Origin: Candidatus Nomurabacteria bacterium
GTDB taxonomy: Bacteria; Patescibacteriota; Minisyncoccia; Phycocordibacterales; UBA918
Assembly: GCA_023898585.1 (NCBI GenBank)
Contig: CP060229.1
Span: 854,587-918,586 of the forward strand
DNA: 64,000 nucleotides
Reading direction: 5' to 3'
In this document: positions 1-64,000 of the stretch, piece after piece
How positions within the stretch are numbered: position 1 is the stretch's first letter
How the letters are laid out: each line of letters starts with the position of its first letter
Made by a program: the position numbers and the translations under genes
Notes under the pieces: generated by a model
The model's database searches: none
What the model was told of the DNA's origin: nothing
The model's input: the letters and a program-made list of their open reading frames with translations, nothing else

Positions 1-288
1 GAGTGTTTCCATCTTTCTTCCGCCCGGAAAACCGGAGTAACTCTGATAAATTTCACCCTTCTTCTTGTCTGCGATATCAAGTTTGCTGACGTTTGAAATT
101 TTAACGTTTACATCAGACTTGATATTTCTTGCGTAATGCGGATCGTTTTTTCCCAACAAAACAGACGTAGCTTCTGTGGCAATTTTACCTAATCTCTTTC
201 CGGTTGCGTCTATTTCATGCACGTTACCTTCCGGTATTTGCTTACTTTCTGAAAGTTCAGCTTTCGTTTTTAAATTATCTTTAGTCAT
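1..288 (-). CDS. rplM: 50S ribosomal protein L13 (N-terminal part; gene continues beyond window start)
   Basis: Manual translation of the minus strand from ATG (revcomp of cat at 286-288): MTKDNLKTKAELSESKQIPEGNVHEIDATGKRLGKIATEATSVLLGKNDPHY...YSGFPGGRK. This matches L13 (IDATGK.LG..A......LLGK; SG.PGG.K). Not in the ORF track because it runs off the window. Confidence 0.75.
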   Translation of the reverse strand, partial: MTKDNLKTKAELSESKQIPEGNVHEIDATGKRLGKIATEATSVLLGKNDPHYARNIKSDVNVKISNVSKLDIADKKKGEIYQSYSGFPGGRKMETL

Positions 289-289
289 A

Positions 290-646
290 TTATTCCACAA
301 AAGAAATTATCGCTTCATCTCGACCCGGTGATGTGTGTCCGAGCTTTACAATGCGGGTGTAACCTCCGTTTCTGTCTTTAAATCTAGGTGCGATTTCTGA
401 AAAAAGTTTTTGCACTGTAACACCCATCGGTTCTCCTAATCGTGAAGAAACAAGTCTGCGCGCTGACACCGTATCTTTTTTGGCGTGAGTAACTAATTTT
501 TCAATGTCTGGTTGCAACTCTTTCGCTTTGGCTAGGGTGGTCTTAATCTGTTCGTCTCTTATTAAAGACACAGCCAAGCCACGCAAAAGACCTGTCCTTT
601 GACTGCGATTTCTGCTTAGTGTTCGTTTGTTGCTTCCGTGTATCAT
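290..646 (-). CDS. rplQ: 50S ribosomal protein L17
   Basis: 118-aa ORF; L17-like sequence (RLVSSRLGEP..., GYTRIVKLGHTSPGRDEAIISFVE); directly downstream of rpoA as in the alpha operon. Confidence 0.9.
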   Translation of the reverse strand: MIHGSNKRTLSRNRSQRTGLLRGLAVSLIRDEQIKTTLAKAKELQPDIEKLVTHAKKDTVSARRLVSSRLGEPMGVTVQKLFSEIAPRFKDRNGGYTRIVKLGHTSPGRDEAIISFVE

Positions 647-650
647 AAAA

Positions 651-1610
651 TTATACTTCTAGTGTTAGGTTCATTTTTGCAAGCAGAGCTTCAATTTCCT
701 CAAGTCCCTTGGGGCCGATGCCATCGAGAGCAAGAATATCATCTTTTTTCTTTCTAACAAGCCCCCCCACCGTTCGGATGCTCGCTTCCTCGAGTGCTTG
801 CAAGGTACGGCTAGTCAAATCAAGTGTTTCAATTCGTGTTTTTAACACTTCTTGATCTGGTTCTTGGGATGTTTTTTCAACTTTCTCGACCACCTCTGTC
901 ACTTTCTCGCTACGCATCTCCTGAAAACCAATAATAGCTTTAAGTTGATGGATCATTATTTCGATTGACTTTTCGAGCGCCTCGCTGGCAGAATAGGTCC
1001 CATCGGTTTCCAAGATTATTCTCAATCGATTGTAATCTGTCCTGTCTCCGACACGCATGTTTTCCACTTCATAGTTTGCTCGCCTGATCGGAGTAAACAC
1101 AGCGTCAAGAGCAATTGTACCTATCTCAACTTTGTCTTTTTGGTGAACTTCTCGTGGCACATAACCAAGACCTTTTTCAACCGAGATTTCCATATTCAAT
1201 TTAGCACTCTTGTTGGTGATCTCACAAATGTGTTGATCCTTGTTAAGAATTTCAACTTGCGTTGGAGCCTCGATATCTCCGGCCGTTACGATTCCCGATC
1301 CGGACTTTTTCAAAGTAATTTTCATCGCTTCGTCTCCGTGTAAATGAAGTCTGACTTTTCGCAGATTTAACAAAATGGTTATAACATCTTCCTTCACTCC
1401 TTCCACGGTAGAAAATTCATGCTCGACACCATCGATTTTGACTTGTGTAATGGCAGCTCCCGGTAATGACGAAAGGATGATTCTTCTTAATGAATTACCA
1501 AGCGTGTGACCGTATCCAGGATATAGACCGTCAATCTCAAAAATACCTAAGTTGTCTTCTTCTGACACAACTCGTGGTTTTGACGGTAAAGTTACATTTG
1601 TTTCCAACAT
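651..1610 (-). CDS. rpoA: DNA-directed RNA polymerase subunit alpha
   Basis: 319 aa; N-terminal dimerisation-domain motifs ([35 protein letters not shown]) and a C-terminal alpha-CTD helix-hairpin-helix ([22 protein letters not shown]); position between rpsD and rplQ. Confidence 0.92.
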   Translation of the reverse strand: [319 protein letters not shown]

Positions 1611-1647
1611 AATTTATGAATGTAATTATTATTTGTAAACTCTTATC

Positions 1648-2259
1648 CTATCGACTGTAGTATTGCATCACTTGTTCCGGATCAAACAATGACTCTGCCG
1701 GGTTGTACACAGGTGCGGTTTTTATCACTCCTTCCATCTTTTTAACATCAAACGAAGCCCAAGCCGGTACACCGACCGCTTCGTGGGTCTCGCTTAAGTT
1801 GACGAAGAGGCCGGTTTGACGACTACCTTCGCGGACTGTCAAAACGTCACCAACCTTTACCTTATGGGAAGGTATGGTCATTCTTTTGCCGTTTACACAG
1901 ATATGTCCGTGAGAAGTCATTTGTCTTGCTAGGCGACGTGTTTTAGCAAGGCCCAGTCTGTAAACAATATTGTCGAGACGTGATTCCAGACGATCCATCA
2001 AAATGGCAACTGGTTGATTGCTTTTTTCTACCGCATCGTCGACGTATCTCCTCAACTGTTTTTCTGACAGCCCGTAGGTCATGCGCATTTTTTGTTTTTC
2101 GAGCAATTGTCGTTTGTAATCACTCATTTGACCCGGGCGTCTAGCATTTCGTTGATTGGCGCTTCTGGCCACCGATAACTCAAACTTTTGGGTTTGCGTT
2201 TTTTCAAATATTGGTGAGCCAAGTCTCTTGGCAATTTTAAATTTTGGTCCTATTTTCAT
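1648..2259 (-). CDS. rpsD: 30S ribosomal protein S4 (Cys-less form)
   Basis: 203 aa; S4 signature (MKIGPKFKIAKRLG..., S4 RNA-binding domain RLDNIVYRLGLAKTRRLARQMTSHGHICVNGKRMTIPSHKVKVGDVL). Confidence 0.9.
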   Translation of the reverse strand: MKIGPKFKIAKRLGSPIFEKTQTQKFELSVARSANQRNARRPGQMSDYKRQLLEKQKMRMTYGLSEKQLRRYVDDAVEKSNQPVAILMDRLESRLDNIVYRLGLAKTRRLARQMTSHGHICVNGKRMTIPSHKVKVGDVLTVREGSRQTGLFVNLSETHEAVGVPAWASFDVKKMEGVIKTAPVYNPAESLFDPEQVMQYYSR

Positions 2260-2268
2260 ATGTTAAAA

Positions 2269-2700
2269 CTATACTCGACGAGATTTCGGTGGACGTGGTC
2301 CATTAAACGGTACTGGAGTTTTGTCAGTAATTCTTGAAACGTTTATACCTTTTCCAGTAAATGCGCGTAAGGCTGATTCTCGACCGGCACCAACACCACG
2401 CACTATAACATTAGCTTCCTTCATTCCCATTTGCTGAGCTTTGTCTCCAATAATTTCTCCCACTTTGGCGGCGGCAAATGGTGTGCTTTTTCTTGAACCT
2501 TTGAAACCAAGAGCTCCACTAGAAGCAGACATCACCGCATTACCTTTCTCGTCACACAAAGTCACGAGTGTGTTATTAAAAGTGGCCAGAATGTTTAATG
2601 TTCCGTTTGCTAGCTTCTTTTTAGGGATTCGGTTGAGGGCTCTTGAAGTACCCGCAATATCAGAACCTCCACTTTTTTTCATTATACGTTTCTTACCCAT
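2269..2700 (-). CDS. rpsK: 30S ribosomal protein S11
   Basis: 143 aa; S11 core (ANVIVRGVGAGRESALRAFTGKGINVSRITDKTPVPFNGPRPPKSRRV). Confidence 0.9.
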   Translation of the reverse strand: MGKKRIMKKSGGSDIAGTSRALNRIPKKKLANGTLNILATFNNTLVTLCDEKGNAVMSASSGALGFKGSRKSTPFAAAKVGEIIGDKAQQMGMKEANVIVRGVGAGRESALRAFTGKGINVSRITDKTPVPFNGPRPPKSRRV

Positions 2701-2731
2701 ATGTCGTACGTTTATGAATTATTAATAATAA

Positions 2732-3109
2732 CTATGTCTTCTCTAACTTACGTTTTCCACTTCCCATTGTCTTCTTAGCACCTTTGAGAGTTCTAGCGTT
2801 TGTTTTTGAACGCTGTCCGCGTGCGGGGAGTCTTTTGGTATGGCGAGAACCACGATAGGAGCTGATGTCTTTTAACCGTTTAATGTTGTTTGTCACTTGA
2901 CGTCTTAGTTCCCCTTCGATGGTAAATGATTCTACTTTTTCTCGGATCTGATTTTCTTCCTCAGTCGTTAGTTCTGTCGCTTTTTTTGAGCTTTCAATCG
3001 AAAGTCCCTGCAAAATTTCTTTTGAACGTGACAAACCAATACCGTACACGGCAGTTAGTGCGTAAGAAAGTTGTTTTTCGTCTGGAATTGTAATACCGGA
3101 AATTCTCAT
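2732..3109 (-). CDS. rpsM: 30S ribosomal protein S13
   Basis: 125 aa; starts MRISGITIPDEKQLSYALTAVYGIGLSRSKEIL..., Lys/Arg-rich C-terminus typical of S13. Confidence 0.9.
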   Translation of the reverse strand: MRISGITIPDEKQLSYALTAVYGIGLSRSKEILQGLSIESSKKATELTTEEENQIREKVESFTIEGELRRQVTNNIKRLKDISSYRGSRHTKRLPARGQRSKTNARTLKGAKKTMGSGKRKLEKT

Positions 3110-3123
3110 AATAATATTAAAAC

Positions 3124-3240
3124 TTAACCCTGTCGTTGCTTATGTCTTGGTTTTTTCTTGTTTATCACAAACACAACACCACGTCGTTTGACGACCTTAT
3201 CATCCGGACTCATTTTTTTAACTGATGACCTAACTTTCAT
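3124..3240 (-). CDS. rpmJ: 50S ribosomal protein L36, zinc-independent (Cys-less) variant
   Basis: 38-codon ORF found by manual reverse-complement translation, missed by the >=60-aa ORF track: [38 protein letters not shown]. Aligns with canonical L36 [37 protein letters not shown], but the three Zn-ligand Cys are replaced (C11M, C14D, C27N). Sits between infA and rpsM as expected. Confidence 0.7.
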
Positions 3241-3250
3241 AAATAATTAT

Positions 3251-3478
3251 TTAAAGACGTTTAGTGATCCTCGCTTTTCCCCCATAAGGGTCAATGACCA
3301 TACCCACTTTGTCTCCGACCAGTACCCGTATGCGAAAACGTCGCATACGTCCAGCTAAGTACGCAAGTATTGTCTCTTTTGATTCTTCTAGAACTACACG
3401 GAACATTGCATTAGGGAGTGCTTCTTCCACAATGCCATACACTAAATCATCTTTTACGGTTGATGTCTCTTGATCCAT
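3251..3478 (-). CDS. infA: Translation initiation factor IF-1
   Basis: 75 aa; S1-like OB fold with IF-1 motifs ([18 protein letters not shown]...[20 protein letters not shown]...DPYG..KARI). Confidence 0.9.
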
Positions 3479-3565
3479 TAAACGAGGCTGAGTCTAACAA
3501 AAATACCGACTCACGTCAACTGTATATACTAGCCATGTGCTGTGGATAATTAAATAAAGGAAATT

Positions 3566-4900
3566 CTACTCTTGCCCATCCTTCAATTCTTCAATAATCA
3601 TTATTTCTTCAGCGTTATCGGGGAAAGATCTTTTCCAGAAAGGGGTAATACGGACGCTGGCACTGTCTATGCCGGAATAAGCCAATATCGCATTATGGAT
3701 TGCTGTTCTTGGTAATCCAGCCAAATCCTTGGTGAGCTTATTGACGTCATACTCCCAGACTAGTAGAGGTTTGCCTGTTAAATTAAACTTCAAGGAGGGT
3801 TCGTTGGCGATAACGCTGGAGCTGGTCGTTGGTGATGTATATCTGAACGAAAGAGCGTTCGGGTCATCTACTCTTACTTGATCACCGCTATATGTAGGGA
3901 TGGTTTCTCTTGCTAAGAATGACCCGAAATCCTTGGAATCAAAAAGAGGGATTTGCAATATCGCTTGCTCTTTTATCGTAACAAGGTCTTTTCCGTACTC
4001 GACAGCGGGAAGCTGGTTGTATGTTATTGCCACTGCATCTTGAAAAGCGATAAAATCAGCCGGTTTTTCGTTCTGGATTCTTGCTAGCAGGTTGTTGCGC
4101 AGGTCTATCTGTAATGCCTGTCTTGCAGTTTCAAGCGTACTGGTTCCGATTTGGAATTGTAGTCCGTCAAAGCCGTTGGTAAAAGGTTCTCTGTTTCTGG
4201 CAGAGATAGCTTTGAAAAGCTCGGTATAACCACCCTCTTCGAAGCCGGGTACATCAAAAGTCGTACCAGCCTTAATATTGTAGGTTTCTCCGACATCCTC
4301 GGCAAAAACCTCGGCTTGGATCGTACCGGGAACACTTGCACCATCATTATCCTTAACTGCACCGGGGACAACCACCGAATCCTTTATTTTAAATATCAAA
4401 CCTTCTGGTGTACGGAAGCGTGTGTTGGTGATAAGTCTCTCTGCTCCAGGGGTGGTTTTTATGATCTCTATGACTCCGGTAGCTTGTTCCTTTACTTGCA
4501 CTTGACCGGTTGCTTCGACTTGACTTTCGCTCGTTGCCTCAAGAGTCATTATTTCGTAACTCAACTCCCCGTCTCGTTTGTCGGGATAAGCCACAAAATC
4601 TGCATTAACATTTGGTTGGCGGTGTTTGGGATGAATTGTCAGTTCGGTTTTACCCAAAAGCGCACTCAAGCCGACAGCCGTACCAACTATAAACACAAAT
4701 AGAACAATTGACAGTATCAGTCTATTTCTGCCATTTTTATTACCGTCTTCTATCACAATACTTGGTATATCTTCCCGACTGGCTATTTCCGGTCGTGGCA
4801 CTTGTGGTTGTGCCGAAAGATCTGTCGTCGGTTGTAGGTAACTTCTTTTTTTTCTTGGTTGAGCGGGACGGATGTCCTGCAAATTCCATTTTTGTGACAT
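3566..4900 (-). CDS. Hypothetical membrane-anchored extracytoplasmic protein
   Basis: 444 aa; basic N-terminus then one TM helix (LILSIVLFVFIVGTAVGLSALL) and a large beta-rich ectodomain; no recognisable catalytic motif. Confidence 0.5.
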   Translation of the reverse strand: MSQKWNLQDIRPAQPRKKRSYLQPTTDLSAQPQVPRPEIASREDIPSIVIEDGNKNGRNRLILSIVLFVFIVGTAVGLSALLGKTELTIHPKHRQPNVNADFVAYPDKRDGELSYEIMTLEATSESQVEATGQVQVKEQATGVIEIIKTTPGAERLITNTRFRTPEGLIFKIKDSVVVPGAVKDNDGASVPGTIQAEVFAEDVGETYNIKAGTTFDVPGFEEGGYTELFKAISARNREPFTNGFDGLQFQIGTSTLETARQALQIDLRNNLLARIQNEKPADFIAFQDAVAITYNQLPAVEYGKDLVTIKEQAILQIPLFDSKDFGSFLARETIPTYSGDQVRVDDPNALSFRYTSPTTSSSVIANEPSLKFNLTGKPLLVWEYDVNKLTKDLAGLPRTAIHNAILAYSGIDSASVRITPFWKRSFPDNAEEIMIIEELKDGQE

Positions 4901-4923
4901 ATTTATATTCTACAGTATAGCTC

Positions 4924-6156
4924 CTAGAAATACTCAAATGACCTGGTTTTTTCCTGAGTGTGGAAAAACATGGCAGATAAAAGCAGGGCTGTGTCATTGG
5001 GGATAGTTTGTGGCGATCCCTTGGTCGTCTCCTCATAGGTGCGACTAATAATTTCTTTAGACATGGGAATAATGTTCGGCTCTGCTTTGATGGTGCGTTT
5101 TACGGCTTTTCCAAGTAGTTCTGTAAAAACGGGCTCGCTTCCCAAGTCAACATGAAGTGACAGACGCCTGGGAATAGAGAGAGTATCTCCTGTTTCGTGG
5201 AAAAGAGTCGCGATGCGGTCTACATATGCTTCGAACATGTTTTCGACTTCTTTTCTTTTTTGTGCGTTGAGTGTCTTTGTAAAACTGAAAGGAGCTTCTG
5301 AGTGTAGGTAACCAAAAGCTTCGTGTAGAGGCGCGCCGGTAATGCTTGATATTTCTCTTGCTAGAGAAAAGTAACCAAACGGCGTGTGGGTGCAATAGGT
5401 TAAAACTCCATCTCGCATGATGCCAATTTCACTGGCTTCATAGGTGATGTCAACCAAACACAGATCATATGTTTCCGGAAAAAGTTCTTTGGTGACTGCG
5501 TAAAGCATGAGCATGAAAGAAAGCTTTTTAGACTTAGTGCCAGCAAACAACTTGTCACGCATTTCGTCAATGGCGTCTGATACGTATTTCTGGGCAACAA
5601 CGCTGGTATGCGAAAGGGTTAATGAATCAGATTTTCCTCCTTCGGGGTGTTTGATTCTGTATCCGCTTGTTAACATTTCCATATTGGCGCGAGTGATTAC
5701 GGTAAGGCCAAGGTTGTACGCCATTTCATCCTCCTTAAGGTCTTCTTTAATTTTGTTTTGGATGGTTCTCGTGAGCTCGTCTACCAGCTCTTCTGTTATT
5801 ACGAATTTTTTCTCCTGTTTATAATTTATGGTCTTTGTAACAGTGTATGACCAAGGGGCTGCTATTCCACATTGTAACTCGGTCAATTTGGCGCTCTTGT
5901 CGTAGTCAAACAAAACTTTTCTTCCCTCACCGTCTAACATCATTGAGGCATTAACCAAGGCTGTCATAACAGCTTTCGCGCTTTGTTCGAGTGAATCAAT
6001 ATTTCTAAGTGGAGCATGTTCGCGATGTGCCCAGATGATGTCGGGGTGTTTTTGAGCTGGGGCGGAACGAATAATTGCTACCAGCACACTACCGGAACCA
6101 ACGTCAATAAGTACCCCATACCGTTCGGATGATTTAGACATCCCAAAAAATGACAT
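4924..6156 (-). CDS. Actin-like (ASKHA) ATPase, FtsA/PilM-like
   Basis: 410 aa; N-terminal phosphate-1 motif (GVLIDVGSGSVLVAII) and a second DxxxE/G region (LVDITYEASEIGIMRDG) arranged as in FtsA/PilM/Hsp70-fold ATPases; exact family unresolved. Confidence 0.4.
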   Translation of the reverse strand: MSFFGMSKSSERYGVLIDVGSGSVLVAIIRSAPAQKHPDIIWAHREHAPLRNIDSLEQSAKAVMTALVNASMMLDGEGRKVLFDYDKSAKLTELQCGIAAPWSYTVTKTINYKQEKKFVITEELVDELTRTIQNKIKEDLKEDEMAYNLGLTVITRANMEMLTSGYRIKHPEGGKSDSLTLSHTSVVAQKYVSDAIDEMRDKLFAGTKSKKLSFMLMLYAVTKELFPETYDLCLVDITYEASEIGIMRDGVLTYCTHTPFGYFSLAREISSITGAPLHEAFGYLHSEAPFSFTKTLNAQKRKEVENMFEAYVDRIATLFHETGDTLSIPRRLSLHVDLGSEPVFTELLGKAVKRTIKAEPNIIPMSKEIISRTYEETTKGSPQTIPNDTALLLSAMFFHTQEKTRSFEYF

Positions 6157-6221
6157 GCATACAGTATAACAGGTGTTATTTGTCTAAGTGGAGTTTCTGA
6201 AGCGGGTAGGAAGTGGATAGC

Positions 6222-6254
6222 TAAAAAGCCTCCCTGTTTTTATGCAGGAAGGCT
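6222..6254 (-). terminator. Rho-independent terminator after the 87-aa ORF
   Basis: Stem agcctccctg/caggaaggct (9 of 10 bp) followed on the minus strand by a U-run (A-run 6223-6227 on the plus strand). Confidence 0.45.
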
Positions 6255-6276
6255 TCGCAACAATTAACAAATTAAT

Positions 6277-6540
6277 TCATCTGCTTCCAAGCCACTCGCC
6301 AAGTTCGATGAGAAGACGTCTTCTTTTCACAGCTTCAACTGCCTGATTCAAAACCACTCTTTGGTGTTCTTTGCCGGACATAAGGAGCTCCACAACTTCT
6401 TGAGCTGAAAGTGAAAATTCGGATAGTATTCCCAAAACTTCGTACCTTTCATTTTTTAGAAAATTTTCAACATCAACACCAATTTGCTCGAAAGAAGCGA
6501 TTATTTTTGTGCGTAATTCTTCCGGTATTTTGTCTGTCAC
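6277..6540 (-). CDS. Hypothetical small helical protein
   Basis: 87-aa ORF immediately downstream of alaS with coding-like composition; no recognisable motif. An intrinsic terminator follows it. Confidence 0.35.
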   Translation of the reverse strand: MTDKIPEELRTKIIASFEQIGVDVENFLKNERYEVLGILSEFSLSAQEVVELLMSGKEHQRVVLNQAVEAVKRRRLLIELGEWLGSR

Positions 6541-6605
6541 GCTAACCCCCTTACTATGCTAATGGATTAAGTTTATCAGTACTTTCTCCAAAATACCACA
6601 GTATT

Positions 6606-8612
6606 TTAGAAAATCAAGGCGGGCTGATCCTCATGCAACACAGCCTTAATGCGACGAACTCCGGCTGATGAAGACTCTTCTTTGTTTATTTTGAACGTAC
6701 CTTTGATTTCCGTGAAATTATTCACATGCGGACCTCCGCAAAGCTCACGCGAAAAAACTGTGCCGTCACTTCCGGTCATGGTATAGACTTTGACTTCGTC
6801 CGGGTAACGATCCCAAAAACTACCTTCGATAGTCGAGTCTTTCTGGGCTTTGTCTTTGGTCATAGTTTCGATCGTGACTTCACCACCTGTTTTGATGGCG
6901 TCGTTAACCCAATCCTCAACTTCTTTCAGGGTCTCCGGGGTTAATTTTTCTGGATGGTAAAAGTCATAGCGTAGTCGCTCACCGGTAATATTGGAGCCCG
7001 CCTGGTGTACATGACTGCCAAGAATTTCACGTAGCGCAGCGAGCATAAGGTGAGTTGTAGTGTGGTACTGAATGGTTTTTTCACCTTGGTCAGCCAATCC
7101 GCCTTTAAACTTCTGCTCTGCTCCGGAGCGTGACTTCTCACGGTGCTCTGCCATGAGTTTCTCAAAACCGTGTCGATCGACAATTAAACCTTTTTCCATA
7201 GCAATTTCTTCGGTAAGCTCAATCGGAAAACCGTAGGTAGTGAAGAGGTCGAAGGCGTTTTTAGCGGAAATCGCCTTCTTTGCCTTGGCGTTTTCTTTAT
7301 CGAGTACTTTTTTTCCGTTAAGTTCCTTGGTATTAACGTGAATTTGTAATTCAATTTTGTTGAACTGTTTTAAGCCGTTTTCCAAAGTCTTACGAAACTG
7401 AACTTCTTCTTGCTCGATTGTAGCCATAATTTCCTTTCGATTAATCGAAAGGTTTTTGTAGTGTTCTTGATAAGATTCAATAACACTCTTAGCAAGCTCG
7501 GGGAATTTTCCGGCCGGCACCCCTAGGATGTCAGCATAGCGTACAGCTCGACGAAGGAGACGGCGTACAAAGTAACCCTGCTCGGTGTTGCTTGGCAAAA
7601 TACCATCGCCGATCATAAAGACCGCCCCTCGTATATGGTCGGTTACAATCCGAAATGCTTCTTTTGTTTTTGTACAAGAATCATAGTCTTTGTCATGACT
7701 AAGTTCACCTTTTACAAATTCATACTTTTTACCGGATAGTTCTGCAATTTGTTGAATGGTGTTCCAAAGGAGATCGACTTTGAATACATCATTGTTATTG
7801 ATAGTCGAGGCGACAATGCGTTCGAGTCCTCCACCGAAATCTACATTTCGTTTTGGTAGCTTTTCAAAACCGGTTTCAGTTTTGATGTACTCCATAAAGA
7901 CGGAATTTCCGATTTCCAAAAAACGTCCGCAATCACAGTTCGGATGACAGTGTTTACCGAATTCAGGATTGTGTTCAGTTCCAAAATCGTAAAAGACTTC
8001 ACTGTCCGGCCCACCGATTTCACCGATTGGCATTTTTTCCGGCTTGCCTGAGCGACTCCACCAGTTTTTGCTTGAATCATAATAAAAAATACGCTCATGC
8101 TCCTTCATTCCTCGCTCGCCTCCTTCCTTCTCAGACCCCATTTCTGCCACCCCATTACTGATGCCTCGTTCATTCAAAATTTTCTTCCATATCTCTACCG
8201 CCTCCGTATCTTTTGGTACACCAACCGAACTGTCTCCTTGAAATACTGTCACATAAATTTTGTTCGGATCCAGTCCTACTTCATCCACGAGAAAGGAATA
8301 AAACCAAGGTAATTGTTCGCTCTTGAAGTAATCACCAAGCGACCAATTACCGAGCATTTCAAAAAAGGTGGTGTGGCGGTTGTCGCCTACCTCATCAATA
8401 TCCTCAGCCCGGAAGCATTTTTGGGAGTTGGTGAGACGCACCCCTTTGGGGTGCGTCTCACCCATAAGATAAGGCACCAACGGTTGCATTCCACTACCAT
8501 TGAAAAGCGTAGTCGGATCATTTTCCGGAACCAGTCCGGCGGAAGGGATTACAGCATGGCCGTTCTTAGCCATAAAATCCAAATACTTTTTTCTGATATC
8601 GTTGCCCGTCAT
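6606..8612 (-). CDS. alaS: Alanine--tRNA ligase, short form (catalytic + tRNA-recognition + editing domains; no C-Ala domain)
   Basis: 668 aa; class II motifs (FTNAGM-like: TLFNGSGMQP, FRAEDIDEVGDNRHTTFFEMLGNWSLGDYFK) and editing-domain zinc motifs HTTTHLM...CGGPHV near the C-terminus; the protein ends right after the editing domain. Confidence 0.9.
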   Translation of the reverse strand: MTGNDIRKKYLDFMAKNGHAVIPSAGLVPENDPTTLFNGSGMQPLVPYLMGETHPKGVRLTNSQKCFRAEDIDEVGDNRHTTFFEMLGNWSLGDYFKSEQLPWFYSFLVDEVGLDPNKIYVTVFQGDSSVGVPKDTEAVEIWKKILNERGISNGVAEMGSEKEGGERGMKEHERIFYYDSSKNWWSRSGKPEKMPIGEIGGPDSEVFYDFGTEHNPEFGKHCHPNCDCGRFLEIGNSVFMEYIKTETGFEKLPKRNVDFGGGLERIVASTINNNDVFKVDLLWNTIQQIAELSGKKYEFVKGELSHDKDYDSCTKTKEAFRIVTDHIRGAVFMIGDGILPSNTEQGYFVRRLLRRAVRYADILGVPAGKFPELAKSVIESYQEHYKNLSINRKEIMATIEQEEVQFRKTLENGLKQFNKIELQIHVNTKELNGKKVLDKENAKAKKAISAKNAFDLFTTYGFPIELTEEIAMEKGLIVDRHGFEKLMAEHREKSRSGAEQKFKGGLADQGEKTIQYHTTTHLMLAALREILGSHVHQAGSNITGERLRYDFYHPEKLTPETLKEVEDWVNDAIKTGGEVTIETMTKDKAQKDSTIEGSFWDRYPDEVKVYTMTGSDGTVFSRELCGGPHVNNFTEIKGTFKINKEESSSAGVRRIKAVLHEDQPALIF

Positions 8613-8837
8613 AAGCTATGTTTTATAAAATAATACAGACATTGAATATAACAAATTAAACCGAGACGTCTAGAGCGTGTTCCCTAACCCCTAATTTTTG
8701 CGTTGTCTGCATCTCGATATGTCCACTGTAAGTCCATATGCTTTCCACCACCTCGATTAATGTCTTGAAAATGTGAATCAGAGACATACTTTGGCTGATG
8801 TTGTGACTAAAACCCACTGTCAGAAAACCCTCACTTT

Positions 8838-9113
8838 TCATTGTGACATAATAACCGACGCTTTGATGGCACAGTCAACACCGTGGCAAGTCAACATTTC
8901 TACAAAATCGTAGAAATAAATCTCCATAAAATAACCACCAACAATCAAAAGTATTCCGGTTAAAGTCAAAGTTCTTTCGAAGTGAAAAGATTGCAACACT
9001 TTGCGATCAAATCGTTTGTGATGAGCCAATTCAGTGTGGGCAACCAAAACTCCTATTGCCAACAGAACCTTGCCTATAACTCCAATAGTTAACGCCCAAA
9101 ATAACAAATTCAT
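8838..9113 (-). CDS. Hypothetical small membrane protein
   Basis: 91 aa with two predicted TM helices (LLFWALTIGVIGKVLLAIGVLV; LTLTGILLIVGGYFM); coding call is tentative. Confidence 0.3.
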   Translation of the reverse strand: MNLLFWALTIGVIGKVLLAIGVLVAHTELAHHKRFDRKVLQSFHFERTLTLTGILLIVGGYFMEIYFYDFVEMLTCHGVDCAIKASVIMSQ

Positions 9114-9145
9114 ACAAAGCTATTATAGCTCGGTATAAAATGGAA

Positions 9146-10978
9146 TTATCGCTTACTTGTGAGTTTCTCTAATTCTTTGATTTCTTGTTCCTGCATCTTG
9201 AGACCATCTAAATATGTTTTAATACTTCTGGTGTCGATCCCTATATTTTTAAATATATCATCAACTAACATACTACCTCCCGCACTTAAGAATTGGTGTA
9301 TTTGTTGGGCGTACGATGGGTCTTTTTCATAAAGTCGTATCATTTCCGCACTGATGAGGTGTCCGTAAGCGTAAGTGTAGACATAGAATCCACGACGGAT
9401 GTGTTGCCAATAGACATAAGAATAACCATCTTTTTCGCTTACATCTACTCCTCGGCCGAGATACGATTTCAAGTGTTTCTGCATCAGTTTCGCTAGCTCC
9501 TGCTTCGTCGCTAGTCCGTGCGAATTGATGTGTTCATACATATCCTTCATGAAGTTGAAACAGGCAATTTGTCGTTGAGTAGAAGCTATACTGCGATTGA
9601 TCGAATCATGTAACAATATCATCTTCTGCTCCGGGGGTAGAATTTCAACCAATCTCTTGGTAGTTAATTGCTCAAAAAGTGTACTGGCGGTCTCAGCGGA
9701 GCTCAGGGTGAAGTCGCTGTAAATGCCAGGTTGAACTTTACTCATCTCACCGTGAATAGCGTGACCCATTTCGTGGGCAATGGTCTCCAACCAGTAAAAG
9801 CTTGGGCTATAGTTTAAAAAGACGTAAGTCGGCACTCCATTAGTCCCGCTCATAAAGGCGCCACCTCGCTTGCCTGATCGTGGAAAAACATCAATATGTC
9901 CATTCACCAACATCTTATCGAACACTTCACCGTATTTCTTATTAAGACCGTAGAAGACATCACGACAAACTTCGATCGATTGGGCTAAAGTTGGTTTGGG
10001 TAGCTTTCCGATTTCCGCTGTGCGATTTGCGTAAGGAATGCTTTTTGCACCATGTAACTTGGCTTTAATCTGATAAAACTTCTTACTGAGGGTAAAACCT
10101 TTGGTGGAAACCGCTTCAACTAGAGCTTCCACTGCCCTTTCGTCGTTTTCAAAACTCAGTATGGAAGAAGTGTAGCTTTTATTATACCCGCGAAGTTCAT
10201 TTGTAACTTTGTCGTGATTTACTATGGCGGTTATTTCGTGCTCTGCAATATCACCCATATCCTCCATTTCAGCCATCACTAGGTCCCAAAGTTTTATCCT
10301 CTCATCAAAGCTGTACTGGTCTAAGCTGTCTAAAACTTCCATTACCCCCAGTGTTTTCTTCTTGTAGACAATCTGGCGGTTGGTTCTGATCTTGCTGACA
10401 GCTTCACTCCACATACCTCTTGAGGTGCTGGAACGCAAAGATAAAATTTTTTCCTCCGCTTCGGATAATTGATGCTTAGCTTCTTCAAATATTTTAGTCA
10501 GTAAGTAATGATATTTTTTAAGTCTGTCGTCGCCTAAGTAAGACTTTTGTTCCTTCTTTGCTATTTGGCCGATTTTTAAACTAAAAAATATAAGTTCATT
10601 CGCTAGTTTGCGAAAACGGTGGTCATACTGCAGTAATTTCTTTTTTGCGTTTGTGTCATTGACATTAAGTTGGGTGCGTAGCTCAAAATAAAACATCAAC
10701 TTTGTACCCTCGCTTATTTCTTCAAGCTTCTCGTAGTCCTCCAGAGCCTTTAGTAATTTCTGGGCGGAATCAGTAAAATTTACTTTACTATATTTCTTTA
10801 CAAATAATCTTACAGCACGCTCGTACACTTGCGCATCTTTTTCAATTTGTGGGTCATTTTCGCTTTTGTAGTAATGCTTCTTTAGGTCCCAGTTGGTTTT
10901 TGTCTTCCCTAATTTCGGTAAAACGTTTGTGGTTTCGAATGAAAATTCAGTCGATTTTTTCAAGTGTTTTTTGGACAT
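9146..10978 (-). CDS. pepF: Oligoendopeptidase F (M3B metallopeptidase)
   Basis: 610 aa; HEMGHAIHGE zinc-binding HExxH motif with a downstream E, and M3-family N-terminal region (NWDLKKHYYKSENDPQIEKD). Confidence 0.8.
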   Translation of the reverse strand: MSKKHLKKSTEFSFETTNVLPKLGKTKTNWDLKKHYYKSENDPQIEKDAQVYERAVRLFVKKYSKVNFTDSAQKLLKALEDYEKLEEISEGTKLMFYFELRTQLNVNDTNAKKKLLQYDHRFRKLANELIFFSLKIGQIAKKEQKSYLGDDRLKKYHYLLTKIFEEAKHQLSEAEEKILSLRSSTSRGMWSEAVSKIRTNRQIVYKKKTLGVMEVLDSLDQYSFDERIKLWDLVMAEMEDMGDIAEHEITAIVNHDKVTNELRGYNKSYTSSILSFENDERAVEALVEAVSTKGFTLSKKFYQIKAKLHGAKSIPYANRTAEIGKLPKPTLAQSIEVCRDVFYGLNKKYGEVFDKMLVNGHIDVFPRSGKRGGAFMSGTNGVPTYVFLNYSPSFYWLETIAHEMGHAIHGEMSKVQPGIYSDFTLSSAETASTLFEQLTTKRLVEILPPEQKMILLHDSINRSIASTQRQIACFNFMKDMYEHINSHGLATKQELAKLMQKHLKSYLGRGVDVSEKDGYSYVYWQHIRRGFYVYTYAYGHLISAEMIRLYEKDPSYAQQIHQFLSAGGSMLVDDIFKNIGIDTRSIKTYLDGLKMQEQEIKELEKLTSKR

Positions 10979-11543
10979 CGTAAATAAAATTCTTATACTC
11001 TTTAAAGGTGTGATTAAACTCGTGTACTATACCATCTGATAGTCGGCTGTTGATTGCGTTAGCGATGCTTTGGTAGGCTTCCAGTCGAGCGTCGAGATTT
11101 GGCCCAAAGTCTTTGAGGAATCTGTTGTGGTCTGTAAAGTACTCATCGACTGTAGAGCGAAAATTGTGGGACTTATCGGCAGCTGCAATCATGACCGCTT
11201 CAATTGGTCCCTTTCTGAGTCGTTTAGCATAATTTTTCTTAACGTCTAGCCATGGTAGTTTTACTTCTCCTTCGTGGGTTATCTCGGTAACAGTGGAAAC
11301 GAGTGTGGCGACTTCTTTTCCAAAATCTTCAGTTAACTCCTCGATTGTATAATCTGTGTTTTCCAAAGTGTCATGAAGCAACACGGCCACCAAAGCGTTT
11401 TCGTCGTCGGTGTAGTCGTGCAAGATTAACATCGTTGCTATCAGGTGGGTAATGTATGGAATAGGAACGGACCCTTTGCGTAATTGGTCTTGGTGCAAGA
11501 CCGAGGCCGCTTTAATGGCTTGTTCTATTCGGTAGGTGTACAT
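10947..11543 (-). CDS. HD-domain (p)ppGpp hydrolase-like protein (RelA/SpoT-type small alarmone hydrolase)
   Basis: RelA/SpoT HD motifs: HQDQLRKGSVPIPYITHLIATMLIL and AVLLHDTLENTDYTIEELTEDFGKEVATLVSTVTE. The ORF track extends it to 11618; the probable start is the internal Met (MYTYRIEQ...). Its 3' end overlaps the pepF start by ~30 nt. Confidence 0.65.
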   Translation of the reverse strand: MYTYRIEQAIKAASVLHQDQLRKGSVPIPYITHLIATMLILHDYTDDENALVAVLLHDTLENTDYTIEELTEDFGKEVATLVSTVTEITHEGEVKLPWLDVKKNYAKRLRKGPIEAVMIAAADKSHNFRSTVDEYFTDHNRFLKDFGPNLDARLEAYQSIANAINSRLSDGIVHEFNHTFKEYKNFIYDVQKTLEKID

Positions 11544-11626
11544 GATAGTTACTTTGTGGTGAATTCGATTGTGTCTAAATATTGTGTGAATTATTAAGGG
11601 TGTAATCAATTTCACCAAGTACAGAA

Positions 11627-11899
11627 TTATATTACAACACCTTCTGACTGAAGCAAGGCTTTTTTCACTGCCGGACCACCTCGATTATAACCGCCCGGCT
11701 GGCCGTCTTTACGAATCACGCGATGACAAGGTATCTTCTGGTCAAAATTTCCGGCCATTATATTTGCGACTGCTCGCGCACCTTTGGGACTGCCGGCTTT
11801 GTCGGCCACTTCTGCGTAAGTCATTGTTCGACCTCTTGGTATGTTGGCGACTATTTCTTTAACTTTTGTTTCGAATGTGGCCATAATTTTAAGCATCAC
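11627..11899 (-). CDS. ogt: Methylated-DNA--protein-cysteine methyltransferase, minimal DNA-binding/active-site domain
   Basis: 90 aa; PCHRVI active-site motif (IPCHRVIRKDG) and the HTH region of MGMT (TMTYAEVADKAGSPKGARAVANIMA). The catalytic Cys is present, so this is MGMT rather than an alkyltransferase-like (ATL) protein. Confidence 0.7.
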   Translation of the reverse strand: MMLKIMATFETKVKEIVANIPRGRTMTYAEVADKAGSPKGARAVANIMAGNFDQKIPCHRVIRKDGQPGGYNRGGPAVKKALLQSEGVVI

Positions 11900-11943
11900 A
11901 GATCAATCTCGTTCTCTTTAACATATTTACGTGCATCTTCGCA

Positions 11944-12723
11944 TTATTTCTTATTCGCAAAGTAAACCGCTTGTAGTTTCTTGCCGGACGCTTCTCGATA
12001 CTGACAAAACTCACATTTTTCACCGATACCGGGAAGGTCTTTTTGTTCCAAACAAACTTTGATTTTTTTTAGTGTTGGTTCGATCCAATCAATTTCCGTT
12101 TTAACTGGAACTAAGGTGGTTTCAAATATCAGTTGATTCCCAAAACCCGGCTCATCTTTGCTGGCATTGGCGTACACCAGATAACCCGTTTCATCGACTG
12201 TAAAACCATTTTGTTCTAGGAGCCAGCGATAAACGCCGAGCTGTCTCGTGTACTGTTGTTCCCATGGACTATCACCTAGCTTCTCGATTCGTTCTGCTTT
12301 TGAGGTGGATTTATAGTCAGCTATAATGAGTTTCTCGTCTGAATTGATCCAGATATCATCCACTCCCCCGCTTATCGTTAGCCCGGTTGGCTTATGGGTG
12401 TGGGTAATGCCGACAAAGGGGTCACGCCACTCATCCATTTTCTCGTGTTCAAACGGAATAGCGTCGAGATCGTATTCGTCGAAAATCGGGTGCGGAGTCT
12501 GATCTTTACGGTGTACATCAAATTCTTTTTTGAACAATTCATCAACGGCAATGTTAAGGTTAAACGAAGGAAAGCTTGGTCGTTTTGTACCCAGAACGTT
12601 GTCAAGATAAAAACACCTTGGGCACTCAAAGAAAAAATCAATTTTTGATCGAGAAAGTTTCCACTTTGCGCCACCGTAATTCCACTCAGCACTTCGGTTT
12701 GGGTTGTATGAATATTCCGCCAT
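11944..12723 (-). CDS. PD-(D/E)XK nuclease, Cas4/RecB-like with Cys cluster
   Basis: 259 aa; RecB-nuclease motifs (GGVDDIWI ... LIIADYKST ... QQYTRQLGVYRW) plus an N-terminal CPRC and C-terminal C-x12-C-x2-C (VCLEQ...KCEFC), as in FeS-containing Cas4/AddB-type nucleases. No CRISPR array nearby. Confidence 0.55.
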   Translation of the reverse strand: MAEYSYNPNRSAEWNYGGAKWKLSRSKIDFFFECPRCFYLDNVLGTKRPSFPSFNLNIAVDELFKKEFDVHRKDQTPHPIFDEYDLDAIPFEHEKMDEWRDPFVGITHTHKPTGLTISGGVDDIWINSDEKLIIADYKSTSKAERIEKLGDSPWEQQYTRQLGVYRWLLEQNGFTVDETGYLVYANASKDEPGFGNQLIFETTLVPVKTEIDWIEPTLKKIKVCLEQKDLPGIGEKCEFCQYREASGKKLQAVYFANKK

Positions 12724-12811
12724 TTTGAAAGTATAACATCTCTGAAGGGCAGAACGAAAAATGCTTCCCGAAGGGAAGCATTTTTCGTTCCAATATCTAA
12801 CAATTATAACT

Positions 12812-13375
12812 CTACTGTGCTACAAAAGTATCGAAGATATTGTCAATCTGAACATCGCCAGCCAAATTGAATTTGAAATCTCCGTCTTCAGTGAAGACGA
12901 CGATAGCGTAGCGATTTCCCGCTTTGGTTGAACGCTGTAGTAGAATTTCTTCCGGCACAAGTCCTTGGGATTCGCTAAATCGCACCACCCCGAGAATAAA
13001 GCCTAGCTGATCGTTGGTGTATTCTCTAACGCCGATCCAACCTTCGCTCACCGGATATACGGCACTATCGAGCTTTATGGATGTGCCAGCCGGTTGGTCT
13101 TCAACATTGACTTTACCATTTCCCACTTTAAGTTCGGGCACAGGCTTGACTTCTTCCGCTGTGTTTACTTTTTCTTCCGCTGATTCGTCTGTAGCTTCAG
13201 TGTCTACGTCTTCTGAATCATCCACGTCTACTTCTTCCGCTGTATCCTTTTTAATTTTGTCCTCAGGAGCACTTGCGGTAGGACCCGAAAAAGCCCACAC
13301 CAACATTCCGCCAATAAGGAGTCCGACTACAAAAGCCACCAATGTCTTCTGTCCGTCTTGTGTTTCTTCTGCCAT
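12812..13375 (-). CDS. Hypothetical membrane-anchored protein with acidic linker
   Basis: 187 aa; N-terminal TM (LVAFVVGLLIGGMLVWAF), a highly acidic Glu/Asp-rich segment, then a beta-rich C-terminal domain. Confidence 0.45.
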   Translation of the reverse strand: MAEETQDGQKTLVAFVVGLLIGGMLVWAFSGPTASAPEDKIKKDTAEEVDVDDSEDVDTEATDESAEEKVNTAEEVKPVPELKVGNGKVNVEDQPAGTSIKLDSAVYPVSEGWIGVREYTNDQLGFILGVVRFSESQGLVPEEILLQRSTKAGNRYAIVVFTEDGDFKFNLAGDVQIDNIFDTFVAQ

Positions 13376-13474
13376 ACAAAAAGTTTATGATTTGCTGAAT
13401 ACGAATAATGTGCTGAGTATATCATACGTAATTACGGCCGAAACATTGACAAAAACTCAGATTCAATCGCCTAT

Positions 13475-14308
13475 TTACCGGCTTCCGCAAATCTCTCCCA
13501 CCTCCTTCATCAACTCTTGCTGTTTTCCGGTCGGTAAGTGCAAAAGTGAAAGTGCATTTTCATTTTTAGCTATATCACTACACAGTATCATTCCTCTTGC
13601 AATCAATGTTTCCGCCTGTGATGCTGTCAAGCTCTGCAAGACGGTAATCGGATAAATCCCCGTACGCTGAATTCTGTCATGTAAATTATCATTTTTGGGA
13701 TAATCCCAACTAAGCATTTTTAACCCGACACAACGACCGTAGTTTTGAGCGGTGGTAGTAAATTTGGTATTCGTGATAAGCCAAAATTCCTTAATTTCAC
13801 ATATGCTCTCATCACAAACTCTACTATTCTTAAGGTCAAGAAATCTGGCGTAAGAATACATAGCTACTTGCAAGTCTGATTTTATTCCGGGGCGAGCATG
13901 GAATTTGGCCTCGCCTACGAAACTATGATCATCCTTATATGTTGCGATATCAATCTCATGCGGGGCGCAACTTCCTTGAATGATCAAACCGGTTTTGCAT
14001 TTATACCCATCGAGTTCAAACAATCTGGCTAGAAACTTTTCAAAGGGAAAACCGGTGGGGCCAAGACTAAACAGTGCTCTGCGGAGGGAATAACGAGCTG
14101 CAGCCGGTGGTTTTGCGTTACGAAGTAACGAAAAAGCTTTACTGTATATTTCTTGAGTTCTTATACCATCGTAAAGATTTGCTCCGACCTCGTCTACTAT
14201 TTCGTTGATTTCGGTCGGATTCGCTCCGGCTCGTCTTAATGAACGCCGTAATTTCTCCACTTTAAAGAATTCCGTGTCACCATCGGCTTTAGTGATTAGA
14301 AAGGACAT
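13475..14308 (-). CDS. ATP-cone domain protein fused to a restriction-endonuclease-like (Mrr-cat type PD-(D/E)xK) domain
   Basis: 277 aa; N-terminal ATP-cone (ITKADGDTEFFKVEKLRRSLRRAG...) followed by a nuclease core HEIDIATYKDDHSFVGEAKFH (D...EAK). Confidence 0.55.
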   Translation of the reverse strand: MSFLITKADGDTEFFKVEKLRRSLRRAGANPTEINEIVDEVGANLYDGIRTQEIYSKAFSLLRNAKPPAAARYSLRRALFSLGPTGFPFEKFLARLFELDGYKCKTGLIIQGSCAPHEIDIATYKDDHSFVGEAKFHARPGIKSDLQVAMYSYARFLDLKNSRVCDESICEIKEFWLITNTKFTTTAQNYGRCVGLKMLSWDYPKNDNLHDRIQRTGIYPITVLQSLTASQAETLIARGMILCSDIAKNENALSLLHLPTGKQQELMKEVGEICGSR

Positions 14309-14399
14309 TGTTAAATGTTAGCACACAAATACCGGTGAGATTGTGTAGGATGAGATGATTCGTTAATAAATAACTTTTTAATTCACATTCGTCGACAAC

Positions 14400-15464
14400 T
14401 CAAGCTACGATACCCCCGCCTATACAGAGACTCCCTTTATACAACACACAAGATTGACCCGAGGCCGGCTTTTCTACCGATTCACAGGGTTCGATCACCA
14501 TACTCCTATTGTCTTGGCTGATGATTTTTATCTCAAAAGGTTTTTGTCTGTATCTGAATTGCGCCTCTATAACGTCTCCACCAGATATGCGTGACCGCAA
14601 AGTCATATCATCCAATGTCACTTCATTGATTTCGGCTACAACCTCCCTTTTTTTCCCGACCGTGATCGTATTAGCTTCTATATCTCTTCCTGTCACAAAC
14701 ACAGCTTTCCTTTCCTCATCTTTGCTATCGAGAGTAAAACCGTGACGTTGCCCGAGTGTATACACCACGGCCCCTTTATGTCTGCCAATCACTCTCCTTT
14801 CTTCATCGAGCACGTCCCCTGGAGTCAAGTCAATGTAATGGGAAAGAAATTCAGGAATGTCTATATGCCCGAGAAAACATATACCCTGGCTATCTTTCTT
14901 GCGCGCCACCGGAATACCGGCCAATTCTGCCTCCGCACGGATTTTTTCCTTTGGAGTGTCTCCGACCGGAAAGAGCGAATAAGCCAACTGTTCTTTTGAA
15001 AGAGACCAAAGAAAATATGACTGGTCTTTATTATTATCAACTCCGCGGTGTAACTCGTAGTCACCCTCATTTTTAATTTTGCGAGCGTAGTGTCCGGTCG
15101 CTATAAAATCTGCCCCTCTTTCTTTGGCAAAACGTAAAAAAGCGCCGAATTTTACTTTTTGGTTGCACATCACATCGGGATTAGGAGTTCTGCCAGCTTT
15201 GTATTCGTCGATGAAGTACTTAGCAACCTCATCACGATATTCCGCTTCCGCGTCGCAGGTTAAAAAAGGAATTTCCAGGTGCGCCGAGACTCGCATGGCG
15301 TCCAACCTCTCTTTCTCCCAGTTGCAAACCATAAAATCCGGGTGCCAGACTTTTATAAAAACTCCGACCACATCATATCCCTGTTTCTTGAGGCGAAGTG
15401 CCGACACGCTCGAATCTACCCCGCCAGAAAGTCCTACAAATACTTTTTTTACTTTAACGCTCAT
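14400..15464 (-). CDS. mnmA: tRNA-specific 2-thiouridylase
   Basis: 354 aa; PP-loop SGGVDSS, catalytic Cys region (NPDVMCNQKVKFGAF), and an MnmA C-terminal domain. Confidence 0.85.
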   Translation of the reverse strand: MSVKVKKVFVGLSGGVDSSVSALRLKKQGYDVVGVFIKVWHPDFMVCNWEKERLDAMRVSAHLEIPFLTCDAEAEYRDEVAKYFIDEYKAGRTPNPDVMCNQKVKFGAFLRFAKERGADFIATGHYARKIKNEGDYELHRGVDNNKDQSYFLWSLSKEQLAYSLFPVGDTPKEKIRAEAELAGIPVARKKDSQGICFLGHIDIPEFLSHYIDLTPGDVLDEERRVIGRHKGAVVYTLGQRHGFTLDSKDEERKAVFVTGRDIEANTITVGKKREVVAEINEVTLDDMTLRSRISGGDVIEAQFRYRQKPFEIKIISQDNRSMVIEPCESVEKPASGQSCVLYKGSLCIGGGIVA

Positions 15465-15543
15465 AAGAAAACACTATCACAACCATTTCATTTATAAAGC
15501 GCCACTATGTGGCGCTTTAGCTAGACTTCTTTTGTGTGACTTT

Positions 15544-16911
15544 TTAAATCTCTTCAACTCTTGGAACCACTTCGATTCTTGCGTCTTTGACTATCTCAGG
15601 CACTGATGGGAAATGTGGGAATCTGCAAGATAAACGTACGATCTTGGTAGATGTGAGAGGATCGGTGAGGTAGCTATTACTCCAGGCACCCATAGTTGGT
15701 TCGTAGTTAATCGTAAGTGGACTCACTGCGGTGTTAAACAATTCACATGTCAGATTGGCGGTGGAATTTATTTCAATGTCAACTTCACCTTTTTCGCCAC
15801 TTCTGACGATATTCGGGTCGGCTGTGATTTTTACTGTTGGCGTTGGTATCGTTTCGCAATTAGTCGATGTGATGTTGGTAGCCAGTCCCGGGGCACAACC
15901 AGCGTTTAAAGTTAAGGTATCAAGTTCTATGTCTGAAGCATTTGGACCTGAATACAGAGTGTATGTGACAGGGTCAACAGTTAGAGTGATATTTTCGGAT
16001 GAGTCAGAGCTGATGTTGTTCTCAAGAACTGAACTATCTGTTACGTTTCTGATCAATCCATTTGTTACGTATTCGACGTCCCACTCTAAGTCCATTGTGC
16101 AAGATGAATTGCCTGATTGTATAGGGCAAGTTGAATTATCAGTACTTAAAACACCTTTGAGACAAGCACTACCATCCCATTTGTACCCGTTTGCTGTATC
16201 GCAATGAAACTCACATTTACTTGCCGTATCACTTGGTTGGTAAACCACATTCGTTGTTCCGTTTGTAAGGCCGGTATCATCTCCCGGCCAGAAGATAGAG
16301 CCGGGAGGCATAGAGGCTATATTGTTACAAGTGTTCACATAGGTGGCGCTAACATCATCCATGTCTATCCAGCCGAGATCACTCGACCAAGCGTAGCCAT
16401 CAAGGGTGCCGTCGGCATTGACAGTGACGCCATCCAACACGATACAGCCATCATAACCACCTGAATTGGAAATGGTTGGATCAGCATTATACTCGTCTCT
16501 TATAGCTAAGATACGCGCGCCGCCTACTATATTATTTCCAATTCTTTCGGCTGGCGCTATAGCGGGGTTACAACTAGCTAGATCCGCACTGTTGAAGCTT
16601 ATCCAACCATAACCTCCCTCCGGCTCGCCATCGGTTCCACCACTCCAGGCGTAGCCAGATAGAAATCCATCACCGTCCGGTATGTCTACACCATATAAAC
16701 CGGGTTGACCGATATCACCGCCGTTGAAACTAACCCACCCCATACCTTCGTACACACCGGCTTCGTTATTGTCAGCACCCCCTCCCCAAGCAAAACCTCC
16801 AGAGAGTGATGCATAAACTGTGTTCACAAGAATAGCAATAAATAGCAAAGATGATGAAAGTAGAATAGGAATCAGAAACCGCGCTTTTAGAACTGACTGT
16901 TTACTGATCAT
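15544..16911 (-). CDS. Secreted/anchored repeat protein (GYAWS...GWISF repeats)
   Basis: 455 aa; N-terminal TM/signal anchor and repeated Gly/Trp-rich motifs (GFAWGGG, GMGWVSFNGG, GYAWSGG...GYGWISFNS, GYAWSSDLGWIDMD); no enzymatic motif. Confidence 0.5.
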   Translation of the reverse strand: MISKQSVLKARFLIPILLSSSLLFIAILVNTVYASLSGGFAWGGGADNNEAGVYEGMGWVSFNGGDIGQPGLYGVDIPDGDGFLSGYAWSGGTDGEPEGGYGWISFNSADLASCNPAIAPAERIGNNIVGGARILAIRDEYNADPTISNSGGYDGCIVLDGVTVNADGTLDGYAWSSDLGWIDMDDVSATYVNTCNNIASMPPGSIFWPGDDTGLTNGTTNVVYQPSDTASKCEFHCDTANGYKWDGSACLKGVLSTDNSTCPIQSGNSSCTMDLEWDVEYVTNGLIRNVTDSSVLENNISSDSSENITLTVDPVTYTLYSGPNASDIELDTLTLNAGCAPGLATNITSTNCETIPTPTVKITADPNIVRSGEKGEVDIEINSTANLTCELFNTAVSPLTINYEPTMGAWSNSYLTDPLTSTKIVRLSCRFPHFPSVPEIVKDARIEVVPRVEEI

Positions 16912-16919
16912 AAGTTATT

Positions 16920-18125
16920 TTAATTAATCGAGGCTACATTTTTCAGACAAATTGCCTGACAATTAAAGTGTAGGGCAGAGTCCTCAGCGCGTGTAGTATT
17001 TGATTTACAGACCACACCGCTATTATTTATGCGTTCACCTATTGATTCAAGAGAACCTTGAGAATACGAAGTTCCTCCAATCGTCGTGTACCCATTGGGA
17101 CAATCAACCTGTACTGTACACATGCTTTTACTTTTGTTCACAACGCTTCCATTTCCGCTTTCTTTATGACAGTTGTTTGCATCAAAATCTTTTGCAAACA
17201 CACCCTCGCGTATGACATAAGTGGATTGGTTGTCGACATAGTCCTTTGTAACAACCGTTCGACCTACATCACCGGCTACTGTGGACTGGCTTCTAATTTT
17301 ACCCTCCACGACCAACTTTTCTTGTGGGTTTGTCGTCCCAATCCCCACATTCCCTGTATCGTTGTAGATGTCGCCATTGCCTTTGATGGTCCAGTCGGCG
17401 TCAGCGCTACCGCCGGGGCCGGTGAAGTAAAATGTTTTACCCTCCGCCTCTAAGGTTGTTATAGACTTACCGAAACAATCTGTTTGGGAAGTATGACTCT
17501 CGCCGTTAAAACTTTTATCTGAGTTGAAGGCTACATATCTACCAACAGCCTGTCCATTTTGTGTAGTGTACAAAACTGATGCACTACCGGAAATAGCGGG
17601 GGCTGTTACTGCCGAGCCATTGGAATCAAGATAATATATCCACTTTAGATCAACGTCCCCGTCGCCTGTTACTTTACAAGAAATAGCGTCAGGCCATCCA
17701 GGTAACATAGAACTTCCTCCAGGACCACCCCCAAACGGCACAGACTGACAGATAGTCCCGTCACCGTTACAATACTCATCCGCTCCGATTTTGCCGTTAA
17801 CATCAAATAGCAGTCCGTTGGTTAGGATACCGCCCGCGCTACCAGTAAAGCTACTCAATATACCCCCTGCGCTGGTATCGAATATGATAGGACCGACTAC
17901 ACCTAATCCTAGCGGACTTGAACCATTAGCGTTTATCGTCAACCCTCCATTTTTAGTCTGCCCGTTACCAGTGGTAATCGGAGCGTTTATGTTACCGCCA
18001 GGCGCTGACGCGGTCGGAGCTGTCCACGCCAAAGCTATTTGTATGCCGGTGCCAAGTAAAAAGGTTACAACTAAAGTGAGTGCAATTTGCACCACTTTAT
18101 TCGAATATATTGATTTGGTATGCAT
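16920..18125 (-). CDS. Secreted/anchored Gly-rich protein with tail-fibre-like motif
   Basis: 401 aa; N-terminal hydrophobic anchor, Gly/Asn-rich beta region, and the motif GNVGIGTTNPQEKLVVEGKIR typical of phage tail-fibre-like/collar domains; Cys-rich C-terminus. Confidence 0.5.
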   Translation of the reverse strand: MHTKSIYSNKVVQIALTLVVTFLLGTGIQIALAWTAPTASAPGGNINAPITTGNGQTKNGGLTINANGSSPLGLGVVGPIIFDTSAGGILSSFTGSAGGILTNGLLFDVNGKIGADEYCNGDGTICQSVPFGGGPGGSSMLPGWPDAISCKVTGDGDVDLKWIYYLDSNGSAVTAPAISGSASVLYTTQNGQAVGRYVAFNSDKSFNGESHTSQTDCFGKSITTLEAEGKTFYFTGPGGSADADWTIKGNGDIYNDTGNVGIGTTNPQEKLVVEGKIRSQSTVAGDVGRTVVTKDYVDNQSTYVIREGVFAKDFDANNCHKESGNGSVVNKSKSMCTVQVDCPNGYTTIGGTSYSQGSLESIGERINNSGVVCKSNTTRAEDSALHFNCQAICLKNVASIN

Positions 18126-18272
18126 ATTGAAATTCTAAGTTATTTAAATAAGTTTGGTATTTAAAATTTAATTGTTAATAAAACATTATCTTATTTTATG
18201 ACATATATTAATGGTAATGAATGTAAGGTGTGTATAATGTCTGTCGGAAAACAAAGATCGTAATTTGTGTTT

Positions 18273-18677
18273 CTAGCTTGACGGTTGCATTAAACGCTGT
18301 AGCTCCCCTCTCTGTCTTTTTTGCTCCTCCTCGGTTACTTTAGAGTCGGTTTGCTCCTCTGAAGGTTTCATCAGCTTGGTCAGTTCCTCTCGCTCTTCGT
18401 CTGTTGGCATAGCCTCAGGGTTGGTAGAAGTTGAGTTCATTAGTCTTAACAAATCTTCTTTAGAAACCGGTTTTTCCTCAGTTGTAGCTACCGGCACTTC
18501 CGCTCCTCCCTCTCTTGGTTGCTTTGACAGAAAATAAACTAGAGCGAGAACTACAACAAGAAAGACTAAAACAATCATTAAAATTGTTCTTCTGTTGCAT
18601 TTAAATCTACCGCCGAAACATGAATCTTCATATTCGGGCTCACTTTCTGGCTGTGGGTATATATTGTCGTTGTTCAT
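18273..18677 (-). CDS. Hypothetical membrane protein
   Basis: 134 aa; one TM (ILMIVLVFLVVVLALVYFL) and a repeated LxRLMxxS motif in the C-terminal region. Confidence 0.4.
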   Translation of the reverse strand: MNNDNIYPQPESEPEYEDSCFGGRFKCNRRTILMIVLVFLVVVLALVYFLSKQPREGGAEVPVATTEEKPVSKEDLLRLMNSTSTNPEAMPTDEEREELTKLMKPSEEQTDSKVTEEEQKRQRGELQRLMQPSS

Positions 18678-18796
18678 AAATAATTTAGGACTGTTAAACT
18701 ATTTGTATAGTACAGCTTACCTGTAGAGGTGTTTAGATAGCGGGTGTGTATAAAATCGCCCCTAAACAAAATGAAGCTCAGATAAAAGCGGTTAAG

Positions 18797-19828
18797 CTAA
18801 CGCAAATACCTTTCAATATTCATTAAATGTCGATCATAGGTTTCGGCAAAGTAGAATTCGCCCTCATCGTCTGTGATGTAGTAGTAGTACTCCGATAGGG
18901 TCGGCTCCAAAACAGCTGTTATGGCATTAAGACCCGGATTGCCAATCGGGGTTGGTGGTAGCCCAGTGTGCAGGTAAGTATTGTATGGAGACTCTATCTC
19001 AAGGTCTTCCGGAGTAAGGTCTGAAAGTGGTTTTTCCAAAATATATTCAATTGAAGCGTCTGCTTGCAGAGGCATACCTGTTCTAAGGCGGTTTTGGAGA
19101 ACACCAGAAACCAACTTCATGGATTCGGGCGTGTTGGCTTCTCTTTCGATTATCGACGCTAGTATTAAGATTTCGTCCATCGTTAGTTCTTGCTGTTCAA
19201 TCAGTGTTTGTAGACTGGTGGTTTTTTCAGCAAAAGTCTTTAGCAAAAGTTCCAACAATTCATCGTGAGTGAAGTCGGCCGGTATAAAGTAAGTGTCAGG
19301 GAAAAGTCTACCCTCTTGTGGCTCGGCCTTGTCTAAAAAATTTTTCGTATCAAAATTTGGCAATACTTCTTCTGCCCGCTTCGCCAACTGTGAAGCCCTT
19401 TCTCCCTCAATATGAGTGAAACGTATTAAATTGGTTGCAAAGTCACCCTTGGTCAGTCTCTCTGCCACTTCGGTGGTTGAAAGTGGTTGATCGAAGACAT
19501 AAGTGCTCGCTTTTATATCGGTTGGTTCATAGAAAAAGATGAGCGTGTAATACAGTAAACTGTTTGACCGAATCACTTTTTGCTCTTCCAGCGTTTCAGT
19601 GATGTCTTTAACCCCAGTTCCTTGAGTAATTGTGATTGGCACATTTATTGGAAAATCTTTCGGTGCTTCGTTGAGTGAGTTTGCCCAAAAATACAAACCG
19701 CCGAGTGTAATAAGAAGTAGTGCGCACAAAACTAACGTTAACTTAAAAAACTTACCTAAGGCAGTTCTTTGAGACTGTCCTTCCTGTAAACCCAATTCGG
19801 GACTGAATTTGATAGGTTCATCAGGCAT
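18797..19828 (-). CDS. mltG: Endolytic murein transglycosylase MltG (YceG family)
   Basis: YceG-family C-terminal motifs (GMPLQADASIEYIL...SPYNTYLHTGLPPTPIGNPGLNAITAVLEP). The ORF track's upstream extension to 19972 overlaps the neighbouring gene, so the internal Met (MPDEPIKF) is the likelier start. Confidence 0.75.
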   Translation of the reverse strand: MPDEPIKFSPELGLQEGQSQRTALGKFFKLTLVLCALLLITLGGLYFWANSLNEAPKDFPINVPITITQGTGVKDITETLEEQKVIRSNSLLYYTLIFFYEPTDIKASTYVFDQPLSTTEVAERLTKGDFATNLIRFTHIEGERASQLAKRAEEVLPNFDTKNFLDKAEPQEGRLFPDTYFIPADFTHDELLELLLKTFAEKTTSLQTLIEQQELTMDEILILASIIEREANTPESMKLVSGVLQNRLRTGMPLQADASIEYILEKPLSDLTPEDLEIESPYNTYLHTGLPPTPIGNPGLNAITAVLEPTLSEYYYYITDDEGEFYFAETYDRHLMNIERYLR

Positions 19829-21152
19829 AGGGCGTGTTACCGATTGGGAGATTGGCCGGAGCTTCTCTTCTTGTCGATTCCACCCTCGACATACTTGGAG
19901 TAAGAACAGATGTTCCGGGGATGTGATAAATAGTAGCCAGTTCCTCGACCGACATAACCTTAACCTTATCAACCCTTTTCTTTTTGTCGCCCGGCAAATA
20001 AAAACGGTGTTTGTAGTATTCTAGCTCGGTTTTTTTCATATTCCTTTTTCTTTGGCCGGAAAAGTCTGAAATGAAGTTGTAGTCGAAGTCGGTACGCCAG
20101 GTCGCTCCGAGTTGGTTCCTTCCCACCACATCATACTGCGCAAAAGCGCGCAAAAGTGGGCTGATCATGTCTGCGTCAAACTTTCCGGCTTCGGTTATGT
20201 ACATGGCTCTCACGACTGCGTCATACGCGTACTTACTGGTGTTGCGTTCAATGGCAGCGACCGTATCGCGCTCAGATAAAGTGAGGGTCGGTCTGTTTTC
20301 TGTTTCCTCTACCCCGCTACCTTCTTTGTCGCGCTTCATTATTTTGTCTATCACCTCCTTGGCGTGTACTTCCCATGTCGGCACATCAGATAGACTACCC
20401 CTCACTAAATTTTTGGGAGCGTGAGCGGTACAGAGAATTTGCACCCAGATTCTTTCGTGTGGTTTACACTTACCCAAATGTTCTATTAAGGGCGACATTG
20501 GTTCGAACTTTAATTCTTCTTTTGGTAGTTTATCCATCCCGAAATCAATGTAGGTTTTGATCGGGTAAACCTCGTCTTGTTTTTTTGTCATGTGGAATGA
20601 GATAAGGTCCCATTTTTTTTCGTCCCAAACCACTTCGGCGGCGTAGTCTATTAATTCTTCCACTATTTCAATACCCGGGTATTGAGCATAGAACTGCGCT
20701 TCGACAGCATTTTTGCCTTTTTTGGTTGGCACGTTGACATAAAAACGCACTTCTCCACCAATGGAGACAATCTCAAAGCTGTAGACCAAGGGGTGGCGAC
20801 CGTCGAAGTAGGTCTGCATGTAGTTGTCCGGTCTACTTGGGTTATGGATTTGGGTGAAGATACTTTCCATTGCTTCCGGTGACTTCAAAACTTCCTGTGG
20901 CAGTTTGATACGAAGAGTCGTTCGACCGTTATCGTATTTGAATTTTTCTGTCATGCTCCACATCCACATGTCAAACAAAACATAGAAAAAAACAACTGGT
21001 AGCCACAGCGGAGTCAAAACGATAACTACAGTGAGAATCGGTCTTATGTCTACATTGAGCAATGAAAAAACATAAAACATTATGCCTAAAGCAATGAATA
21101 AAAATAATGGTGTTGCGATGTTAACAACCATTGTTTTTGAGGAATCTCGCAT
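19821..21152 (-). CDS. Hypothetical membrane protein (2 N-terminal TM + large soluble domain)
   Basis: 443 aa; two N-terminal TM helices then a mixed alpha/beta domain; no recognised motif. Confidence 0.45.
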   Translation of the reverse strand: MRDSSKTMVVNIATPLFLFIALGIMFYVFSLLNVDIRPILTVVIVLTPLWLPVVFFYVLFDMWMWSMTEKFKYDNGRTTLRIKLPQEVLKSPEAMESIFTQIHNPSRPDNYMQTYFDGRHPLVYSFEIVSIGGEVRFYVNVPTKKGKNAVEAQFYAQYPGIEIVEELIDYAAEVVWDEKKWDLISFHMTKKQDEVYPIKTYIDFGMDKLPKEELKFEPMSPLIEHLGKCKPHERIWVQILCTAHAPKNLVRGSLSDVPTWEVHAKEVIDKIMKRDKEGSGVEETENRPTLTLSERDTVAAIERNTSKYAYDAVVRAMYITEAGKFDADMISPLLRAFAQYDVVGRNQLGATWRTDFDYNFISDFSGQRKRNMKKTELEYYKHRFYLPGDKKKRVDKVKVMSVEELATIYHIPGTSVLTPSMSRVESTRREAPANLPIGNTPYA

Positions 21153-21175
21153 GTGTCTGTTCTATTGTACACTAT

Positions 21176-21217
21176 AAAAACAGAGCGACTGGGCTAATGC
21201 CCAGTCGCTCTGTTTTT
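21176..21217 (-). terminator. Rho-independent terminator (bidirectional-capable) after the sigma-r4 gene
   Basis: Perfect 14-bp stem cagagcgactgggc/gcccagtcgctctg with a 4-nt loop, flanked by an A-run and a T-run. Confidence 0.7.
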
Positions 21218-21233
21218 AAAAATCTGCTTGTGT

Positions 21234-22259
21234 CTAATCAGCCAAAGCGTAGGAACCGTTGGCTAGTTTTTTGAAAATATTGGTGTCCTGAAGATTAACG
21301 AGAATGGTGTTATCTTTTACGTACCGTTCTTTTCTAACTTTATCAATCAGCTCTTCACGTGATAGTGGGCCTTCTTGGGCCAAAATTTCCCGGAGTACAT
21401 CTTTCACCACTCCGGCGGTGTAACCCCACTCAGTGAGAGCATATAAGCCACGACCTACCAAAACGAAACGTTCATCTTTGATCAATTCGTTGTGAGTGGT
21501 GGCAATATGTGCCTTGTGACCAAACAAGTCGCTGATGGTCTCAGCCACTTCGCGAAAGTGCATGGGAGAACCATGTCTTTTAACTGTGAGGTAAGCATAA
21601 TCTCGAATACCCTTCACGCGTATGTTCGGGCTGTCTGCCGGGCCCCAATCGCCAAGTGGATTACGCCCGATTTGCTTTGAAATCATTAGCCAACGCTTCA
21701 AGACACCCTCGTCGTGCTTGTCGGCGATATCAATCAGTTCGTTTCTGAAACGGTTTAGAATTTCTGACTCACTAATGAGTTCATCTCGGTTTAGATTGTT
21801 GTGAACATTGCGTAGCGCTTTTTCCACTGCTTCGGCAATTTTTCGTTCGGTAAACCAGCGGTGCTCATACTGAGGGTTCTCTTTACTTTTGTAAAAAGGA
21901 TCGCCAACCACCAGCAAAAAATACAAATGATTTCGAACTACCGGATCGTTACTTAGCTCATCAAGTAAAACATGTTCAGCGATCAGACCGCCCCCGAGCT
22001 GGTCGATTAGTTTTTGCATTTCTACGAAGAGATCGTAGTGTTTTTTGTATACATCGGATTTTTGGATCGATTGAATACCATAGTTTTCAATCTGTCGGAC
22101 TCGCTCTCTCGTTATGCCGTAAGACTGACCGATTGCTTCTAGAGTGTAGGTCTCTCCATCTTTGCCAAGCCCGTACCTTTTTTCAAGCACGTCACGAGCT
22201 CTCTCAGGGAGAACGTCCAGAAGAGTTTTGGTTATTTGTTTTGGTTTAAATGAAATCAT
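21234..22259 (-). CDS. Sigma-70 region-4 domain protein with C-terminal winged-helix-like domain
   Basis: 341 aa; N-terminal sigma-70 r4-like HTH (LPERARDVLEKRYGLG...TLEAIGQSYGITRERVRQIE); the remainder has no sigma r2/r3. Confidence 0.55.
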   Translation of the reverse strand: MISFKPKQITKTLLDVLPERARDVLEKRYGLGKDGETYTLEAIGQSYGITRERVRQIENYGIQSIQKSDVYKKHYDLFVEMQKLIDQLGGGLIAEHVLLDELSNDPVVRNHLYFLLVVGDPFYKSKENPQYEHRWFTERKIAEAVEKALRNVHNNLNRDELISESEILNRFRNELIDIADKHDEGVLKRWLMISKQIGRNPLGDWGPADSPNIRVKGIRDYAYLTVKRHGSPMHFREVAETISDLFGHKAHIATTHNELIKDERFVLVGRGLYALTEWGYTAGVVKDVLREILAQEGPLSREELIDKVRKERYVKDNTILVNLQDTNIFKKLANGSYALAD

Positions 22260-22357
22260 AAATAATTAAGTGAAGAATTGGTCATAGTCCTCAATGCGTG
22301 GCCAAATTTATAACATATCGGTCGTAATCGGTCAATGTTTTTAGTATAACACATGAT

Positions 22358-22551
22358 TAGAGCATGTCCAAAACCCTACACAAAGGAGTAAATCCTTCTC
22401 TAATATTTTGTTCCGGCTCGTCGGTTTGCAAAATTTGGTCAAAAAACCGCTATGATTTCTTACCGTACATCAGTATGGCTCGAAATTCTATCAATTTTTT
22501 GTCTCAAATTTTGCAAACCTTTGGAGCTCGGAGGGTTTTTGGACATGCTCT
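22358..22551. repeat. Nested inverted-repeat structured element (~190 bp) overlapping the leuS stop codon
   Basis: Outer IR tagagcatgtccaaaaccct (22358-22377) / agggtttttggacatgctcta (22531-22551); inner IR gtttgcaaaatttg (22424-22437) / caaattttgcaaac (22505-22518). No conserved ORF inside. Confidence 0.5.
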
Positions 22552-25339
22552 AAGAAATGATAAGGTTCAGAATTCTGCCTTGTACATAAATAATTTTTGT
22601 AATTTTATGATCTTTTATTCTGTTTGCGAGGGCTTCATTTTCATTGACTGCCTTCAGTGCTTCTTCTTCTGATGCTTCCCCCGAAATAGTTATCTCCCCT
22701 CTCATTTTGCCGTTAATTTGCACTCCGATAGTCACCGCTTCATCTTTAGTAAGGTCTGGGTCGTATGTGGGAAATTTTGCAATATGGATACTGCCTTCAT
22801 TGCCAATTTCGTGCCAAATTTCTTCGGTCAGATGTGGAGCGAAGGGGGCAAGAATCACCAAGAATTTTTTGTAGCTATCCGCAGTGAGACCGGTTTTTTC
22901 CGCCAGATTGACAAAGATCATCATCGCGCTGATGGCGGTATTAAATTTGAATTCTTTGATGTCTTCTGAAACCTTCTTGATTGTTTTATGGAGTTGTCTC
23001 GTCGTTTCATCAGGTTCGGTGTCGCTTATGTGCTCTCTCAAGCCGTTAACTCGTTCGAGAAACCGCCTTGCTCCAACCAGACCATCTTGCGACCAAGCAA
23101 TCGTGTTTTCGAACGGTCCCATGAACATTTCATAAACTCGTAAAGTATCCGCTCCCACCAAATTTACTATTTCATCGGGATTGATGACATTTCCCCATCT
23201 TTTACTCATTTTTCGTCCGTCTTCCGCCAAGATAAAGCCGAGAAATTCCAGTCTCTGGAAGGGTTCCTCTGTACTTACTACCCCGATATCGTAGAGAAAC
23301 TTGTGCCAAAAACGAGCGTAGATAAGGTGTCGTACAGCATGGTCGCCACCAACATAGACGTCAACCGGTGCCCAAAACTTCTCATTTTTCTTACTTACCA
23401 GTTCTTTAGTGTTGTGGGGGTCCATGTAGCGCAAGTAGTACCAGGAAGAACCGGCCCACTGTGGCATGGTATTGGTCTCTCGTCGGCCGGATCCGGCACA
23501 TTTCGGGCACTTTGTATTTACCCAATCCTCTATATTGGCAAGTGGTGATTGCCCGTCGCCTGCCGGCTCGTACTTCTCTACGTCCGGCAACACAACTGGC
23601 AACTCACTATCCGGTACTGGTACAGCGCCACATTTATCACAGTGAATGATCGGAATTGGCTCTCCCCAGTAGCGCTGGCGTGAAAACACCCAATCTTTGA
23701 TCTTGTATGTTTTGGTTAGTCGACCCCCTACCTTTTTGGTGATGGCGATTTTGGCTTCTTTGGAGTTCATGCCGTCAAACTCGTCGGAATTAATCAATTT
23801 ACCTAAAGCTATTGTCGGTTGATCAATCATGCTGTGAGCGAAGTCTTTTAATGAAAAAGCCCATTCATCATCTGGAATTCCTTCCAGGGAATCGAATATT
23901 TCCAATTGACCTTCATGAACTGATAAATTCGAATCGTCGACTTTATCTATGAAGTAAAAAGCATATTCTTCTCTTAAATCAGAACTAGATTTTCTAAGAT
24001 ATACGAGTCTGGGCGCTAGTTTATTTTTTATAATGTCTAATTCCAGTTCCTCATGCAGTTCTCTAGCTAGAGCTTGTTCGGGTGATTCTCCTTTCTCAAC
24101 ATGACCACCAAAAGTGCAAAGTTTATCAGGGCTGGTCGGTGCCCCTGTACGTCGCTGTAACAGGTACTTTCCTTCCCGATTCCTGATAAATGCGCCAGTT
24201 GCCTTTACTCTATTTATAGTTGGTATTTCGGTTATTACGTATCTAATCCCAATCCCAAACTTTTTCGCAAACGCAAAGTCTCGCTCATCATGCGCCGGGA
24301 CAGCCATAATCGCGCCCGTACCGTAGCTTGCGAGCACATAGTCAGCGATATACACCGGAATTGTCTCGCCATTGGCTGGATTGACTGCCGTTATCCCTTC
24401 CAGCTTCACTCCAGTTTTGTCTTTGGTTGCGTCAAGTCGATCCATTTCTTTTTTACCCTCCGCTTCTTTCACGTATGTCTCAACTTCATGCCAATTCAAA
24501 ATAACTTTACTGTATTTCTCTATAAATTCGTGCTCCGGTGCCAAAACCAAGTAAGTAGCTCCGAAAAGGGTGTCCGGACGAGTGGTAAAGACTGTTACTT
24601 TCCCACCAATCGACAATTCAAAGTCAATTTCCGCTCCCTCACTACGCCCGATCCAATTGCGTTGCGCCTCTTTAATATGTTCCGGCCACTCCAGGGTATC
24701 CAAATCTGCAAGCATCCGATCGGCGTACTCCCGGATTTTTAATACCCACTGTCGCATTGGTTTTTGCTCCACTTTACTCTCGCAACGCTCGCAGGTACCG
24801 TCCGCCTCCAGATCCTCATTAGCCAGTCCTGTCTGGCAACCGGGACACCAGTTGATCGGCTCATTGCTTTCGTAAGCCAGACCTTTTTTGAAAAGTTGAA
24901 TAAAAATCCACTGTGTCCATTTGTAATAATTTGGGTCTGTAGTATTGATTTCTCTTTCCCAATCATAGTCAAAGCCCAACACTTCCAACTGCTCTTTAAA
25001 GCGTGCGACGTTTTTCTCGACCGCCACGCGCGGATGGGTTTTGTTTTTGATGGCGAAGTTTTCTGCCGGCAGACCAAAAGCGTCCCAGCCCATCGGGTGT
25101 AGTACTTCGTGTCCGGTCATTCTCATGAAACGGGAGTAAATATCGGTCGCGATATAGCCTTTGGGGTGTCCAACGTGCAGTCCTTCGCCTGACGGATACG
25201 GAAACATGTCCAACACAAATGCTTTCGGTTTGCTGGTGTTTTCGTTAGTTTTATACAGTTTGTTCTCGCGCCAATTTTCGCGCCATTTGCTTTCTATTTG
25301 TTTGTGGTCGAAACGTTTATGCATACAAAATCTAGGCAC
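22550..25339 (-). CDS. leuS: Leucine--tRNA ligase with a NUDIX hydrolase domain inserted in the CP1 editing domain
   Basis: 929 aa; HVGH (LHVGHPKGY), KMSKR, editing-domain motifs TTRPDTLFGATYLVLAPEH and GTGAIMAVPAHDERDFAFAKKFGI, and an anticodon-binding domain. Residues ~376-510 (nt 23810-24214) form a Nudix fold with the Nudix box GGHVEKGESPEQALARELHEELEL. Confidence 0.9.
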   Translation of the reverse strand: MPRFCMHKRFDHKQIESKWRENWRENKLYKTNENTSKPKAFVLDMFPYPSGEGLHVGHPKGYIATDIYSRFMRMTGHEVLHPMGWDAFGLPAENFAIKNKTHPRVAVEKNVARFKEQLEVLGFDYDWEREINTTDPNYYKWTQWIFIQLFKKGLAYESNEPINWCPGCQTGLANEDLEADGTCERCESKVEQKPMRQWVLKIREYADRMLADLDTLEWPEHIKEAQRNWIGRSEGAEIDFELSIGGKVTVFTTRPDTLFGATYLVLAPEHEFIEKYSKVILNWHEVETYVKEAEGKKEMDRLDATKDKTGVKLEGITAVNPANGETIPVYIADYVLASYGTGAIMAVPAHDERDFAFAKKFGIGIRYVITEIPTINRVKATGAFIRNREGKYLLQRRTGAPTSPDKLCTFGGHVEKGESPEQALARELHEELELDIIKNKLAPRLVYLRKSSSDLREEYAFYFIDKVDDSNLSVHEGQLEIFDSLEGIPDDEWAFSLKDFAHSMIDQPTIALGKLINSDEFDGMNSKEAKIAITKKVGGRLTKTYKIKDWVFSRQRYWGEPIPIIHCDKCGAVPVPDSELPVVLPDVEKYEPAGDGQSPLANIEDWVNTKCPKCAGSGRRETNTMPQWAGSSWYYLRYMDPHNTKELVSKKNEKFWAPVDVYVGGDHAVRHLIYARFWHKFLYDIGVVSTEEPFQRLEFLGFILAEDGRKMSKRWGNVINPDEIVNLVGADTLRVYEMFMGPFENTIAWSQDGLVGARRFLERVNGLREHISDTEPDETTRQLHKTIKKVSEDIKEFKFNTAISAMMIFVNLAEKTGLTADSYKKFLVILAPFAPHLTEEIWHEIGNEGSIHIAKFPTYDPDLTKDEAVTIGVQINGKMRGEITISGEASEEEALKAVNENEALANRIKDHKITKIIYVQGRILNLIIS

Positions 25340-25470
25340 CTTTTATTGATAATTAATTAAACATTATTCTGCCACTGTTCAGTAAATGTGCAAATTATTT
25401 CTTTGAATTTATGTGTGAAGCATCAAGTTGTGTTTATTGGCCATTCATTCTGCTGTATAATCTGATTATT

Positions 25471-25740
25471 ATGAAACAAGAAGATTTGAGAAATGCACCC
25501 AAATTATTTTGCGAGAGCATAAATGTCGCCTTCACCCCGGAGTACTTTGTGGTTGGCATGACTTCAGGTAACCAAGGTTCGATTTATACACTTACCCCGC
25601 AACACGCTAAGAGATTGAAACAGTATTTGGAACATCAGGTAAAAGAATTTGAAGAAAAACATGGTGAAATCAATGCTAAGTGGGACCCGAATATCCTCAG
25701 TCCGATGCAAAGGGTTAAACCACTGGCCGAGGGAAGTTAA
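25471..25740 (+). CDS. DUF3467-like small protein
   Basis: Starts at the internal Met (MKQEDLRN). The motif INVAFTPEYFVVGMTSGNQGSIYTLTPQHAKRLKQYLEHQVKEFEEKHGEI resembles the DUF3467 family. It is one of the few plus-strand genes in the first half of the window. Confidence 0.45.
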   Translation: MKQEDLRNAPKLFCESINVAFTPEYFVVGMTSGNQGSIYTLTPQHAKRLKQYLEHQVKEFEEKHGEINAKWDPNILSPMQRVKPLAEGS

Positions 25741-25747
25741 ACGGGCA

Positions 25748-25777
25748 TAAAAAAACTGCCCCGGTACAACGCGGGGC
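25748..25777 (-). terminator. Rho-independent terminator after the 196-aa ORF
   Basis: Stem gccccg/cggggc with an 8-nt loop, followed on the minus strand by a U7 run (plus-strand A7 at 25749-25755). Confidence 0.5.
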
Positions 25778-25799
25778 GAGTTGAGAGACAGTTGCGAAA

Positions 25800-26390
25800 T
25801 CAAAGCATCTGTTTAAGAATCTCTAACCTATTTCTAAATGACACGCAAAGTTTTATGTTTTCCTTGAGCAGTCTTTCCAAGTCGCTGACTTCCTTTCTTA
25901 TCCTTGCCAGATAAAAATCCCTCCATTTGAGAGGAGAATGCCATTTTTGCTGAAACAAAGCCAACTTGCGCTTATCTTCGGTGTTTGTCTCGGGGTCTTG
26001 TAGCCACTGCATAATGGACACGAAAGGTCTTTTTCCTTTAATCTCTGGTCGACAATCGGGGTCGTAGTTCTTGAACGAAGCAACGATCTCTGTCGGCTGG
26101 TGCTTGATTGATATTTCGCCCCAAGTGTGATCGTCAACAATTAAGCACTTTCTAAACCTAAAATACTCAATTGAAACTACCGCATCAAAATCCTCAAGGA
26201 TCATAAGTCCCTGAAGGGCAGCTCTGATAGCATCCCTGTATGATGGACTCACTTCAATATCACAACCTCGTCCCGAATATATCGGTAGTTGCAACATATC
26301 TTCAGTGAGAGTGGTTCTTACGTGTTTCTCTGGTTCCGCCCAAGCAAAACAGAAAAGAAATTTTCTGCTACTAACGAGTCTAACGGTCAT
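25800..26390 (-). CDS. Hypothetical protein
   Basis: 196-aa ORF with coding-like composition; no recognised motifs. Confidence 0.4.
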   Translation of the reverse strand: MTVRLVSSRKFLFCFAWAEPEKHVRTTLTEDMLQLPIYSGRGCDIEVSPSYRDAIRAALQGLMILEDFDAVVSIEYFRFRKCLIVDDHTWGEISIKHQPTEIVASFKNYDPDCRPEIKGKRPFVSIMQWLQDPETNTEDKRKLALFQQKWHSPLKWRDFYLARIRKEVSDLERLLKENIKLCVSFRNRLEILKQML

Positions 26391-26463
26391 GTGTATTTCC
26401 CCTGTAAAAAAGCTTCTTTCACTAAGTTATAGCAAAGCGACTTGGTTGTCTATGGAAGTACGA

Positions 26464-26666
26464 GGAAGCGCGGCCGAAGTGGCTAAAAATATGTGTGAGA
26501 GACAAGCTGGAGCACGAGGCATATCGGGATATGTTGAGTGCGATGCGTGCGTTTCGTAGCCATATTTTAGCCACGACGACCGGAAATGAATTAGAATAAC
26601 ATTATTTTCATGGTGAGACTTCAGACAGTTTCACCTAGCCGAAGCGCGGCCGAAGGCCGCGCTTCC
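26464..26666. mobile_element. MITE-like palindromic repeat, copy A (inverted relative to copy B), flanked by a 15-bp direct repeat
   Basis: ~160-bp body (26480-26640) whose reverse complement is ~90% identical to 40498-40639. Flanked by the direct repeats gaagcgcggccgaag (26465-26479 and 26641-26655). The right-hand copy is part of a perfect GC hairpin gaagcgcggcc-gaa-ggccgcgcttc, 22 nt downstream of the ychF stop. Internal IR gtggctaaaaatatg / catattttagccac. Confidence 0.55.
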
Positions 26667-26688
26667 ATGCTCAATCAAATAGACGTTT

Positions 26689-27789
26689 TTACGAGTGCAT
26701 AAACTCAATCACGTCTCCGTCTTGCACCACGTACTCCCTGCCTTCGGTTCTGAGCTTACCTTGATCGCGAGCAACAGATTTTGACCCACTGGCCACCAAA
26801 TCTTCAAATTTTACCACCTGTGCGCGAATATACTTTGTCTGAAAGTCACTATGAATAACACCTCCCGCTTCCGGTCCAGTACTACCTTCTGGTATTGTCC
26901 AAGCACGCGTTTCTTTTTCGCCGGTCGTGAAATAACTGATCAGACCAAGACTATGGTAAGCGACTCTGATCAGCGATTCGACACCGTTTTCCTGTGCTCC
27001 ATACTCGCGACGAAATTCGTTTTTCTCACTCTCGGAAAAATCTTTTAGCTCGTGTTCCATTCCTGCGTCGACCACTACATACTCAGATCCGGTCTTTTCA
27101 AAAAACTCCACTAATTCGTCCCATCTTGGGTCGCTTTGTTCGTCCAGGTTAAAAGCATCTTGTTTTTTGTTGCAGACATATAAAAACTTCTTCATTGTTA
27201 AAAGATGAAGATCTTTAATCTGTTTTTTCTCATCTTTCGTCATTTCAAAACTATTAGCTAAAGATCCGGCATCCAAATGCACTAGAAGCTTTTCCAGCAA
27301 AGTTTTCTCTGCGATAGCCGGCTTGTCTCCTCGCTTAACCTCCTTCTCCAAGTTATTGACACGCTTTGCTACTGTCTCGGCGTCAGCCATGATAAGTTCC
27401 AGGTTAATAACTTCAATATCTCCCATCGGGTCAACTCCGCCGGAGACATGGTGGATATCACTGTCTTCAAAAATTCTTACCACCTCGGCAATCATGTCGG
27501 TTTCCCGAATATTAGCGAGGAACTTGTTCCCGAGTCCTTCGCCGGCCGAAGCTCCTTTTACCAGTCCTGCAATATCAACAAATTCCACAATGGCCGGGAT
27601 GATGTCTTTAGATTTTGAAATTTCGGCCAAAGTGGTGAGTCTATGGTCGGGTACGGCAACTACCCCAACTGTCGGGTCGATTGTGCAAAACGGATAGTTG
27701 GCCATTTCGACCGAATTTTTCGTGAGTGCATTAAAAAGGGTTGATTTTCCAACATTTGGTAGACCGGCAATTCCGACAGATAGTGACAT
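26689..27789 (-). CDS. ychF: Ribosome-binding ATPase YchF (Obg-family GTPase-like)
   Basis: 366 aa; G1 motif GIAGLPNVGKSTLFNALT, NYPFCTIDPTVG, and a TGS C-terminal domain. Confidence 0.85.
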   Translation of the reverse strand: MSLSVGIAGLPNVGKSTLFNALTKNSVEMANYPFCTIDPTVGVVAVPDHRLTTLAEISKSKDIIPAIVEFVDIAGLVKGASAGEGLGNKFLANIRETDMIAEVVRIFEDSDIHHVSGGVDPMGDIEVINLELIMADAETVAKRVNNLEKEVKRGDKPAIAEKTLLEKLLVHLDAGSLANSFEMTKDEKKQIKDLHLLTMKKFLYVCNKKQDAFNLDEQSDPRWDELVEFFEKTGSEYVVVDAGMEHELKDFSESEKNEFRREYGAQENGVESLIRVAYHSLGLISYFTTGEKETRAWTIPEGSTGPEAGGVIHSDFQTKYIRAQVVKFEDLVASGSKSVARDQGKLRTEGREYVVQDGDVIEFMHS

Positions 27790-27817
27790 GATAATTGTGT
27801 TGTTAATTTAGTTTATT

Positions 27818-27846
27818 AAAAAAGGCCAAGATAAAGGTATCCGGCC
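27818..27846 (-). terminator. Rho-independent terminator between the structured RNA candidate and ychF
   Basis: Minus-strand hairpin ggccggataccttta tcttggcc followed by UUUUUU (plus-strand aaaaaaggccaagataaaggtatccggcc). Confidence 0.5.
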
Positions 27847-27853
27847 TGAAAAT

Positions 27854-27967
27854 GACGTGGGAGGTTATGGAAACACGAATCGATCCCGAGGAGAGTCTGA
27901 GGAGTCGCTCCGCTGGGGAGACGGAGCCAGTTCGTGCCGGGTACTGCTGTGACCCACCTCCCACGTC
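27854..27967 (-). ncRNA. Unclassified GC-rich structured RNA candidate (114 nt) with its own intrinsic terminator
   Basis: Perfect 12-bp closing stem gacgtgggaggt/acctcccacgtc enclosing three internal hairpins (GGGU..ACCC; GCUCCG..CGGAGC; AAUCGAUUCG region). Local GC ~60% against a ~40% background, and the terminator follows immediately on the minus strand. No match to SRP, RNase P or tmRNA core motifs by eye. Confidence 0.3.
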
Positions 27968-28043
27968 AACTACACAATAGCATGATTATTTATTTTGTAA
28001 ATAGATTTATAGGTTCAGGACTTATGCTAGTTGTAAAGCACGA

Positions 28044-28883
28044 TCAAAACGGTAAGAAACCACGATCATACTCACAAAACGATATTTCAGAAGCGTCCAT
28101 TTCAAGGATACTAGCAAATATGTTTATTGCGTCTGATCTGTTTCCGAGTGAGTCAATAAGCCCGGCTTCAATAGCCTTCGCTCCCGGCATGGTTGATCCA
28201 TCTGCCAGAGCTTCGACTGCCGATACTTCCATGTCACGGTACTTGGCGACAATATTCACGAACTCTTTGTGTATTATGTCGAGATCAGCTTGTAATTTTT
28301 CTCTTTCTTCGTCCGTGATGGCGCGGTTTGGGCTGCCAATATCTTTGAATTTACCGGTTGTTAACTGTACGTACGTCAAACCTTCCTCTTCGTTTTTCAG
28401 TGACTCTTCTACGTACGACATATTGACTCCAATACTACCGACGTCTGACATCGGTGAAGCAATGAGAAAATCAGTCGAAGCCGCAACCATGTATCCGCCG
28501 GAAGCCGCGACATCGCCGACAAGACCGACAACCGGCAGACTGCTGTCTCTAAACCTCTCGGCGATACGCTCGGAAGCTACCGGAGTTCCTCCCGGAGAAT
28601 TTATTTCTAATAGCACTCCGTCAATGTCCTCGTCTTCCTCGGCGGTATCCATAAAAGTTTCGACCGCCTCCGGAGTAATAACCAAATCGAATTCAGTCAG
28701 GCCATGAAACGGTAAAATGGTGCCCTCAATTGGCAAAACGGCGATGTTGCAAGTGCCGTCACTGATTCCCGTTTCAACATCGTACAGGGCGGAGATTGAA
28801 ATCAGCACGGCGATAATGGTAAGAACTACAACCGTTGCTCGCATAACCGCTCCGGCCGTTTCTCTGAGGAATGATTTGTGCAT
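28044..28883 (-). CDS. sppA: Signal peptide peptidase SppA (S49 family), membrane-anchored
   Basis: S49 catalytic-Ser region GDVAASGGYMVAASTDFLIASPMSDVGSIGV and a Lys-containing region; N-terminal TM (VVVLTIIAVLISISAL). The probable start is the Met of MHKSFLRE (the ORF track extends to 28988). Confidence 0.75.
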   Translation of the reverse strand: MHKSFLRETAGAVMRATVVVLTIIAVLISISALYDVETGISDGTCNIAVLPIEGTILPFHGLTEFDLVITPEAVETFMDTAEEDEDIDGVLLEINSPGGTPVASERIAERFRDSSLPVVGLVGDVAASGGYMVAASTDFLIASPMSDVGSIGVNMSYVEESLKNEEEGLTYVQLTTGKFKDIGSPNRAITDEEREKLQADLDIIHKEFVNIVAKYRDMEVSAVEALADGSTMPGAKAIEAGLIDSLGNRSDAINIFASILEMDASEISFCEYDRGFLPF

Positions 28884-28961
28884 AAATTCACTACATAATA
28901 GCACGTCGTTATAGGTGGTTGGCCAAATTAGTGGTGAAAGTGAGGCGAACTCTGGTGTAGA

Positions 28962-28996
28962 TAAAAAAAAGCGCCTTGACCAAATCAATTTGGTCT
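28962..28996 (-). terminator. Rho-independent terminator downstream of the lipoprotein pair
   Basis: Stem gaccaaat/atttggtc followed on the minus strand by U8 (plus-strand A8 at 28963-28970). Confidence 0.45.
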
Positions 28997-29004
28997 CAGC
29001 GCCT

Positions 29005-29298
29005 CTAATTACATTCCATCTCCGCTTCCCTGCGGTGACGAGTGAATTTTAAGTCAGGGTTTTTTCGAGCAGACACTTTTGCTCGAACACTAGCACCACT
29101 CTGGCACTCAAAAGGCAATGATTGAGTCACACTCAACTGCACTTTAGTGCAGGCGTCGGCAATCACTGCCACGTCACTTTCGCAATGCCACGAGATACCA
29201 GCGCAACCCGTTATCATTAACAGTAAAGATGGCGCTAGTGTTTGAGCGATTTTATTCACCAGTCGATGAACAGTTGTGTGACTGTCCACTCTCTGCAT
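29005..29298 (-). CDS. Small lipoprotein (Cys-rich), in a GC-elevated segment
   Basis: 97 aa; signal peptide with lipobox LLLMITGC; six Cys in the mature part; local GC ~50-55%. Confidence 0.35.
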   Translation of the reverse strand: MQRVDSHTTVHRLVNKIAQTLAPSLLLMITGCAGISWHCESDVAVIADACTKVQLSVTQSLPFECQSGASVRAKVSARKNPDLKFTRHRREAEMECN

Positions 29299-29587
29299 TG
29301 TGCATGAACCATGTCCCAGCTCCGGTGGTACGAATCATGCTGTCCGCCGAACCGCCAGCTTGATGATTCACTCTCTTCATGCTTTTACGGGGGCATGAAT
29401 TGATGTCGTTCATTTCCGGAAGGACATCATTTGCTGCCCTTGCCACCGCCCTCCCCGATCTCTTATACTCTGAGATCTCAGAGGGCTCGTCCTCGCCCAT
29501 GTCAATTGTACGTACTGAGTAACCCCTGTACGGACAGCCTGTGAGAAGAGGAATTAACGCCATCACAACAATAAGTTTCATGTCCAT
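29252..29587 (-). CDS. Small lipoprotein, in a GC-elevated segment
   Basis: 111 aa; signal peptide MDMKLIVVMALIPLLTGC (lipobox LLTGC); overlaps the next lipoprotein ORF by 47 nt in another frame. Confidence 0.4.
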   Translation of the reverse strand: MDMKLIVVMALIPLLTGCPYRGYSVRTIDMGEDEPSEISEYKRSGRAVARAANDVLPEMNDINSCPRKSMKRVNHQAGGSADSMIRTTGAGTWFMHNAESGQSHNCSSTGE

Positions 29588-29665
29588 CTCGATCTCCTTC
29601 GAATCAAAAAAAATACCAAAAAGCTTACTTCACCAGCTCAAATTATACATAAAATCACTAAAAAG

Positions 29666-30247
29666 TCAAGCTCCCTTTGTTCCGAGATTACCCACTTCTT
29701 TCATCCAAGATTCTTTTTTAGCGTCATTAACCTTCTCACAGGGGCCGTAGATGGAAACTTGAGTTTTGATGCCGGCAAAATCAAGTATTCCGTACTGAAT
29801 TTCGTTAGTAAAATCGCCAAACTTCCACCAAGTCTTAAGTGGGCTGTGAGTGCCGGAAATAACAAAAACTCTGGCTGTTTTACCTTTCAAGTGCTGATCG
29901 ACTTTTTTAGTCTCTTTGTTGAAATTGAAAGCAAAGCCGGGAAGCCAAATGCGATCGAAAAGACCCTTTAATATGGCAGGCATCGTGCACCACCAATTGG
30001 GATAGCCTATTACTACGTGGTCACACTCTCGAATGGCATCTTGTATGTCGACCAAGTCAGGTTCAAGTTGTTGGATTTCCTTATAACCCTTGTGCAAAAT
30101 CGGGTCAAACTGCAACTCGCCAAGGTTAAAGCGTCGTACTTCATGTCCGGCCTTTTCAGCCGAAACTTGATATCGATCAAGCACAGCACCGGTAAAGGAA
30201 TCCGTGTCCGGATTACCACAAATAACAACAATCTTCTTAGTTTCCAT
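29666..30247 (-). CDS. Flavodoxin-like NAD(P)H:quinone oxidoreductase (Flavodoxin_2 / MdaB-KefF-like)
   Basis: 193 aa; KIVVICGNPDTDSFTGAV... and HVVIGYPNWWCTMPAILKGLFDRIW, typical of FMN-dependent NAD(P)H dehydrogenase (quinone) proteins. Confidence 0.6.
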   Translation of the reverse strand: METKKIVVICGNPDTDSFTGAVLDRYQVSAEKAGHEVRRFNLGELQFDPILHKGYKEIQQLEPDLVDIQDAIRECDHVVIGYPNWWCTMPAILKGLFDRIWLPGFAFNFNKETKKVDQHLKGKTARVFVISGTHSPLKTWWKFGDFTNEIQYGILDFAGIKTQVSIYGPCEKVNDAKKESWMKEVGNLGTKGA

Positions 30248-30327
30248 ATCAACATTCTACGCTATGAAGTAGCAATAAAAATGACGCACTGTTGATTATC
30301 GGCACAATTGATTGTGCAAGAAGTTAC

Positions 30328-30642
30328 CTACCTTCTGATACTGCCGTTCGGATTAAACTGCCCGGCTCCACCACCCTGCATTTTCATCAGCATCTCTTTC
30401 ATTTCCGGGCTCATGATAGCCATTATCTCCTTTTGGTATTTCGGCAAAACTTTGGTTGCTGCCGCCATTTGGTTGTTGCCATTTGCCTTCAACTCCGCCT
30501 GCATTTCCTTAGCGATTTTTTCGAACAAAGCCGGGTCTTTCTCTAATAATTCCAGAATCATTCGTTGCTGATCTTCAGGCACATTTTTCATCTGCGACTG
30601 AAGCACTTTCTTCATCGCGTATTGTTTTACTTTTCCAAACAT
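30328..30642 (-). CDS. Hypothetical Met/Lys-rich helical protein
   Basis: 104 aa; chosen over the overlapping plus-strand ORFs, whose Cys/His/Leu-rich translations look antisense. Confidence 0.35.
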   Translation of the reverse strand: MFGKVKQYAMKKVLQSQMKNVPEDQQRMILELLEKDPALFEKIAKEMQAELKANGNNQMAAATKVLPKYQKEIMAIMSPEMKEMLMKMQGGGAGQFNPNGSIRR

Positions 30643-30770
30643 ATGTCGAAGATTGTAACACAGCGATCATGATTGTAGAACTTTAATTACTAAGCTAAAA
30701 CGACCAAAAACCATAGACAAACATGTAAATCCATGGTACTGTCCACGATTATAATTTATTTTGAAATGAC

Positions 30771-32318
30771 ATGCAGTTTATAACCAATATCAGACAAAAA
30801 ATGATCGGTCGAAAATCAGCGACGTGGGTTGTGGCGTTTATTGTAATAGTTTTATTGATTGTCGTTATTGGAATAAAGCAAAACTCGGAAATTTCTGAGG
30901 AGGAGCTTGTTAAGAAACCACAAGTAACTGTGACTACTCCTTTTGAATTCTCAACTGAACAATCGGTCTCTTTACTCGGAAATGTTCGGGCTTTGAGCGA
31001 AGCTAGGATAACCTCTGAACGCTCCGGCCGTGTCGTTGCTGTTAATGTCAGATTGGGTCAAACAGTAACTCCTGGTCAAATTATCGCCACGCTGGAAAAT
31101 GCTTCCGAGCGAGCAAGTGTTCTACAGGCAGAGGGTGTTTATGATTCCGCACTGGCATTATCAGCCCAGAATGAAGTGGGAGTTACTCAAGCTGAAACAT
31201 CTCTTGTTAATGTGCAGAACGGCGCAGTTTCAACGCTTAAATCAACCTACAACATTGCCAACGGCATAGTTCTAAGTGACATTGACGCATTCTTCACAGA
31301 CCCTAATTCACGAGTACCTGGGCTACGAATAGACGGTCGTGGTTTTACCGAAGAGCTCAATTCCCGAAGAGTCTCGCTTCAGACATCCCTCCCTTCATGG
31401 CAGAATCGCGTCAACGAAGTTTCCCAAGATTCGAACTTGGAAGCGGAAATTCAGTACAGTAAGGAAAATGTACAAAAAATAATTGAAATAATCGACACCT
31501 TTTTGATTGTGTTTGATAAACAAGATAATAGCACTCGTTATACCGAAGCGGAGTTGATTTTGTTTCAAAGTAATTTTACGTCTTTACGCTCGACACTGAT
31601 CGGACTGCAGACGAACTTGGATGGTGCGCTGACGACCCTACAGTCTGCCGACGAATCACTTAAACGAGCGAAGCTGCAGGCCAGTGGAGGAGCTAATTCT
31701 GCTTCCGACGCGCAAGTCAAGCAAGCCCTAGGTTCACTTAGGTCAGCTGAGGCCAACCTTGCTAAAACAATTCTCCGCACTCCCGTCAGCGGAACTATCA
31801 ATTCGCTTTCAGTAAAGACCGGTGATTTCTTAAACTCCTTTAGCGAAGTAGCCATTGTCGCCAATAATTCTGCTTTAGAGATCGTGACTTATGTCGGCGA
31901 TAGTGAGCGCAACCTTATTGATATTGGTGATATTGTCATGATTGAGGGTGAGTTTGAAGGTCTGGTGACGGAAATCGCTCCAGCGGTAGACGTATCAACC
32001 GGAAAAACTGAAGTGAGAATAGCTACTGAAGGAACGGATATTAGAAACGGTGATACAGTGCGAATTACAAAAAAAGTTTCTGACAGCGATGCTTCCCTAG
32101 ATCAAATGGTAAGAATTCCCCTTACTGCCATCAAGTTTGAACGTGAGGATGGTTCGGTATTTCAAATAGTCGATGGAAAGTTGGAAAAACGTCCGGTTGA
32201 GCTTGGGGTTATTCTTGGTAACTCGGTTGAGGTGGTCTCGGGACTTAAAGCAACTGATGAGTTTGTGGTAGATGTTAGAGGTTTGGTAGCCGGCGAAAGC
32301 GTGGAAATAGCGAAATAA
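30771..32318 (+). CDS. Efflux RND transporter periplasmic adaptor subunit (HlyD/AcrA-like membrane fusion protein)
   Basis: 515 aa; N-terminal TM, biotinyl/lipoyl-like half-motifs (SLLGNVRALSEARITSERSGRVVAV ... ILRTPVSGTINSLSVKTGDFLN), a long coiled-coil hairpin and a C-terminal beta-barrel; directly precedes the RND pump. Confidence 0.7.
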   Translation: MQFITNIRQKMIGRKSATWVVAFIVIVLLIVVIGIKQNSEISEEELVKKPQVTVTTPFEFSTEQSVSLLGNVRALSEARITSERSGRVVAVNVRLGQTVTPGQIIATLENASERASVLQAEGVYDSALALSAQNEVGVTQAETSLVNVQNGAVSTLKSTYNIANGIVLSDIDAFFTDPNSRVPGLRIDGRGFTEELNSRRVSLQTSLPSWQNRVNEVSQDSNLEAEIQYSKENVQKIIEIIDTFLIVFDKQDNSTRYTEAELILFQSNFTSLRSTLIGLQTNLDGALTTLQSADESLKRAKLQASGGANSASDAQVKQALGSLRSAEANLAKTILRTPVSGTINSLSVKTGDFLNSFSEVAIVANNSALEIVTYVGDSERNLIDIGDIVMIEGEFEGLVTEIAPAVDVSTGKTEVRIATEGTDIRNGDTVRITKKVSDSDASLDQMVRIPLTAIKFEREDGSVFQIVDGKLEKRPVELGVILGNSVEVVSGLKATDEFVVDVRGLVAGESVEIAK

Positions 32319-32320
32319 TT

Positions 32321-35300
32321 ATGTGGGAATTTTTTATTAAAAACAACAAATTCGCGTATTTGTTTCTGATTGCTCTCATTGGGCTTGGTAGCTACAGTAT
32401 CGTTGCTATCCCCAAGGAATCTGCCCCAGAGGTTGTTATACCAGTTGGTGTTGTCACTACTGTCTTGCCGGGAGCGCCAGCAACCGACGTTGAGTCTTTG
32501 GTTACCAATGAAATAGAAAGCGGTTTATCTAGTTTGGAAAATGTCAAAAAAATTACCTCGACTTCACGCGAAGGTGTTTCCAGTGTGGTAGTCGAATTTG
32601 ACGCTTCGGCCGATATCGACACCTCAATTTCGGATCTTAAAGATGAAGTAGATACAATCAAACAAGATTTACCTCAAGACGCGGAAGACCCTTTCGTCTC
32701 GGAGGTAAATTTCGTTGACCAGCCAATTCTGACTATCGCTATTTCGGGAGAGCTGTCTGATTTTGCGTTGACCGAGCTTTCCAATGAACTCGAAAAAAGA
32801 ATCGAATCGGTCTCTGGTGTTTCTCGCGTCGAAGTAAGCGGTGTGCGCAATCGAGAAGTGACAGTTATTGTCAATCAAGAATCTTTGCTTCGATTCAACG
32901 TAAGTTTGTCCGAAGTATCGGGTGCGATTGGTAGAGCTAATTTGACCTTACCGGTTGGCCAAATCATTAACGACGGTGTTTCTTATAACGTCGCTTTTGA
33001 AGGTGATATTGCAGACAGTGAGCAAATTCAGCATATCGCCGTTGCCAGTCGTGGCGGTCAGCCAGTTTTTGTTAAAGACATAGCGGTGGTGGAAGATGGC
33101 CTGGCTCCAGCCAGTTCTTTGTCGAGACTGAGTGTTCAGGGAGAACCTTCTTTGAATTCGGCCACTTTCAATGTATATAAACAATCGGGTGGTGACATCA
33201 CTGTAATTACGGCGTCAGTCAATGACAAAATTGAGCAGTTGAAATCTTCCGGCGAGCTTCTTGATGGTGTAACAACAGCGGTGGTACTCGACGCCGGTCG
33301 CGATATTAAGAACGACCTGGTTCGACTTTCCACTTCTGGACTACAAACTGTTGCTTTGGTCGTCTTGTTGCTCGTGTTTGCTATCGGTTGGAGAGAAGGG
33401 CTTTTGGCTGGGCTCGCGATTCCCCTTTCGTTCTTGTTTGGTTTTATCGGACTTTATTTATCCGGCAACACCATCAACTTTCTCAGTCTTTTTTCACTTA
33501 TTCTCGGAATCGGTATTTTGGTTGATTCAGCTATTGTGATGGTGGAAGGGATAAATCGTCGCATGAAAGACAATCCGAACATCGACAAAAAAGAAGCGTC
33601 TTTAAAAGCTATAAAGGAATTTTCCGCACCTCTCATTTCAGGTACTTTAACAACGGTCGCAATGTTTGTCGGGTTATTTATTGTTTCCGGCGTTACCGGT
33701 CAGTTTATTGCCAGTATTCCTTTCACGCTTATTTTCTTACTCTTTGCTTCAATGTTCGTCTCTCTCGCCATTCTGCCTTTGATTGCATCGGTCTTTCTAC
33801 ACCGTAAAAGCACAACAGTATTTCAAAAGAAGCAGGTCGCGCAAGCTCATAGACTTGAGTTTTGGTACAGAAAGAAGCTCGAAGTGATACTGGATGATAA
33901 AGATAAGCAGAATAAGTTTTTGGCGGGTATATTCTCCACCCTGGTCTTTTCAGTTTTTCTACCAATAAACTTTTTTGCTGGAGCGCTGGCCGGACTGTTG
34001 GTTTACCTCGCCACCATGAAGTCCTATTCGATACAGAAAAAGAGACAATATAGTGAGTTCAAACGAAGATTGGTTTGGTTGCCTATGATGGCGGTTTCAA
34101 TCGTTGTTTCCGTGATGGTTGTTTCGGCAGTGTTGCCTTCAATCACTCTGGTCAAGGTTATTTTTTTCGACCAGAGTGATGTCGATTATGTAATCATCGA
34201 GGTCGAAAACCCAGAGGGAACAACTAAAGATGTGACCGACATAACCATACGTAGAGTTGAAGAGATTCTTTACGATGAGAATGAGATTGATTCATTTTCC
34301 ACCACAGTTGGAAGTGGAAACCAGTGGGGTGCGGGCGGAACCGGCGAAAAGTTCGCGAATATTTTTGTTAACTTAAAAAAAGACCGAGACCGCAGTAGTA
34401 CTGAAATTGTAGATGATTGGCGAAAACAAATGGCTGAACTGAAAGATATCAACGTAACTGTCAACCAGCCAAGCGACGGCCCTCCAACCGGCGCGGCTAT
34501 TATTGTAAAGTTTCTTGGTGATGACTTGATTGAAATTACAGACCTCGCAGATAAATCAGCTGAAGTATTTCGATCGACGCCGGATATAGTCAATGTCCAA
34601 ACCAGTACTAACAACAATAGTACTGAGTTTGTGTTGGAGCTTGATCGAGACAAAACAGCTTCACTTGGACTTAATCCTTTTCTGGTTTCAGAAGTGCTAA
34701 GAACCGCTGTCTACGGCACGAAAGCTACCTCTTTGACCACGCTCGAAGAAGATATAGATGTTATAGTTAAGCTTAATATAGAAAACGTCAATCAGCCGAC
34801 CAGTGGCGCGACAAATATTGCTACTATCAACGCGCTTAGCGAAATAGACATTCCTACCGCAACCGGCCCTGTGCCACTATCAAGCCTGGTCAGTATTACT
34901 CTCCGTGAATCTAGTTCGGTTATAAGTCACGAGAGTGGGAAAAGGGTGGTTTCTGTAACAGCTGATGTGGCGGGAGATGGAAATGCTCGTGAGTTACAAG
35001 CAAAAATAATTGAACAGATAGAAACCGAATTGGACATTCCGGCCGGTGTGACGATAAGTACGGGCGGTGGAGAGACAGATGAGTCAAACAAAGCGTTTAT
35101 GGAAATGTTTTTAGCCTTGATTGTCGGCGTTGGTCTGATGGTTGGAATTCTTACCCTGCAGTTCAATTCATACCTACACATGCGCTATGTTTTGTCTATT
35201 TTACCCTACTCAATAATCGGTATTATGTTTGGGCTCGCTATTACACAAAATACCCTGTCCTTCCCTTCCATGATGGGTTTTATTGCTCTCTCGGGTATTG

Positions 35301-35584
35301 TGGTCAACAATTCAATATTGTTAATTGACATGATGAATCACTTACGACGAATAAGGCCAGATGATGATATTAAAACAATCGTGTTGGATGCATCCGGTAA
35401 CCGACTGCGACCAATTCTACTAACCATGCTCACGACGGTAATCGGTATGATACCTCTCACTTACGCGGGTGATTTGTGGTCACCACTGGCTTACGCGGTA
35501 ATGTTTGGTCTTGTTTTTTCCGTCGTTATTACACTGATTCTTATTCCGATTATTTACACCAGAAAACCTGGTGATTTAGAGTGA
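32321..35584 (+). CDS. Efflux RND transporter permease (AcrB/AcrD/AcrF family)
   Basis: 1087 aa; 12-TM two-fold repeated architecture with AcrB-like N-terminus (FFIKNNKFAYLFLIALIGLGSYSIVAIPKESAPEV) and large periplasmic loops. Confidence 0.85.
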   Translation: MWEFFIKNNKFAYLFLIALIGLGSYSIVAIPKESAPEVVIPVGVVTTVLPGAPATDVESLVTNEIESGLSSLENVKKITSTSREGVSSVVVEFDASADIDTSISDLKDEVDTIKQDLPQDAEDPFVSEVNFVDQPILTIAISGELSDFALTELSNELEKRIESVSGVSRVEVSGVRNREVTVIVNQESLLRFNVSLSEVSGAIGRANLTLPVGQIINDGVSYNVAFEGDIADSEQIQHIAVASRGGQPVFVKDIAVVEDGLAPASSLSRLSVQGEPSLNSATFNVYKQSGGDITVITASVNDKIEQLKSSGELLDGVTTAVVLDAGRDIKNDLVRLSTSGLQTVALVVLLLVFAIGWREGLLAGLAIPLSFLFGFIGLYLSGNTINFLSLFSLILGIGILVDSAIVMVEGINRRMKDNPNIDKKEASLKAIKEFSAPLISGTLTTVAMFVGLFIVSGVTGQFIASIPFTLIFLLFASMFVSLAILPLIASVFLHRKSTTVFQKKQVAQAHRLEFWYRKKLEVILDDKDKQNKFLAGIFSTLVFSVFLPINFFAGALAGLLVYLATMKSYSIQKKRQYSEFKRRLVWLPMMAVSIVVSVMVVSAVLPSITLVKVIFFDQSDVDYVIIEVENPEGTTKDVTDITIRRVEEILYDENEIDSFSTTVGSGNQWGAGGTGEKFANIFVNLKKDRDRSSTEIVDDWRKQMAELKDINVTVNQPSDGPPTGAAIIVKFLGDDLIEITDLADKSAEVFRSTPDIVNVQTSTNNNSTEFVLELDRDKTASLGLNPFLVSEVLRTAVYGTKATSLTTLEEDIDVIVKLNIENVNQPTSGATNIATINALSEIDIPTATGPVPLSSLVSITLRESSSVISHESGKRVVSVTADVAGDGNARELQAKIIEQIETELDIPAGVTISTGGGETDESNKAFMEMFLALIVGVGLMVGILTLQFNSYLHMRYVLSILPYSIIGIMFGLAITQNTLSFPSMMGFIALSGIVVNNSILLIDMMNHLRRIRPDDDIKTIVLDASGNRLRPILLTMLTTVIGMIPLTYAGDLWSPLAYAVMFGLVFSVVITLILIPIIYTRKPGDLE

Positions 35585-35626
35585 CAAGGAGATGTCCTGT
35601 CGAACGATAGTAAGTAATTATTAAGC

Positions 35627-36160
35627 TTAAGAATCTGTCTCTTCTTCCCTTCTCTTGGCCTTTTCTTTCGCACTGAACATCAGCAAATTTATGACACCGA
35701 TAGCCAGAACTAGCCAAGTCATGTAGCTTAAAATAAATGTAGTGAATGAAAAATTAGTCCAACCGATGGTGTTTAGAGCCAACAGTATGCCTAGTGTGTA
35801 CCAACTACCGGCTTGCAACCCGGGCCCGAAAGTGGTCGACATAAGATGAGCCGTCATCAGCATGGCGTTAGTAAATAAAACAAAGAGTGTCAGCAGTTGC
35901 CCCAGACTGAAAGCGGATAATCCTGCGAGTCCAGCAGAACTATATTCGGCGGATATCAATAAAATTGTAGTGATTAAAATAATCACCATTGCGACACGTA
36001 ACACTACGTAAACAACTCCCATCATGCGACGTTCTGCATCGTCTATTTTGCCGTCTTTAATTGCCACCAAAAAATTGATAACGGCGAGAGTCGAGGAACC
36101 TACTCCGAGGGCAATCGAAAGAGTTTGGACGATAGAGACTAGTCCAAGAAATGTAATCAT
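35627..36160 (-). CDS. Hypothetical polytopic membrane protein
   Basis: 177 aa with ~5 hydrophobic helices. Confidence 0.4.
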   Translation of the reverse strand: MITFLGLVSIVQTLSIALGVGSSTLAVINFLVAIKDGKIDDAERRMMGVVYVVLRVAMVIILITTILLISAEYSSAGLAGLSAFSLGQLLTLFVLFTNAMLMTAHLMSTTFGPGLQAGSWYTLGILLALNTIGWTNFSFTTFILSYMTWLVLAIGVINLLMFSAKEKAKRREEETDS

Positions 36161-36232
36161 ATTTAAATGATAGCAGAGTAATCAGACATATTTACACCAG
36201 ACTGTGAATTTACAGACTACTCACTTCGGTTT

Positions 36233-36943
36233 ATGCTTAATGTTATGAACAAATATAAACACTTGTTTTTTGATATGGATCAAACTGTTGCTCCGTCGAG
36301 ACAACCAATTCTGCCTCATATGTATAAGCTCTTAAATGAATTACCTCACGATATTGTGATTGTCTCCGGTCAGGAAGTACCTAAAATCATGTGGCAAAGC
36401 AACAACCTGCCCGCTTACACCCTAGGGCAAAACGGCAATCACGCCACCAATATTGATAACGTCGAATTATGGAATGTCCCTCTAGATTATGAGCACCAAG
36501 AAGAAATAATGAGGCATATCGACTCAATAGTAGCTATCCTTGATCATGACCTAAATCATGAATGGAGCCCGGTTGAGAACCGTGGATCACAGATAACCTT
36601 TAGTCCGATTGGCAACACTGCTCCAGTCGAATATAAGAAAAACTACGACCCTGACCGGAAAAAGCGAGAATTATTGCTCGAGAAAATCCCGTTTCTCTCT
36701 GATGAGCTGGTGGTTAAAATTGGAGGCTCTACCAGCTTTGATTACATCCACAAAGACAGACACAAAGGTACAAACGTACAGAAACTGATTGATTACATGA
36801 ACTGGAACAAAGAGCAGTGTATTTACTTTGGCGATGGGCTATATCCTGGTGGCAACGACGAAGCCGTCATTGGTGTGATTGAAACAGTGGCGGTTTCTGA
36901 CCATGAGGATACGTATAGCAAATTAAGGGAAATGTTTGGGTGA
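36233..36943 (+). CDS. HAD-IIB hydrolase, eukaryotic-type phosphomannomutase (PMM)-like
   Basis: 236 aa; motif I LFFDMDQTVAPSRQPI (cf. PMM FDVDGTLT..RQ.I), IGGSTSFDYIHKDRHKGT and FGDGLYPGGNDEAV (cf. PMM FGDKT.PGGNDHEIF). Confidence 0.55.
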   Translation: MLNVMNKYKHLFFDMDQTVAPSRQPILPHMYKLLNELPHDIVIVSGQEVPKIMWQSNNLPAYTLGQNGNHATNIDNVELWNVPLDYEHQEEIMRHIDSIVAILDHDLNHEWSPVENRGSQITFSPIGNTAPVEYKKNYDPDRKKRELLLEKIPFLSDELVVKIGGSTSFDYIHKDRHKGTNVQKLIDYMNWNKEQCIYFGDGLYPGGNDEAVIGVIETVAVSDHEDTYSKLREMFG

Positions 36944-37082
36944 TTTTTGATGAGCTGACAAGTTCGTCAAGCATTTTACAATATCCACTTGTTTTGCCGT
37001 GCTCGTGTAGGTTACTTGATGCGTGTAGATATTCGCGAGTTTTTTCAGTCTCTAATCTTGTGCTCAAACTGTGATTATGACC

Positions 37083-37117
37083 AAAAAAACCGCTCCCGAC
37101 AAAAACTTTCGGGAGCG
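37083..37117 (-). terminator. Rho-independent terminator after the GC-rich secreted-protein gene
   Basis: Stem cgctcccg/cgggagcg followed on the minus strand by U7 (plus-strand A7 at 37083-37089). Confidence 0.55.
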
Positions 37118-37133
37118 AACTTCACTGAGGGCG

Positions 37134-37883
37134 CTAGACAGTGCGCACGGCTGCATAAACAGCGTCGGGCGCAAGCTCATGTTTCAGGGGAACTATCGCA
37201 GCTGCCCATCGCCCGTTGTTACAAAACAACAGACTGCCGTGTAAATCGTCGTCTACACTTGCGTATGTCGTACCGAGAAACAGAATCTGCTTGCCTCCCC
37301 ATTCCTTTGGAATTATCCCCGGGTCAGAAAGCAGATACTCCAGTGCGGTCGCATTCAGAGGTTGCTTGTTCACGAGCATTTTCATGTAGTCGTAGCCACG
37401 CGGCCACTTGTTACAGGAAGGTGGTTTGGGTGAGAACAACTGAATGCTAGTCTGATCCCACGTAAAGAGTCCGTCGTTATGCATCACCACTTGCATGTTC
37501 GGTGGAGGAGAGGGTGACTTCGTGCAATCGAAGATGTAGTTGATTCCTCCATATCCATCAAACTCCCACTCTGCACGACGTGATGCTCGCACATACACCG
37601 TGCCAGCGGCAAGATAGTGCCAATCCTCGTGACGGAAGACGTCATCACGAAGTGAGACAAGCAATTTTCGTTTTGCAGGAATAACCTGGTGCTTCAAACA
37701 CCATTCGAGCGACTCTTCAGTCATGTACATGTAGGCATCGCAGTAACCTGGCTCTCTGAACACATTTGCTGTTTCGTCATACACGGTGTTCCTTGGTGAC
37801 ATTGGTGACCATTCAGGCACCAATGTTATATCGATTTTGACGAAGAACAGAACGGCTATTGCTACTAAAATGAGTTTCTTCAC
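37134..37883 (-). CDS. Secreted hypothetical protein encoded in a GC-elevated segment
   Basis: 249 aa; signal peptide MKKLILVAIAVLFFV; mature domain Trp/Tyr/Cys-rich; local GC ~50% over 36.95-37.9 kb against a ~40% background. Confidence 0.45.
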   Translation of the reverse strand: MKKLILVAIAVLFFVKIDITLVPEWSPMSPRNTVYDETANVFREPGYCDAYMYMTEESLEWCLKHQVIPAKRKLLVSLRDDVFRHEDWHYLAAGTVYVRASRRAEWEFDGYGGINYIFDCTKSPSPPPNMQVVMHNDGLFTWDQTSIQLFSPKPPSCNKWPRGYDYMKMLVNKQPLNATALEYLLSDPGIIPKEWGGKQILFLGTTYASVDDDLHGSLLFCNNGRWAAAIVPLKHELAPDAVYAAVRTV

Positions 37884-38163
37884 TTAATACACCCCTCAAA
37901 AGTTATTAACGATTTGTTAGTGAATCAATCAACTGATTGAGACTTTGATCAAGTTCTCGTGTCGCTTTCTCTGCACGTACCAGAGCAGGATCTTCTCTTT
38001 TGAGTAAAAAACTGTTTGTCTAGGAACCTCTTACGGTAGTCGTGTAGTTTCTTGGTGTCTTCGTTGTTACCAAGACAAAGTTGTGAGACGGTCATGTCAG
38101 TAGCCTCCGTAGTTTTGGTGTGTTGTCAGACTGCAATTTCTGGAGACATCCTAGCATTTCGAT

Positions 38164-38176
38164 TTGACACTGTCAA
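38164..38176. promoter_or_regulatory. Palindrome ttgaca-c-tgtcaa (second copy of the TTGACA-N-TGTCAA motif)
   Basis: Perfect 6-bp arms with a 1-nt spacer, in the 400-bp non-coding gap between the GC-rich secreted-protein gene and tRNA-Ala. Shares its arms with the palindrome at 46798-46818. Confidence 0.3.
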
Positions 38177-38287
38177 TAAATCGTTATATATTCATAGTCA
38201 TAAACTGCTCCCCACGATAACCCGAATATTAGAACACCAGGTGTCATTCCTAGCTAGGTGGTTATTTCGCCCCTTGCAACTTTTTTG

Positions 38288-38360
38288 TGGACTGTACAGG
38301 ATTCGAACCTGCGACCTCTTCCATGCCATGGAAGCGCTCTACCAGCTGAGCTAACAGCCC
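38288..38360 (-). tRNA. tRNA-Ala (anticodon GGC)
   Basis: Minus-strand sequence GGGCTGTTAGCTCAGCTGGTAGAGCGCTTCCATGGCATGGAAGAGGTCGCAGGTTCGAATCCTGTACAGTCCA: G3:U70 pair, D-loop AGCTCAGCTGGTAGAGC, anticodon loop AT-GGC-AT, T-loop GGTTCGAATCC; 3' CCA is not encoded (..GTCCA then CAAAA). Confidence 0.85.
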
Positions 38361-38463
38361 AAATTTTTTAAAACTGCAAATCTAGAAGCAGGTGATACTA
38401 ACATTACTATGAGTTCGGACAGACACTACTTTATCTCAATTTAGCAATTTGTACAGTTTAGTA

Positions 38464-38745
38464 TTAATAATCTAATGAAATCATCCCCCCTTCCAAGTAC
38501 TGTGCATTGTAGCCGTTGTCTACCAAAAACTCATTGAGTATCTGGCATCTCCTGCCACTCCTGCAAACAGTTACTATAGGTTTGTCTTTCATTAAGCTCC
38601 CGTTTTTCACTCTTTCGATTACAGTCGACAAAGGAATGTGAGTCGTGTTCCGAAGAAGAGGAATGCTTTCTACTTCATCATCTTCACGAATATCTATAAT
38701 CTCAACTTTCTCTGGATCTAGCTTTAAAAATTCATCTTTGGTCAT
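38464..38745 (-). CDS. Rhodanese-like sulfurtransferase (single domain)
   Basis: 93 aa; active-site loop TVCRSGRRC (CRxGxR). Confidence 0.7.
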   Translation of the reverse strand: MTKDEFLKLDPEKVEIIDIREDDEVESIPLLRNTTHIPLSTVIERVKNGSLMKDKPIVTVCRSGRRCQILNEFLVDNGYNAQYLEGGMISLDY

Positions 38746-38790
38746 TCCTTGTATTACTTCATTAGATTAGATTGTTAAAATTACAAAATC

Positions 38791-39582
38791 CTATTTGTTC
38801 ATGTTGCTGAGTTTTTCAGCTGTGCTGGCTTGCATCCATTCCTTCATTCCTTCAAAAGCTCTCAGTACTTCTATCGGGGTAGCAAAAACAACGGTGTTTG
38901 ATTGGTCAGAAGACAAATCATTAAGACTTTGTAAAGTACGAAGATGAAGCGCGCCGTTTGCTGAAGATAATATACTAGCCGCTTTGGCCATATTCTCAGC
39001 TGCTACCACTTCTCCTTCCGCCTTGATAATCACTGCTCTTCTTTCTCGCTCCGCTTCGGCTTGTTTGGCAATAGTTCGCTCCATATCTTCAGGTAGGAAA
39101 AAGTCTTTCAGCTCAACATTCTCTACCTTAATACCCCAAGCATCAGTCTCAGCGTCGATGATTTGTTGTATTCGTTCTGAAAGCTTGTCTCTTTCTGCTA
39201 ACACTTCATCTAAATCAGCGCCTCCTACAATATTGCGCATGGTCGTTTGAGCTAGTTGAGATACAGCAAAACGAAAATTTTCAACCTCCAAAATTGCTCT
39301 CGCCGCGTTTGATACCCTATAATAGATAACAGCATTAATACTGGCTGAAACATTGTCCCGAGTTATAACTTTTTGGTCAGGCACATCGACTGCCTTCACA
39401 CGCAAATCTACCTTCTCCATGCTTTGAAAAATAGGTACTACAATCCTCCAACCCGGCATTCTTAAGCCATTAGCATGGAACCTTCCCATCGTCAAAACAA
39501 CGCCTCTTTCGTATTGTTTTACTTCACGCAGAAAAACAACCAGTAAAAGTACAACAACAGCTACGATACTTAATATTTCCAT
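38791..39582 (-). CDS. SPFH/band-7 (stomatin-like) membrane protein
   Basis: 263 aa; N-terminal TM then SPFH core (YERGVVLTMGRFHAN... RDNVSASINAVIYYRV) and a coiled-coil tail. Confidence 0.75.
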   Translation of the reverse strand: MEILSIVAVVVLLLVVFLREVKQYERGVVLTMGRFHANGLRMPGWRIVVPIFQSMEKVDLRVKAVDVPDQKVITRDNVSASINAVIYYRVSNAARAILEVENFRFAVSQLAQTTMRNIVGGADLDEVLAERDKLSERIQQIIDAETDAWGIKVENVELKDFFLPEDMERTIAKQAEAERERRAVIIKAEGEVVAAENMAKAASILSSANGALHLRTLQSLNDLSSDQSNTVVFATPIEVLRAFEGMKEWMQASTAEKLSNMNK

Positions 39583-39621
39583 ACTATTATATTATTAGCG
39601 ACTCATTTTTGTAGTATATAT

Positions 39622-40461
39622 TCAAAGTCTTTTTTTGAGAATACCCATCGCCCCGTAAAGACCGGCTTCTTCACCGAGCTCTGCCATGGTGATGTGAGGA
39701 GTCGGAACAAAACCGTCAAGAACGGCGACCGTATACTTACGAATAGCGTCTATCTCAATTCTCGGGTCACCGGTTATCATCGAACCACCAAGAACAATCA
39801 CGTCCGGCGACCAGTACATGATCGTGTTTCTAAGACCCTGAGCGAGATACTCCGCGAGTTCGTCCCACACCACGTCACTTTGTGGAATTTCATAAGCCTT
39901 CATGCCAAATCTTTCCGCCACTGCTGTGCCGGAAACTAAGTTTTCTAAGGTTGGTGTTATATCATCTCCCAAGACCGTTCGGTCTATGTCAAGAATTTGG
40001 TGACCAGGTTCGAAACCTACGCTGGCCATATCAATTTCGCCGTCCTCAATTTTAACCCCCCCTACCCCGCTACTTATTGTGTGGAAAGCGACCACATCAA
40101 GACCTTTGCCGGCTCCGTAAACCGCCTCACCCAATCCGGCGATAGCTGAGTCGTTTTCCAAAAAAATCTCCACCTTATAGTGTTTTTTAAGAGCATCCAC
40201 AACTGACTTACCGGCCCATTTAGGAATTAAACTGTCGTTTGTGATACCGGTTTTTTCTTCATTTAAAGGCCCACGAATTCCTCCAGCAATAGCTGTTACT
40301 TTATCGTTTGTCAGCTTCTTAACTGTTGCCACCATTTGCTCGATGCCTTTGTCAAATTCTTGTGGGGTGTTAAAAGATTCTGATTTATCTAGAGTTTTTA
40401 AATCCCCACTTACTCCCATTCGAATTTTAGTCCCCCCGATATCAAAAAGTATGTATGTCAT
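39622..40461 (-). CDS. ROK-family sugar kinase (glucokinase-like)
   Basis: 279 aa; N-terminal ATPase motif ILFDIGGTKIRMGV and a glycine-rich ROK region (ENDSAIAGLGEAVYGAGKG). Confidence 0.6.
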   Translation of the reverse strand: MTYILFDIGGTKIRMGVSGDLKTLDKSESFNTPQEFDKGIEQMVATVKKLTNDKVTAIAGGIRGPLNEEKTGITNDSLIPKWAGKSVVDALKKHYKVEIFLENDSAIAGLGEAVYGAGKGLDVVAFHTISSGVGGVKIEDGEIDMASVGFEPGHQILDIDRTVLGDDITPTLENLVSGTAVAERFGMKAYEIPQSDVVWDELAEYLAQGLRNTIMYWSPDVIVLGGSMITGDPRIEIDAIRKYTVAVLDGFVPTPHITMAELGEEAGLYGAMGILKKRL

Positions 40462-40497
40462 GTTATGGATTATATCTTATCATGGATAATAGTTTGA

Positions 40498-40740
40498 GAA
40501 ACTGTCTGAAGTCTCACCATGAAAATAATTGTTATTTAAATTCATTTCGGGTCGTCGTGGCTAAAAATATGGCTACGAAAATACGCTTCGCACTCAACAT
40601 ATCCCGATATGCTTCGTGCTCCAGCTTGTTTCTCACCACTAGAGTACTTCCGTCTTCATAGTCGCTAATCTCTCCTTGAAGACTAGGTCGCGCTCATATT
40701 TTTAGCCACTTTGGACTCCGATGAGACTTCAGACAGTTTC
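40498..40740. mobile_element. MITE-like palindromic repeat, copy B (243 bp) with 19-bp terminal inverted repeats
   Basis: TIRs gaaactgtctgaagtctca (40498-40516) / tgagacttcagacagtttc (40722-40740); internal IR gtggctaaaaatatg / catatttttagccac; core is ~90% identical to the reverse complement of 26494-26640. The right TIR overlaps the pgi stop codon by 1 nt. No conserved ORF. Confidence 0.6.
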
Positions 40741-41999
40741 TAAGACCTGAGACCAAGAATGGCCCGGGTCTTGATTTTATAAAGTTCAACATTTGGCTGA
40801 TCGAAGGCGTTGACATTCATAAGCTCCGCTACATACATTGTTTCCAACATACGCATACCCATAAAAAGGCCGAGAGCGTATGGCAAATCTTCAGTAAATA
40901 TTGTTGAGCGGTATGGCAACTGACGTTCTCTGTAAGCTTCTATCACCCCTCCATAAATAGCTGTTGCTACCTCCTCCGCATCAAACCTTCCAAAAATTTT
41001 TGACATTCCTTTTTTAGGAATATCGTAGTTAGCGGAGTCATCGTCGAAAGTGACAAAATCAGTATATACTCCTTGAAAACCGCTGAAATATAATTGTCCA
41101 ACTGAGTGTAGTTCCGTCGGGGTCGAGACTGTAGGTAAAAAACCGCTCTTGACTAGCTTTCCCGCACGGTCTTTTTCTTTGCCAATACTTTCCGCAAATA
41201 GTTGTCTGTACCATGCTCCCAGCTTATACAATCGCGACTCAAAGGCGAAAAAATTATAGTGCTTGAAATTCTTTACCATGTAGTGTTGTAGCTTGACTGC
41301 GCTTTCTGCTACCACAGACTCAAACTCATCCTCCAGAACATCAACCACTCCCGAGATAAAGGAGTCGGTATCGTGACCTAAAATCGCTAGAGGCAGGAGC
41401 CCGACTTCTGTCGCAACAGAGTATCTACCACCAACGATTGTCGGCATATCAACGATGTTTGCACCCAATCTTTTCCCTGTCTTCATAAAATCCGTCCCGG
41501 GGTTGCCGATAAAAATCGTTTGACCGTATATAGTTTTACTGAACCTTTTTTCTAAGATATCTAAAATAATTCCGGCGTTGACCAGAGTTTCAGTGGTATT
41601 GCCCGATTTGCTCACAACACAAACAGCTATTTTTTTTACCGAACGAACACTTTGCAGTTCCTCGACCAACAAACTCATTTTATGGGTAGAGACATGATCC
41701 AATGAATGAAGTTTCACTTTACCTTTGTCGAGAACTTCATGAACAGCTTCCGTACCCAGATTTGAACCACCAATTCCAACCAGCACTAGGTGTTGCACGC
41801 CTTTAAACTGCTTTTTGATATTATCAACGAGATCGTGTACTTGCGGATTTCTTGTATGCACGAGAGAGTATTCAGGTCTACAGTTGTCATTGTCTTCCCT
41901 AACTTTCTTCACTTCATCTCGATACTTCTTCAACTTTTTCATCCCTACCTGCTGTGTTTTCGGAGTGAGTGAATTAATATCAAAATAAGAAAAATTCAT
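40740..41999 (-). CDS. pgi: Glucose-6-phosphate isomerase
   Basis: 419 aa; PGI signature region (HLVLVGIGGSNLGTEAV) and SIS-domain organisation. Confidence 0.8.
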   Translation of the reverse strand: MNFSYFDINSLTPKTQQVGMKKLKKYRDEVKKVREDNDNCRPEYSLVHTRNPQVHDLVDNIKKQFKGVQHLVLVGIGGSNLGTEAVHEVLDKGKVKLHSLDHVSTHKMSLLVEELQSVRSVKKIAVCVVSKSGNTTETLVNAGIILDILEKRFSKTIYGQTIFIGNPGTDFMKTGKRLGANIVDMPTIVGGRYSVATEVGLLPLAILGHDTDSFISGVVDVLEDEFESVVAESAVKLQHYMVKNFKHYNFFAFESRLYKLGAWYRQLFAESIGKEKDRAGKLVKSGFLPTVSTPTELHSVGQLYFSGFQGVYTDFVTFDDDSANYDIPKKGMSKIFGRFDAEEVATAIYGGVIEAYRERQLPYRSTIFTEDLPYALGLFMGMRMLETMYVAELMNVNAFDQPNVELYKIKTRAILGLRS

Positions 42000-42000
42000 A

Positions 42001-42741
42001 CTATATCTGTCTTACATTCTTAATTTTCTTTACTTCTTTTTCTATGTATCTCAGTGCATCTTCGACATTATCGACAATGTGAAATAGATCCAAATCTCCT
42101 TGACTAATAGTCTTGTACTTCTTAATAAGGTTCTGCTCAAAAAATTGAATCAGTGGTCCCCAATAATCTTTTCCATAAAGAACGACTGGGATCGGATCAA
42201 TTTTTTTAGTCTGTATCAGTGTGATAATTTCAAAAAATTCATCGAGCGTGCCAAAGCCACCTGGAAAATAAACATATACTTCCGACGCGAAAGTCAACAT
42301 AACTTTTCGGGAAAAGAAAAAGTTGAAATTGAGAGACTCTGTCGTGTATGGATTGAGCTTTTGCTCAAATGGCAGTTCTATATTTAAACCGACCGATTTA
42401 CCACCCACTTTAAACGCTCCGACATTGGAAGCTTCCATTATACCTGGTCCCCCACCGGAAATAACCGTAAAGCCTTTTTTTGCTAACTTGGAAGCAAGTT
42501 CTTCCGCTTCTTTGTAATACTGGTCATCGGGAGTTGTTCTGGCGCTTCCCCAGAAAGTCACTGCTAAACCATGACTTCGTAGCAACTCAAAGCCTTGGAC
42601 AAATTCCGACATGATACGGAAGACTCGCCACGATTGGACTGCGTCTCCGTCTGCTCCCTCTGGATCCAAGAGTTCTGTTATTACCCTACAGTTTTCCGGT
42701 TGACTGACTACTTTCTTAGCCTTTTTTCTATTTCCAAACAT
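42001..42741 (-). CDS. LOG-family (TIGR00730) nucleotide N-glycosidase / cytokinin riboside 5'-monophosphate phosphoribohydrolase-like
   Basis: 246 aa; VTFWGSARTTPDD..., ISGGGPGIMEA, and YVYFPGGFGTLDEFFE (the PGGxGTxxE motif). Confidence 0.7.
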   Translation of the reverse strand: MFGNRKKAKKVVSQPENCRVITELLDPEGADGDAVQSWRVFRIMSEFVQGFELLRSHGLAVTFWGSARTTPDDQYYKEAEELASKLAKKGFTVISGGGPGIMEASNVGAFKVGGKSVGLNIELPFEQKLNPYTTESLNFNFFFSRKVMLTFASEVYVYFPGGFGTLDEFFEIITLIQTKKIDPIPVVLYGKDYWGPLIQFFEQNLIKKYKTISQGDLDLFHIVDNVEDALRYIEKEVKKIKNVRQI

Positions 42742-42762
42742 ATCTTGATTGTACCACCCCTG

Positions 42763-43350
42763 CTACAGCCAAGGTATTTCAAATTGTTCAAATTCGGGGA
42801 GAAGTTTTTTGTCGAAAAGGAGCCGAGATGTCACTTCAGCGTGAGACATGGCGCCGGTTAGTGCTACATGTGGCCTTGGTTCTTCTGGGATACCAACATA
42901 GTTGAGAATCGCGTCGAGATCCAAAGCGGAGTGGTTATTCTTGGTTGGTGGTACTAGACCACGCTTGATCATATGCATGTAGCCGAGTGTGTGAGTATCG
43001 ACCACCTTATAACCAAAAGGAAATTCGAGGTTTTCACGATAAGCTGCGTTCATAAGAAACATCCGGTCAAAAAAAACGTTCTGTCCGACCAAAGTTCTTT
43101 CTCCAGTTAACTCTGACCAACCGATAAAGTTTCGAATAAGCTCACCTTCGGTCGGTTTTGCCTGGTCTGTCACTTCTTCCTTAGTGTAACCGGCATACTC
43201 GATTGACTCGTTATTGATGTGTGCTCCGTCCCAGACTCGACACTCCATGACAAAACGATTTTCGGGTTTCTCAAATTCAATAGCTGCCAAACTTACAATG
43301 GAAGCTTCGTGTGGTACCAAGCCAGAAAATTCACCATCGACTATTATCAT
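42763..43350 (-). CDS. DEDDh 3'-5' exonuclease domain protein
   Basis: 195 aa; Exo I IIVDGEFSG (D-x-E), Exo II FFDRMFL, Exo III HSALDLDAIL. Confidence 0.6.
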   Translation of the reverse strand: MIIVDGEFSGLVPHEASIVSLAAIEFEKPENRFVMECRVWDGAHINNESIEYAGYTKEEVTDQAKPTEGELIRNFIGWSELTGERTLVGQNVFFDRMFLMNAAYRENLEFPFGYKVVDTHTLGYMHMIKRGLVPPTKNNHSALDLDAILNYVGIPEEPRPHVALTGAMSHAEVTSRLLFDKKLLPEFEQFEIPWL

Positions 43351-43398
43351 GTTTAGAACTATATCATGCCGTGGTGATTTTCTGCTCCTACCTCAGCC

Positions 43399-43426
43399 TT
43401 TACAAGCTCATAAAGTGTGATATTAG
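43399..43426 (+). promoter_or_regulatory. Candidate sigma-70-type promoter for the 100-aa coiled-coil ORF
   Basis: -35 tttaca (43399-43404), 16-bp spacer, extended -10 TGa-tattag (43418-43426); strong RBS aaaaggagaaaag ahead of the ATG at 43464. Confidence 0.3.
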
Positions 43427-43463
43427 TATTATTAGGTCTAGCAAAACAAAAGGAGAAAAGTAA

Positions 43464-43766
43464 ATGCCGAGAGTGACAATCCAAAGCCTGCAGGAAGAAA
43501 TCAAAAAGTTACAAAGTGAGGTGGACAACCTAAACAGATCACTTCGAGCTGAAGCCGAGTCGAGGATAGCAATAGGCGAACTACTTAAGACAACAAAACG
43601 TGACCTCGCAAATGAAGTAGACAGGAGGCTAGTTATTGAGGGTTTTCTGGAAAACAAACGTAATGAGGTGGACGAGTATAGGAGTTACTACGAAGCAAAA
43701 AAAGTCGAAGTGAGTTTCTGGAAAGAAGCTCATCGGACTGTTATAGAAATTTTGTGCAAAAACTAA
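43464..43766 (+). CDS. Hypothetical coiled-coil protein
   Basis: 100 aa; strong Shine-Dalgarno (AAGGAG) 8 nt upstream; heptad-rich sequence; followed by an intrinsic terminator. Confidence 0.45.
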   Translation: MPRVTIQSLQEEIKKLQSEVDNLNRSLRAEAESRIAIGELLKTTKRDLANEVDRRLVIEGFLENKRNEVDEYRSYYEAKKVEVSFWKEAHRTVIEILCKN

Positions 43767-43786
43767 TGAGTGTTTCTCTTCATGAT

Positions 43787-43813
43787 CCCGGCTAAGTTGT
43801 AGCCGGGGTTTTT
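43787..43813 (+). terminator. Rho-independent terminator
   Basis: Stem cccggct/agccggg, loop aagttgt, then gttttt. Confidence 0.65.
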
Positions 43814-43817
43814 CAAT

Positions 43818-43902
43818 TCCTCCGAAGGGTTACCCTTCGCGAAGGGTAACCCTTCGGGATGTAAATTACCCTTCGCGAAGGGTAACCCTTCGGGATGTAA
43901 AT
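43818..43902. repeat. Tandem 36-bp palindromic direct repeats (2.3 copies)
   Basis: Unit tacccttcgcgaagggtaacccttcgggatgtaaat at 43831-43866 and 43867-43902, plus a partial copy at 43818-43830; each unit contains the perfect palindrome acccttcgcgaagggt. Lies between convergent genes. Confidence 0.6.
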
Positions 43903-43903
43903 G

Positions 43904-44275
43904 TTACTTCAGTCCTGGGCAGTTGGCGGCCGGCTGAAAGCCGGCCGCCTTTGCCAGCTCTACTGAGTCAAAAAATATTTTATTGTCATCTTTAATTTGG
44001 TTTGCGCCGGGACAGTCTAGCAGATGATATTTAGTACCGGAACGTGAAGCGACTACTGTAATTGATGGTTGGGCAGGTTCTTTGACCACACTTGTTGATG
44101 GGTCAGCTGGAGCCTCCGTTATGATTACAGACGCTAAAGAATGCGATTCTATTTCACGTCCTCCCGTTTCCCAAGATCTTCTTCCTAAACCGAACGAAAC
44201 TATACCGACCAGCAGTATTAAAATCGAATAAAAGAACGCGTCTTCAGACAATAATGACTTGAATTTTTCGTACAT
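43904..44275 (-). CDS. Membrane-anchored protein with Ada-type metal-binding-like C-terminal domain
   Basis: 123 aa; N-terminal TM (FFYSILILLVGIVSFGLG); C-terminal YHLLDCPGANQIKDDNKIFFDSVELAKAAGFQPAANCPG resembles the Ada N-terminal Zn domain (...FF.S.EEA.AAGFRPCKRC). Confidence 0.4.
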   Translation of the reverse strand: MYEKFKSLLSEDAFFYSILILLVGIVSFGLGRRSWETGGREIESHSLASVIITEAPADPSTSVVKEPAQPSITVVASRSGTKYHLLDCPGANQIKDDNKIFFDSVELAKAAGFQPAANCPGLK

Positions 44276-44317
44276 ATGTCGTATACTCGCGAAGTTAAAT
44301 TCTAATTATTATATCGT

Positions 44318-44599
44318 ATGGCACATAAAAAAGCTGGCGGAACAAGTAAAAACCTACGTGACTCACAACCAAGTTATCTAGGTGTGAAACGTAGTGATGG
44401 ACAAGCGATTAAGACTGGTCAAATTATTGTGCGCCAACGAGGAACTAAGATTGAGGGTGGAAAAGGCACAAAAGTTGGCAAAGATCATACTATTTTCGCA
44501 ATAACCGATGGTACAGTATCATTTAAAAACGTAAGAAAGACACGTTTCAACGGTAAGACTGTTTCTAAAAAAGCGGTAGAAGTAGTCGCTTCAGCTTAA
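44318..44599 (+). CDS. rpmA: 50S ribosomal protein L27
   Basis: 93 aa; [25 protein letters not shown]...[11 protein letters not shown], a classic L27 N-terminus. Confidence 0.9.
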
Positions 44600-44641
44600 A
44601 TCTTCTTAAAACCCGCTTGTGGCTTTGAAGCATAATAATTT

Positions 44642-44670
44642 AAAAAGCACTCCCTAGGGAGTGCTTTTTA
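44642..44670. terminator. Bidirectional rho-independent terminator between rpmA (+) and the cyclophilin gene (-)
   Basis: aaaaagcactccc-ta-gggagtgcttttt: 9-bp stem flanked by an A5 run and a T5 run. Confidence 0.7.
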
Positions 44671-44687
44671 GATGGTTGTGAATAGAC

Positions 44688-45392
44688 TTACTTAATTGTT
44701 GCCGATTCTATCACCACATCTTCCAAAGGCAAGTTATTAGCGTTGGTTTCGACTTGTCCGATGGTATCAACCACGTCCATGCCGGAAATTACTCTACCAA
44801 ATACAGGATGTTTGGATGACAACGGTTGTTTATCAAAGTCCAGATTAGTATTATCCACCAAGTTAATGAAGAATTGACTTCCACCAGAATTTGGTCCGCT
44901 GTTAGCCATAGAAATGGTACCGCGTTCATTCGTCAGCAATTTCCCTTTCACATGTTCATCTTGAATCACGTAACCTGGTCCACCCGTTCCGTAAGTTAGC
45001 ACGTTGTCTGTCTTGGTATTTGGGTCACCGCCTTGTATCATGAACCCGTCAATCACACGATGGAATTTAATACCATCGTAATAACCTTCCTTAACAAGTT
45101 TTACAAAGTTGCCAGCCGTAATCGGCATATCATCTTGGTACAACTCTATTTCGATAACTCCTAAATTTGTATTTAAAACAGCGATTGGATTCATATCATT
45201 ATTTACATCTACATTATAAGCCTCAAGGGCGGTAGCTTTTAAAGGTGCCGGTAGCGTTTCCGAACTAGTAAGTTCTAACTCTGGACTGTTACCAAACCCA
45301 CCATTGATCAAGAACATGACTCCGACAACCAATGCTGCACAAACCAGCAAAAGTATCACTATCGGCTTTGATTGTTGTAGTAAGTTATTCAT
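44688..45392 (-). CDS. Peptidyl-prolyl cis-trans isomerase, cyclophilin-type, membrane-anchored
   Basis: 234 aa; N-terminal TM; cyclophilin motifs YDGIKFHRVIDGFMIQGGDP and GTISMANSGPNSGGSQFFI. Confidence 0.8.
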   Translation of the reverse strand: MNNLLQQSKPIVILLLVCAALVVGVMFLINGGFGNSPELELTSSETLPAPLKATALEAYNVDVNNDMNPIAVLNTNLGVIEIELYQDDMPITAGNFVKLVKEGYYDGIKFHRVIDGFMIQGGDPNTKTDNVLTYGTGGPGYVIQDEHVKGKLLTNERGTISMANSGPNSGGSQFFINLVDNTNLDFDKQPLSSKHPVFGRVISGMDVVDTIGQVETNANNLPLEDVVIESATIK

Positions 45393-45404
45393 AAATTTAA
45401 ATTG

Positions 45405-45845
45405 TTACTTTTTTATCACTTCAATCTTAAATTTACCTCTTTTTTCACCCAAAACCAATTCGACTTCATGCTCGCCAATTTCCTTAATCGGCGCTTCAAA
45501 TGAAATCATGTTTGAATCGATTTTTACTCCGATAGCCTTTCCTGCCAGTGCGACATCTTGAGCATTAACAGCCTTAAAAGTGTGACCTTTTTCGTTCACG
45601 TCAGCTTCAATTTTTAACTTTGTTTCAGTCAGCGCTTTTAATGCTAATGTAAAGTGAGACTCATCAGCCAACTTGCTTAACTCTACCTCCGCGTGCAGTT
45701 TATCGATCCGCTTTTTGTTGTTTGCGGTTGCTGGCTCTGCCATTTTCATCGGGATCAGCTTGTTTAATGCGTAACCGTCCGGAACCACTACCAAATCTGA
45801 TTTCCTGCCAATTTTAGCTACGTCTTGTAAAAGGATAACTTTCAT
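45405..45845 (-). CDS. rplI: 50S ribosomal protein L9
   Basis: 146 aa; MKVILLQDVAKIGRKSDLVVVPDGYALNKLIP is an L9 N-domain; two-domain layout. Confidence 0.85.
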   Translation of the reverse strand: MKVILLQDVAKIGRKSDLVVVPDGYALNKLIPMKMAEPATANNKKRIDKLHAEVELSKLADESHFTLALKALTETKLKIEADVNEKGHTFKAVNAQDVALAGKAIGVKIDSNMISFEAPIKEIGEHEVELVLGEKRGKFKIEVIKK

Positions 45846-45949
45846 ATTCTTTTCATTATATTAAAACTTCAAACAGTGCTTTTTGATCGCTTGCATCATA
45901 TCAGAACAAAGCAATATTCTCCAGTTTTAGTCTTCACTTTTGGAATTGA

Positions 45950-45980
45950 AAAACCGTTGCAATCTTTTGCAACGGTTTTT
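45950..45980. terminator. Rho-independent terminator (bidirectional-capable)
   Basis: aaaaccgttgcaa-tctt-ttgcaacggttttt: 11-bp perfect stem flanked by an A-run and a T-run. Confidence 0.65.
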
Positions 45981-45987
45981 GTGGTTC

Positions 45988-46668
45988 TTAACACAGATTA
46001 TTCTTGAACGAGGCGAGGTAATCGATTTTAACTGCCTCGAACTTGTTTTTTCCGTGACTGAATATTTTGTCTGAGATCTTTTCTGTCGCCACAAAAGACT
46101 TTAGCCTGATATGGAGGCAGACGTAGATCATGGCGTACACATATCTGTAGCCTTCACAGAATGTCCACTGTAAGACTCCCAGACTGAGAATCCTTAGGAG
46201 TCTTTCTCGCATTGTCTTAGACTGACCTCTGATGTCAATACAGAAGCGAGAAAGTTCAACACTGCCAGCCGGCACCAAATCTACCGCTTCCTGAACCGGT
46301 AGTTTCTTGCCTTTAGGAAGACGGTCTGAGTGTATGACTCTACAGCCACCCACCACTTTTCCGTTCAACACCAAAACCAGATAAGTAGAATAATTACTAC
46401 TGTCATAGTAGTCAAAATTCACTTTCTCCCAGTCCTGGTGCTTTTCGAGATAGTAATGCTTTCTTATCTCGAAGTACTTCTCTTTGAAATAGTTTGCAAT
46501 TTGTAAATCGTTGAGGATATACACCTCAATCAAATCCTCTTCATTTTTGTATCGCAACGAAATGAAGGGGAATAATTTTTCTTCAAGTTGCGGAACTAGT
46601 TTCAGACCTGGCTGATGCTCTGAACTTCTTACTGGTAACTGATACTGTTGTTGCAGTGCGTTTTGCAT
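45988..46668 (-). CDS. LuxI / N-acyl amino acid synthase (PF00765/PF13444-like) family acyltransferase
   Basis: 226 aa; matches autoinducer-synthase-family landmarks in order: R..YY....DWE, FDYYD, YLVLVLNGKVVGGCRVIHSD, and VELSRFCI (the E-x-SRF motif). No LuxR-type gene nearby. Confidence 0.45.
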   Translation of the reverse strand: MQNALQQQYQLPVRSSEHQPGLKLVPQLEEKLFPFISLRYKNEEDLIEVYILNDLQIANYFKEKYFEIRKHYYLEKHQDWEKVNFDYYDSSNYSTYLVLVLNGKVVGGCRVIHSDRLPKGKKLPVQEAVDLVPAGSVELSRFCIDIRGQSKTMRERLLRILSLGVLQWTFCEGYRYVYAMIYVCLHIRLKSFVATEKISDKIFSHGKNKFEAVKIDYLASFKNNLC

Positions 46669-46797
46669 TTTACACCTCCGGTGTATTCAGTGCCGACAGG
46701 CACTATGCTCATCACCTGTCAGCGACAGTAATTGAATCTTTTCCTTTCAGTGGTTCAAGAAAGGCAATATAAAAGTACCTGCTGGTAAGATAGCACA

Positions 46798-46818
46798 TTA
46801 TTGACAGACTGTCAATAA
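46798..46818. promoter_or_regulatory. Perfect 21-bp palindrome ttattgacag-a-ctgtcaataa (candidate operator)
   Basis: Located ~130 bp upstream of the LuxI-like gene start and 20 bp past the thioredoxin stop. No U-tract, so it is unlikely to be a terminator. Confidence 0.35.
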
Positions 46819-46836
46819 TAAGCTTGAAATTATTTA

Positions 46837-47406
46837 CTATTCATTATTTTGTGGGACAGCTAAAGCTTTATCTAAATATTTATGCATTTCGGCTGGTGTC
46901 AATTCTCCGTGTTGGTGATGTACAATTTCTCCGTTACGGTCATAAAAGAGAGTTTCGGGCATAGTATACCCCCCTATCGATTTGTAGTATTTGTCTGAAG
47001 CGTCTAAAACCAGCAATATTTTCTCTTCCGCATTTATGAATTTAAGAAAACTTTGAGCCGTAGTTCCTGGTTCTGCCCGGTTTATACCGATTACCTTAAC
47101 ACCCTCGTTTTTATATTTTTCGTACAATTCCGTTAACTCTTTCATCTCACTTACACATGCCGGACACCAGCTAGCCCATGAATTGACAATCAAAACTTCA
47201 CCCACAAAATCAGACAAAATGACTAGATTACCGTTCAAATCTGTGTAAGTAGCAAGCGGGTCGTTCTCTAATGATTGCTGAGCTGGACTTACTTCTTCGG
47301 TCGCCTCATTGTTCTTTTTTACAACTGTCCACGTGTAAAAAACAACACTGATCGTTACCAGCGCTATAGTCGTGATCGTTAGAACGTTGTCTTTGCTTAA
47401 CTGCAC
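46837..47406 (-). CDS. TlpA/ResA-like thiol-disulfide oxidoreductase (membrane-anchored thioredoxin fold)
   Basis: 189 aa; N-terminal TM; WCPAC active site (VNSWASWCPACVSEMKEL). Confidence 0.7.
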   Translation of the reverse strand: MQLSKDNVLTITTIALVTISVVFYTWTVVKKNNEATEEVSPAQQSLENDPLATYTDLNGNLVILSDFVGEVLIVNSWASWCPACVSEMKELTELYEKYKNEGVKVIGINRAEPGTTAQSFLKFINAEEKILLVLDASDKYYKSIGGYTMPETLFYDRNGEIVHHQHGELTPAEMHKYLDKALAVPQNNE

Positions 47407-47415
47407 AAAAAAATT

Positions 47416-47922
47416 TTAACCTTTTATGAACAACTCAAATTCGTCCGGTGATTCACCTTCGCTGGCAGGAATTAAATTCAGTTCAATATTTCTTCCCATG
47501 AAAAGGGCAGAAAATGTAGCACTGTCTGATGCGCTTGCTTCCACTTTAAAGCGTTGCGCTGTTACAACCTGTACGCAAGTGTCCGAGTTGTTGATTACGT
47601 CGAAATTGATAACCACTCTCTCCGGGTAGGATTCTTGAATCGTTGCTTTTGCTTCTAAGAGGTCACAAGGAGTTGGAAAATTTATCTCACCAACCAAAGT
47701 ATGGACACCATCAATAAAGTAGTGCTTGGCATCAACGCGAGTAATATCAGGGTATTTGTTTGAATCTTCGATTTTTTCAATCGGGGTCACATCGACTGGT
47801 GCTTCTTGCTGTATTTCTCCCTTTTTCAAGTGTGCATATATAAACATCCCAACTACCAAAAGAGCAAATAGTGTAACCACTAAAATAATTGATTTTTGAC
47901 TCATAAGTATTGTATTAGCCAT
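47416..47922 (-). CDS. Hypothetical membrane-anchored protein
   Basis: 168 aa; N-terminal TM (IILVVTLFALLVVGMFIYAHL) and a beta-rich ectodomain. Confidence 0.4.
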   Translation of the reverse strand: MANTILMSQKSIILVVTLFALLVVGMFIYAHLKKGEIQQEAPVDVTPIEKIEDSNKYPDITRVDAKHYFIDGVHTLVGEINFPTPCDLLEAKATIQESYPERVVINFDVINNSDTCVQVVTAQRFKVEASASDSATFSALFMGRNIELNLIPASEGESPDEFELFIKG

Positions 47923-47939
47923 TAAACCTCTCCTTACAG

Positions 47940-49607
47940 TTATTGTACAATATTTACGATATCTTTGCCTACATAAATTGATATTTGAGCTTTGGATTCG
48001 GACAGTCCGCTATACGATGACAACAAGGCGCCTTCCAAGATATTACTTAGAGTCAGAGCTTGATCTTCGAGGCCTGGTTCGAAAACGATTATGGTATTGT
48101 TCTCCTTAGTTTCCAAATCGTTAGACATTGACACTATTTCATAACCCATATTTTCAAGATAGATACGTAGTGAGGCGGCAAGGCCATTGATGCCACTGCG
48201 GTTTACGATTTTTATTTGCGGAAGTTCAGGATTTGTAGCTACTTTTTCTTTTTCGCCCTGTACGAGTTTTTGGTAAGCTGTATCTTCCGAAGTTATCTTT
48301 ACCCCCTCACCTACCCCTTCAAAAGTGACTTCATATGGTCGCTCCGGTGTGGATGCAGATTTTACGTACCAAACAACAGCAGAGATAAATAAAATTGCCC
48401 CAAGCAAAGCTAGGAAGAAAAATTTGTAATTTGAGACGAAGCCGGCCACAGTTTTTAAACGATCTGTGTTTGTGGTTGTGTGTTGTAGTCGACCCCTCAA
48501 ATCTAACATGCCGGCTTCAATCGGGGCCACCACCGACAGTCTGGCCTTTTGATTATTCGAAATCATTTTACCGCTAAACTGCTGACTGGAATTAAGACCA
48601 GCCAGGTTTAGCATTTTTCTTATGTAGAGTTTAACAGCCCAGGTAAATAAATAAGCAAAGCCGAGCAGAACCAATATTACCGCGCCCATTATTTTCCAAG
48701 GTATTACCCAAAATGCAGTTTCACTGTTAACAAACTGTCTTTCCTTATCTCCGTAACCGATGGTGGCTATGGCTGTATATCTACCAATGTCTGCCATAGA
48801 CCACTTTCCAGTCCAAGTGAAAGTAAACATCCTAATGCTTTCCGGAAGCACGTTACCAAACATGGTTGAGCGGTTGATAGGGATAACTCCGCGCTCTTGA
48901 CCCCACATGTTAAGTATTTTTATATCCCCTTGTGGCTGAATATGGACATTGCCTTTGTTTTCAAAACGCAGTTCAAAAGTTGCTTCCGGTTTTTCTAAGA
49001 TGGCTGATGTGGTGCGAAATGATCTTATATTGCCAGATTCGACTACGTCGCCGGTAACACGCAAAAAGACCAGAGAGGTTACAATCTGTGACGTTTTTAC
49101 CTCAGGAACTCCGGTTTCATTTGCTGGAGGTTTTGTTCCAATCAATACAGCCGCGAAGTGACCTCCAGGCGAGGCGTCCTCAGGGACTTTGATAGTAAAA
49201 TCAAGTTTATGAGTCTGTTCAGGCGGAATAATAATTTCACTTTCCGGAATACTTATCCATTCAGCGATTGTTTGACCTTTGCTTTCTTCTTCTATTATAG
49301 GGACGAATTTACCCTGCCCATCTTCACCTTGTGGAGCAAAGTTGACAGCATTGGCAAAAATAGTAATTGGGTATGAGTTTGAGTTCACTACACGAATTGA
49401 GCTACTCCATTCCTGTCCCGGGTTGGCTGACATTTCGAATAAGGTCGGAGAAACTGTGAGCGATAAAGCACTTTGAGCAAACGTTATGGCCGGCAAAAGC
49501 GACATTAAGAAAATACCTGAAAACAAATATAGGTGCGCTTTATTGGGTTTTGTTTTTGAGATCGATATCATGTTCCTTGGGATTTTGTGTATGACCTTCA
49601 CGGACAT
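47940..49607 (-). CDS. DUF916-like cell-surface protein with internal TM pair and C-terminal LytR_C-like domain
   Basis: 555 aa; signal peptide; N-domain SLTVSPTLFEMSANPGQEWSSSIRVVNSNSYPITIFANAVNF (DUF916-like pattern SP....E....PGQ....I.V.N.S); two TM helices; C-terminal PQIKIVNRSGINGLAASLRIYLENMGYEIV... resembles LytR_C. Confidence 0.45.
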   Translation of the reverse strand: MSVKVIHKIPRNMISISKTKPNKAHLYLFSGIFLMSLLPAITFAQSALSLTVSPTLFEMSANPGQEWSSSIRVVNSNSYPITIFANAVNFAPQGEDGQGKFVPIIEEESKGQTIAEWISIPESEIIIPPEQTHKLDFTIKVPEDASPGGHFAAVLIGTKPPANETGVPEVKTSQIVTSLVFLRVTGDVVESGNIRSFRTTSAILEKPEATFELRFENKGNVHIQPQGDIKILNMWGQERGVIPINRSTMFGNVLPESIRMFTFTWTGKWSMADIGRYTAIATIGYGDKERQFVNSETAFWVIPWKIMGAVILVLLGFAYLFTWAVKLYIRKMLNLAGLNSSQQFSGKMISNNQKARLSVVAPIEAGMLDLRGRLQHTTTNTDRLKTVAGFVSNYKFFFLALLGAILFISAVVWYVKSASTPERPYEVTFEGVGEGVKITSEDTAYQKLVQGEKEKVATNPELPQIKIVNRSGINGLAASLRIYLENMGYEIVSMSNDLETKENNTIIVFEPGLEDQALTLSNILEGALLSSYSGLSESKAQISIYVGKDIVNIVQ

Positions 49608-50553
49608 ACATTAAGACTTCTTCACCGTCCTCATCATTGTAATTGTCTCGCGAAAATGTTCTTCTAAGCAATAACGTAACCAGTATTACCACGATTAAGA
49701 TACCGCCAAATATCGTTACCAGCAAATGTATCGGCATCATGTAAAAAAAAGTTGTGTCGTGCAACGACGCCCCCATGTTCTTTCCGTATTGTAATGATAC
49801 ATTGGCTTTGAATCGACCCAACTTGTCATCTATCGGCACTTCGCTGGTTAGAGTAACTGTTTCGCCCGGTTCGATCACTTTAGCTTCGCTGTTTACTTGA
49901 ACTGAGCCGATTTCTGAGCCTCTAGAATCATAAAAAATAACTTCACCACTCGGAGCAGACGGTATGTCCCCTAAGTTCTCTACCACTATACTAATTTTCT
50001 TTTTGTCATCGTCTGTGATGAATCTATCCACCAAAAACCCAGCTATCTTCATGCTGTCTGCTCGTTGATCAGCAACTGTTATTTTTACAACAACACCATC
50101 AGCTTCGCCTTTCATAGCAATATCTTCCGCGATGTCTCGATTTTTTGCCGGTACAAAACCGATAAACGCGTGGTACTCCCCAGGTTTAGCGAGTGGGTTG
50201 ATTCTGAAGGTCACCGGTATCTCCTTTTTGTCTCCCGGCAGAATTTCGATTCTGCCTCTTGTTACTTCTATCCAGCTGGTAATTGTATTGGTTCTGTCTG
50301 TCATGACCGGAGTAACAAATTCCTTAATTTCACCTTTTGTGTCCACGGAAATTTCGTTAACCGTGGCGTAGACAACATATTTTGTGAATTTGCTTTCGTT
50401 AGTCAACAAAACCGTCTCTTCGATGATGTCTCGCGGTCCGGCTACTTTATCCATCAAAAAAGGTCGGACTGAGTACTCGGACGCCGAGGAAAATGCCGGC
50501 GGGATAAAAATGGTCAGCAAGAATAAAAGTTTTATAGCAAAATGTCTTTTCAC
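49540..50553 (-). CDS. DUF916-like cell-surface protein with C-terminal TM anchor
   Basis: 337 aa; signal peptide; YSVRPFLMDKVAGPRDIIEETVLLTNESKFTKYVVYATVNEISVDTKGEIKEF (DUF916-like); a C-terminal TM (LLVTIFGGILIVVILVTLLL) and an acidic cytoplasmic tail, the same topology as Gram-positive CscA-type proteins. Confidence 0.45.
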   Translation of the reverse strand: MKRHFAIKLLFLLTIFIPPAFSSASEYSVRPFLMDKVAGPRDIIEETVLLTNESKFTKYVVYATVNEISVDTKGEIKEFVTPVMTDRTNTITSWIEVTRGRIEILPGDKKEIPVTFRINPLAKPGEYHAFIGFVPAKNRDIAEDIAMKGEADGVVVKITVADQRADSMKIAGFLVDRFITDDDKKKISIVVENLGDIPSAPSGEVIFYDSRGSEIGSVQVNSEAKVIEPGETVTLTSEVPIDDKLGRFKANVSLQYGKNMGASLHDTTFFYMMPIHLLVTIFGGILIVVILVTLLLRRTFSRDNYNDEDGEEVLMYVREGHTQNPKEHDIDLKNKTQ

Positions 50554-50569
50554 AGAAGTAATATACCAT

Positions 50570-53500
50570 TTAAAATACCGGTACCGCTACATAGGTTATT
50601 GTTGTAGTGTAGTCACCAGCCGGCTGAAGCTCTCTGGCTTTGATTCTGTATATGATGTTTTCTACGTCGACTGAGGCTATGGAACTGTACATTATTTCAT
50701 CCAATGAAGTACTGAGAGAAGCGTACGAATCAAGTGGAGCAAACCTGGCCGAGCCACCTTCGAGTGTAGCGTCGGTGGTGTGGTAGCCGGAACAACTAAT
50801 CGCACCTCCTGTGCATCCAGTAGACCAACCGACCGGTGATGCGTTTGTGCCGGTTATCGGTATGATTTGGTTTCCATAGGAATCAAGTAGTTGCTGATCC
50901 ACATACTTAAAGACCTGATAACCTTCGATCGCGTTAGTATCGACAGTAATTTGCTGTGCCACTTCAACATCGGTATCAAGAGGCAGTGACCCGAAATCGA
51001 CAGAAGTTGCCGTCGTGGTAGCGTCTGTCGTTATTCCTGCTATCGAAGTGTTGGCGTCGACACCATCGATGGTAAAAGTAAGAGAGGCACTTTCTCCAGC
51101 CAGGCTGGGGTTTGAAGTACTCGCGAAGACCACTTCGTTATTAGCAAGATCATACAGTCTGAAGTGATAAACCCTGCCGTAATTACGTTCCACATTGGTG
51201 TACTTAAGAGCAAACTCGTATTCCGTCTTATCTCCTCCATTATGTGTGAAGCCGTTGTAGTAATAAGAACTTTCATTATGAGTGCCACATCCGGCCCCGA
51301 CACTTGCCACGCAACTATCAGAATCGGAAAGTACCGCCGTTGTAATTACTTCATTGTCAACTCCTCCACCATCTTCATAACACCAAACTGAACTGGCCAC
51401 ACACGAAGATGTGGCGACAACATCTTGAGCATCACTGAAATCAGCCTGTTCAGCAAACTGTATTTTGAATCGAGCATTCACTTGGGTCAAGTTCTTTATC
51501 TCGTCCAAAGTGACTCTCAACTTAACCGAGTCGTCTTTTAAAACATTGGTTGGAGCTATGTTCTCCGGTGCTAGATCAACGGTTGGTGTTTCGTTTGTCT
51601 CATCGCCGTACCAACGCCAGGAAGTGATGACCGGTGTGTAACCTTCTGTCCTTATTTCAGGGTAATAAAGATAACCATCGAGTGGAGTGTCGTCAGACTT
51701 AATCATGCGAAAACAGTAAGTGGTTCTTTGTGCGGCTCCGTTTTGCTCAATTAACCAATCGTATTCAACATCTTCACCATCATAAACCGGATACTGATTG
51801 GCTAACGACGGGTTGTTTTCGGTGTAGCGCCCGGCACGATCTGATATTGAAATTAGCAAATCGCCTCCGGTTGGCGGATTGCCCGAAAGTGAAACACCGT
51901 CTGTGATTCCTGGCGCATCGTATCCTCTCCAAATCGCACCACTTCCAACTGAACCGACATCAGTCCATGAGACAACTGCCGAGCAAGTTGTGCTTCTAAC
52001 AGCGTATTGCAATTTTGTCGTCACCAGACCAGCGGGTAAAGTAGCATTACTTACTTTCAAACTCATTCTTATGCGGATTCTGTCACCATCAGCCAGTGGT
52101 GCATCAAGCGCCCCAATGGAAGTATTCTCTCCAAGATTGTCAATTCCCGGTGGCCATGGATCAGTCGGTTTCAAAGCGTCGTTATCCACATAAAAACGAT
52201 AGTAATTTTGTCGCACTGCGAGGTCTGCGGCTGGCCATTGAACAACCTCGGTTCGGTAAGCTAATACTTGACCGGTGTCACTACGCCACAATTCATAGGT
52301 GCTGGTCGACATTATAGTAGCTCCGGCTATCATTCTTGGATAATTATTTCCCGTTCCGGTAACGGACGTAGTCAAAAATATGGATGCGTTATTGGTTGCA
52401 TTGAGAGGCGTCGGGATGTTAACCGAGATACTAAGTGGCTCTGAACCGCCGGTTGTGTTTCCATTACTTCTTTGTACGAGCATTTCTCCGGTACTGGTCT
52501 GGGTGTTTTCGATAATCCAGGCTACAGAAACGTGATTGGAGGTAAGTAGAGCTTGCGGTTCCAAAAGAAATGACACAGCGCCAATACTCGATAGCCATAC
52601 TTCATGACCGAAGTCGGCCAAGCCAAGACTACTGGCGTATCGTTTTTGCGAATGAATGAAAGTGCGAGCTAGGCTATTAACGGCGGTTATGTTTTCAGTC
52701 TCCGTCACTCCGACCGCTGAATAAGAATGCTCAACTCTCTGCACTTTCCAATTTAGTCCCACGAATTCAACTACAGCGTAACTCACGTAACCATCATTAG
52801 CTCCGGTGTCATTACGAGTAAAGACCGGTTCATTTGTTGAAGATGACCAAGAAGCGGTCGACTGATGCCCGTAGCCTTCAGATCGGTTACCGCCGGTGTG
52901 TTGTTGTCCTGTAATAAAGACAACAATGTCGCTGTCATCAACTACGGTTGAAACTGCGGTACCTGTCCCTATAGTATCCGCCACACCATAATTTATAAGA
53001 CTTTGACTTCTAACGAAAATTTCGTTATCTCCACCCGGTGGACCAATATATTCAACAATCTCCCAAGCTACATAAGTATTATTTATAGAGTCACTGTCTC
53101 TCGCAATCGTGAAACTCGTTTCTATATTCCAAGGGTTAGAAATATAAGCGGCATAGTCGTCGGTGTTTTGGTTCCCTCCATTAGAGTCTTTACCAGCACC
53201 TGTGTAATGTGAATTCGTGATCCTAACAAAGGCACTCGTTGAGGCACTCGGTGCGACATAATCTGTACCGGCTGTTAATGTGACACCAGAGCCACTCACT
53301 ATATTGACTCCCCGCTGAATTTTAAAATCTCTTCTTGCTTCTATCGACACTTCAGCGTACTGGTCGTACTGCAAGAGAGGATCACCATTTTGAGTTGCTC
53401 TAAAACAAAAAGTAGTTTCGTAAGGCGTGTCGTTTGTAGTTGTAATGGCATACTCAAGATCAACGTACTGAGTCTGCGTTAAGGTGGTGGTAGCTGAAAA

Positions 53501-56500
53501 TGATTCAGTATCTCGAACGCCACCGTTTGAACCTAAGAAGGTTTTTCCACCCGGGTTGCTTACTCCACCGTTTGCCACAGCTATGTCAGTCGTGGTTTCA
53601 CCGTTGGTGAGATTGGGAGAATCGTACATATCCCAGGAAATTCCTCCACCGTCTGCATCGCTCCAAACCGCAATCGCTTCGCAAGTGGTAACTTTAATAC
53701 CATATTCGAGGCCGTATTTGTGAGGAATTGAGCTGGTTGAGCCCTCGTTCGAAAGACCCAGCCTCAATCGAATTGAGCTGTTTTTACCAAAATCTAGCAA
53801 AGGGGTGTCTTCCGACCCTCCGGTAGCTGAAGTGGCCCCAGTCTCGTTTCCGTCGTCGTTTCGCCAGTGATAATGTATTTGCGTAACAATTCCACCGGAG
53901 AGCGTGGTTGAGCTAGTTATGTCGAGAGCGGTTGATGGAGCGACTGAACCTCCGTCTGTGACCAAAACATCGGACGATCCTGAATTGATGATAATGTTAA
54001 GAGTTTCACCATTGTTAGCTGTGTTAGTAACATCAAGGACTGGATATACGCACATCGCCTGGGTAGTTGTGATGCCAACCGAGCCGGTAAAAGTGGCAGT
54101 TCCGTCAGGACCACTAAAAGAGGAGAAAGCACTTCCGAATTGCGAGTCAGATATGGAAAAAGTTTCGCTGGCACAATCGTATGGAGAGCTGGTATCAAGA
54201 TCGTAGTAAAGTCTGATATTTTCCACTCCACTTGTGCCGTCAACAGTGCCGTTCTCGGTAATAGTTATACTTGTTACATTTCGTGATGAATTGTTTTCTT
54301 TTATAACAAAAGCTCCACCAACATGAAAATCGGCTGTCGGTATATCGACCGTGGCGTACTGCGTGCTAGTGGCACTTACTCGTACATCAGCAGCGATCGT
54401 AGCCTTGGGGTAATTGGTATATGCTGGCAACTCTTCGCCATTGTTTGTTAGTCGAAAGCAATAGGTATTACCTTCGGTAGCTGAGGTGGAAGCGATTATT
54501 GAAAACTCCACTTCTGTCCAGTTAGTAGGTAAAAATGTCAGTGGACCAAGTGTGGAAGAAGTATCACGTAGTCCACCATTGGGGGTCAACAAAACAGTAT
54601 TCTCATTTGTCACACCACCGATACCAACACTAATGTCCGTCGAGTTCGACCCGTCTGTTAAAAATGTCGAATCATACATGTTCCAATCGTCATCAGTGGC
54701 TCCGACATCTGTCCAGCCGGTCGCAACATCACAAGTTGCGGTGTTAAGCGCGTACTCAAGTCTTAATGTGGTTGGAAAAGATGAAGTTGAACCTTCATTG
54801 GAAATACCGAGTCGCAATCTCCTTGGTGTGTCTTGCTGGAGCGCAGTCAATGAAGTGTCTTCTATCCCACCAGTCCTAGATGTGGCACCGGTTTCGTTAC
54901 CATTATCATTTCGCCAATGGAAGTGAGTTTGAGTAAGATCTGAATCGAGTATATTTGTTGTTCCGGACAAAACCTGCACCGTATCAGGAACGGCAGTCAC
55001 CGACCCTGATACAAGAACATCTGTTGCCGGATTGGAAATTTCAATTTCCATATTACTTCCGTCAACCGCCGATTTGAGAACGTCCAACACAACATAAACG
55101 CACATTGACTGTGTTGGCGAAATACTGACGGAGCCAGTGAAAGCTGAAGTTCCGTCTGCACCAGAAAAACCGTTGGCATCAGTACTACCAAATTGTGACT
55201 CAGAGCCGGAGTATGATTCGCTCGCGCAGTCGTAGGGAGAACTGGTGTCAAGGTCGTACTTCAACTTTATATTATTCAAGCCACTTGAAGCATCTACCGT
55301 ACCGTTTTCTGTAATCTGAATATTGGTGACGTTTCGTGCTTCAGTAAACTCTCGAATTACGAATTGCCCACCCACATACTGATCGGTGGTACTTGCTCTC
55401 ATTGTCGTTGCTTGTGTGCCGGAAGCAGACACAACGGTTTTAGGGGAGAGGTCAGCAACTGTATCGCCGAACACATCATCAACGTTAGCTTCAAACCATG
55501 ACAAAAATAATCTTTGAATTGACGAGTAATTAAATGAAACCCCGTACATATCACCGGAAACAGTATTGACAGGACCTTGTTCAGCGCCCCAACTGGTCAT
55601 GGCGGAGGTCGACGTTGCCCAATACACGTTAGCTGTAGATGCACTGTTAATGGTGGTACGGGCAGAATAAGCAACGTAGACGGTCTCTGTATTTTCATCA
55701 ATTGTAAGGGAAACGGATGTTAAACCACGGGTATCGTTGGTAATGATGTCGGGTAGATTTGACCAAGAACCACCTGAATATTTCGCTACTCTAATATCGT
55801 GGTCAGCGGTAGTGAAGGTGTTAGCATCAGCGATATAAGCAAGGAAAACATCTCCGGAAACTGGGCTCCTTACCGCCGACATTTGGAAATCGTAGGTTGA
55901 GCTTTCAACGGCATTCGCATCAATAGTAAGCCAGTTTGTGTCCCAACTTGTGCCATTCCATACCTTGGAACGCATGTCGTTGGCACTAATATCACGATTG
56001 ATGAGAAGTATGTTTCCACTGTCTAGAGGTAGGAGCATAGTAGCATCTTCATCAGCGTCCATGAATGTGCCATCGCCAACTTCAACCCAGTTCGTTGCTG
56101 TGCCACAGGTAGCAGAACAAGAAACAACAAAGCGATCGCCATTGTCAGACACTGATATATAAAGGATCCCGTTTGTACCTTTTGTTAGAGAATGATTAGC
56201 CGTAGCAGCACTTAGTGACATTGGACTTTGGCTCAGTACAGCACTTACAGGACTTGAGCCGAGCAACAAAGTATCACTAGACACATCAAGACGATTGTAC
56301 CAAATATCATCGTCACCCGAATCCATCGTGGCGATGTGTATGTAGGATCCAGTATCACCCGGTGTCCACTGATCGTACCAAACAACAATTGCTTGACAGT
56401 CGGTCTGTGAATCCACAAGTACCTGTGTCCCCCATGTCGCCCCACCGTCTGTAGTTTTCTTGTAGACACAAGTGCCGTTTGTTCCAGTTCCTCCGACACC

Positions 56501-56707
56501 ATCTCGATAAAATTTATATCCAACTTGATCCGATATAAACACTGAGGACGGTTGAACTTGGTTGTGAGAAGGGCCGTTTGTGCTCGGAGTGTCATCAATA
56601 ACTACTTCTGCTGCTAAAGCATAAGGAAATAGTGGCCAACTCAAAAATTTGTCTGCGCCTGAAAAAACAAAAGTTGAAATAAGTATAAAAGTAATTAACT
56701 TTTGCAT
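50570..56707 (-). CDS. Giant secreted surface protein (~2045 aa): BNR/sialidase-like N-domain, four repeated ~230-aa modules, conserved C-terminal domain
   Basis: Probable start is the Met of MQKLITFILISTFVFSG (signal peptide; GGTGG-like RBS upstream). BNR/Asp-box TTDGGATWGTQ. Repeated modules signalled by FHWRNDNGNETGATS / HYHWRNDDGNETGATS / YYRFYVDNDALKPTD / SWRWYGDETNETPTV, each followed by RLRLG(I/L)SNEG... and ...(T/Y)(Y/F)CFR... Duplicated beta-sandwich segments (YDLDTSSPYDCASE...). C-terminus ...YRIKARELQPAGDYTTTITYVAVPVF. Confidence 0.6.
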   Translation of the reverse strand: MQKLITFILISTFVFSGADKFLSWPLFPYALAAEVVIDDTPSTNGPSHNQVQPSSVFISDQVGYKFYRDGVGGTGTNGTCVYKKTTDGGATWGTQVLVDSQTDCQAIVVWYDQWTPGDTGSYIHIATMDSGDDDIWYNRLDVSSDTLLLGSSPVSAVLSQSPMSLSAATANHSLTKGTNGILYISVSDNGDRFVVSCSATCGTATNWVEVGDGTFMDADEDATMLLPLDSGNILLINRDISANDMRSKVWNGTSWDTNWLTIDANAVESSTYDFQMSAVRSPVSGDVFLAYIADANTFTTADHDIRVAKYSGGSWSNLPDIITNDTRGLTSVSLTIDENTETVYVAYSARTTINSASTANVYWATSTSAMTSWGAEQGPVNTVSGDMYGVSFNYSSIQRLFLSWFEANVDDVFGDTVADLSPKTVVSASGTQATTMRASTTDQYVGGQFVIREFTEARNVTNIQITENGTVDASSGLNNIKLKYDLDTSSPYDCASESYSGSESQFGSTDANGFSGADGTSAFTGSVSISPTQSMCVYVVLDVLKSAVDGSNMEIEISNPATDVLVSGSVTAVPDTVQVLSGTTNILDSDLTQTHFHWRNDNGNETGATSRTGGIEDTSLTALQQDTPRRLRLGISNEGSTSSFPTTLRLEYALNTATCDVATGWTDVGATDDDWNMYDSTFLTDGSNSTDISVGIGGVTNENTVLLTPNGGLRDTSSTLGPLTFLPTNWTEVEFSIIASTSATEGNTYCFRLTNNGEELPAYTNYPKATIAADVRVSATSTQYATVDIPTADFHVGGAFVIKENNSSRNVTSITITENGTVDGTSGVENIRLYYDLDTSSPYDCASETFSISDSQFGSAFSSFSGPDGTATFTGSVGITTTQAMCVYPVLDVTNTANNGETLNIIINSGSSDVLVTDGGSVAPSTALDITSSTTLSGGIVTQIHYHWRNDDGNETGATSATGGSEDTPLLDFGKNSSIRLRLGLSNEGSTSSIPHKYGLEYGIKVTTCEAIAVWSDADGGGISWDMYDSPNLTNGETTTDIAVANGGVSNPGGKTFLGSNGGVRDTESFSATTTLTQTQYVDLEYAITTTNDTPYETTFCFRATQNGDPLLQYDQYAEVSIEARRDFKIQRGVNIVSGSGVTLTAGTDYVAPSASTSAFVRITNSHYTGAGKDSNGGNQNTDDYAAYISNPWNIETSFTIARDSDSINNTYVAWEIVEYIGPPGGDNEIFVRSQSLINYGVADTIGTGTAVSTVVDDSDIVVFITGQQHTGGNRSEGYGHQSTASWSSSTNEPVFTRNDTGANDGYVSYAVVEFVGLNWKVQRVEHSYSAVGVTETENITAVNSLARTFIHSQKRYASSLGLADFGHEVWLSSIGAVSFLLEPQALLTSNHVSVAWIIENTQTSTGEMLVQRSNGNTTGGSEPLSISVNIPTPLNATNNASIFLTTSVTGTGNNYPRMIAGATIMSTSTYELWRSDTGQVLAYRTEVVQWPAADLAVRQNYYRFYVDNDALKPTDPWPPGIDNLGENTSIGALDAPLADGDRIRIRMSLKVSNATLPAGLVTTKLQYAVRSTTCSAVVSWTDVGSVGSGAIWRGYDAPGITDGVSLSGNPPTGGDLLISISDRAGRYTENNPSLANQYPVYDGEDVEYDWLIEQNGAAQRTTYCFRMIKSDDTPLDGYLYYPEIRTEGYTPVITSWRWYGDETNETPTVDLAPENIAPTNVLKDDSVKLRVTLDEIKNLTQVNARFKIQFAEQADFSDAQDVVATSSCVASSVWCYEDGGGVDNEVITTAVLSDSDSCVASVGAGCGTHNESSYYYNGFTHNGGDKTEYEFALKYTNVERNYGRVYHFRLYDLANNEVVFASTSNPSLAGESASLTFTIDGVDANTSIAGITTDATTTATSVDFGSLPLDTDVEVAQQITVDTNAIEGYQVFKYVDQQLLDSYGNQIIPITGTNASPVGWSTGCTGGAISCSGYHTTDATLEGGSARFAPLDSYASLSTSLDEIMYSSIASVDVENIIYRIKARELQPAGDYTTTITYVAVPVF

Positions 56708-56837
56708 ACGCAAAAAACCACCTTTTTTGTGTGCCCAAAAAAACATGATATGTGGTTATATTTTACTCTATAAACTACAAAAATGTGGTTCTGGTAGTGG
56801 AAAATGTTACTTCATGACACCAATCGTTATTCCTTTA

Positions 56838-58685
56838 CTAGTCGCCCTGGTTGATTGCTGTACTAGAAGAACCAGATTCGTTTGTTGGCTGAATAATCAA
56901 GTCGTAATCAGTCAGTTCCAAGAACTGTTGATCTTCAGTGGTTTTCAGCGATGTACTAGATAATTGCATATCATCCGGTTCATCGGCGGTAGAACTGCCG
57001 TTAGCTGAAGCCTGCTTGAGATTTAGAGTTTCAGCTTCATCAATCTCTCCGACACCCGAGGTACTAGAGCCAGTAACATTCTTTGTTCCATCGATATTGA
57101 ACTCACCTTTACTTGAAGATTTGTTTTGAATAAGAGCTCTTGTCTCACCTGTCCCATCAGCATCTGGAATCTCAACCGGATTATCAGCCGGTCGAGAAGC
57201 GATGGGCGCGGAGATTCCCGTGTTAGGATCAAATCCTTGCGTTACAACGTCACCATTGTCGTACATAGTGTCGTATACAAGCACAAAGCGTGGATTTGCT
57301 ATAACACCCCCTTCGTAGCCATTAATAGTTAAAGTCTCACCACTCTTGAGTGAATAAACCTTGGCTTCTTGCTCTTCCAAGCCTAGCACGCTCCAGAGAA
57401 CATAGCCGTCATCAATCGCCGGAGCAACATCTTGAGTCAGATTATCTGTCAATTGGTCAGTGTATGTGCCATCAAACATCATTATCTCCCAATCATTACC
57501 GTCCCAAGCTTGCCACACCACACCTTCTTTTGAGACTTTTGGCTCCATGTTGTTGGTGCGTGAAAATGTCAGCTGGTCTTCTTTTTCTTCTTTTATGTCG
57601 TATAAGATAATTTGGTACCTGCCATCTATCTGTCTTTGCCACACTACTTGCATTGATTCGGCGTTGTAGTGAGGAGAAGTATCTTCGTACTCATTGTCAG
57701 TTAATTGTTTTACTTCACCCATCGACGTACGCAAGAAAATTTCCATATTTGAATTGGCGCCCAAATCAGCGTACACCACAGCGTTCAAATCTATTCCGGT
57801 TTCCGTATTAACACTACAGTGGTAAGTTCCATCACCAATGGCAACACATGACTGACGGTTGAATTGATAATAATTATCTTCAGTAACTAGACTCTGCGCC
57901 TCAACCTGATTAATTTGTTGAGGAGCAAGATCGTCGATAATTCCAGTCAGGTCAGTATCTTGTGTTTCTGTACTATCGGCACCTGTCGAAGAAGCAGAGA
58001 AAGAAACATGGTCATCCAGTGATGAATCAGCACCAACGGTTGTTGTCATCAGGTCTGAAGAACTCGCCGATGAACTATCATTATCACTATACGAATTTGA
58101 GCTAGTACTCGATGATTCTGTTTCACCCGTATCACTATTACTCTCCGAACCAGTTTGAGTAGTTGTTGACACGCTGGTTTGAAGGAGCAACGATTTGTTA
58201 CTACTACTAGCTACTTTACTTGAAGTGGCAAAAGTTTGTTTAGTAGAAGAAGCAGTTATATTGCTAGATTGAATATCAGCTTGGACATTCGTGTTTACAA
58301 CATTGTTATTAATGGAAGTTGACGAATTTTTAGTGTTTTTTAAGAGCGAGTCTTCGATTGTTGTTGCTGGCTCATTATCGATATCGTCATCTAACGTGGA
58401 TGCTTCAATTGATTCATCTGAATCTCTTATTGAATCATTTATGGTAACAGTTTCTGCAGATTTTGATGAGGCTTGTAAAGCAACCGATTCAGCAACTGGT
58501 GAATTTTTTTCAACATCAACAGTAATAGCATCTTCACTCGCAAAGGCTTTATGAATTGGTTGAATCAAAAACGAAATAAAGAGAGTTAAAACCAAAACAA
58601 CCGAAAAGCCACTGTTAAAGGTAACAGCATAAATAAATGCGGCGGACCGCTTATTATTCTGATATAGCTTTGGTTTGTACCTCAT
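56838..58685 (-). CDS. Membrane-anchored Ser/Thr-rich protein with TolB-like beta-propeller domain
   Basis: 615 aa; N-terminal TM; ~200-aa low-complexity Ser/Thr/Asp tract; C-terminal repeated W/D-rich blades (QVVWQRQIDGRYQIILYD...VVWQAWDGNDWEIMMFDG...YVLWSV). Confidence 0.5.
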   Translation of the reverse strand: MRYKPKLYQNNKRSAAFIYAVTFNSGFSVVLVLTLFISFLIQPIHKAFASEDAITVDVEKNSPVAESVALQASSKSAETVTINDSIRDSDESIEASTLDDDIDNEPATTIEDSLLKNTKNSSTSINNNVVNTNVQADIQSSNITASSTKQTFATSSKVASSSNKSLLLQTSVSTTTQTGSESNSDTGETESSSTSSNSYSDNDSSSASSSDLMTTTVGADSSLDDHVSFSASSTGADSTETQDTDLTGIIDDLAPQQINQVEAQSLVTEDNYYQFNRQSCVAIGDGTYHCSVNTETGIDLNAVVYADLGANSNMEIFLRTSMGEVKQLTDNEYEDTSPHYNAESMQVVWQRQIDGRYQIILYDIKEEKEDQLTFSRTNNMEPKVSKEGVVWQAWDGNDWEIMMFDGTYTDQLTDNLTQDVAPAIDDGYVLWSVLGLEEQEAKVYSLKSGETLTINGYEGGVIANPRFVLVYDTMYDNGDVVTQGFDPNTGISAPIASRPADNPVEIPDADGTGETRALIQNKSSSKGEFNIDGTKNVTGSSTSGVGEIDEAETLNLKQASANGSSTADEPDDMQLSSTSLKTTEDQQFLELTDYDLIIQPTNESGSSSTAINQGD

Positions 58686-58801
58686 TTGGGCTACATAATT
58701 TTGATTTTGCGTGGGAAGTTAGAATATCCCCACATCATAATAATACCAACAGTGCTGTGCCACTGTTAGTATTATTATCAACAGATATTTTGTCTTTTAA
58801 A

Positions 58802-59548
58802 TCATTTGAAGAATAGGTCTGCCAAAATAATTGAAAAGTCTTTAAACGTCATTTTTCCGTCTCCATTAAAGTCGTAAATTTTATCCTTTGTTCCCCATGC
58901 TGACATAAACGCACTAACATCTTTCAGTGTAACTTCGCCATCGCCGTCAACGTCTGTTAAAATACTAACTTTGACATCTAAACCGATACTGGTTGGGTCT
59001 GTATTCTGGTCATATATGTATAAATTTACATTTGAACTCAAAGCTTCAGCAACTTTTACCTTGGTGCCGGCCCCATCACCAGCCAACAAAACCACATCGG
59101 ATGTTTTTACACTACTTTGCCCAGTTTGTTTAGCCTGAAGTTTTATTGTGGCGATCTTATGTTCACCTTTAAAACCTTTCTTGTATGTCCCACCTTGCAA
59201 TATTACGTGATCCGGCATTATTACTGGCTCTTTTGTCCAAATTGTTAAAACAGACTGTCCCTTATCAACCCCCAGGACTTTCACAGCAGACTCATTGAAG
59301 CGTAGTGTAATATCTATGGCATTAACCGGAACATGTGCGTACGCAAAAACATCTAAAGAAAAATTTTCACCTGCTTTGATAGCTGTCTTGGATGCTTCCA
59401 GTCTCACATATGAAACATCAGTCGAAGTAACTACCGCCGCGCCAAGCAAAGCAATTAATGTTAGTGAAGCGGAGAACATGTAGCGGACAGTTCCCTTTCG
59501 TTTTAGAGGGTTAAAGAATACTTTAACGAAACGAAGGAAAAAATCCAT
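58802..59548 (-). CDS. Cohesin-dockerin protein
   Basis: 248 aa; signal anchor; cohesin-like domain (ENFSLDVFAYAHVPVNAIDITLRFNESAVKVLGV); C-terminal type-I dockerin duplicate Ca-binding segments DVDGDGEVTLKDVSAFMSAWG and DFNGDGKMTFKDFSIILADLF. Confidence 0.65.
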   Translation of the reverse strand: MDFFLRFVKVFFNPLKRKGTVRYMFSASLTLIALLGAAVVTSTDVSYVRLEASKTAIKAGENFSLDVFAYAHVPVNAIDITLRFNESAVKVLGVDKGQSVLTIWTKEPVIMPDHVILQGGTYKKGFKGEHKIATIKLQAKQTGQSSVKTSDVVLLAGDGAGTKVKVAEALSSNVNLYIYDQNTDPTSIGLDVKVSILTDVDGDGEVTLKDVSAFMSAWGTKDKIYDFNGDGKMTFKDFSIILADLFFK

Positions 59549-59556
59549 AATTAGGG

Positions 59557-60243
59557 CTAGATGGAAATTAAATCAGAGCGAATGCTTGAAGTTTTTGTAG
59601 CAGTAACAGTGAGTGCCTCTTGGACGGAGCGAACTTCGACTAATATATCCGTGATCTCAGATGAATCTACCGCACTTCCTGCCAGCAGTGTGGAAATGAT
59701 TTGATCCTGAAGTCTTACCAAAGTAGCAAAAAGATCACTTTGCTTTTGTTCCTCATCGGCTAAACTTTGCCACAAAGAAAGTTTATACTCTTCGGAAACG
59801 CTTTCACCAAGGACAAGTTCGAGCTGATTCACATAAGACTCGAACACTTCTATTTCTCTCGCAAGTTTTGTCACCATGACCGACTTAGTGTCGGAACGAA
59901 ATTTACCACACCTGCCAAAAAGCCTTTCCAGCTCTGTAAGTTCAGCGTTATTGAGTCTGTTATTAAGCTGATTAAGCAAACTATCAAACTGCGATCTTTC
60001 AGCCACTGAACAATCGATAATGATCGATTCTGTGATTTGATCAGCACCATTTCTAGCAGTAGTCTCAGCTATGGCAACTAGCAGGGCTTGCTGATTGGCG
60101 ATAAGGAGTCTAGTGCCGAGCTCGATATCCTTAAAATGGTTGTTGATGATTACGGTAACCAATGAATACATTACGCCTATTCCAGCCACAACCACGATTA
60201 CGTTCTTTATATTTAACCAGTTAAATTTACTTGTTTTGTTCAT
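59557..60243 (-). CDS. Hypothetical membrane-anchored helical protein
   Basis: 228 aa; N-terminal TM (VIVVVAGIGVMYSLVTVII) and a predicted alpha-helical ectodomain. Confidence 0.4.
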   Translation of the reverse strand: MNKTSKFNWLNIKNVIVVVAGIGVMYSLVTVIINNHFKDIELGTRLLIANQQALLVAIAETTARNGADQITESIIIDCSVAERSQFDSLLNQLNNRLNNAELTELERLFGRCGKFRSDTKSVMVTKLAREIEVFESYVNQLELVLGESVSEEYKLSLWQSLADEEQKQSDLFATLVRLQDQIISTLLAGSAVDSSEITDILVEVRSVQEALTVTATKTSSIRSDLISI

Positions 60244-60249
60244 AAAAGT

Positions 60250-62025
60250 TTATGCGTTATTTTGCTTTTCAGTTAATTCTGTAACATCCCTCATTTCCTT
60301 TTCGACCTTTTCTTGTGATGATCTCAAGGCCTTATCGAGAACATCCACCATGTTTATTTCCGCTCTAGTTAACTTCTTTGTTTTGCGAGAATCTTGCAAG
60401 ATTAGTTCTTGATCCTGTAAAATCTTCTGCAACACTGAAAATTCGCGGTGCAAAATCTCAAGCGCCTCGACGGATTCTATTCGTACTTTTTTCCTGAATC
60501 TACGTACATACAATAGCATATACCATGCTCCGAGAATTAAGACAAAAGTCAATACTATGAGTGGCACGATCACCGATAAAACACTGACTATAAAGGAACC
60601 GATTCTTAAGTATCCAGGTTGTTGGACTGCGATTCTGATAGATTCAGACACATCACTTTGGGCTCCAAATTTATCTGTCGCTATAGCTGATAGTTCATAC
60701 ACACCGTTTGAAAATGTCCCTTCTGGTATGAATATAAATTCACCAACTTCGTTGCTCATTAAAACATGCTCGTTCGGCTCGGCACCTATCTTGTTAATGT
60801 AAATTTGCACAGTCGATTCAGGTCTGGTTTTACCCTTTATTACCGGTATAACCTCTTCATTAATTTCAGACGGATACTCGGTAAAGATTGGTCGGTCGAA
60901 GGCTTCTATAGTAAACGAATGAGTACCGATTATACTATTTCCAGCTTGGTCAAAGGCTTCTATTATTACCGAGTGGTAACCTGGCTCTAAACCAAAGAGC
61001 AAAATTGTACTTGAACCCGATTTATCAATGTACTCATAGGCTTCGTCTGAATCGAGCTTCACCATGAAACGATTCACTTTTGTAGTTTCATCTTCGACGT
61101 CAACCTTGAGTACTTGTTCAGGACTCGACAAATCGACTTCTTCCAAGTGCGAAATTTTTATTGCGGTTGGGCTTTTTGTGTCAACAGCTAACCGATAATG
61201 AGTTACTTTACCCCAGCCGTCTTGGTTTCTGAATTGCACATGAAAATAGGATTCTCCTTCTGGCAGATCGGTAAGTTTTATATTGTTAATCACGTTGTCG
61301 TATACTTTGGTCGGAACAGAAGTGGGAACTTCGTTTAACAAAGTCCGAACGCCGGTTACGTCTCTTGGGGTACTCCACTTCAGTTCAGCGACATTGTTTT
61401 TGTACCAGGCAGATGTGTCGGGATGAGTGACGGACGTGACACTCGGCGCTTGTGGTGTATTAGCCGGAGCGACATACTCAATCACTTCCGGTTCCGGAGC
61501 GGTGGAGGCTGCTTGAATAGTGAAAGAACCACCATTCATGGTAGTTAGAATATTTGTGCCTCGTCCGTCATTTGCCAGAACCGAACCGTTTTTAAAATTA
61601 ACTCTGGCTGTTCCTGCTCCTTTGGTGCGAAAAGTGACGTTCATGATAGTTCCGGTTTGTAGAGAAAAGCCCGAGGGTAGACCACCACTAAAACTTATCG
61701 TACCCGCACTGTTAGAGAAAGTCGGCTCCGTCACCCAGAGATTGAATATTGACCCGCTTCGATTAACCGATACCACAGACAATTCATTGGGGTTAAAAGC
61801 AAGCGTCCCTTCGGCGGCATTGACCGATTTCCCTTCAGTATTAACGATTACTTTCGTTGTAAATGTACTGTTGGCCGTATATACACCGGTGGTAGGTGAT
61901 AAAGATAGTGAAGCGGCTTCTGCAACTGAAAAGAATGGTACAAGATAAAGAACCACTAACAACATTAAGAAAAGGACTTGGTGACAAAAACGTGAATTAA
62001 TTGGGTTCGTCATAATCAGATCCAT
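60250..62025 (-). CDS. Type-I membrane protein with N-terminal cohesin domain
   Basis: 591 aa; signal peptide; cohesin-like domain (SLSLSPTTGVYTANSTFTTKVIVNTEGKSVNAAEGTLAFNPNELSVVSV...GTISFSGGLPSGF); Ig/Fn-like middle; TM near the C-terminus (FIVSVLSVIVPLIVLTFVLILGAWYMLLYV) and a charged cytoplasmic tail. Confidence 0.5.
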   Translation of the reverse strand: MDLIMTNPINSRFCHQVLFLMLLVVLYLVPFFSVAEAASLSLSPTTGVYTANSTFTTKVIVNTEGKSVNAAEGTLAFNPNELSVVSVNRSGSIFNLWVTEPTFSNSAGTISFSGGLPSGFSLQTGTIMNVTFRTKGAGTARVNFKNGSVLANDGRGTNILTTMNGGSFTIQAASTAPEPEVIEYVAPANTPQAPSVTSVTHPDTSAWYKNNVAELKWSTPRDVTGVRTLLNEVPTSVPTKVYDNVINNIKLTDLPEGESYFHVQFRNQDGWGKVTHYRLAVDTKSPTAIKISHLEEVDLSSPEQVLKVDVEDETTKVNRFMVKLDSDEAYEYIDKSGSSTILLFGLEPGYHSVIIEAFDQAGNSIIGTHSFTIEAFDRPIFTEYPSEINEEVIPVIKGKTRPESTVQIYINKIGAEPNEHVLMSNEVGEFIFIPEGTFSNGVYELSAIATDKFGAQSDVSESIRIAVQQPGYLRIGSFIVSVLSVIVPLIVLTFVLILGAWYMLLYVRRFRKKVRIESVEALEILHREFSVLQKILQDQELILQDSRKTKKLTRAEINMVDVLDKALRSSQEKVEKEMRDVTELTEKQNNA

Positions 62026-63070
62026 TAGTGTTTTCTAAAATATCGGCTCTTTCCACACTATTTTTACGCCCACGATTTCTTTTCAGCCAGTAAAATACAA
62101 CCAGTGCTGTTAGCACTACGACTATCAAAGTTGCAAAACTAATAGCTATCGTAAGCACTTGAGCGCGTGAAATAGTCCTCATCGACTCATCCGGTATAAG
62201 GGTGGCTATATATTCATTACCCGCCTTATCAACCGCTTTAACACGAATAATACTATTGAGACTTTGGTCTTTTAACACATAAGGACTACGTTCAATAACC
62301 CAGGGGGCATCCGCTCTTCCCCACTGAAACGAACCTAGTTGAGCAAGCGGTTCTTCCATCACCTCGTAGTGGTCTATTCCTGTCTGTTTGTCTGTAGTAT
62401 TGAAAACTATGAAATGATCGCCTGAAAAAGCTTTGTTATCCTTTTGGACAGAAATACTAAATTCTTCGGGTGCTATCTTATCTGCCGTTATTTGGTTCTT
62501 CCAATCATTAACTTGCGATTGACCGGCTTGTGGTTTTAGCTCAACCGTAGCTCCGTAAGTCGAGAGATCTGCCTTTGTTCCCAATCCATCATTTAAATAG
62601 GCTGTAGTTTCGTCAGAAAAAGATAGTTTTGCTAAAGCTTCCTCGGAGGAGCCTCCCCCAACTGAAAAACCGGGTGACCTGAACACAATTTCAGCAACTA
62701 CATTAGTTAACATTGGATCACCAACTATTCGTCCGCAATAACCGTTGGGTACTCCTCCGGCAAAAGTCACTGTCCTGTCTTCTTTATTTATTGTTGGGGT
62801 TTCCACCCACACACTGAATATTGATGAACCGAGTGAGACATCAACCGGAGCTATGTTGTCAGTATATGTTAAAACACCATCGATAGCATTAACGCACTCA
62901 TTATTTGCCTCATCGGTGTCTAGCCTGACAGCAACTTTGATTGAGTCACCCCGATACAATGTGCTACTGGCCGGATCGATATACAAAGACGCACCGAGAG
63001 TTACGTTCGGTAACAAGACAAACGTCACTAACATACATACAAAAAGTCGCCGAACACGAATTCTATTCAT
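61997..63070 (-). CDS. Type-I membrane protein with N-terminal cohesin domain (paralog)
   Basis: Probable start is the Met of MNRIRVRRLFVCMLVTFVLLPNVTLGA (the ORF track extends to 63121). Cohesin-like SLYIDPASSTLYRGDSIKVAVRLDTDE...LTYTDNIAPVDVSLGSSIFSVWVETPT...TVTFAGGVPNGY; C-terminal TM (VLTIAISFATLIVVVLTALVVFYWL) and a short tail. Confidence 0.5.
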   Translation of the reverse strand: MNRIRVRRLFVCMLVTFVLLPNVTLGASLYIDPASSTLYRGDSIKVAVRLDTDEANNECVNAIDGVLTYTDNIAPVDVSLGSSIFSVWVETPTINKEDRTVTFAGGVPNGYCGRIVGDPMLTNVVAEIVFRSPGFSVGGGSSEEALAKLSFSDETTAYLNDGLGTKADLSTYGATVELKPQAGQSQVNDWKNQITADKIAPEEFSISVQKDNKAFSGDHFIVFNTTDKQTGIDHYEVMEEPLAQLGSFQWGRADAPWVIERSPYVLKDQSLNSIIRVKAVDKAGNEYIATLIPDESMRTISRAQVLTIAISFATLIVVVLTALVVFYWLKRNRGRKNSVERADILENTNGSDYDEPN

Positions 63071-63227
63071 GACAAAATTATAACAAGCACTTGTAAAAAA
63101 ATAAGTGGCTGTACACAACACTGAGAAGATAAGAGTCGCATAGACAAATTAGCAAAACAAAAAACCCTTCTCGTGGTGGGAGATAGGGCTTTTTGTTTTT
63201 AACTCCAAGCTTAGAGTCAGTATTCGA

Positions 63228-64000
63228 CTAGAATACTGGGGTTGCTACGTATGTCAGGGTAGCTGTGTAATCATCAGCTGCCTCTTGTAAGGCGCTGATT
63301 TGAACTTTGTAACCAACTCTGGTTGTACCGACACCTTGGGTTGTACCATTGGTTGGTCCGGTATGACGGAATATTTCAACCGGTGTGGTGGAAGCCGAAA
63401 GGTAACGGTCACCACCTCCTCCAACGTTGAATGGATTCGTCAAACCTGAGGTAAGAGCACCATCATCTGAGGTAATTCCCCAGTGACCGTATGTTTCCTC
63501 AGAACCGAGAACCGGTGTTGGACCTTCCCACGCAACCGGTGTTGTATCGTAATTTCCATTACGGAAACCATCGATATCTGCACCAGTGGCTGAAACGAGT
63601 TGACCATCGGCGGTCACTGTAACAACAAAACCATTCTTAGCGTTGGTGTTTACAGTCAAGTCCTGAGCTGTTGTGCTGGCGCTTCCATTTGTCAAAACGC
63701 CAAACGGAATCGTCGTCGCAGTCGTTGGACCGTCAGTTATATCAGCTGTGTTAACTGTTGCTCCACCGGATACCCCCGCTACAGAAAAGGTAAAGAGTGT
63801 ATCTACCGATGCGGTAACAGTGACGGAATCAACTATCGCTACACGAGTGGCACCTGAATCAGAGGCACCAGCAGTGACGGCTATTTCGTATGAACCGACG
63901 GCTGGGTTTGTTAATTGGTTTACACCAGGACCGGAATCACCACTGAAGGTAGCATTGGTACCAATCTTAACGGTAGTTGTACCGTTAGCTGGTATGGATG
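63228..64000 (-). CDS. C-terminal part of a large surface protein (gene continues beyond window end) sharing the C-terminal domain of the giant protein
   Basis: The ORF-track entry 63228-63695 starts at a TTG only because the upstream reading frame is open to the window edge (manual translation gives ...SVTVTASVDTLFTFSVAGVSGGATVNTADITDGPTTATTIPFGVLTNGS... with no stop). The C-terminal ~150 aa align with the giant protein (LTVNTNAKNGF / ITVDTNAIEGY; PVAWEG / PVGWSTG; ...DDYTATLTYVATPVF / ...GDYTTTITYVAVPVF). Confidence 0.5.
   Translation of the reverse strand, partial: SIPANGTTTVKIGTNATFSGDSGPGVNQLTNPAVGSYEIAVTAGASDSGATRVAIVDSVTVTASVDTLFTFSVAGVSGGATVNTADITDGPTTATTIPFGVLTNGSASTTAQDLTVNTNAKNGFVVTVTADGQLVSATGADIDGFRNGNYDTTPVAWEGPTPVLGSEETYGHWGITSDDGALTSGLTNPFNVGGGGDRYLSASTTPVEIFRHTGPTNGTTQGVGTTRVGYKVQISALQEAADDYTATLTYVATPVF

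What the first reader, a model, noticed from the sequence alone, without database searches (positions are those of the whole stretch)
23810..24214. NUDIX hydrolase domain (~135 aa) inserted inside the CP1 editing domain of leucyl-tRNA synthetase
LeuS keeps its HVGH, KMSKR and editing motifs (TTRPDT..., AHDERD...). Between the editing-domain segment IGIRYVITEIPTI and the conserved GKLINSDEFDGMNSKEAK (E. coli GVLFNSGEFNGL) it carries a complete Nudix fold with a canonical Nudix box, GGHVEKGESPEQALARELHEELEL (G-x5-E-x7-RE-U-x-EE). Class I and II aaRSs generate Ap4A and related dinucleoside polyphosphates, and Nudix enzymes hydrolyse them. An in-cis Nudix module on an aaRS is therefore mechanistically suggestive: clean-up of Ap4A or mis-activated adenylates, or a regulatory role. 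To my knowledge it is not a described LeuS architecture.
Basis: partly seen in the sequence, partly recalled or inferred. Interest (0 to 1): 0.75.

Follow-up and report, generated by a model that had tools for sequence, protein, structure and literature searches.

The report
Swappable Nudix enzyme cassette inside LeuRS
An intact-looking small nucleotide-hydrolysing (Nudix) enzyme sits inside the proofreading domain of this bacterium's essential leucyl-tRNA synthetase, and comparison with relatives shows it is a strain-variable, exchangeable cassette, an arrangement found in none of my six full-text literature searches.

Summary

It is not a chimera. Of the 121 LeuRS compared (the window's plus its 120 closest), 71 carry a Nudix at the same site. 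These are mostly Paceibacteria/Parcubacteria, and some Firmicutes-like backbones carry one too. The three metal-binding glutamates are invariant in all 71.

The unexpected part is that the insert behaves as an exchangeable cassette. At least 12 sequence types occur, in a short MutT-like class and a long RppH/YtkD-like class. Backbones 94-99% identical in protein carry a different Nudix type or an unrelated 35-43-residue peptide. Cassette type is uncoupled from backbone similarity. The window's cassette has atypical codon composition (GC3 0.29 against 0.41 for other genes in the window).

Most likely it is an autonomous house-cleaning nucleotide pyrophosphohydrolase riding in a permissive loop. 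The Ap4A idea is untested and not favoured. Six full-text literature searches found no description.

The parts
22550..25339 (-). Leucyl-tRNA synthetase gene (929 codons from a GTG). The real start is probably the ATG at 25324, giving 924 aa. The stop codon is at 22550-22552.
   Evidence: ORF list. TIGR00396 scores 995.7 bits against a cutoff of 548.4. E=1e-209 to T. thermophilus LeuRS. P0003 is 100% identical, 924 aa long and starts at M6. The AF2 full-length model has pLDDT 83.8 and matches LeuRS structures.
23804..24229 (-). Variable cassette slot (residues 371-512). This is everything between the last residue alignable to Thermus LeuRS before the insert and the first one after it.
   Evidence: query 370 aligns with Tth 363 and query 513 with Tth 381. 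In relatives this slot holds 3 to 166 residues.
23810..24214 (-).
24038..24106 (-). Nudix box, residues 412-434: GHVEKGESPEQALARELHEELEL.
   Evidence: It is the only Gx5Ex7[RK]Ex2EE match in any frame of the window. G412, E427, E430 and E431 are invariant in 68 aligned orthologues and in all 71 cassettes.
24221..24661 (-). CP1 editing domain, part before the cassette (residues 227-373). It contains the T-rich motif TTRPDT (24569-24586) and AHDERD (24278-24295).
   Evidence: PF13603 profile positions 1-144 of 185, E=4e-58. T252-T257 and H350, D351, R353 and D354 are invariant.
23705..23803 (-). CP1 editing domain, part after the cassette (about residues 513-545: GKLINSDEFDGMNSKEAK...). It returns to the catalytic core.
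   Evidence: Aligns to Tth LeuRS from residue 381 onward. G513 is invariant.
25166..25177 (-). HIGH motif (HVGH, residues 55-58).
   Evidence: invariant.
23198..23212 (-). KMSKS motif (KMSKR, residues 710-714). The leucine-specific domain that precedes it in Thermus and E. coli is absent.
   Evidence: In one search, query 706-711 aligns to Tth 580-638.

Best explanation
What it is (shown): a complete minimal Nudix hydrolase domain of the MutT-like short class, about 135 aa. It is nested through two short, low-confidence linkers in a surface loop of the CP1 editing domain of an otherwise complete bacterial-type LeuRS.

How it behaves in evolution (shown): the loop is a cassette slot. Related Paceibacteria/Parcubacteria LeuRS, and some Firmicutes-like LeuRS, carry one of at least 12 mutually divergent Nudix types there, or a short unrelated peptide. 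These fall into a ~141-aa MutT/NudG-like class and a ~155-165-aa RppH/YtkD/NudB-like class. Cassettes are replaced between nearly identical backbones. The breakpoints lie in the conserved LeuRS codons on either side, which suggests homologous recombination with divergent alleles; that mechanism is inferred.

How it most likely works (inferred): the Nudix domain is an autonomous, Mg-dependent nucleoside-polyphosphate pyrophosphohydrolase. Its most probable role is house-cleaning of non-canonical or excess (d)NTPs. It is simply tethered to an essential, constitutively expressed protein in a small genome, which guarantees its expression. It does not take part in leucine activation, transfer or editing. 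LeuRS tolerates it because the loop is permissive.
For: Domain identity and intactness:
- Pfam, NCBIfam and motif positions; alignment to Thermus LeuRS; the insert model and its structural matches.
- In the full-length model the linkers are less confident (pLDDT 70 for residues 371-380, 65 for 501-510) than the domain itself (73-91).

Catalysis appears to be kept under selection:
- The box's second G and the three glutamates (RE, EE) are invariant in 71 of 71 cassettes. Median cassette identity is only 21%, against 77% for the LeuRS body.
- Within a cassette type, the cassette can be as conserved as the body: 0.87 against 0.83-0.84, and 0.88 against 0.82.

The domain is accessory and exchangeable:
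- P0093 (Nudix) and P0111 (a 43-aa peptide) share flanks of 98.1% and 99.6% nucleotide identity, with a clean swap of 480 nt for 151 nt.
- P0007 and P0011 carry two different Nudix types on flanks 95.7% and 97.9% identical.
- P0065 and P0098 lie in about 9 kb of syntenic sequence at 90-94% identity, and only the cassette differs. Both were assembled independently in several samples.
- Backbone identity is 0.774 for pairs with the same cassette type and 0.763 for pairs with different types.

Free-standing relatives exist:
- Short-class cassettes are 33-47% identical over their full length to 130-145-aa stand-alone Nudix proteins. That is as close as, or closer than, their identity to other LeuRS cassette types.
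- The long class has a 159-aa relative with no LeuRS flanks, apparently stand-alone (P0275, on a 1.4-kb contig).

The window's cassette is compositionally foreign: GC3 is 0.289, in the lowest 1.5% of the window's coding stretches.

Evidence for the house-cleaning reading:
- The nearest profiles and structures are MutT, NudG, NudI, MutT2, MTH1 and BdRppH.
- Another LeuRS (P0141) carries a Ham1/ITPase-like domain in a second CP1 loop. This is an unrelated fold with the same house-cleaning role.
Against: - No substrate was or could be tested.
- No cassette reaches any curated NCBIfam equivalog cutoff, so MutT-like is only a nearest-neighbour statement.
- BdRppH and RppH, which are among the neighbours, also act on RNA 5' ends and on Np4A.
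- Simple hitch-hiking does not explain two observations: the same loop of the same enzyme is used repeatedly across phyla, and the cassette types turn over quickly. Both could point to a LeuRS-linked or conflict-driven function.
- A 14-member subgroup has Q for the Gx5E glutamate. Twelve of those also have A for the box arginine, so activity may differ between types.
- I could not read model coordinates, so the orientation of the Nudix site relative to the editing site and the tRNA is unknown.
Confidence: 0.5

Rival explanations
1. In-cis clean-up of LeuRS by-products. The Nudix domain hydrolyses Ap4A or Ap3A made when Leu-AMP reacts with ATP, or it degrades mis-activated adenylates. Either would couple alarmone level to LeuRS activity.
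For: - Class I aaRS can form Ap4A (established knowledge).
- Nudix neighbours include enzymes active on Np4A: RppH bound to Ap4A (7sp3) appears in the Foldseek list.
- The same slot is reused across phyla, which hints at a LeuRS-specific reason.
- Other hosts of this Nudix family are also ATP/NTP-using enzymes: IleRS, Mur ligase, nucleotidyl- and adenylyl-transferases.
Against: - Ap4A hydrolases are not the closest structures or profiles.
- Aminoacyl-adenylates are not nucleoside diphosphate-X compounds.
- LeuRS 94-99% identical in protein exists without any Nudix, so the function is dispensable for LeuRS.
- Two different Nudix classes occupy the slot.
Confidence: 0.15
2. RNA-end enzyme. The Nudix acts like RppH, YtkD or a decapping enzyme on the 5' end of LeuRS-bound tRNA(Leu) or of other RNAs (5'-triphosphate, NAD or Np4 caps). 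LeuRS serves as the RNA-binding platform.
- Long-class cassettes score best against RppH and YtkD profiles.
- The insert sits in the domain that receives the tRNA acceptor end (established LeuRS structural knowledge).
Against: - All profile scores are far below the family cutoffs (20-33 bits against 116-259).
- BdRppH is equally a dGTP/GTP pyrophosphohydrolase.
- Mature tRNA carries a 5' monophosphate.
- The geometry was not testable here.
Confidence: 0.1
3. Conflict-driven variable module. The cassette hydrolyses a phage- or defence-related nucleotide (a signal, an NAD/ADPR derivative or a modified NTP). Its rapid type turnover would then reflect an arms race.
For: - There is strain-level presence/absence and type replacement, many divergent types, and no tie to the backbone.
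- The window's cassette has atypical codon composition.
- There are weak hits to the PADLOC candidate family PDC-S07 (E=6.8e-12 for the window's cassette).
- Nudix domains are known components of NAD-linked conflict systems (PMC7159879).
Against: - The PADLOC match covers only the generic Nudix-box half of the domain.
- The neighbours are housekeeping genes in conserved synteny: YchF, a sigma70_r4/HARE-HTH protein and YceG. No defence genes are adjacent.
- Turnover could equally reflect relaxed constraint on an exposed domain.
Confidence: 0.1
4. Non-catalytic insert. The Nudix fold serves as a structural or ligand-sensing module, for example a nucleotide-binding regulator of editing-domain movement or a substitute for the missing leucine-specific domain.
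For: - The LeuRS of this clade lacks the leucine-specific domain.
- One subgroup has lost the box glutamate and mostly also the arginine.
Against: - The metal-ligand glutamates are invariant in 71 of 71 cassettes despite 21% median identity. That is the signature of retained catalysis.
- Cassette-less LeuRS in the same clade also lack the leucine-specific domain (lengths 784-841 aa). So the Nudix does not compensate for it.
Confidence: 0.1
5. Artefact: an assembly chimera or a mis-join that places a Nudix gene fragment inside leuS.
For: The insert has lower GC than the rest of the gene.
Against: - The reading frame is uninterrupted through both junctions.
- An identical protein was assembled independently (P0003).
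- In all, 71 of 121 LeuRS from many samples and assemblers carry a Nudix at the same site, including on contigs of 170-688 kb.
- L086 and L087, from separate ENA assemblies, are 99.7% identical over 5.7 kb.
Confidence: 0.01

Closest known systems
Bacterial-type leucyl-tRNA synthetase (T. thermophilus 1H3N/2BYT, E. coli 4AQ7/4ARC)
   Same: It has the full catalytic core, the HIGH and KMSKS motifs, and a CP1 editing domain with the T-rich motif and the catalytic Asp. It also has the anticodon-binding and C-terminal domains. Scores: TIGR00396 995.7 bits, Foldseek E=3e-70.
   Different: A 142-residue segment containing a Nudix domain replaces a 17-residue loop within CP1. The leucine-specific domain before KMSKS is missing.
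Minimal MutT-like Nudix NTP pyrophosphohydrolases (M. mazei MutT 3GRN, M. smegmatis MutT2 5ZRC, BdRppH 3EES, E. coli NudG/ORF135 2RRK, NudB 2O1C, hMTH1)
   Different: It is embedded in another protein. Identity to solved structures is only 22-24%. It is below every NCBIfam equivalog cutoff. The trailing G of the box is E433. The substrate is unknown.
Nudix Ap4A/ApnA hydrolases (C. elegans 1KT9, P. falciparum 5CFI, T. thermophilus Ndx1 1VC8)
   Same: The fold and the box are the same, and a link to aaRS-made Ap4A is chemically plausible.
aaRS carrying extra enzyme domains, e.g. NCBIfam NF040702 'isoleucine--tRNA ligase, N-acetyltransferase domain-containing'
   Same: The concept is the same: a class Ia synthetase with an additional enzyme domain. 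The family appears in the NCBIfam hit list.
   Different: The guest domain is different (GNAT) and so is the host (IleRS). Exchange between strains like that seen here is, to my knowledge, not reported for it, and I did not examine that family.
NadM-Nudix bifunctional NMN adenylyltransferase/ADP-ribose pyrophosphatase (2QJT, 2QJO)
   Different: That is a terminal fusion rather than a nested insertion. Its Nudix domain is an ADP-ribose pyrophosphatase with a defined metabolic link to the host domain.
Inteins and other strain-variable insertions in conserved essential genes
   Same: It is an in-frame, present-or-absent insertion at a fixed site in a highly conserved essential gene, and it varies between close strains.
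   Different: There is no Hint/intein domain hit. The splice-junction residues are absent: the insert starts NRVK and ends PTIALGK. There are no flanking repeats. The domain presumably stays in the mature protein.

Membership tests
Bacterial leucyl-tRNA synthetase (TIGR00396 leuS_bact) | Whole-protein score above the curated equivalog cutoff | tested here: met
   995.7 bits against a cutoff of 548.4.
Bacterial leucyl-tRNA synthetase (TIGR00396 leuS_bact) | Class I signature motifs HIGH and KMSKS | tested here: met
   HVGH at 55-58 and KMSKR at 710-714. Both are invariant among 68 orthologues.
Bacterial leucyl-tRNA synthetase (TIGR00396 leuS_bact) | CP1 editing domain with the T-rich motif and the catalytic Asp | tested here: met
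   PF13603 E=4e-58. TTRPDT at 252-257 and D351 in AHDERD are invariant.
Bacterial leucyl-tRNA synthetase (TIGR00396 leuS_bact) | Leucine-specific domain before KMSKS (present in Thermus and E. coli, but not universal) | tested here: not met
   Query 706-711 spans Tth 580-638, so about 57 residues are absent.
Bacterial leucyl-tRNA synthetase (TIGR00396 leuS_bact) | Leucylation and editing activity | not testable with these tools
   This needs enzymology.
Nudix hydrolase superfamily (PF00293) | Pfam domain score above the gathering threshold | tested here: met
   56.5 bits against 21.1, E=3.7e-15, residues 378-478.
Nudix hydrolase superfamily (PF00293) | Nudix box GX5EX7REUXEEXGU | tested here: met
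   The box reads G412-x5-E418-x7-R426-E427-L428-x-E430-E431-x-E433-L434. Only the trailing G deviates, and it is variable in the family here (G in 43 of 71).
Nudix hydrolase superfamily (PF00293) | Alpha/beta/alpha sandwich fold with the box on a loop-helix-loop | tested here: met
Nudix hydrolase superfamily (PF00293) | Mg/Mn-dependent hydrolysis of a nucleoside diphosphate-X substrate | not testable with these tools
   Inferred only, from the invariant metal-ligand glutamates in 71 of 71 cassettes.
MutT 8-oxo-dGTP diphosphatase (TIGR00586 / NF008044) | Score above the equivalog cutoff | tested here: not met
   37.5 bits against 97.9, and 39.9 against 148. It is the nearest family but the cassette is not a member.
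RNA pyrophosphohydrolase RppH (NF001934-NF001938) | Score above the equivalog cutoff | tested here: not met
   The window's cassette scores 18.7-20.5 bits against cutoffs of 241-259. Long-class cassettes score 19-33 bits against 116-139.
Nudix Ap4A hydrolase | Closest structural or sequence similarity to characterised ApnA hydrolases | tested here: inconclusive
Intein / mobile self-splicing insertion | Hint domain, with an N-terminal Cys/Ser and a C-terminal His-Asn followed by Cys/Ser/Thr | tested here: not met
   There is no Hint/intein Pfam hit. The junction residues are TI|NRVK and PTI|ALGK. There are no flanking repeats.

The most novel reading that the evidence does not exclude
The CP1 loop of LeuRS in Patescibacteria, and in some Firmicutes, may be an intragenic cassette port. 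That would be a recombination-exchangeable slot inside an essential gene, through which strains swap alternative accessory enzyme domains. Under this reading the Nudix module acts in cis on LeuRS-proximal ligands, such as the tRNA(Leu) acceptor or 5' end, or Np4A made by the synthetase. Its rapid type turnover would be driven by conflict, for example with phages or toxins that target tRNA or LeuRS. The exchangeability itself is what I observed. The cis-acting, conflict-driven function is the unproven part.
Probability: 0.15. Interest if true: 0.85.

Novelty: new variant of a known kind. Interest (0 to 1): 0.7.

Why it matters
Aminoacyl-tRNA synthetases are among the most conserved proteins known. 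The LeuRS editing domain has just been catalogued as a module that is only ever inserted and never hosts another domain (PMC13114784). Here it hosts an apparently catalytically intact Nudix enzyme, which makes a three-level nesting: Nudix inside CP1 inside the Rossmann fold.

The guest also differs between LeuRS backbones that are 94-99% identical in protein. That amounts to accessory-genome dynamics inside an essential housekeeping gene. Related proteins show the same theme:
- a second Nudix in another CP1 loop;
- a Ham1/ITPase-like domain;
- an alpha/beta-hydrolase in the catalytic core;
- an IleRS-like protein with a phosphatase plus a Nudix.

If the Nudix acts on LeuRS products or on tRNA, it would be a new link between translation and nucleotide signalling. 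If it is autonomous, it shows how ultra-small genomes may package accessory enzymes. It also identifies a naturally permissive insertion site in LeuRS that could be useful for protein engineering.

Tried and rejected
- **Assembly chimera: rejected.** An identical independent assembly exists, 71 of 121 LeuRS share the insertion site, and long contigs carry it.
- **Transposon-like insertion: rejected.** Only chance-level 11-15-nt repeats and no inverted repeats flank the insert.
- **Intein: rejected.** There is no Hint domain and no junction residues.
- **Single ancient insertion with purely vertical descent: disfavoured.**
  - Cassette type is uncoupled from backbone identity (0.774 against 0.763).
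  - Three DNA-level pairs show clean replacement.
  - Short-class cassettes are as close to stand-alone Nudix proteins as to other cassette types.
- **The Nudix compensates for the missing leucine-specific domain: rejected.** Cassette-less relatives also lack that domain.
- **Searches that gave little.**
  - The insert alone found only two stand-alone relatives in the word-indexed database.
It returned mostly Firmicutes LeuRS without inserts, although 11 loci with the Nudix were recovered.
  - The long-class profile search returned fragments and generic Nudix proteins rather than full-length LeuRS, so I have no census of the architecture.
  - The cluster look-up gave no names or taxonomy for the stand-alone relatives.
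  - The AFDB Foldseek library was unavailable.
  - Model coordinates are not exposed, so I could not measure where the Nudix site points.
- **Literature.** Six searches found no description.
Full report
**1. The observation**

The region lies in a 929-codon minus-strand ORF at 22550..25339. It is a bacterial-type leucyl-tRNA synthetase:
- TIGR00396 scores 995.7 bits against a cutoff of 548.4.
- phmmer gives E=1e-209 to T. thermophilus LeuRS.
- The motifs are HVGH 55-58, TTRPDT 252-257, AHDERD 349-354 and KMSKR 710-714.

Pfam places the LeuRS editing domain PF13603 at residues 227-373. That match stops at profile position 144 of 185. Pfam then places PF00293 NUDIX at residues 378-478 (E=3.7e-15, 56.5 bits, gathering score 21.1).

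Against Thermus LeuRS, query residue 370 pairs with Tth 363 and query 513 with Tth 381. So 142 residues replace a 17-residue loop. Two things place the insertion inside CP1. The Pfam editing model is split at position 144 of 185. The Thermus alignment resumes well before the conserved RDW(x)SRQRYWG strand that returns to the catalytic core.

The box G412-x5-E418-x7-R426-E427-L-x-E430-E431 is canonical apart from the trailing G, which is E433.

**2. Fold**

An AF2 model of the full protein has pLDDT 83.8 and pTM 0.75. It gives the Nudix segment pLDDT 73-91. The two connecting segments score lower: 70 for residues 371-380 and 65 for 501-510. The whole model matches LeuRS structures.

A model of residues 370-514 alone has pLDDT 89.3 and pTM 0.84. 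Its best structural matches are:
- Foldseek: M. mazei MutT, NudB, BdRppH, NudG, MutT2 and NUDT15.

No NCBIfam equivalog cutoff is reached. The nearest are MutT (about 38-40 bits against cutoffs of 98-148), NudG and NudI.

**3. Not a chimera, and not unique**

The database holds a 100% identical protein from another assembly (P0003). Most of the closest LeuRS carry PF00293 as well.

I aligned the window's protein with its 120 best hits. Of these 121 sequences, 71 have 130-166 residues in the slot. The rest have 3-44 residues, and two have 77-81.

In the 71 cassettes the second G of the box and the three glutamates (RE, EE) are invariant. The Gx5E glutamate is E in 54, Q in 14 and D in 3. The arginine is R in 56 and A in 12. 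In a 68-sequence alignment the only invariant positions inside the insert are G412, E427, E430 and E431. The LeuRS catalytic and editing motifs are invariant throughout.

A scan of GTDB species genomes recovered the same insertion in 11 loci:
- further Parcubacteria/Paceibacterota MAGs, including a Colwellbacteria MAG;
- L006 and L008, whose LeuRS backbone is closest to Clostridia (0.64-0.66 identity, against 0.53 to the CPR backbones);
- L010, whose backbone is closest to Bacillus (0.66).

L010's cassette is 42% identical to a CPR cassette type.

**4. The insert is an exchangeable cassette**

Median pairwise identity is 77% for the LeuRS body but 21% for the insert, and the two are nearly uncorrelated (r=0.17). 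Clustering at 40% identity or more gives eight multi-member Nudix types plus singletons. Recurrent non-Nudix peptides of 33-44 residues also occur. Backbone identity is 0.774 for same-type pairs and 0.763 for different-type pairs. On a neighbour-joining tree of the backbone, cassette states are interspersed.

The closest different-state pairs, by protein identity of the backbone, are:

| Pair | States | Backbone identity |
|---|---|---|
| P0093 / P0111 | 153-aa Nudix vs 43-aa peptide | 99.1% |
| P0007 / P0011 | two different Nudix types | 97.7% |
| P0065 / P0098 | 164-aa Nudix vs 35-aa peptide | 94.4% |
| P0052 / P0069 | two different Nudix types | 92.8% |
| P0010 / P0052 | two different Nudix types | 92.3% |

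At the DNA level:
- L001 and L002 are 98.1% identical over 1422 nt upstream and 99.6% over 2539 nt downstream, neighbouring genes included. Between these flanks, 480 nt of Nudix cassette faces 151 unrelated nucleotides. The breaks lie in the conserved codons for ...KKYDI(D/E)I and LINSGEFDG.
- L084 and L085 are 95.7% and 97.9% identical in the flanks and 32-53% across the cassette.
- L086 and L088 are syntenic over about 9 kb at 90-94% identity, with the cassette as the only large difference. L086 and L087 are separate ENA assemblies that are 99.7% identical. P0098 occurs on contigs of 259 and 284 kb.

No repeats flank the window's cassette. I infer replacement by homologous recombination anchored in the conserved flanks.

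The window's cassette has GC3 of 0.289. The LeuRS backbone runs at 0.47-0.54. Stretches of 405 nt from the window's other genes average 0.411 (sd 0.048), which puts the cassette in the lowest 1.5%. That fits a fairly recent import, although relaxed codon selection is an alternative explanation.

**5. Two classes and free-standing relatives**

The ~141-aa types include the window's type 6. They score best against MutT, NudG and NudI profiles. The ~153-166-aa types score best against RppH, YtkD and NudB profiles. All of these scores are below the family cutoffs.

A profile of the short class, searched exhaustively against 1.84 billion representatives, found 1688 proteins at E≤1e-10. The top hits are mostly 130-155-aa stand-alone Nudix proteins and tandem Nudix proteins. 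Short-class cassettes are 33-47% identical over their full length to such proteins; the window's cassette is 38% identical to P0130 over 133 aa. That is as close as, or closer than, their identity to other LeuRS cassette types.

The long class has a 159-aa relative, P0275, with no LeuRS flanks. It sits on a 1.4-kb contig, so its stand-alone status is probable rather than certain.

So the slot has probably been filled from the free-standing Nudix pool at least twice.

Within some types the cassette is as conserved as the LeuRS body (0.87 against 0.84; 0.88 against 0.82). That indicates purifying selection on the whole domain.

**6. Wider theme**

The long proteins recovered by the same search show related architectures:
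- LeuRS with Nudix plus a Ser_hydrolase (alpha/beta-hydrolase) domain in the catalytic core (P0136). A similar hydrolase-like insert appears in the Doudnabacteria locus L012, judged there by motif only.
- LeuRS with two Nudix domains, one of them in a second CP1 loop just before the T-rich motif (P0138). P0049 also has two.
- LeuRS with a Ham1/ITPase-like domain (PF01725, E=8e-6, above the gathering score) in that second loop, plus Nudix, plus an alpha/beta-hydrolase (P0141).
- An IleRS-like protein with a low-molecular-weight phosphatase domain plus Nudix (P0246).
- A Mur ligase with an internal Nudix.
- Hexapeptide transferases and a streptomycin adenylyltransferase with C-terminal Nudix domains.

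**7. Interpretation**

These points are shown:
- The domain is real, well folded in the model, and appears catalytically intact.
- It is nested in CP1.
- It is widespread.
- It is exchangeable between closely related backbones.

This part is inferred. The domain most likely works as an autonomous Mg-dependent nucleotide pyrophosphohydrolase. A house-cleaning, MutT-like role is the best guess for the window's type. It would be carried in a permissive loop of an essential, constitutively made protein. Four observations support this reading:
- the nearest neighbours are MutT-type enzymes;
- an unrelated house-cleaning fold (Ham1) occurs in the same host domain;
- the linkers are low-confidence in the model, which would fit flexibility;
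- the cassette is dispensable for closely related LeuRS.

This does not explain why this particular loop is reused across phyla, or why types turn over so fast. So I keep three alternatives open at 0.10-0.15 each: Ap4A/Np4A clean-up, an RppH-like action on RNA or tRNA ends, and a conflict-driven role. A non-catalytic role is unlikely given the invariant metal ligands.

**8. Comparison with what is known**

**9. Limits**

- No enzymology was possible.
- Taxonomy rests on record titles and on backbone similarity.
- I obtained no complete census.
- In-vivo recombination, as opposed to assembler joins, is supported by independent assemblies and long contigs but not by read-level data.

Noticed in passing
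window 23198-23230 (LeuRS residues ~704-714): This LeuRS, and the consensus of the 68 cassette-bearing relatives aligned with it, lack the leucine-specific domain that precedes KMSKS in Thermus and E. coli LeuRS. Query 706-711 spans Tth 580-638. The 784-841-aa lengths of cassette-less relatives suggest they lack it as well.
   Followed up: partly
window 25322-25339: The ORF as listed starts at a GTG (25339). The identical database protein P0003 and the consensus of the orthologues both start at the ATG five codons downstream (25324), which gives 924 aa.
   Followed up: partly
P0049 (1107 aa) and P0138 (1131 aa), relatives: These LeuRS carry two Nudix domains each. In P0049 the second lies a few residues after the first. 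In P0138 one is in a different CP1 loop, between the first beta-hairpin and the T-rich motif, and the other is at the canonical site.
   Followed up: partly
P0141 (1344 aa), P0136 (1150 aa), locus L012 3001-6084: Some LeuRS carry other inserted enzyme domains. P0141 has a Ham1/ITPase-like domain in the second CP1 loop. P0136 and P0141 have a Ser_hydrolase/alpha-beta-hydrolase domain inserted in the catalytic core. L012 (Doudnabacteria) has a hydrolase-like insert (FVILHGKGE...VVGHSFGG) right after the HCxKC motif, recognised by motif only.
   Followed up: partly
P0246 (1396 aa): This IleRS-like class I synthetase (PF00133 plus DUF5915) has a low-molecular-weight phosphotyrosine-phosphatase domain (249-385) and a Nudix domain (405-471) inserted in tandem.
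   Followed up: no
P0178, P0217, P0254, P0269: The same short-class Nudix family occurs inside a Mur ligase, between its middle and C-terminal domains. It is also fused to the C-terminus of hexapeptide (LbH) transferases and of a streptomycin adenylyltransferase.
   Followed up: no
slot equivalent to window 23804-24229 in P0044/56/62, P0066/76/82, P0089/110/111, P0024/41, P0031/35, P0097/98, P0016, P0078: Cassette-less LeuRS are not simply deleted. They carry recurrent but mutually unrelated peptides of 33-44 residues (several multi-member types), and two have 77-81 residues. The three I scanned (P0111's 43-aa peptide and the 77- and 81-aa segments of P0016 and P0078) had no Pfam match.
   Followed up: partly
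loci L006, L008, L010 (match 3001-~5850): A Nudix sits at the same CP1 site in LeuRS whose backbones are closest to Clostridia (L006, L008; gut MAGs) or to Bacillus (L010, 'Bacillota bacterium SIG208'). So the architecture is not confined to Patescibacteria. L010's cassette is 42% identical to a CPR cassette type.
   Followed up: partly
P0113 (1120 aa); window 21234-22259: In one relative the LeuRS is fused in one ORF to a Sigma70_r4/HARE-HTH protein. In the window and in loci L084-L089 that protein is the separate 341-aa gene immediately downstream of leuS. This could be a real fusion or a lost stop codon.
   Followed up: no
P0283 (240 aa, 993-kb contig) and P0286 (100 aa, 247-kb contig): These are LeuRS fragments that end inside a type-0 Nudix cassette, on very long contigs. 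They could be frameshifted or pseudogenised leuS, long-read indel errors, or a gene call made with the wrong genetic code.
   Followed up: no
window 18797-27789: The synteny around leuS is conserved with relatives L084-L089 downstream of leuS: a Sigma70_r4/HARE-HTH protein, a 443-aa protein with no Pfam hit here (it matches DUF8128 in the relatives), then YceG. YchF lies upstream, as it does in L002/L003. The 196-aa ORF at 25800-26390 has no Pfam match. Relatives have a DUF5671 protein between YchF and leuS instead.
   Followed up: partly
window 23810-24214: The cassette gives a weak match to the PADLOC candidate defence family PDC-S07 (E=6.8e-12). The match covers only the Nudix-box half of the domain, so it is probably generic Nudix similarity.
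   Followed up: partly

Follow-up and report, generated by a model that had tools for sequence, protein, structure and literature searches.

A 15-nt duplication at a hairpin downstream of ychF in a CPR bacterium: a probable recombination scar involving a MITE-like element

How did the first 15 nt of a GC-rich hairpin next to ychF come to be present twice, with a repeat element lying between the two copies? The stretch of DNA analyzed here (64 kb in full, hereafter the window) had been read in a first-pass annotation as carrying a repeat body enclosed by a 15-bp direct duplication with its copies 176 bp apart, and two origins had been offered: the footprint of an insertion of the IS200/IS605-PATE or REP-targeting kind and, as a fallback, recombination at the hairpin. 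The duplication is exact. The sequence GAAGCGCGGCCGAAG is found at 26465-26479 and 26641-26655, 176 nt apart, and at no third site in the 64-kb window, also when two mismatches are tolerated; for matches with up to two mismatches the chance expectation is 0.05, and two matches were reached in 0 of 100 shuffles. The second copy forms the first 15 nt of a perfect hairpin at 26641-26665, GAAGCGCGGCC-GAA-GGCCGCGCTTC (11-bp stem, GAA loop), which lies where it had been reported, after the ychF stop codon (26689-26691, minus strand) at a distance of 22 nt. Its extreme G+C content, earlier put at ~75%, was measured as 21 of 27 nt (78%) versus ~43% for the window. The label "terminator" did not hold up: a T-run after the hairpin is absent on both strands, the terminator scan found none, and neither the promoter nor the terminator scan gave a signal above background. 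Intrinsic (Rho-independent) terminators consist of a GC-rich stem-loop followed by a U-tract; the hairpin at 26641-26665 is not a canonical intrinsic terminator, and a terminator role for it is unproven. The features of the site are as follows.

25800-26390, minus strand: ORF of 196 aa without a Pfam match, in mosaic DNA (25853-26129 like haplotype F, 26200-26479 like haplotype E, see below).
26464-26475, plus strand: duplicate copy of the hairpin 5' arm, GGAAGCGCGGCC, running on from the left flank as in the empty-site allele.
26465-26479, no strand: direct repeat copy 1, GAAGCGCGGCCGAAG, ending at junction J1 (26479/26480).
26480-26632, plus strand: copy A, a 5'-truncated MITE-like element of 153 nt, 92% identical to copy B over 140 nt.
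26629-26644, plus strand: junction piece TTTCACCTAGCCGAAG, which corresponds to TTTCACCTATGCCGAAG in element Y of the sister strains.
26641-26665, no strand: GC-rich hairpin; the empty and canonical haplotypes have it once, with 12 bp.
26689-27789, minus strand: ychF, 366 aa, with YchF domains.

The insert between the two copies of GAAGCGCGGCCGAAG measures 161 nt. The statement that the repeat body lies exactly between the duplicates is correct for the 153 nt at 26480-26632, which are homologous to copy B, but not for the last 8 nt, ACCTAGCC (26633-26640), which are foreign, being neither MITE nor hairpin sequence. The duplicate arm at 26464-26475 is able to pair with 26655-26666 and would thereby close the whole insert.

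The element part of the insert belongs to a repeat family with three copies in the window, A, B and C, and more in other Parcubacteria. A and B had been recognized before and are real, whereas C had been missed and was found by a covariance model, which was built from A, B and the homologous elements of three unrelated contigs, namely L012 (MAG WY3.bin123) and L013 and L015 (both JGI metagenomes). The two further copies in the window are:

40497-40741, minus strand: copy B, full-length, 245 nt, with perfect 20-bp TIRs (20/20), AGAAACTGTCTGAAGTCTCA.
22359-22551, minus strand: copy C, of a divergent subfamily, 193 nt long and bounded by terminal repeats of its own, AGAGCATGTCCAAAAACCCT / AGGGTTTTGGACATGCTCT.

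Family members are 184-245 nt long and are overlapped by short, non-conserved ORFs only (≤84 aa). All share a common rod fold, composed of P1 (the TIRs), a linker, a P2 of 15-19 bp, an apical core hairpin and a 3' side hairpin. Canonical copies have TIRs of 19-20 bp, with terminal repeats of the GAAACTGTCTGAAGTCTCA and GAGCATGTCCAAAAACCC types, and appear to be flanked by 3-bp TTA/TAA duplications. In L012 and L013 the TIRs pair at 18/19 and 19/19 positions, respectively. A perfect 3-bp repeat flanks the elements of L012 (TTA), L013 (TTA) and, as described below, the composite haplotype F (TAA); in B (TTA/TCA), C (TTA/TAA) and L015 the two trinucleotides do not match perfectly. We regard the repeat as a non-coding, MITE-like family of Parcubacteria whose parent element was not found in our scans. 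The nearest named YchF and PGI relatives belong to Candidatus Kaiserbacteria, Nomurabacteria and Paceibacteria, with about 80% (YchF) and 72% (PGI) identity, which places the window in a CPR/Parcubacteria genome.

Copies B and C sit at gene ends. The first two bases of B (AG) complete the pgi stop codon TAG, and the PGI of the window ends in ..ILGLRS, 2 aa longer than the ..ILGL of its orthologs; B also contains an inner 15-bp inverted repeat, GTGGCTAAAAATATG/CATATTTTTAGCCAC. An empty site for B was not found, as all related contigs spanning the site carry it (100% identical in L004). Between P2 and the core, B has an extra segment of 57 nt (40638-40694, minus strand), absent from every other member and provided with its own 7-bp inverted repeat GTCTTCA..TGAAGAC, which may be a nested insertion. 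A link of this segment to the ychF flank via the shared 8-mer GGAAGTAC was rejected as chance, with an alignment score equal to the shuffled mean. Copy C was matched by the covariance model over its full length (67.9 bits, E = 1e-12); its TIRs of 19-20 bp contain one bulge, it starts inside the leuS stop codon TAG, and an orthologous copy is present in L007/L008. The adjoining leucyl-tRNA synthetase (929 aa; 22550-25339, minus strand) has a NUDIX domain at residues 378-478 after the editing domain, an architecture shared by the L007/L008 orthologs. A weak match of the model (21 bits, E = 0.014) falls on 43830-43901, where a 36-nt unit, TTACCCTTCGCGAAGGGTAACCCTTCGGGATGTAAA, is repeated perfectly in tandem (two copies), each copy holding the small GC-rich palindromes ACCCTTCGCGAAGGGT and CCCTTCGGG.

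Copy A scores 127.7 bits with the covariance model and retains P2, the apical core, the side hairpin and the right TIR (1 mismatch), while the left TIR and the linker (32 nt) are missing; accordingly, only one TIR match lies near copy A, compared with two for copy B. The idea that A is a decayed copy was dropped, as the core motif positions in question vary across all members in the family alignment.

Related contigs were retrieved via exact-protein look-ups of the neighboring genes and are 98.6-100% identical to the window. Among these near-identical strains three versions of the site are found: E (empty), F (canonical) and W (the window). An empty site downstream of ychF had been proposed as a check on the insertion, and haplotype E (L005, L006 and L007) provides it. 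Its left flank is identical to the window at 26391-26479, that is, up to 26479, and is followed by a single hairpin and no MITE-like element, which bears out the earlier view that the insertion is located in the hairpin. The intact hairpin of E has 12 bp, GGAAGCGCGGCC-GAA-GGCCGCGCTTCC; to its right follow a 25-nt spacer, the 179-nt element Y and ychF. Haplotype F carries a full-length element with TIRs of 19-20 bp and a 3-bp TAA duplication; an intact hairpin follows 8 nt further right. The left junction of F (L024-26) reads ..GTTGTCTATC / TAA / GAAACTGTATGAAGTCTCATCGGAGTCCAAAGTGGCTAA, with the flank ending in ..CTATC, and the right junction (L002/L003) reads ..CAGTTTC / TAA / GTACGAAGAAGCGCGGCCgaaGGCCGCGCTTCC... 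F is pieced together as a composite, the contigs coming from different samples and all breaking inside the element, and we infer its interior as well as the membership of its two ends in one allele. The ychF site is thus polymorphic for presence and absence, with empty and filled alleles. The short-read contigs L001, L002, L003, L019, L020 and L024-26 stop 26-106 nt past ychF, pgi or the 196-aa gene, and their ends fall in or beside repeats: most inside the MITE-like element, L001 inside Y and L003 at the hairpin. Because these assemblies of related strains break at the small repeats, the elements are systematically under-represented in assemblies of this kind.

Element Y, which is absent from the window, lies between the hairpin and ychF in the sister strains.

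L006 3740-3918, L005 3833-4011 and L001 4098-4187: element Y, 179 nt, DNA fold z = -8.7.

Y is bounded by TTTTAC..TTTTAC and contains two similar subterminal hairpins, CCCCGAGCtcttgGCTCGGGG and CCCTGTGCtcttgGCACAGGG; they lie in direct orientation at distances of 17 nt and 8 nt from its ends. PATEs derived from IS200/IS605 elements have neither TIRs nor target duplications; they carry similar subterminal hairpins in direct orientation and insert 3' of a fixed tetra- or pentanucleotide. The geometry of Y is similar, with insertion after TTTTAC (3' of TTAC) and an end in TTTTAC, and Y may therefore be an IS200/IS605-derived PATE, a class that it fits better than A, B and C do. L005 offers a second copy context for Y; the genes adjoining Y in L005 include no transposase, one being of an exonuclease family and the other unannotated.

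With these sequences at hand the window can be read base by base across three junctions. At J1 the E-type flank continues unbroken into the hairpin 5' arm and loop (..GGAAGCGCGGCCGAAG) and the element begins on the right side at its nucleotide 33 (TGGCTAAAAATATG..), so that the loop ..GCCGAAG is joined to TGGCTAA..; the sequence across the join is GCGGCCGAAG / TGGCTAAAAA. Loop (GCCGAAGG) and element (TCCAAAGT) share the microhomology AAG here, or CCRAAG if imperfect matching is allowed. At J2 the last base of the element (..CAGTTTC, 26632) is followed by the 8 nt ACCTAGCC, with TTTC as shared bases. J3 marks the return to the hairpin, at its fifth base (GAAG / CGCGGCC..), with GAAG in common; J2 and J3 together read CAGTTTC / ACCTAGCCGAAG / CGCGGCC. 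All three junctions hence show microhomology of 3-4 nt. The piece TTTCACCTAGCCGAAG agrees with Y at 16 of 17 nt, and its Smith-Waterman score of 27 compares with 13.5 ± 2.1 for shuffled sequences, none of 1000 shuffles scoring as high. Since the exit at J1 is from the GAAG of the loop and the re-entry at J3 is at the GAAG of the stem base, 15 nt upstream, precisely those 15 nt are present twice. Exact look-ups of the junction-spanning ORFs found none on record, and the W arrangement (J1-J3) was seen in no other assembly among those accessible to the search.

The flanks of the site are mosaic. At 23600-25830 and 26200-26479 W and E do not differ; in between, at 25853-26129, W differs from F at 2 positions, whereas E differs there at 43 positions. 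The 18-nt spacer to the right of the window hairpin is F-like. From 26685 rightwards W is 100.000% identical over 4105 nt to the Y-bearing L001 and 99.25% identical to F; in L001, ychF is directly followed by Y, at the place taken in the window by the hairpin and copy A. Over 5.2 kb the MAG contig GCA_020428745.1 (L004) and the window do not differ (100% identity). Part of this flank mosaicism could stem from strain-mixing by the metagenome assembler rather than from recombination. The ORF at 25800-26390 has 196 aa in the window and in haplotype F and 160 aa in haplotype E, the difference being due to the tract with 43 differences plus indels. Elsewhere in the window, an ORF of 2058 aa (50570-56746, minus strand) matches no Pfam family at E = 1e-5 or better, and further large ORFs without a Pfam match are located at 3566-4900, 4924-6156, 15544-16911, 16920-18125, 19821-21152 and 56838-58685.

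From what was observed here, namely three haplotypes with their junctions, the mosaic nature of the flanks and the anatomy of the family, we conclude that the 15-nt duplication is probably the scar of a recombination that joined part of a MITE to the hairpin, and not a target-site duplication. The fallback of the first-pass annotation is accordingly the one favored by the microhomology junctions, the Y-derived piece and the mosaic flanks. W would be a derived recombinant, which follows E-type sequence as far as the hairpin loop, would then have jumped from the loop into nucleotide 33 of the element via AAG (or CCRAAG if imperfect), would have run to the right end of the element, jumped via TTTC to a 12-nt piece of Y and finally returned via GAAG to the hairpin base, 15 nt upstream of its exit. 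This would require at least one microhomology-mediated illegitimate recombination or template-switch event among haplotypes that appear to recombine freely at the ychF locus already. The hairpin would be a likely breakpoint, given its repeated GAAG and CCGAAG motifs and its presumed ability to stall replication or to extrude. Element, hairpin and Y occur together in no single known genome; a three-junction event therefore needs an unseen ancestor, or else several steps. The order of events and the enzymology, replicative switching versus break repair, are what we infer.

Microhomology-mediated template switching and illegitimate recombination at palindromes are general mechanisms. W resembles their products in its several junctions with 3-4 nt of microhomology, its short insertions templated by nearby sequence, the duplication produced by a staggered re-entry and the hairpin-forming site. 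It differs from typical template switching in that the template sources are spread over different haplotypes, and the mechanism is deduced from sequence alone.

A different reading starts from the fold of the family. In the common structure, standard pairs occupy 88-90% of the pair cells, compared with 33-43% in slid controls, and both-sided (compensatory) changes are seen in 24-31 of 60 pairs versus 3-12 in slid controls; 0 of 500 shuffles attained the observed values. The sequence of P2 is wholly different among B, L012, L013 and C, with the pairing kept throughout, and P1 covaries in C. Both A (-89.2 kcal/mol, z = -7.8) and B (-102.6 kcal/mol, z = -9.6) are predicted to fold very stably, and four of six copies show a strand preference, with a fold that is better on one strand by 14-18 kcal/mol. 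The consensus pairs of an alignment fitted to that strand include 25 G.U versus 12 A.C; this excess hints at a constraint at the RNA level. For the ychF locus it could be proposed that the site is a functional structured RNA locus, in which the local hairpin and the 12-bp long-range stem alternate as a switch for ychF 3'-end formation or for an antisense RNA, the family being a mobile RNA gene. The stability of the folds, the strand preference, the G.U to A.C ratio, the extensive covariation and the minimum-free-energy fold of copy A, which employs the long-range 12-bp closing stem, would all agree with such a function. However, strains whose ychF is 100% identical do without copy A, which is therefore dispensable; any insertion into a hairpin loop automatically yields a closing stem; a U-tract after the hairpin is absent on both strands; and the strand bias is partly built into the strand-fitted alignment, with P2 of L015 showing the opposite bias. 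Together with a promoter signal not above background and the lack of an Rfam match, these points make a functional RNA locus at ychF quite improbable, all the more as conserved RNA folds have already been described for bacterial MITEs (PMC2229807).

The Rfam comparison yielded only a tRNA in the window at the gathering threshold, and under permissive settings the best matches in the two repeat regions remained at 20 bits or below with E = 0.2 or worse. Several known RNA or DNA classes were considered and rejected for the family: 6S RNA, which a multi-copy, TIR-bearing element overlapping stop codons does not fit; retron msr/msd, with no reverse transcriptase nearby; integron attC, with neither R'/R'' boxes nor a cassette array; and bridge, omega or reRNA guides, with no adjacent recombinase or nuclease gene. 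For the family as a whole, the view that the TIRs enclose a mobile gene, whose product would be a structured RNA of CPR bacteria with its rod fold selected in the transcript, is unlikely in our judgment; it builds on the compensatory replacement in P1, P2 and the apical hairpin, on the G.U bias of the sense strand and on the motifs AGCUGGAGCAC and G(C/U)AGCC. If it were true, the RNA could have a regulatory role or could serve its own mobilization machinery, and the hairpin stem that replaces the lost P1 in copy A would be structure-preserving and not accidental. The covarying fold makes the family a reasonable candidate for a role at the RNA level, which is unproven.

A third explanation, and the main reading of the first-pass annotation, is hairpin-targeted transposition, in which staggered cleavage of the palindrome would have left a 15-bp target-site duplication, whether by a PATE, a REP-targeting element or a dyad-targeting MITE. 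In its favor, there is an empty allele with a single hairpin, the duplicated 15 nt match perfectly and extend exactly from stem base to loop, and the canonical copy of haplotype F is inserted only 8 nt from the same hairpin. There is also a precedent, the nearest one for insertion at hairpins: YPAL/RU-2 elements of Yersinia are reported to occupy dyad-symmetry sites, with variable duplications of 3-26 bp at or next to the dyad symmetries (PMC2229807). YPAL elements, with internal inverted repeats, are inserted intact, whereas copy A is truncated and chimeric, and the intact copies of our family (the F composite, L012 and L013) have 3-bp duplications. Further points tell against this explanation. 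Copy A is without its left TIR and 32 nt, 8 foreign nt belonging to the 16-nt match with Y separate the end of the element from the repeat, the recognizable flanking duplications of other copies comprise 3 bp, and B, C, L012, L013 and L015 are all situated outside hairpins. A target-site duplication generated at the hairpin is very unlikely on this evidence.

The specific footprint first proposed, that of an IS200/IS605-derived PATE or of a REP-targeting element, fails for the same reasons and for additional ones. The family does share a small size, an abundance of hairpins and a non-coding nature with PATEs, but the ends of B, C, L012 and L013 are mutually pairing inverted repeats, 3-bp TTA/TAA repeats flank the intact copies, and TIRs are absent from IS200/IS605 elements. 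The recommended search for TnpB or IS200-like genes was negative for the 64 kb covered: Pfam detected no Y1 or TnpB domain in 47 ORFs of the window, and no window ORF of at least 150 aa has a transposase domain of any kind. REP/BIME sequences are imperfect palindromes of 20-40 nt with a conserved GTAG head that occur in clusters and are accompanied by a RAYT gene; at this site the hairpin sequence occurs only once as a hairpin, no clusters were observed, and the window ORFs contain no RAYT-like domain.

Finally, an assembly or amplification artefact, by which the source assembly of the window would have fused strain variants and repeats into a chimera, is suggested by the fact that no other contig reproduces J1-J3, that the short-read assemblies of the relatives all break at exactly these repeats and that the flanks resemble a mix of two co-occurring strains, but it is very doubtful, since junction overlaps of 3-4 nt lie far below assembler k-mers and cannot be created by a graph mis-join, all segments are in direct orientation unlike in typical amplification chimeras, and the sequence on both sides is otherwise clean.

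Returning to recombination as the preferred origin of the duplication, the family itself invites comparison with known mobile elements. Bacterial MITEs such as Correia/NEMIS of Neisseria, RUP of S. pneumoniae and ERIC/IRU have been reviewed (PMC2229807, PMC3184786). Like these, the present family is short (about 200 nt or less), non-coding, A+T-rich and TIR-bearing, with TA-containing termini, short apparent target duplications and a location in intergenic regions or at gene ends; a transcript fold with paired 5' and 3' ends, predicted in our case, and presence/absence differences between strains are likewise shared. In contrast to Correia/NEMIS, RUP and ERIC/IRU, to which it has no sequence similarity, it resides in CPR/Parcubacteria hosts and is flanked by a 3-bp repeat (TTA/TAA) instead of TA. 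It also departs from bacterial MITEs in the unusually strong compensatory change of its interior and in that the cognate IS was not found in our scans.

Duplications of 3 bp (TNA/TWA) are characteristic of IS5-family and PIF-Harbinger DDE transposons and of Tourist-like MITEs. The TTA/TAA duplications and the terminal repeats beginning with GA/GG agree with this group, and the canonical copies were presumably mobilized by a DDE transposase supplied in trans; an IS5/PIF-like transposase as the mobilizer is a lead only. Genome and metagenome scans for an autonomous transposon with the same TIRs returned short elements and chance matches only; these scans used the exact 19-mer, by which a diverged parent could be missed. 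The exact TIR 19-mer identified real elements in 1 of 2 genome matches and in 2 of 3 metagenome matches, those in L011 and L014 being due to chance. Exact 20/21-mers of the core gave 0 matches in viral and genome collections, and a BLAST search of copy B against plasmids and phages gave no match. Matches of the gapped core pattern and of the copy C repeats in viral contigs were discarded as chance after rejection by the covariance model.

Parcubacteria have small genomes and a poorly known repertoire of mobile elements. A limited search of the literature on MITEs in CPR bacteria returned only unrelated work, and the MITE-like family appears to be previously undescribed. The feature that had been flagged in the window most likely reflects ordinary genome plasticity in a CPR bacterium. 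By the comparison of empty, canonical and rearranged alleles it provides a worked example showing that what looks like a perfect target-site duplication may instead have arisen as a scar of recombination, and it cautions against calling hairpin-targeting elements from one genome. For the Parcubacteria, the ychF site emerges as a hot spot for at least two kinds of tiny mobile element and for recombination between strains.

Follow-up and report, generated by a model that had tools for sequence, protein, structure and literature searches.

Small RNAs of the RsaE/RoxS (RF01820), 6C (RF01066), and CcsR/cuckoo types are about 100 to 150 nt long, have their own promoter, and end at an intrinsic terminator, and this is also the predicted layout of the element described here. 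In RsaE/RoxS, the C-rich motifs recognize G-rich ribosome-binding sites by base pairing (PMC5419742, PMC6158497). Similarly, the UCCCC and CUCCUC motifs of our element are predicted to be single stranded in hairpin loops. However, the element differs from RsaE/RoxS in having a helix between its 5' and 3' ends that closes a multibranched core, and it shows no covariance-model similarity to that family. Additionally, unlike the Gram-positive hosts of RsaE/RoxS, the host of the element belongs to the CPR and has mostly leaderless genes, and no targets were predicted here. A second described arrangement is that of ssrS, the gene for 6S RNA, which is transcribed together with the protein gene that follows it, ygfA. 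The element resembles ssrS in being a candidate small RNA gene directly upstream of a conserved protein gene, with a position that is kept across the clade, and read-through could likewise feed the downstream mRNA. In contrast to 6S RNA, whose structure (rodlike, with a bubble in the middle) is conserved and recognized by Rfam, the RNA considered here is neither conserved in structure nor recognized. Terminating riboswitches and attenuators, finally, also place a structured domain and a terminator directly before a gene that has no promoter of its own, as is seen at this locus.

The DNA analyzed, referred to as the window, is a stretch of 64,000 nt (64 kb) from Candidatus Nomurabacteria bacterium (GCA_023898585.1, CP060229.1, positions 854,587-918,586), and all coordinates below are positions within it. 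The element lies on the minus strand. The gene upstream of it, identified by Pfam, encodes an S49 (SppA-like) peptidase (sppA), and the gene downstream is ychF (26689..27789, minus strand; 366 amino acids; Pfam PF06071 and PF01926). Our best reading of the sequence, held with slightly better than even confidence, is that the stretch from 27967 to about 27818 on the minus strand would be a small RNA gene of about 150 nt that is transcribed on its own and has escaped annotation. The reading draws on computed observations, namely, the signal of a stable structure, the consensus matches of promoter and terminator, the nonmembership in known families, the single copy in the window, and the analogous units in relatives. 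The element is noncoding and strongly structured; with a promoter and a Rho-independent terminator of its own, both at the level of consensus, it has the generic features of a small RNA gene.

Structure and transcription signals of the element

The core of the element (114 nt) folds on the minus strand as the first-pass annotation of this DNA had described, three hairpins being enclosed by a closing helix of 12 bp. That description proved accurate in all details that were checked. The helix, P1, is perfect and pairs GACGUGGGAGGU (27967..27956, RNA positions 1-12), which contains the Shine-Dalgarno-like motif GGGAGGU, with the anti-Shine-Dalgarno-like strand ACCUCCCACGUC (27865..27854, RNA positions 103-114). 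In the DNA, the perfect inverted repeat is 13 bp long (27853-27865 and 27956-27968). In the minimum-energy fold, P1 contains the hairpins P2, P4, and P5, the last two being enclosed by the stem P3. The P2 hairpin (GGGUCACAGCAGUACCC; 27939..27955, RNA positions 13-29) is present in both the minimum-energy and the centroid folds, and P3 (GGCACGAA/UUCGUGUU; 27872..27938) pairs RNA positions 30-37 with 89-96. The P4 hairpin (GCUCCGU-CUCCCCA-GCGGAGC; 27907..27927, RNA positions 41-61) carries the C-rich apical loop CUCCCCA (27914..27920), in which the mean probability of being unpaired is 0.88 for CUCCC. P5 (27884..27905, RNA positions 63-84) is a weak, C/U-rich hairpin with two CUCCUC motifs, for which the predicted probabilities of being unpaired are 0.36 and 0.67. 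The fold joins the core to the terminator by the linker AUUUUC (27848..27853), which tolerates a 2-nt deletion in a contig of the same species (L161).

The predicted structure was considerably more stable than expected from dinucleotide composition. RNAfold gave -65.3 kcal/mol for the 176 nt from 27975 to 27800, compared with -45.3 ± 3.8 kcal/mol in 200 dinucleotide shuffles, none of which was equally stable (z = -5.29), and the curated 150-nt unit reached z = -5.8. The opposite (plus) strand also folded well (z = -4.2), as expected because the region is rich in helices. However, only on the minus strand is the last hairpin followed by a U-tract and the fold preceded by a promoter, and the element was therefore assigned to that strand. 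Perfect 12-bp inverted repeats with a loop of 60 to 130 nt were absent from 16 of 20 shuffles; the window has three such loci, and the RNA element is the only G+C-rich one. The core has a G+C content of 62.3%, versus 28.9% and 29.7% in the two flanks of the spacer and 43% in the window, in agreement with the earlier description of an island of about 60% G+C in an AT-rich spacer. No other 100-nt island in the 30 intergenic regions of the window is as rich in G+C.

The promoter scan identified a sigma-70/extended -10 promoter directly in front of P1 (TTTACA-16-TGcTATTGT, 28001..27974, minus strand), with 9 of 12 consensus matches and a 16-nt spacer. The -35 hexamer TTTACA lies at 27996..28001, and the extended -10 box TGcTATTGT, with the TG present, lies at 27974..27982. 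This box fits the motif TGnTAnnnT, which in this lineage precedes leaderless genes as well as the units found in relatives. A TAnnnT box ends 4 to 9 nt before the start codon in 20 of the 40 ATG-start genes of the window, with a sharp mode at 6 nt (11 genes), and a Shine-Dalgarno-like 4-mer precedes only 6 of the 40; the host genome is thus largely leaderless. By the 6-nt rule that relates -10 box and ATG in this genome, the transcript would begin with G27967, which is also the first nucleotide of P1. At the other end, an intrinsic terminator (27818..27847, minus strand; -11.3 kcal/mol) consists of a hairpin (27847..27823) and a run of six U residues (27823..27818), and the only substitution in L161, a C-to-U change, falls in the loop of this hairpin (27837). 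The terminator had likewise been placed correctly by the first-pass annotation, 28 nt before the ychF start codon (ATG at 27789). From these signals, we infer transcription itself and the exact ends of the RNA.

An open reading frame overlaps the element, and we examined whether it could encode a small protein, either as a 53-amino-acid GTG frame (27964..27803) or as a 30-amino-acid GTG frame inside the core. The frame is open and the Shine-Dalgarno-like GGGAGGU is present at the 5' end of the RNA. However, AUG is absent from the core, and the GUG codons either share bases with the Shine-Dalgarno-like motif or directly adjoin it, and this motif is itself locked in P1. Additionally, the 53-amino-acid frame crosses the terminator and is shifted by the 2-nt indel of L161, Pfam gave no match, and the source assemblies call no gene in the spacer. 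A coding function has next to no credibility on this evidence, and we rejected it. A type I toxin mRNA was considered separately in view of the clamp between the 5' and 3' ends and the sequestered Shine-Dalgarno-like motif; it was dismissed, there being no usable start codon and the possible peptide being hydrophilic.

The 28-nt A/U-rich spacer between the terminator and ychF (27790..27817, minus strand) contains no recognizable promoter for ychF: it has neither a -10 box at leaderless distance nor a Shine-Dalgarno sequence, unlike the region before about half of the genes in the window. This speaks for a different reading, in which the element acts in cis on ychF, as a leader or an attenuator. 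Transcripts from the promoter at 28001..27974 would then mostly be terminated, with a regulated or constitutive fraction reading through, and the core would either sense a ligand, a protein, or the ribosome or serve simply as a stabilizing 5' domain. However, the folding energies of core (-51.6 kcal/mol) and terminator (-11.3 kcal/mol) are additive, and the two behave as independent modules. When the 3' arm of the terminator was blocked, the core was unchanged and the 5' arm did not pair with it, so that this fold test revealed no antiterminator pairing. The perfect, G+C-rich 12-bp P1 is also too stable for a helix gated by a ligand. The element thus differs from terminating riboswitches in lacking a competition between terminator and antiterminator, a conserved aptamer (none in about 170 ychF loci of relatives), and an Rfam match. 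Because the modules are independent and neither an antiterminator nor a conserved aptamer was found, a riboswitch is disfavored, and the ligand-sensing form of the riboswitch or attenuator leader that the first-pass annotation had proposed is not supported. What survives of that proposal is a weaker role as a read-through leader, which the missing ychF promoter keeps in play; taken as a whole, we consider the leader reading unlikely but worth bearing in mind.

Comparison with described RNA families

The window was searched with the 4,227 covariance models of Rfam 15, in full at gathering thresholds and from 27700 to 28100 at E values up to 10. At gathering thresholds, the whole window yielded one tRNA (38288-38360) and nothing else. 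In the permissive search of 27700-28100, the models for SRP RNA, 6S RNA, RNase P, tmRNA, RsaE, and 6C, together with all riboswitch models, were silent, which bears out the earlier failure to recognize an SRP, RNase P, tmRNA, or riboswitch sequence by eye. The small SRP RNA model (RF00169) gave no match at E values up to 10, and the helix-8 motifs are absent from the element. Similarly, no match was obtained to 6S RNA (RF00013 and relatives), the fold in the window being multibranched, or to the covariance model of RsaE/RoxS (RF01820).

The sole match at E values up to 10 was to RF02278, a Betaproteobacteria toxic small RNA, with 17.1 bits (E = 0.52) against a gathering score of 50. It spans 27875..27817, from the C-rich stretch with the 3' strand of P1 to the terminator hairpin and its U-run, but it aligns ACCUCCCAC of P1 as a loop, and it is a compositional resemblance and not membership. 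This match is one of the few points that would favor a diverged copy of a housekeeping or otherwise known RNA, such as SRP/4.5S, 6S, RsaE/RoxS, 6C, or the Betaproteobacteria toxic small RNA. Two further points are the C-rich loops, which are like those of RsaE and 6C, and the length of the core, which equals the 114 nt of Escherichia coli 4.5S RNA. However, no family reached its gathering score, no other match had an E value below 10, and the motifs of SRP helix 8 are missing. Relatives with about 80% YchF identity would also be expected to share a housekeeping RNA, and they do not share the window RNA. The units found before ychF in relatives have no common family match either: in Rfam searches of 20 of their loci at gathering thresholds and of 14 loci at E values up to 5, no consistent family appeared. 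A diverged known RNA is therefore very improbable. As judged by these models, the element belongs to no described RNA family, but it is of a known kind, that of C-rich small RNAs ending at a terminator.

Distribution of the element and recurrence of similar units before ychF

Judged by YchF similarity, the window belongs to the class Paceibacteria (Patescibacteria/CPR), among metagenome-assembled genomes of the Kaiserbacteria/Nomurabacteria type, the best relatives at the species level having about 82% YchF identity. Searches with nhmmer and blastn (blastn-short) revealed no homologue of the element in 80 genome and 80 metagenome loci centered on ychF, and none by sequence or structure was found outside the same species in about 170 ychF loci of relatives. 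The closest YchF in the metagenome scan was about 81% identical, and the protein database supplied a 98% and an exact match (L161 and L163). An identical locus is also carried by SRR26387399 / ERZ27309344. In these contigs, which represent the same species, the RNA core is identical at 114 of 114 positions, and the only differences are the 2-nt deletion in the linker and the C-to-U change in the terminator loop. In the same comparison, identity is 100% throughout the DNA upstream of ychF, of which 945 nt belong to sppA, and ychF differs at 26 sites; because the flanking sppA is also fully identical, the identity of the core says nothing about selective constraint. The contig of a relative with 85% YchF identity (L162) is cut off upstream, and relatives at 82 to 83% have unrelated units before ychF. 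A covariance model built from the single core sequence (R1) found no match in 100 loci with default filters. Applied to 18 loci with the filters off, it found nothing but generic hairpins, the best full-length match being the unit of L100, with 15 bits (E = 0.65). Judged by sequence plus structure, the window RNA is an orphan.

Such a restricted distribution, in the same species only, would also fit a selfish or decaying inverted-repeat element, either MITE-like or an insertion remnant, whose promoter and terminator signals are fortuitous or belong to the neighbors. The perfect 13-bp terminal inverted repeat and a G+C content unlike that of the surroundings agree with such an origin, and in one relative an IS200/IS605 transposase adjoins ychF. 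The window itself carries two copies (26471-26582 and 40530-40740) of a true dispersed inverted-repeat element, and the RNA element shares with elements of this MITE type its perfect terminal repeats, intergenic position, and strong fold. However, it differs from them in being G+C rich, in being framed by a promoter and a terminator, and in occurring once in the 64-kb window, without partial copies. No target-site duplication or flanking direct repeat was found in the sequence, the element is absent from the roughly 170 loci of relatives, and two exact-pattern scans of viral contigs gave no match to it. Moreover, the repeat begins exactly at the predicted start and is followed by a separate terminator, a design that recurs with unrelated sequences in other species. 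We regard a mobile origin as distinctly unlikely. Other nested inverted repeats are also present in the window. A resemblance to the IS200/IS605 end hairpin of L166 was judged coincidental, the shared CCCCAGCGG(G)AGC having a different structural role there.

When the spacers upstream of ychF were read, many relatives were found to have units of the same design with unrelated sequence. In these units, a TGnTAnnnT promoter (often TCTGCTAnnnT) is followed by a closing helix starting some 6 nt past the -10 box; there is at least one hairpin inside the helix, C-rich motifs (often YCCCCAR) are exposed as single strands, and an intrinsic terminator completes the unit. In 19 curated units from different species, folding z scores ranged from -2.2 to -8.0 and the C-rich motifs were mostly predicted to be unpaired; this catalogue of units was partly curated by eye. 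Of 20 curated units, at least 13 had 5 to 7 nt between the extended -10 box and the first paired base, compared with 6 nt in the window. Together with the promoter at 28001..27974 and the start rule, this shared layout favors one of the two options named in the first-pass annotation, a small RNA that stands alone and has its own terminator. The sequence CCCCA occurred in 16 of 56 long spacers, versus 6.2 ± 2.3 in shuffles (maximum, 14), whereas its reverse complement TGGGG was not enriched (6 observed, 5.1 expected). The longer motif YCCCCAR was present in 8 of the same 56 spacers, versus 1.7 ± 1.2 in shuffles. A P1 with one Shine-Dalgarno-like and one anti-Shine-Dalgarno-like strand, of the type GGGAGGU/ACCUCCC, is common to the window and three relatives' loci (L004a, L164, and L002). 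In a crude automated search that covered the window and 694 kb of loci from relatives, with criteria tuned on the curated catalogue, six units with a promoter, a closed helix (P1 of at least 9 bp), and a terminator were detected; five of them lie directly upstream of ychF, and the sixth is a false match that overlaps the ychF start.

MAFFT produced no alignment in structural register for units of different species, and only the trio L021, L023, and L048 was usable. In this subgroup, the loop CCCCAAG is kept and the stems differ, with 5 of 29 pairs being compensatory in RNAalifold on an imperfect three-sequence alignment. Because units could not be aligned across subgroups, common descent is unproven, and the window RNA and the units of the relatives may be analogues or unrelated. 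Conservation in relatives, a point raised by the first-pass annotation, therefore has a divided answer: the sequence is not conserved outside the species, but the position is, and analogous units recur there.

The relatives also bear on the choice between a stand-alone RNA and a leader of ychF. Units are present with either upstream neighbor, sppA or a flavodoxin-like gene, and because this neighbor varies, the association is with ychF. That an element adjoins ychF whatever the upstream gene is compatible with a leader, and so is the variety of 5' devices before this gene, which suggests that ychF is commonly regulated from the 5' side. Other relatives have 5' devices of a different kind before ychF, including a conserved leaderless upstream open reading frame (MSTTRVFLF..). 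However, in many relatives the terminator of the unit is followed, about 7 nt ahead of the ATG, by a promoter for ychF itself (TCTGCTAAGCTA), which argues that their unit is a separate transcription unit and not a leader.

Proposed function and significance

If the element is indeed a stand-alone small RNA, transcription would start at the first base of the 12-bp helix, and this helix would clamp the 5' end of the RNA to the segment just before the intrinsic terminator. A compact RNA with a paired 5' end would be expected to be resistant to exonucleases. The body of the RNA would then display the C-rich motifs, the loop CUCCCCA and the two CUCCUC sequences, in single-stranded form. By analogy with RsaE/RoxS, 6C, and CcsR, these loops would most likely pair with G-rich, Shine-Dalgarno-like sites in the few mRNAs that are not leaderless; alternatively, they may bind a protein. 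On this analogy, we infer both an action in trans and the kind of target. A duplex scan of the C-rich seeds against the 49 start regions of the 64-kb window gave nothing above shuffled controls. Because the genome is largely leaderless (6 of 40 genes with a Shine-Dalgarno-like 4-mer), a role directed at Shine-Dalgarno sites would imply few targets. Read-through of the terminator may also deliver ychF mRNA, since ychF has no recognizable promoter of its own here.

If the element proves to be no more than a leader or the remnant of an inverted repeat, the finding would be an ordinary one. Its interest rests mainly on the recurrence of units before ychF and on anti-Shine-Dalgarno-like small RNAs in leaderless genomes, which raises the question of what role C-rich RNAs of this type have where most mRNAs are leaderless and why they lie beside ychF. 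YchF is a ribosome-associated ATPase. In E. coli, a link between YchF and the control of translation from leaderless mRNAs has been described (PMC8138138), which we take as a lead and not as evidence for the present locus. With initiation being mostly leaderless and YchF having this link, one could speculate, with low confidence, that the Paceibacteria have a class of small RNAs before ychF whose position is conserved and whose sequence diverges rapidly. Its members would have a helix clamp beginning at position +1 and YCCCCAR loops, and in several of them the clamp would mimic a Shine-Dalgarno:anti-Shine-Dalgarno duplex (GGGAGGU/ACCUCCC). Such RNAs could regulate, or act as decoys for, the anti-Shine-Dalgarno of the ribosome and the minority pathway of Shine-Dalgarno-dependent initiation, in functional coupling to ychF.

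Our literature search on regulatory small RNAs in the CPR/Patescibacteria found nothing relevant, and such RNAs are not known to have been reported from this group. These bacteria have tiny genomes and are mostly uncultured, and a credible small RNA gene would provide a concrete locus to look for in metatranscriptomes. The occurrence of analogous units at this position in many species adds to the value of the locus.

Gene starts and promoter motif

The genome is largely leaderless. Across the whole window, a TAnnnT box ending 4 to 9 nt (mode, 6 nt) ahead of the ATG was found in half of the ATG genes (20/40), and a Shine-Dalgarno-like 4-mer was present in only 6 of the 40. The promoter motif of the lineage is TCTGnTAnnnT.

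Repeats and hairpins in the window

A dispersed repeat occurs in two copies in mutually opposite orientation, copy A at positions 26471 to 26582, just downstream of ychF, and copy B at positions 40530 to 40740. The copies are approximately 93% identical across approximately 110 nt, differ by one 57-nt indel, and are bounded by the terminal inverted repeats GTGGCTAAAAATATG/CATATTTTTAGCCAC. Copy B is nested inside a second inverted repeat of 25 nt (40492 to 40516/40722 to 40746), and its fold had a z score of −5. The element is either MITE-like or a structured RNA present in two copies.

Other repeats were found elsewhere in the window. The leucyl-tRNA synthetase gene (22550 to 25339, minus strand) is followed directly past its stop codon by nested inverted repeats (22357 to 22553), made up of an outer pair at 22357 to 22376/22534 to 22553 and an inner pair at 22423 to 22446/22496 to 22519; the minus-strand fold of the inner hairpin had a z score of −8.0. 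The synthetase itself carries a NUDIX hydrolase domain (residues 378 to 478; PF00293; E = 3.7e-15) as an insertion adjoining the editing domain. Perfect 28-nt inverted repeats, built from the 18-nt palindromic unit CCGAAGGGTTACCCTTCG, lie at 43822 to 43893 within a 553-nt intergenic region. Additionally, a strong terminator-like hairpin with an 11-bp stem followed by T5 (6227 to 6254, minus strand) was observed in a 449-nt intergenic region, approximately 350 nt downstream of the closest codirectional gene stop, and it may mark a further unannotated transcript.

Sequences adjoining ychF in relatives

In one relative (locus L166, positions 1 to 330), the Y1 transposase gene of an IS200/IS605 element adjoins ychF. 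The end hairpin of this element, CCCCCAGCGGGAGCTGGGGG, has 12 nt in common with the region of P4, a hairpin of the candidate small RNA upstream of ychF in the window (27907 to 27927, minus strand); the resemblance was judged to be coincidental.

Some relatives have a small hydrophobic ORF with a strong Shine-Dalgarno sequence between ychF and the upstream S49 peptidase gene sppA; these are the 39- and 34-amino-acid ORFs MIAKTGFKTVFILSLLMLLMLW.. (L164, about 600 to 720) and MTKIIFILVSTVIFFMWIFGG.. (L169, about 460 to 570). A different, leaderless ORF of 10 to 15 codons, MSTTRVFLF(S/F)NS.., is conserved approximately 55 nt upstream of ychF in L064, L083, L085, and L144, with variants in L054 and L069. 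The window lacks this ORF. In the relatives that carry it, the promoter is followed directly by the ORF and then by ychF, and the encoded product may act on ychF as a regulatory leader peptide.
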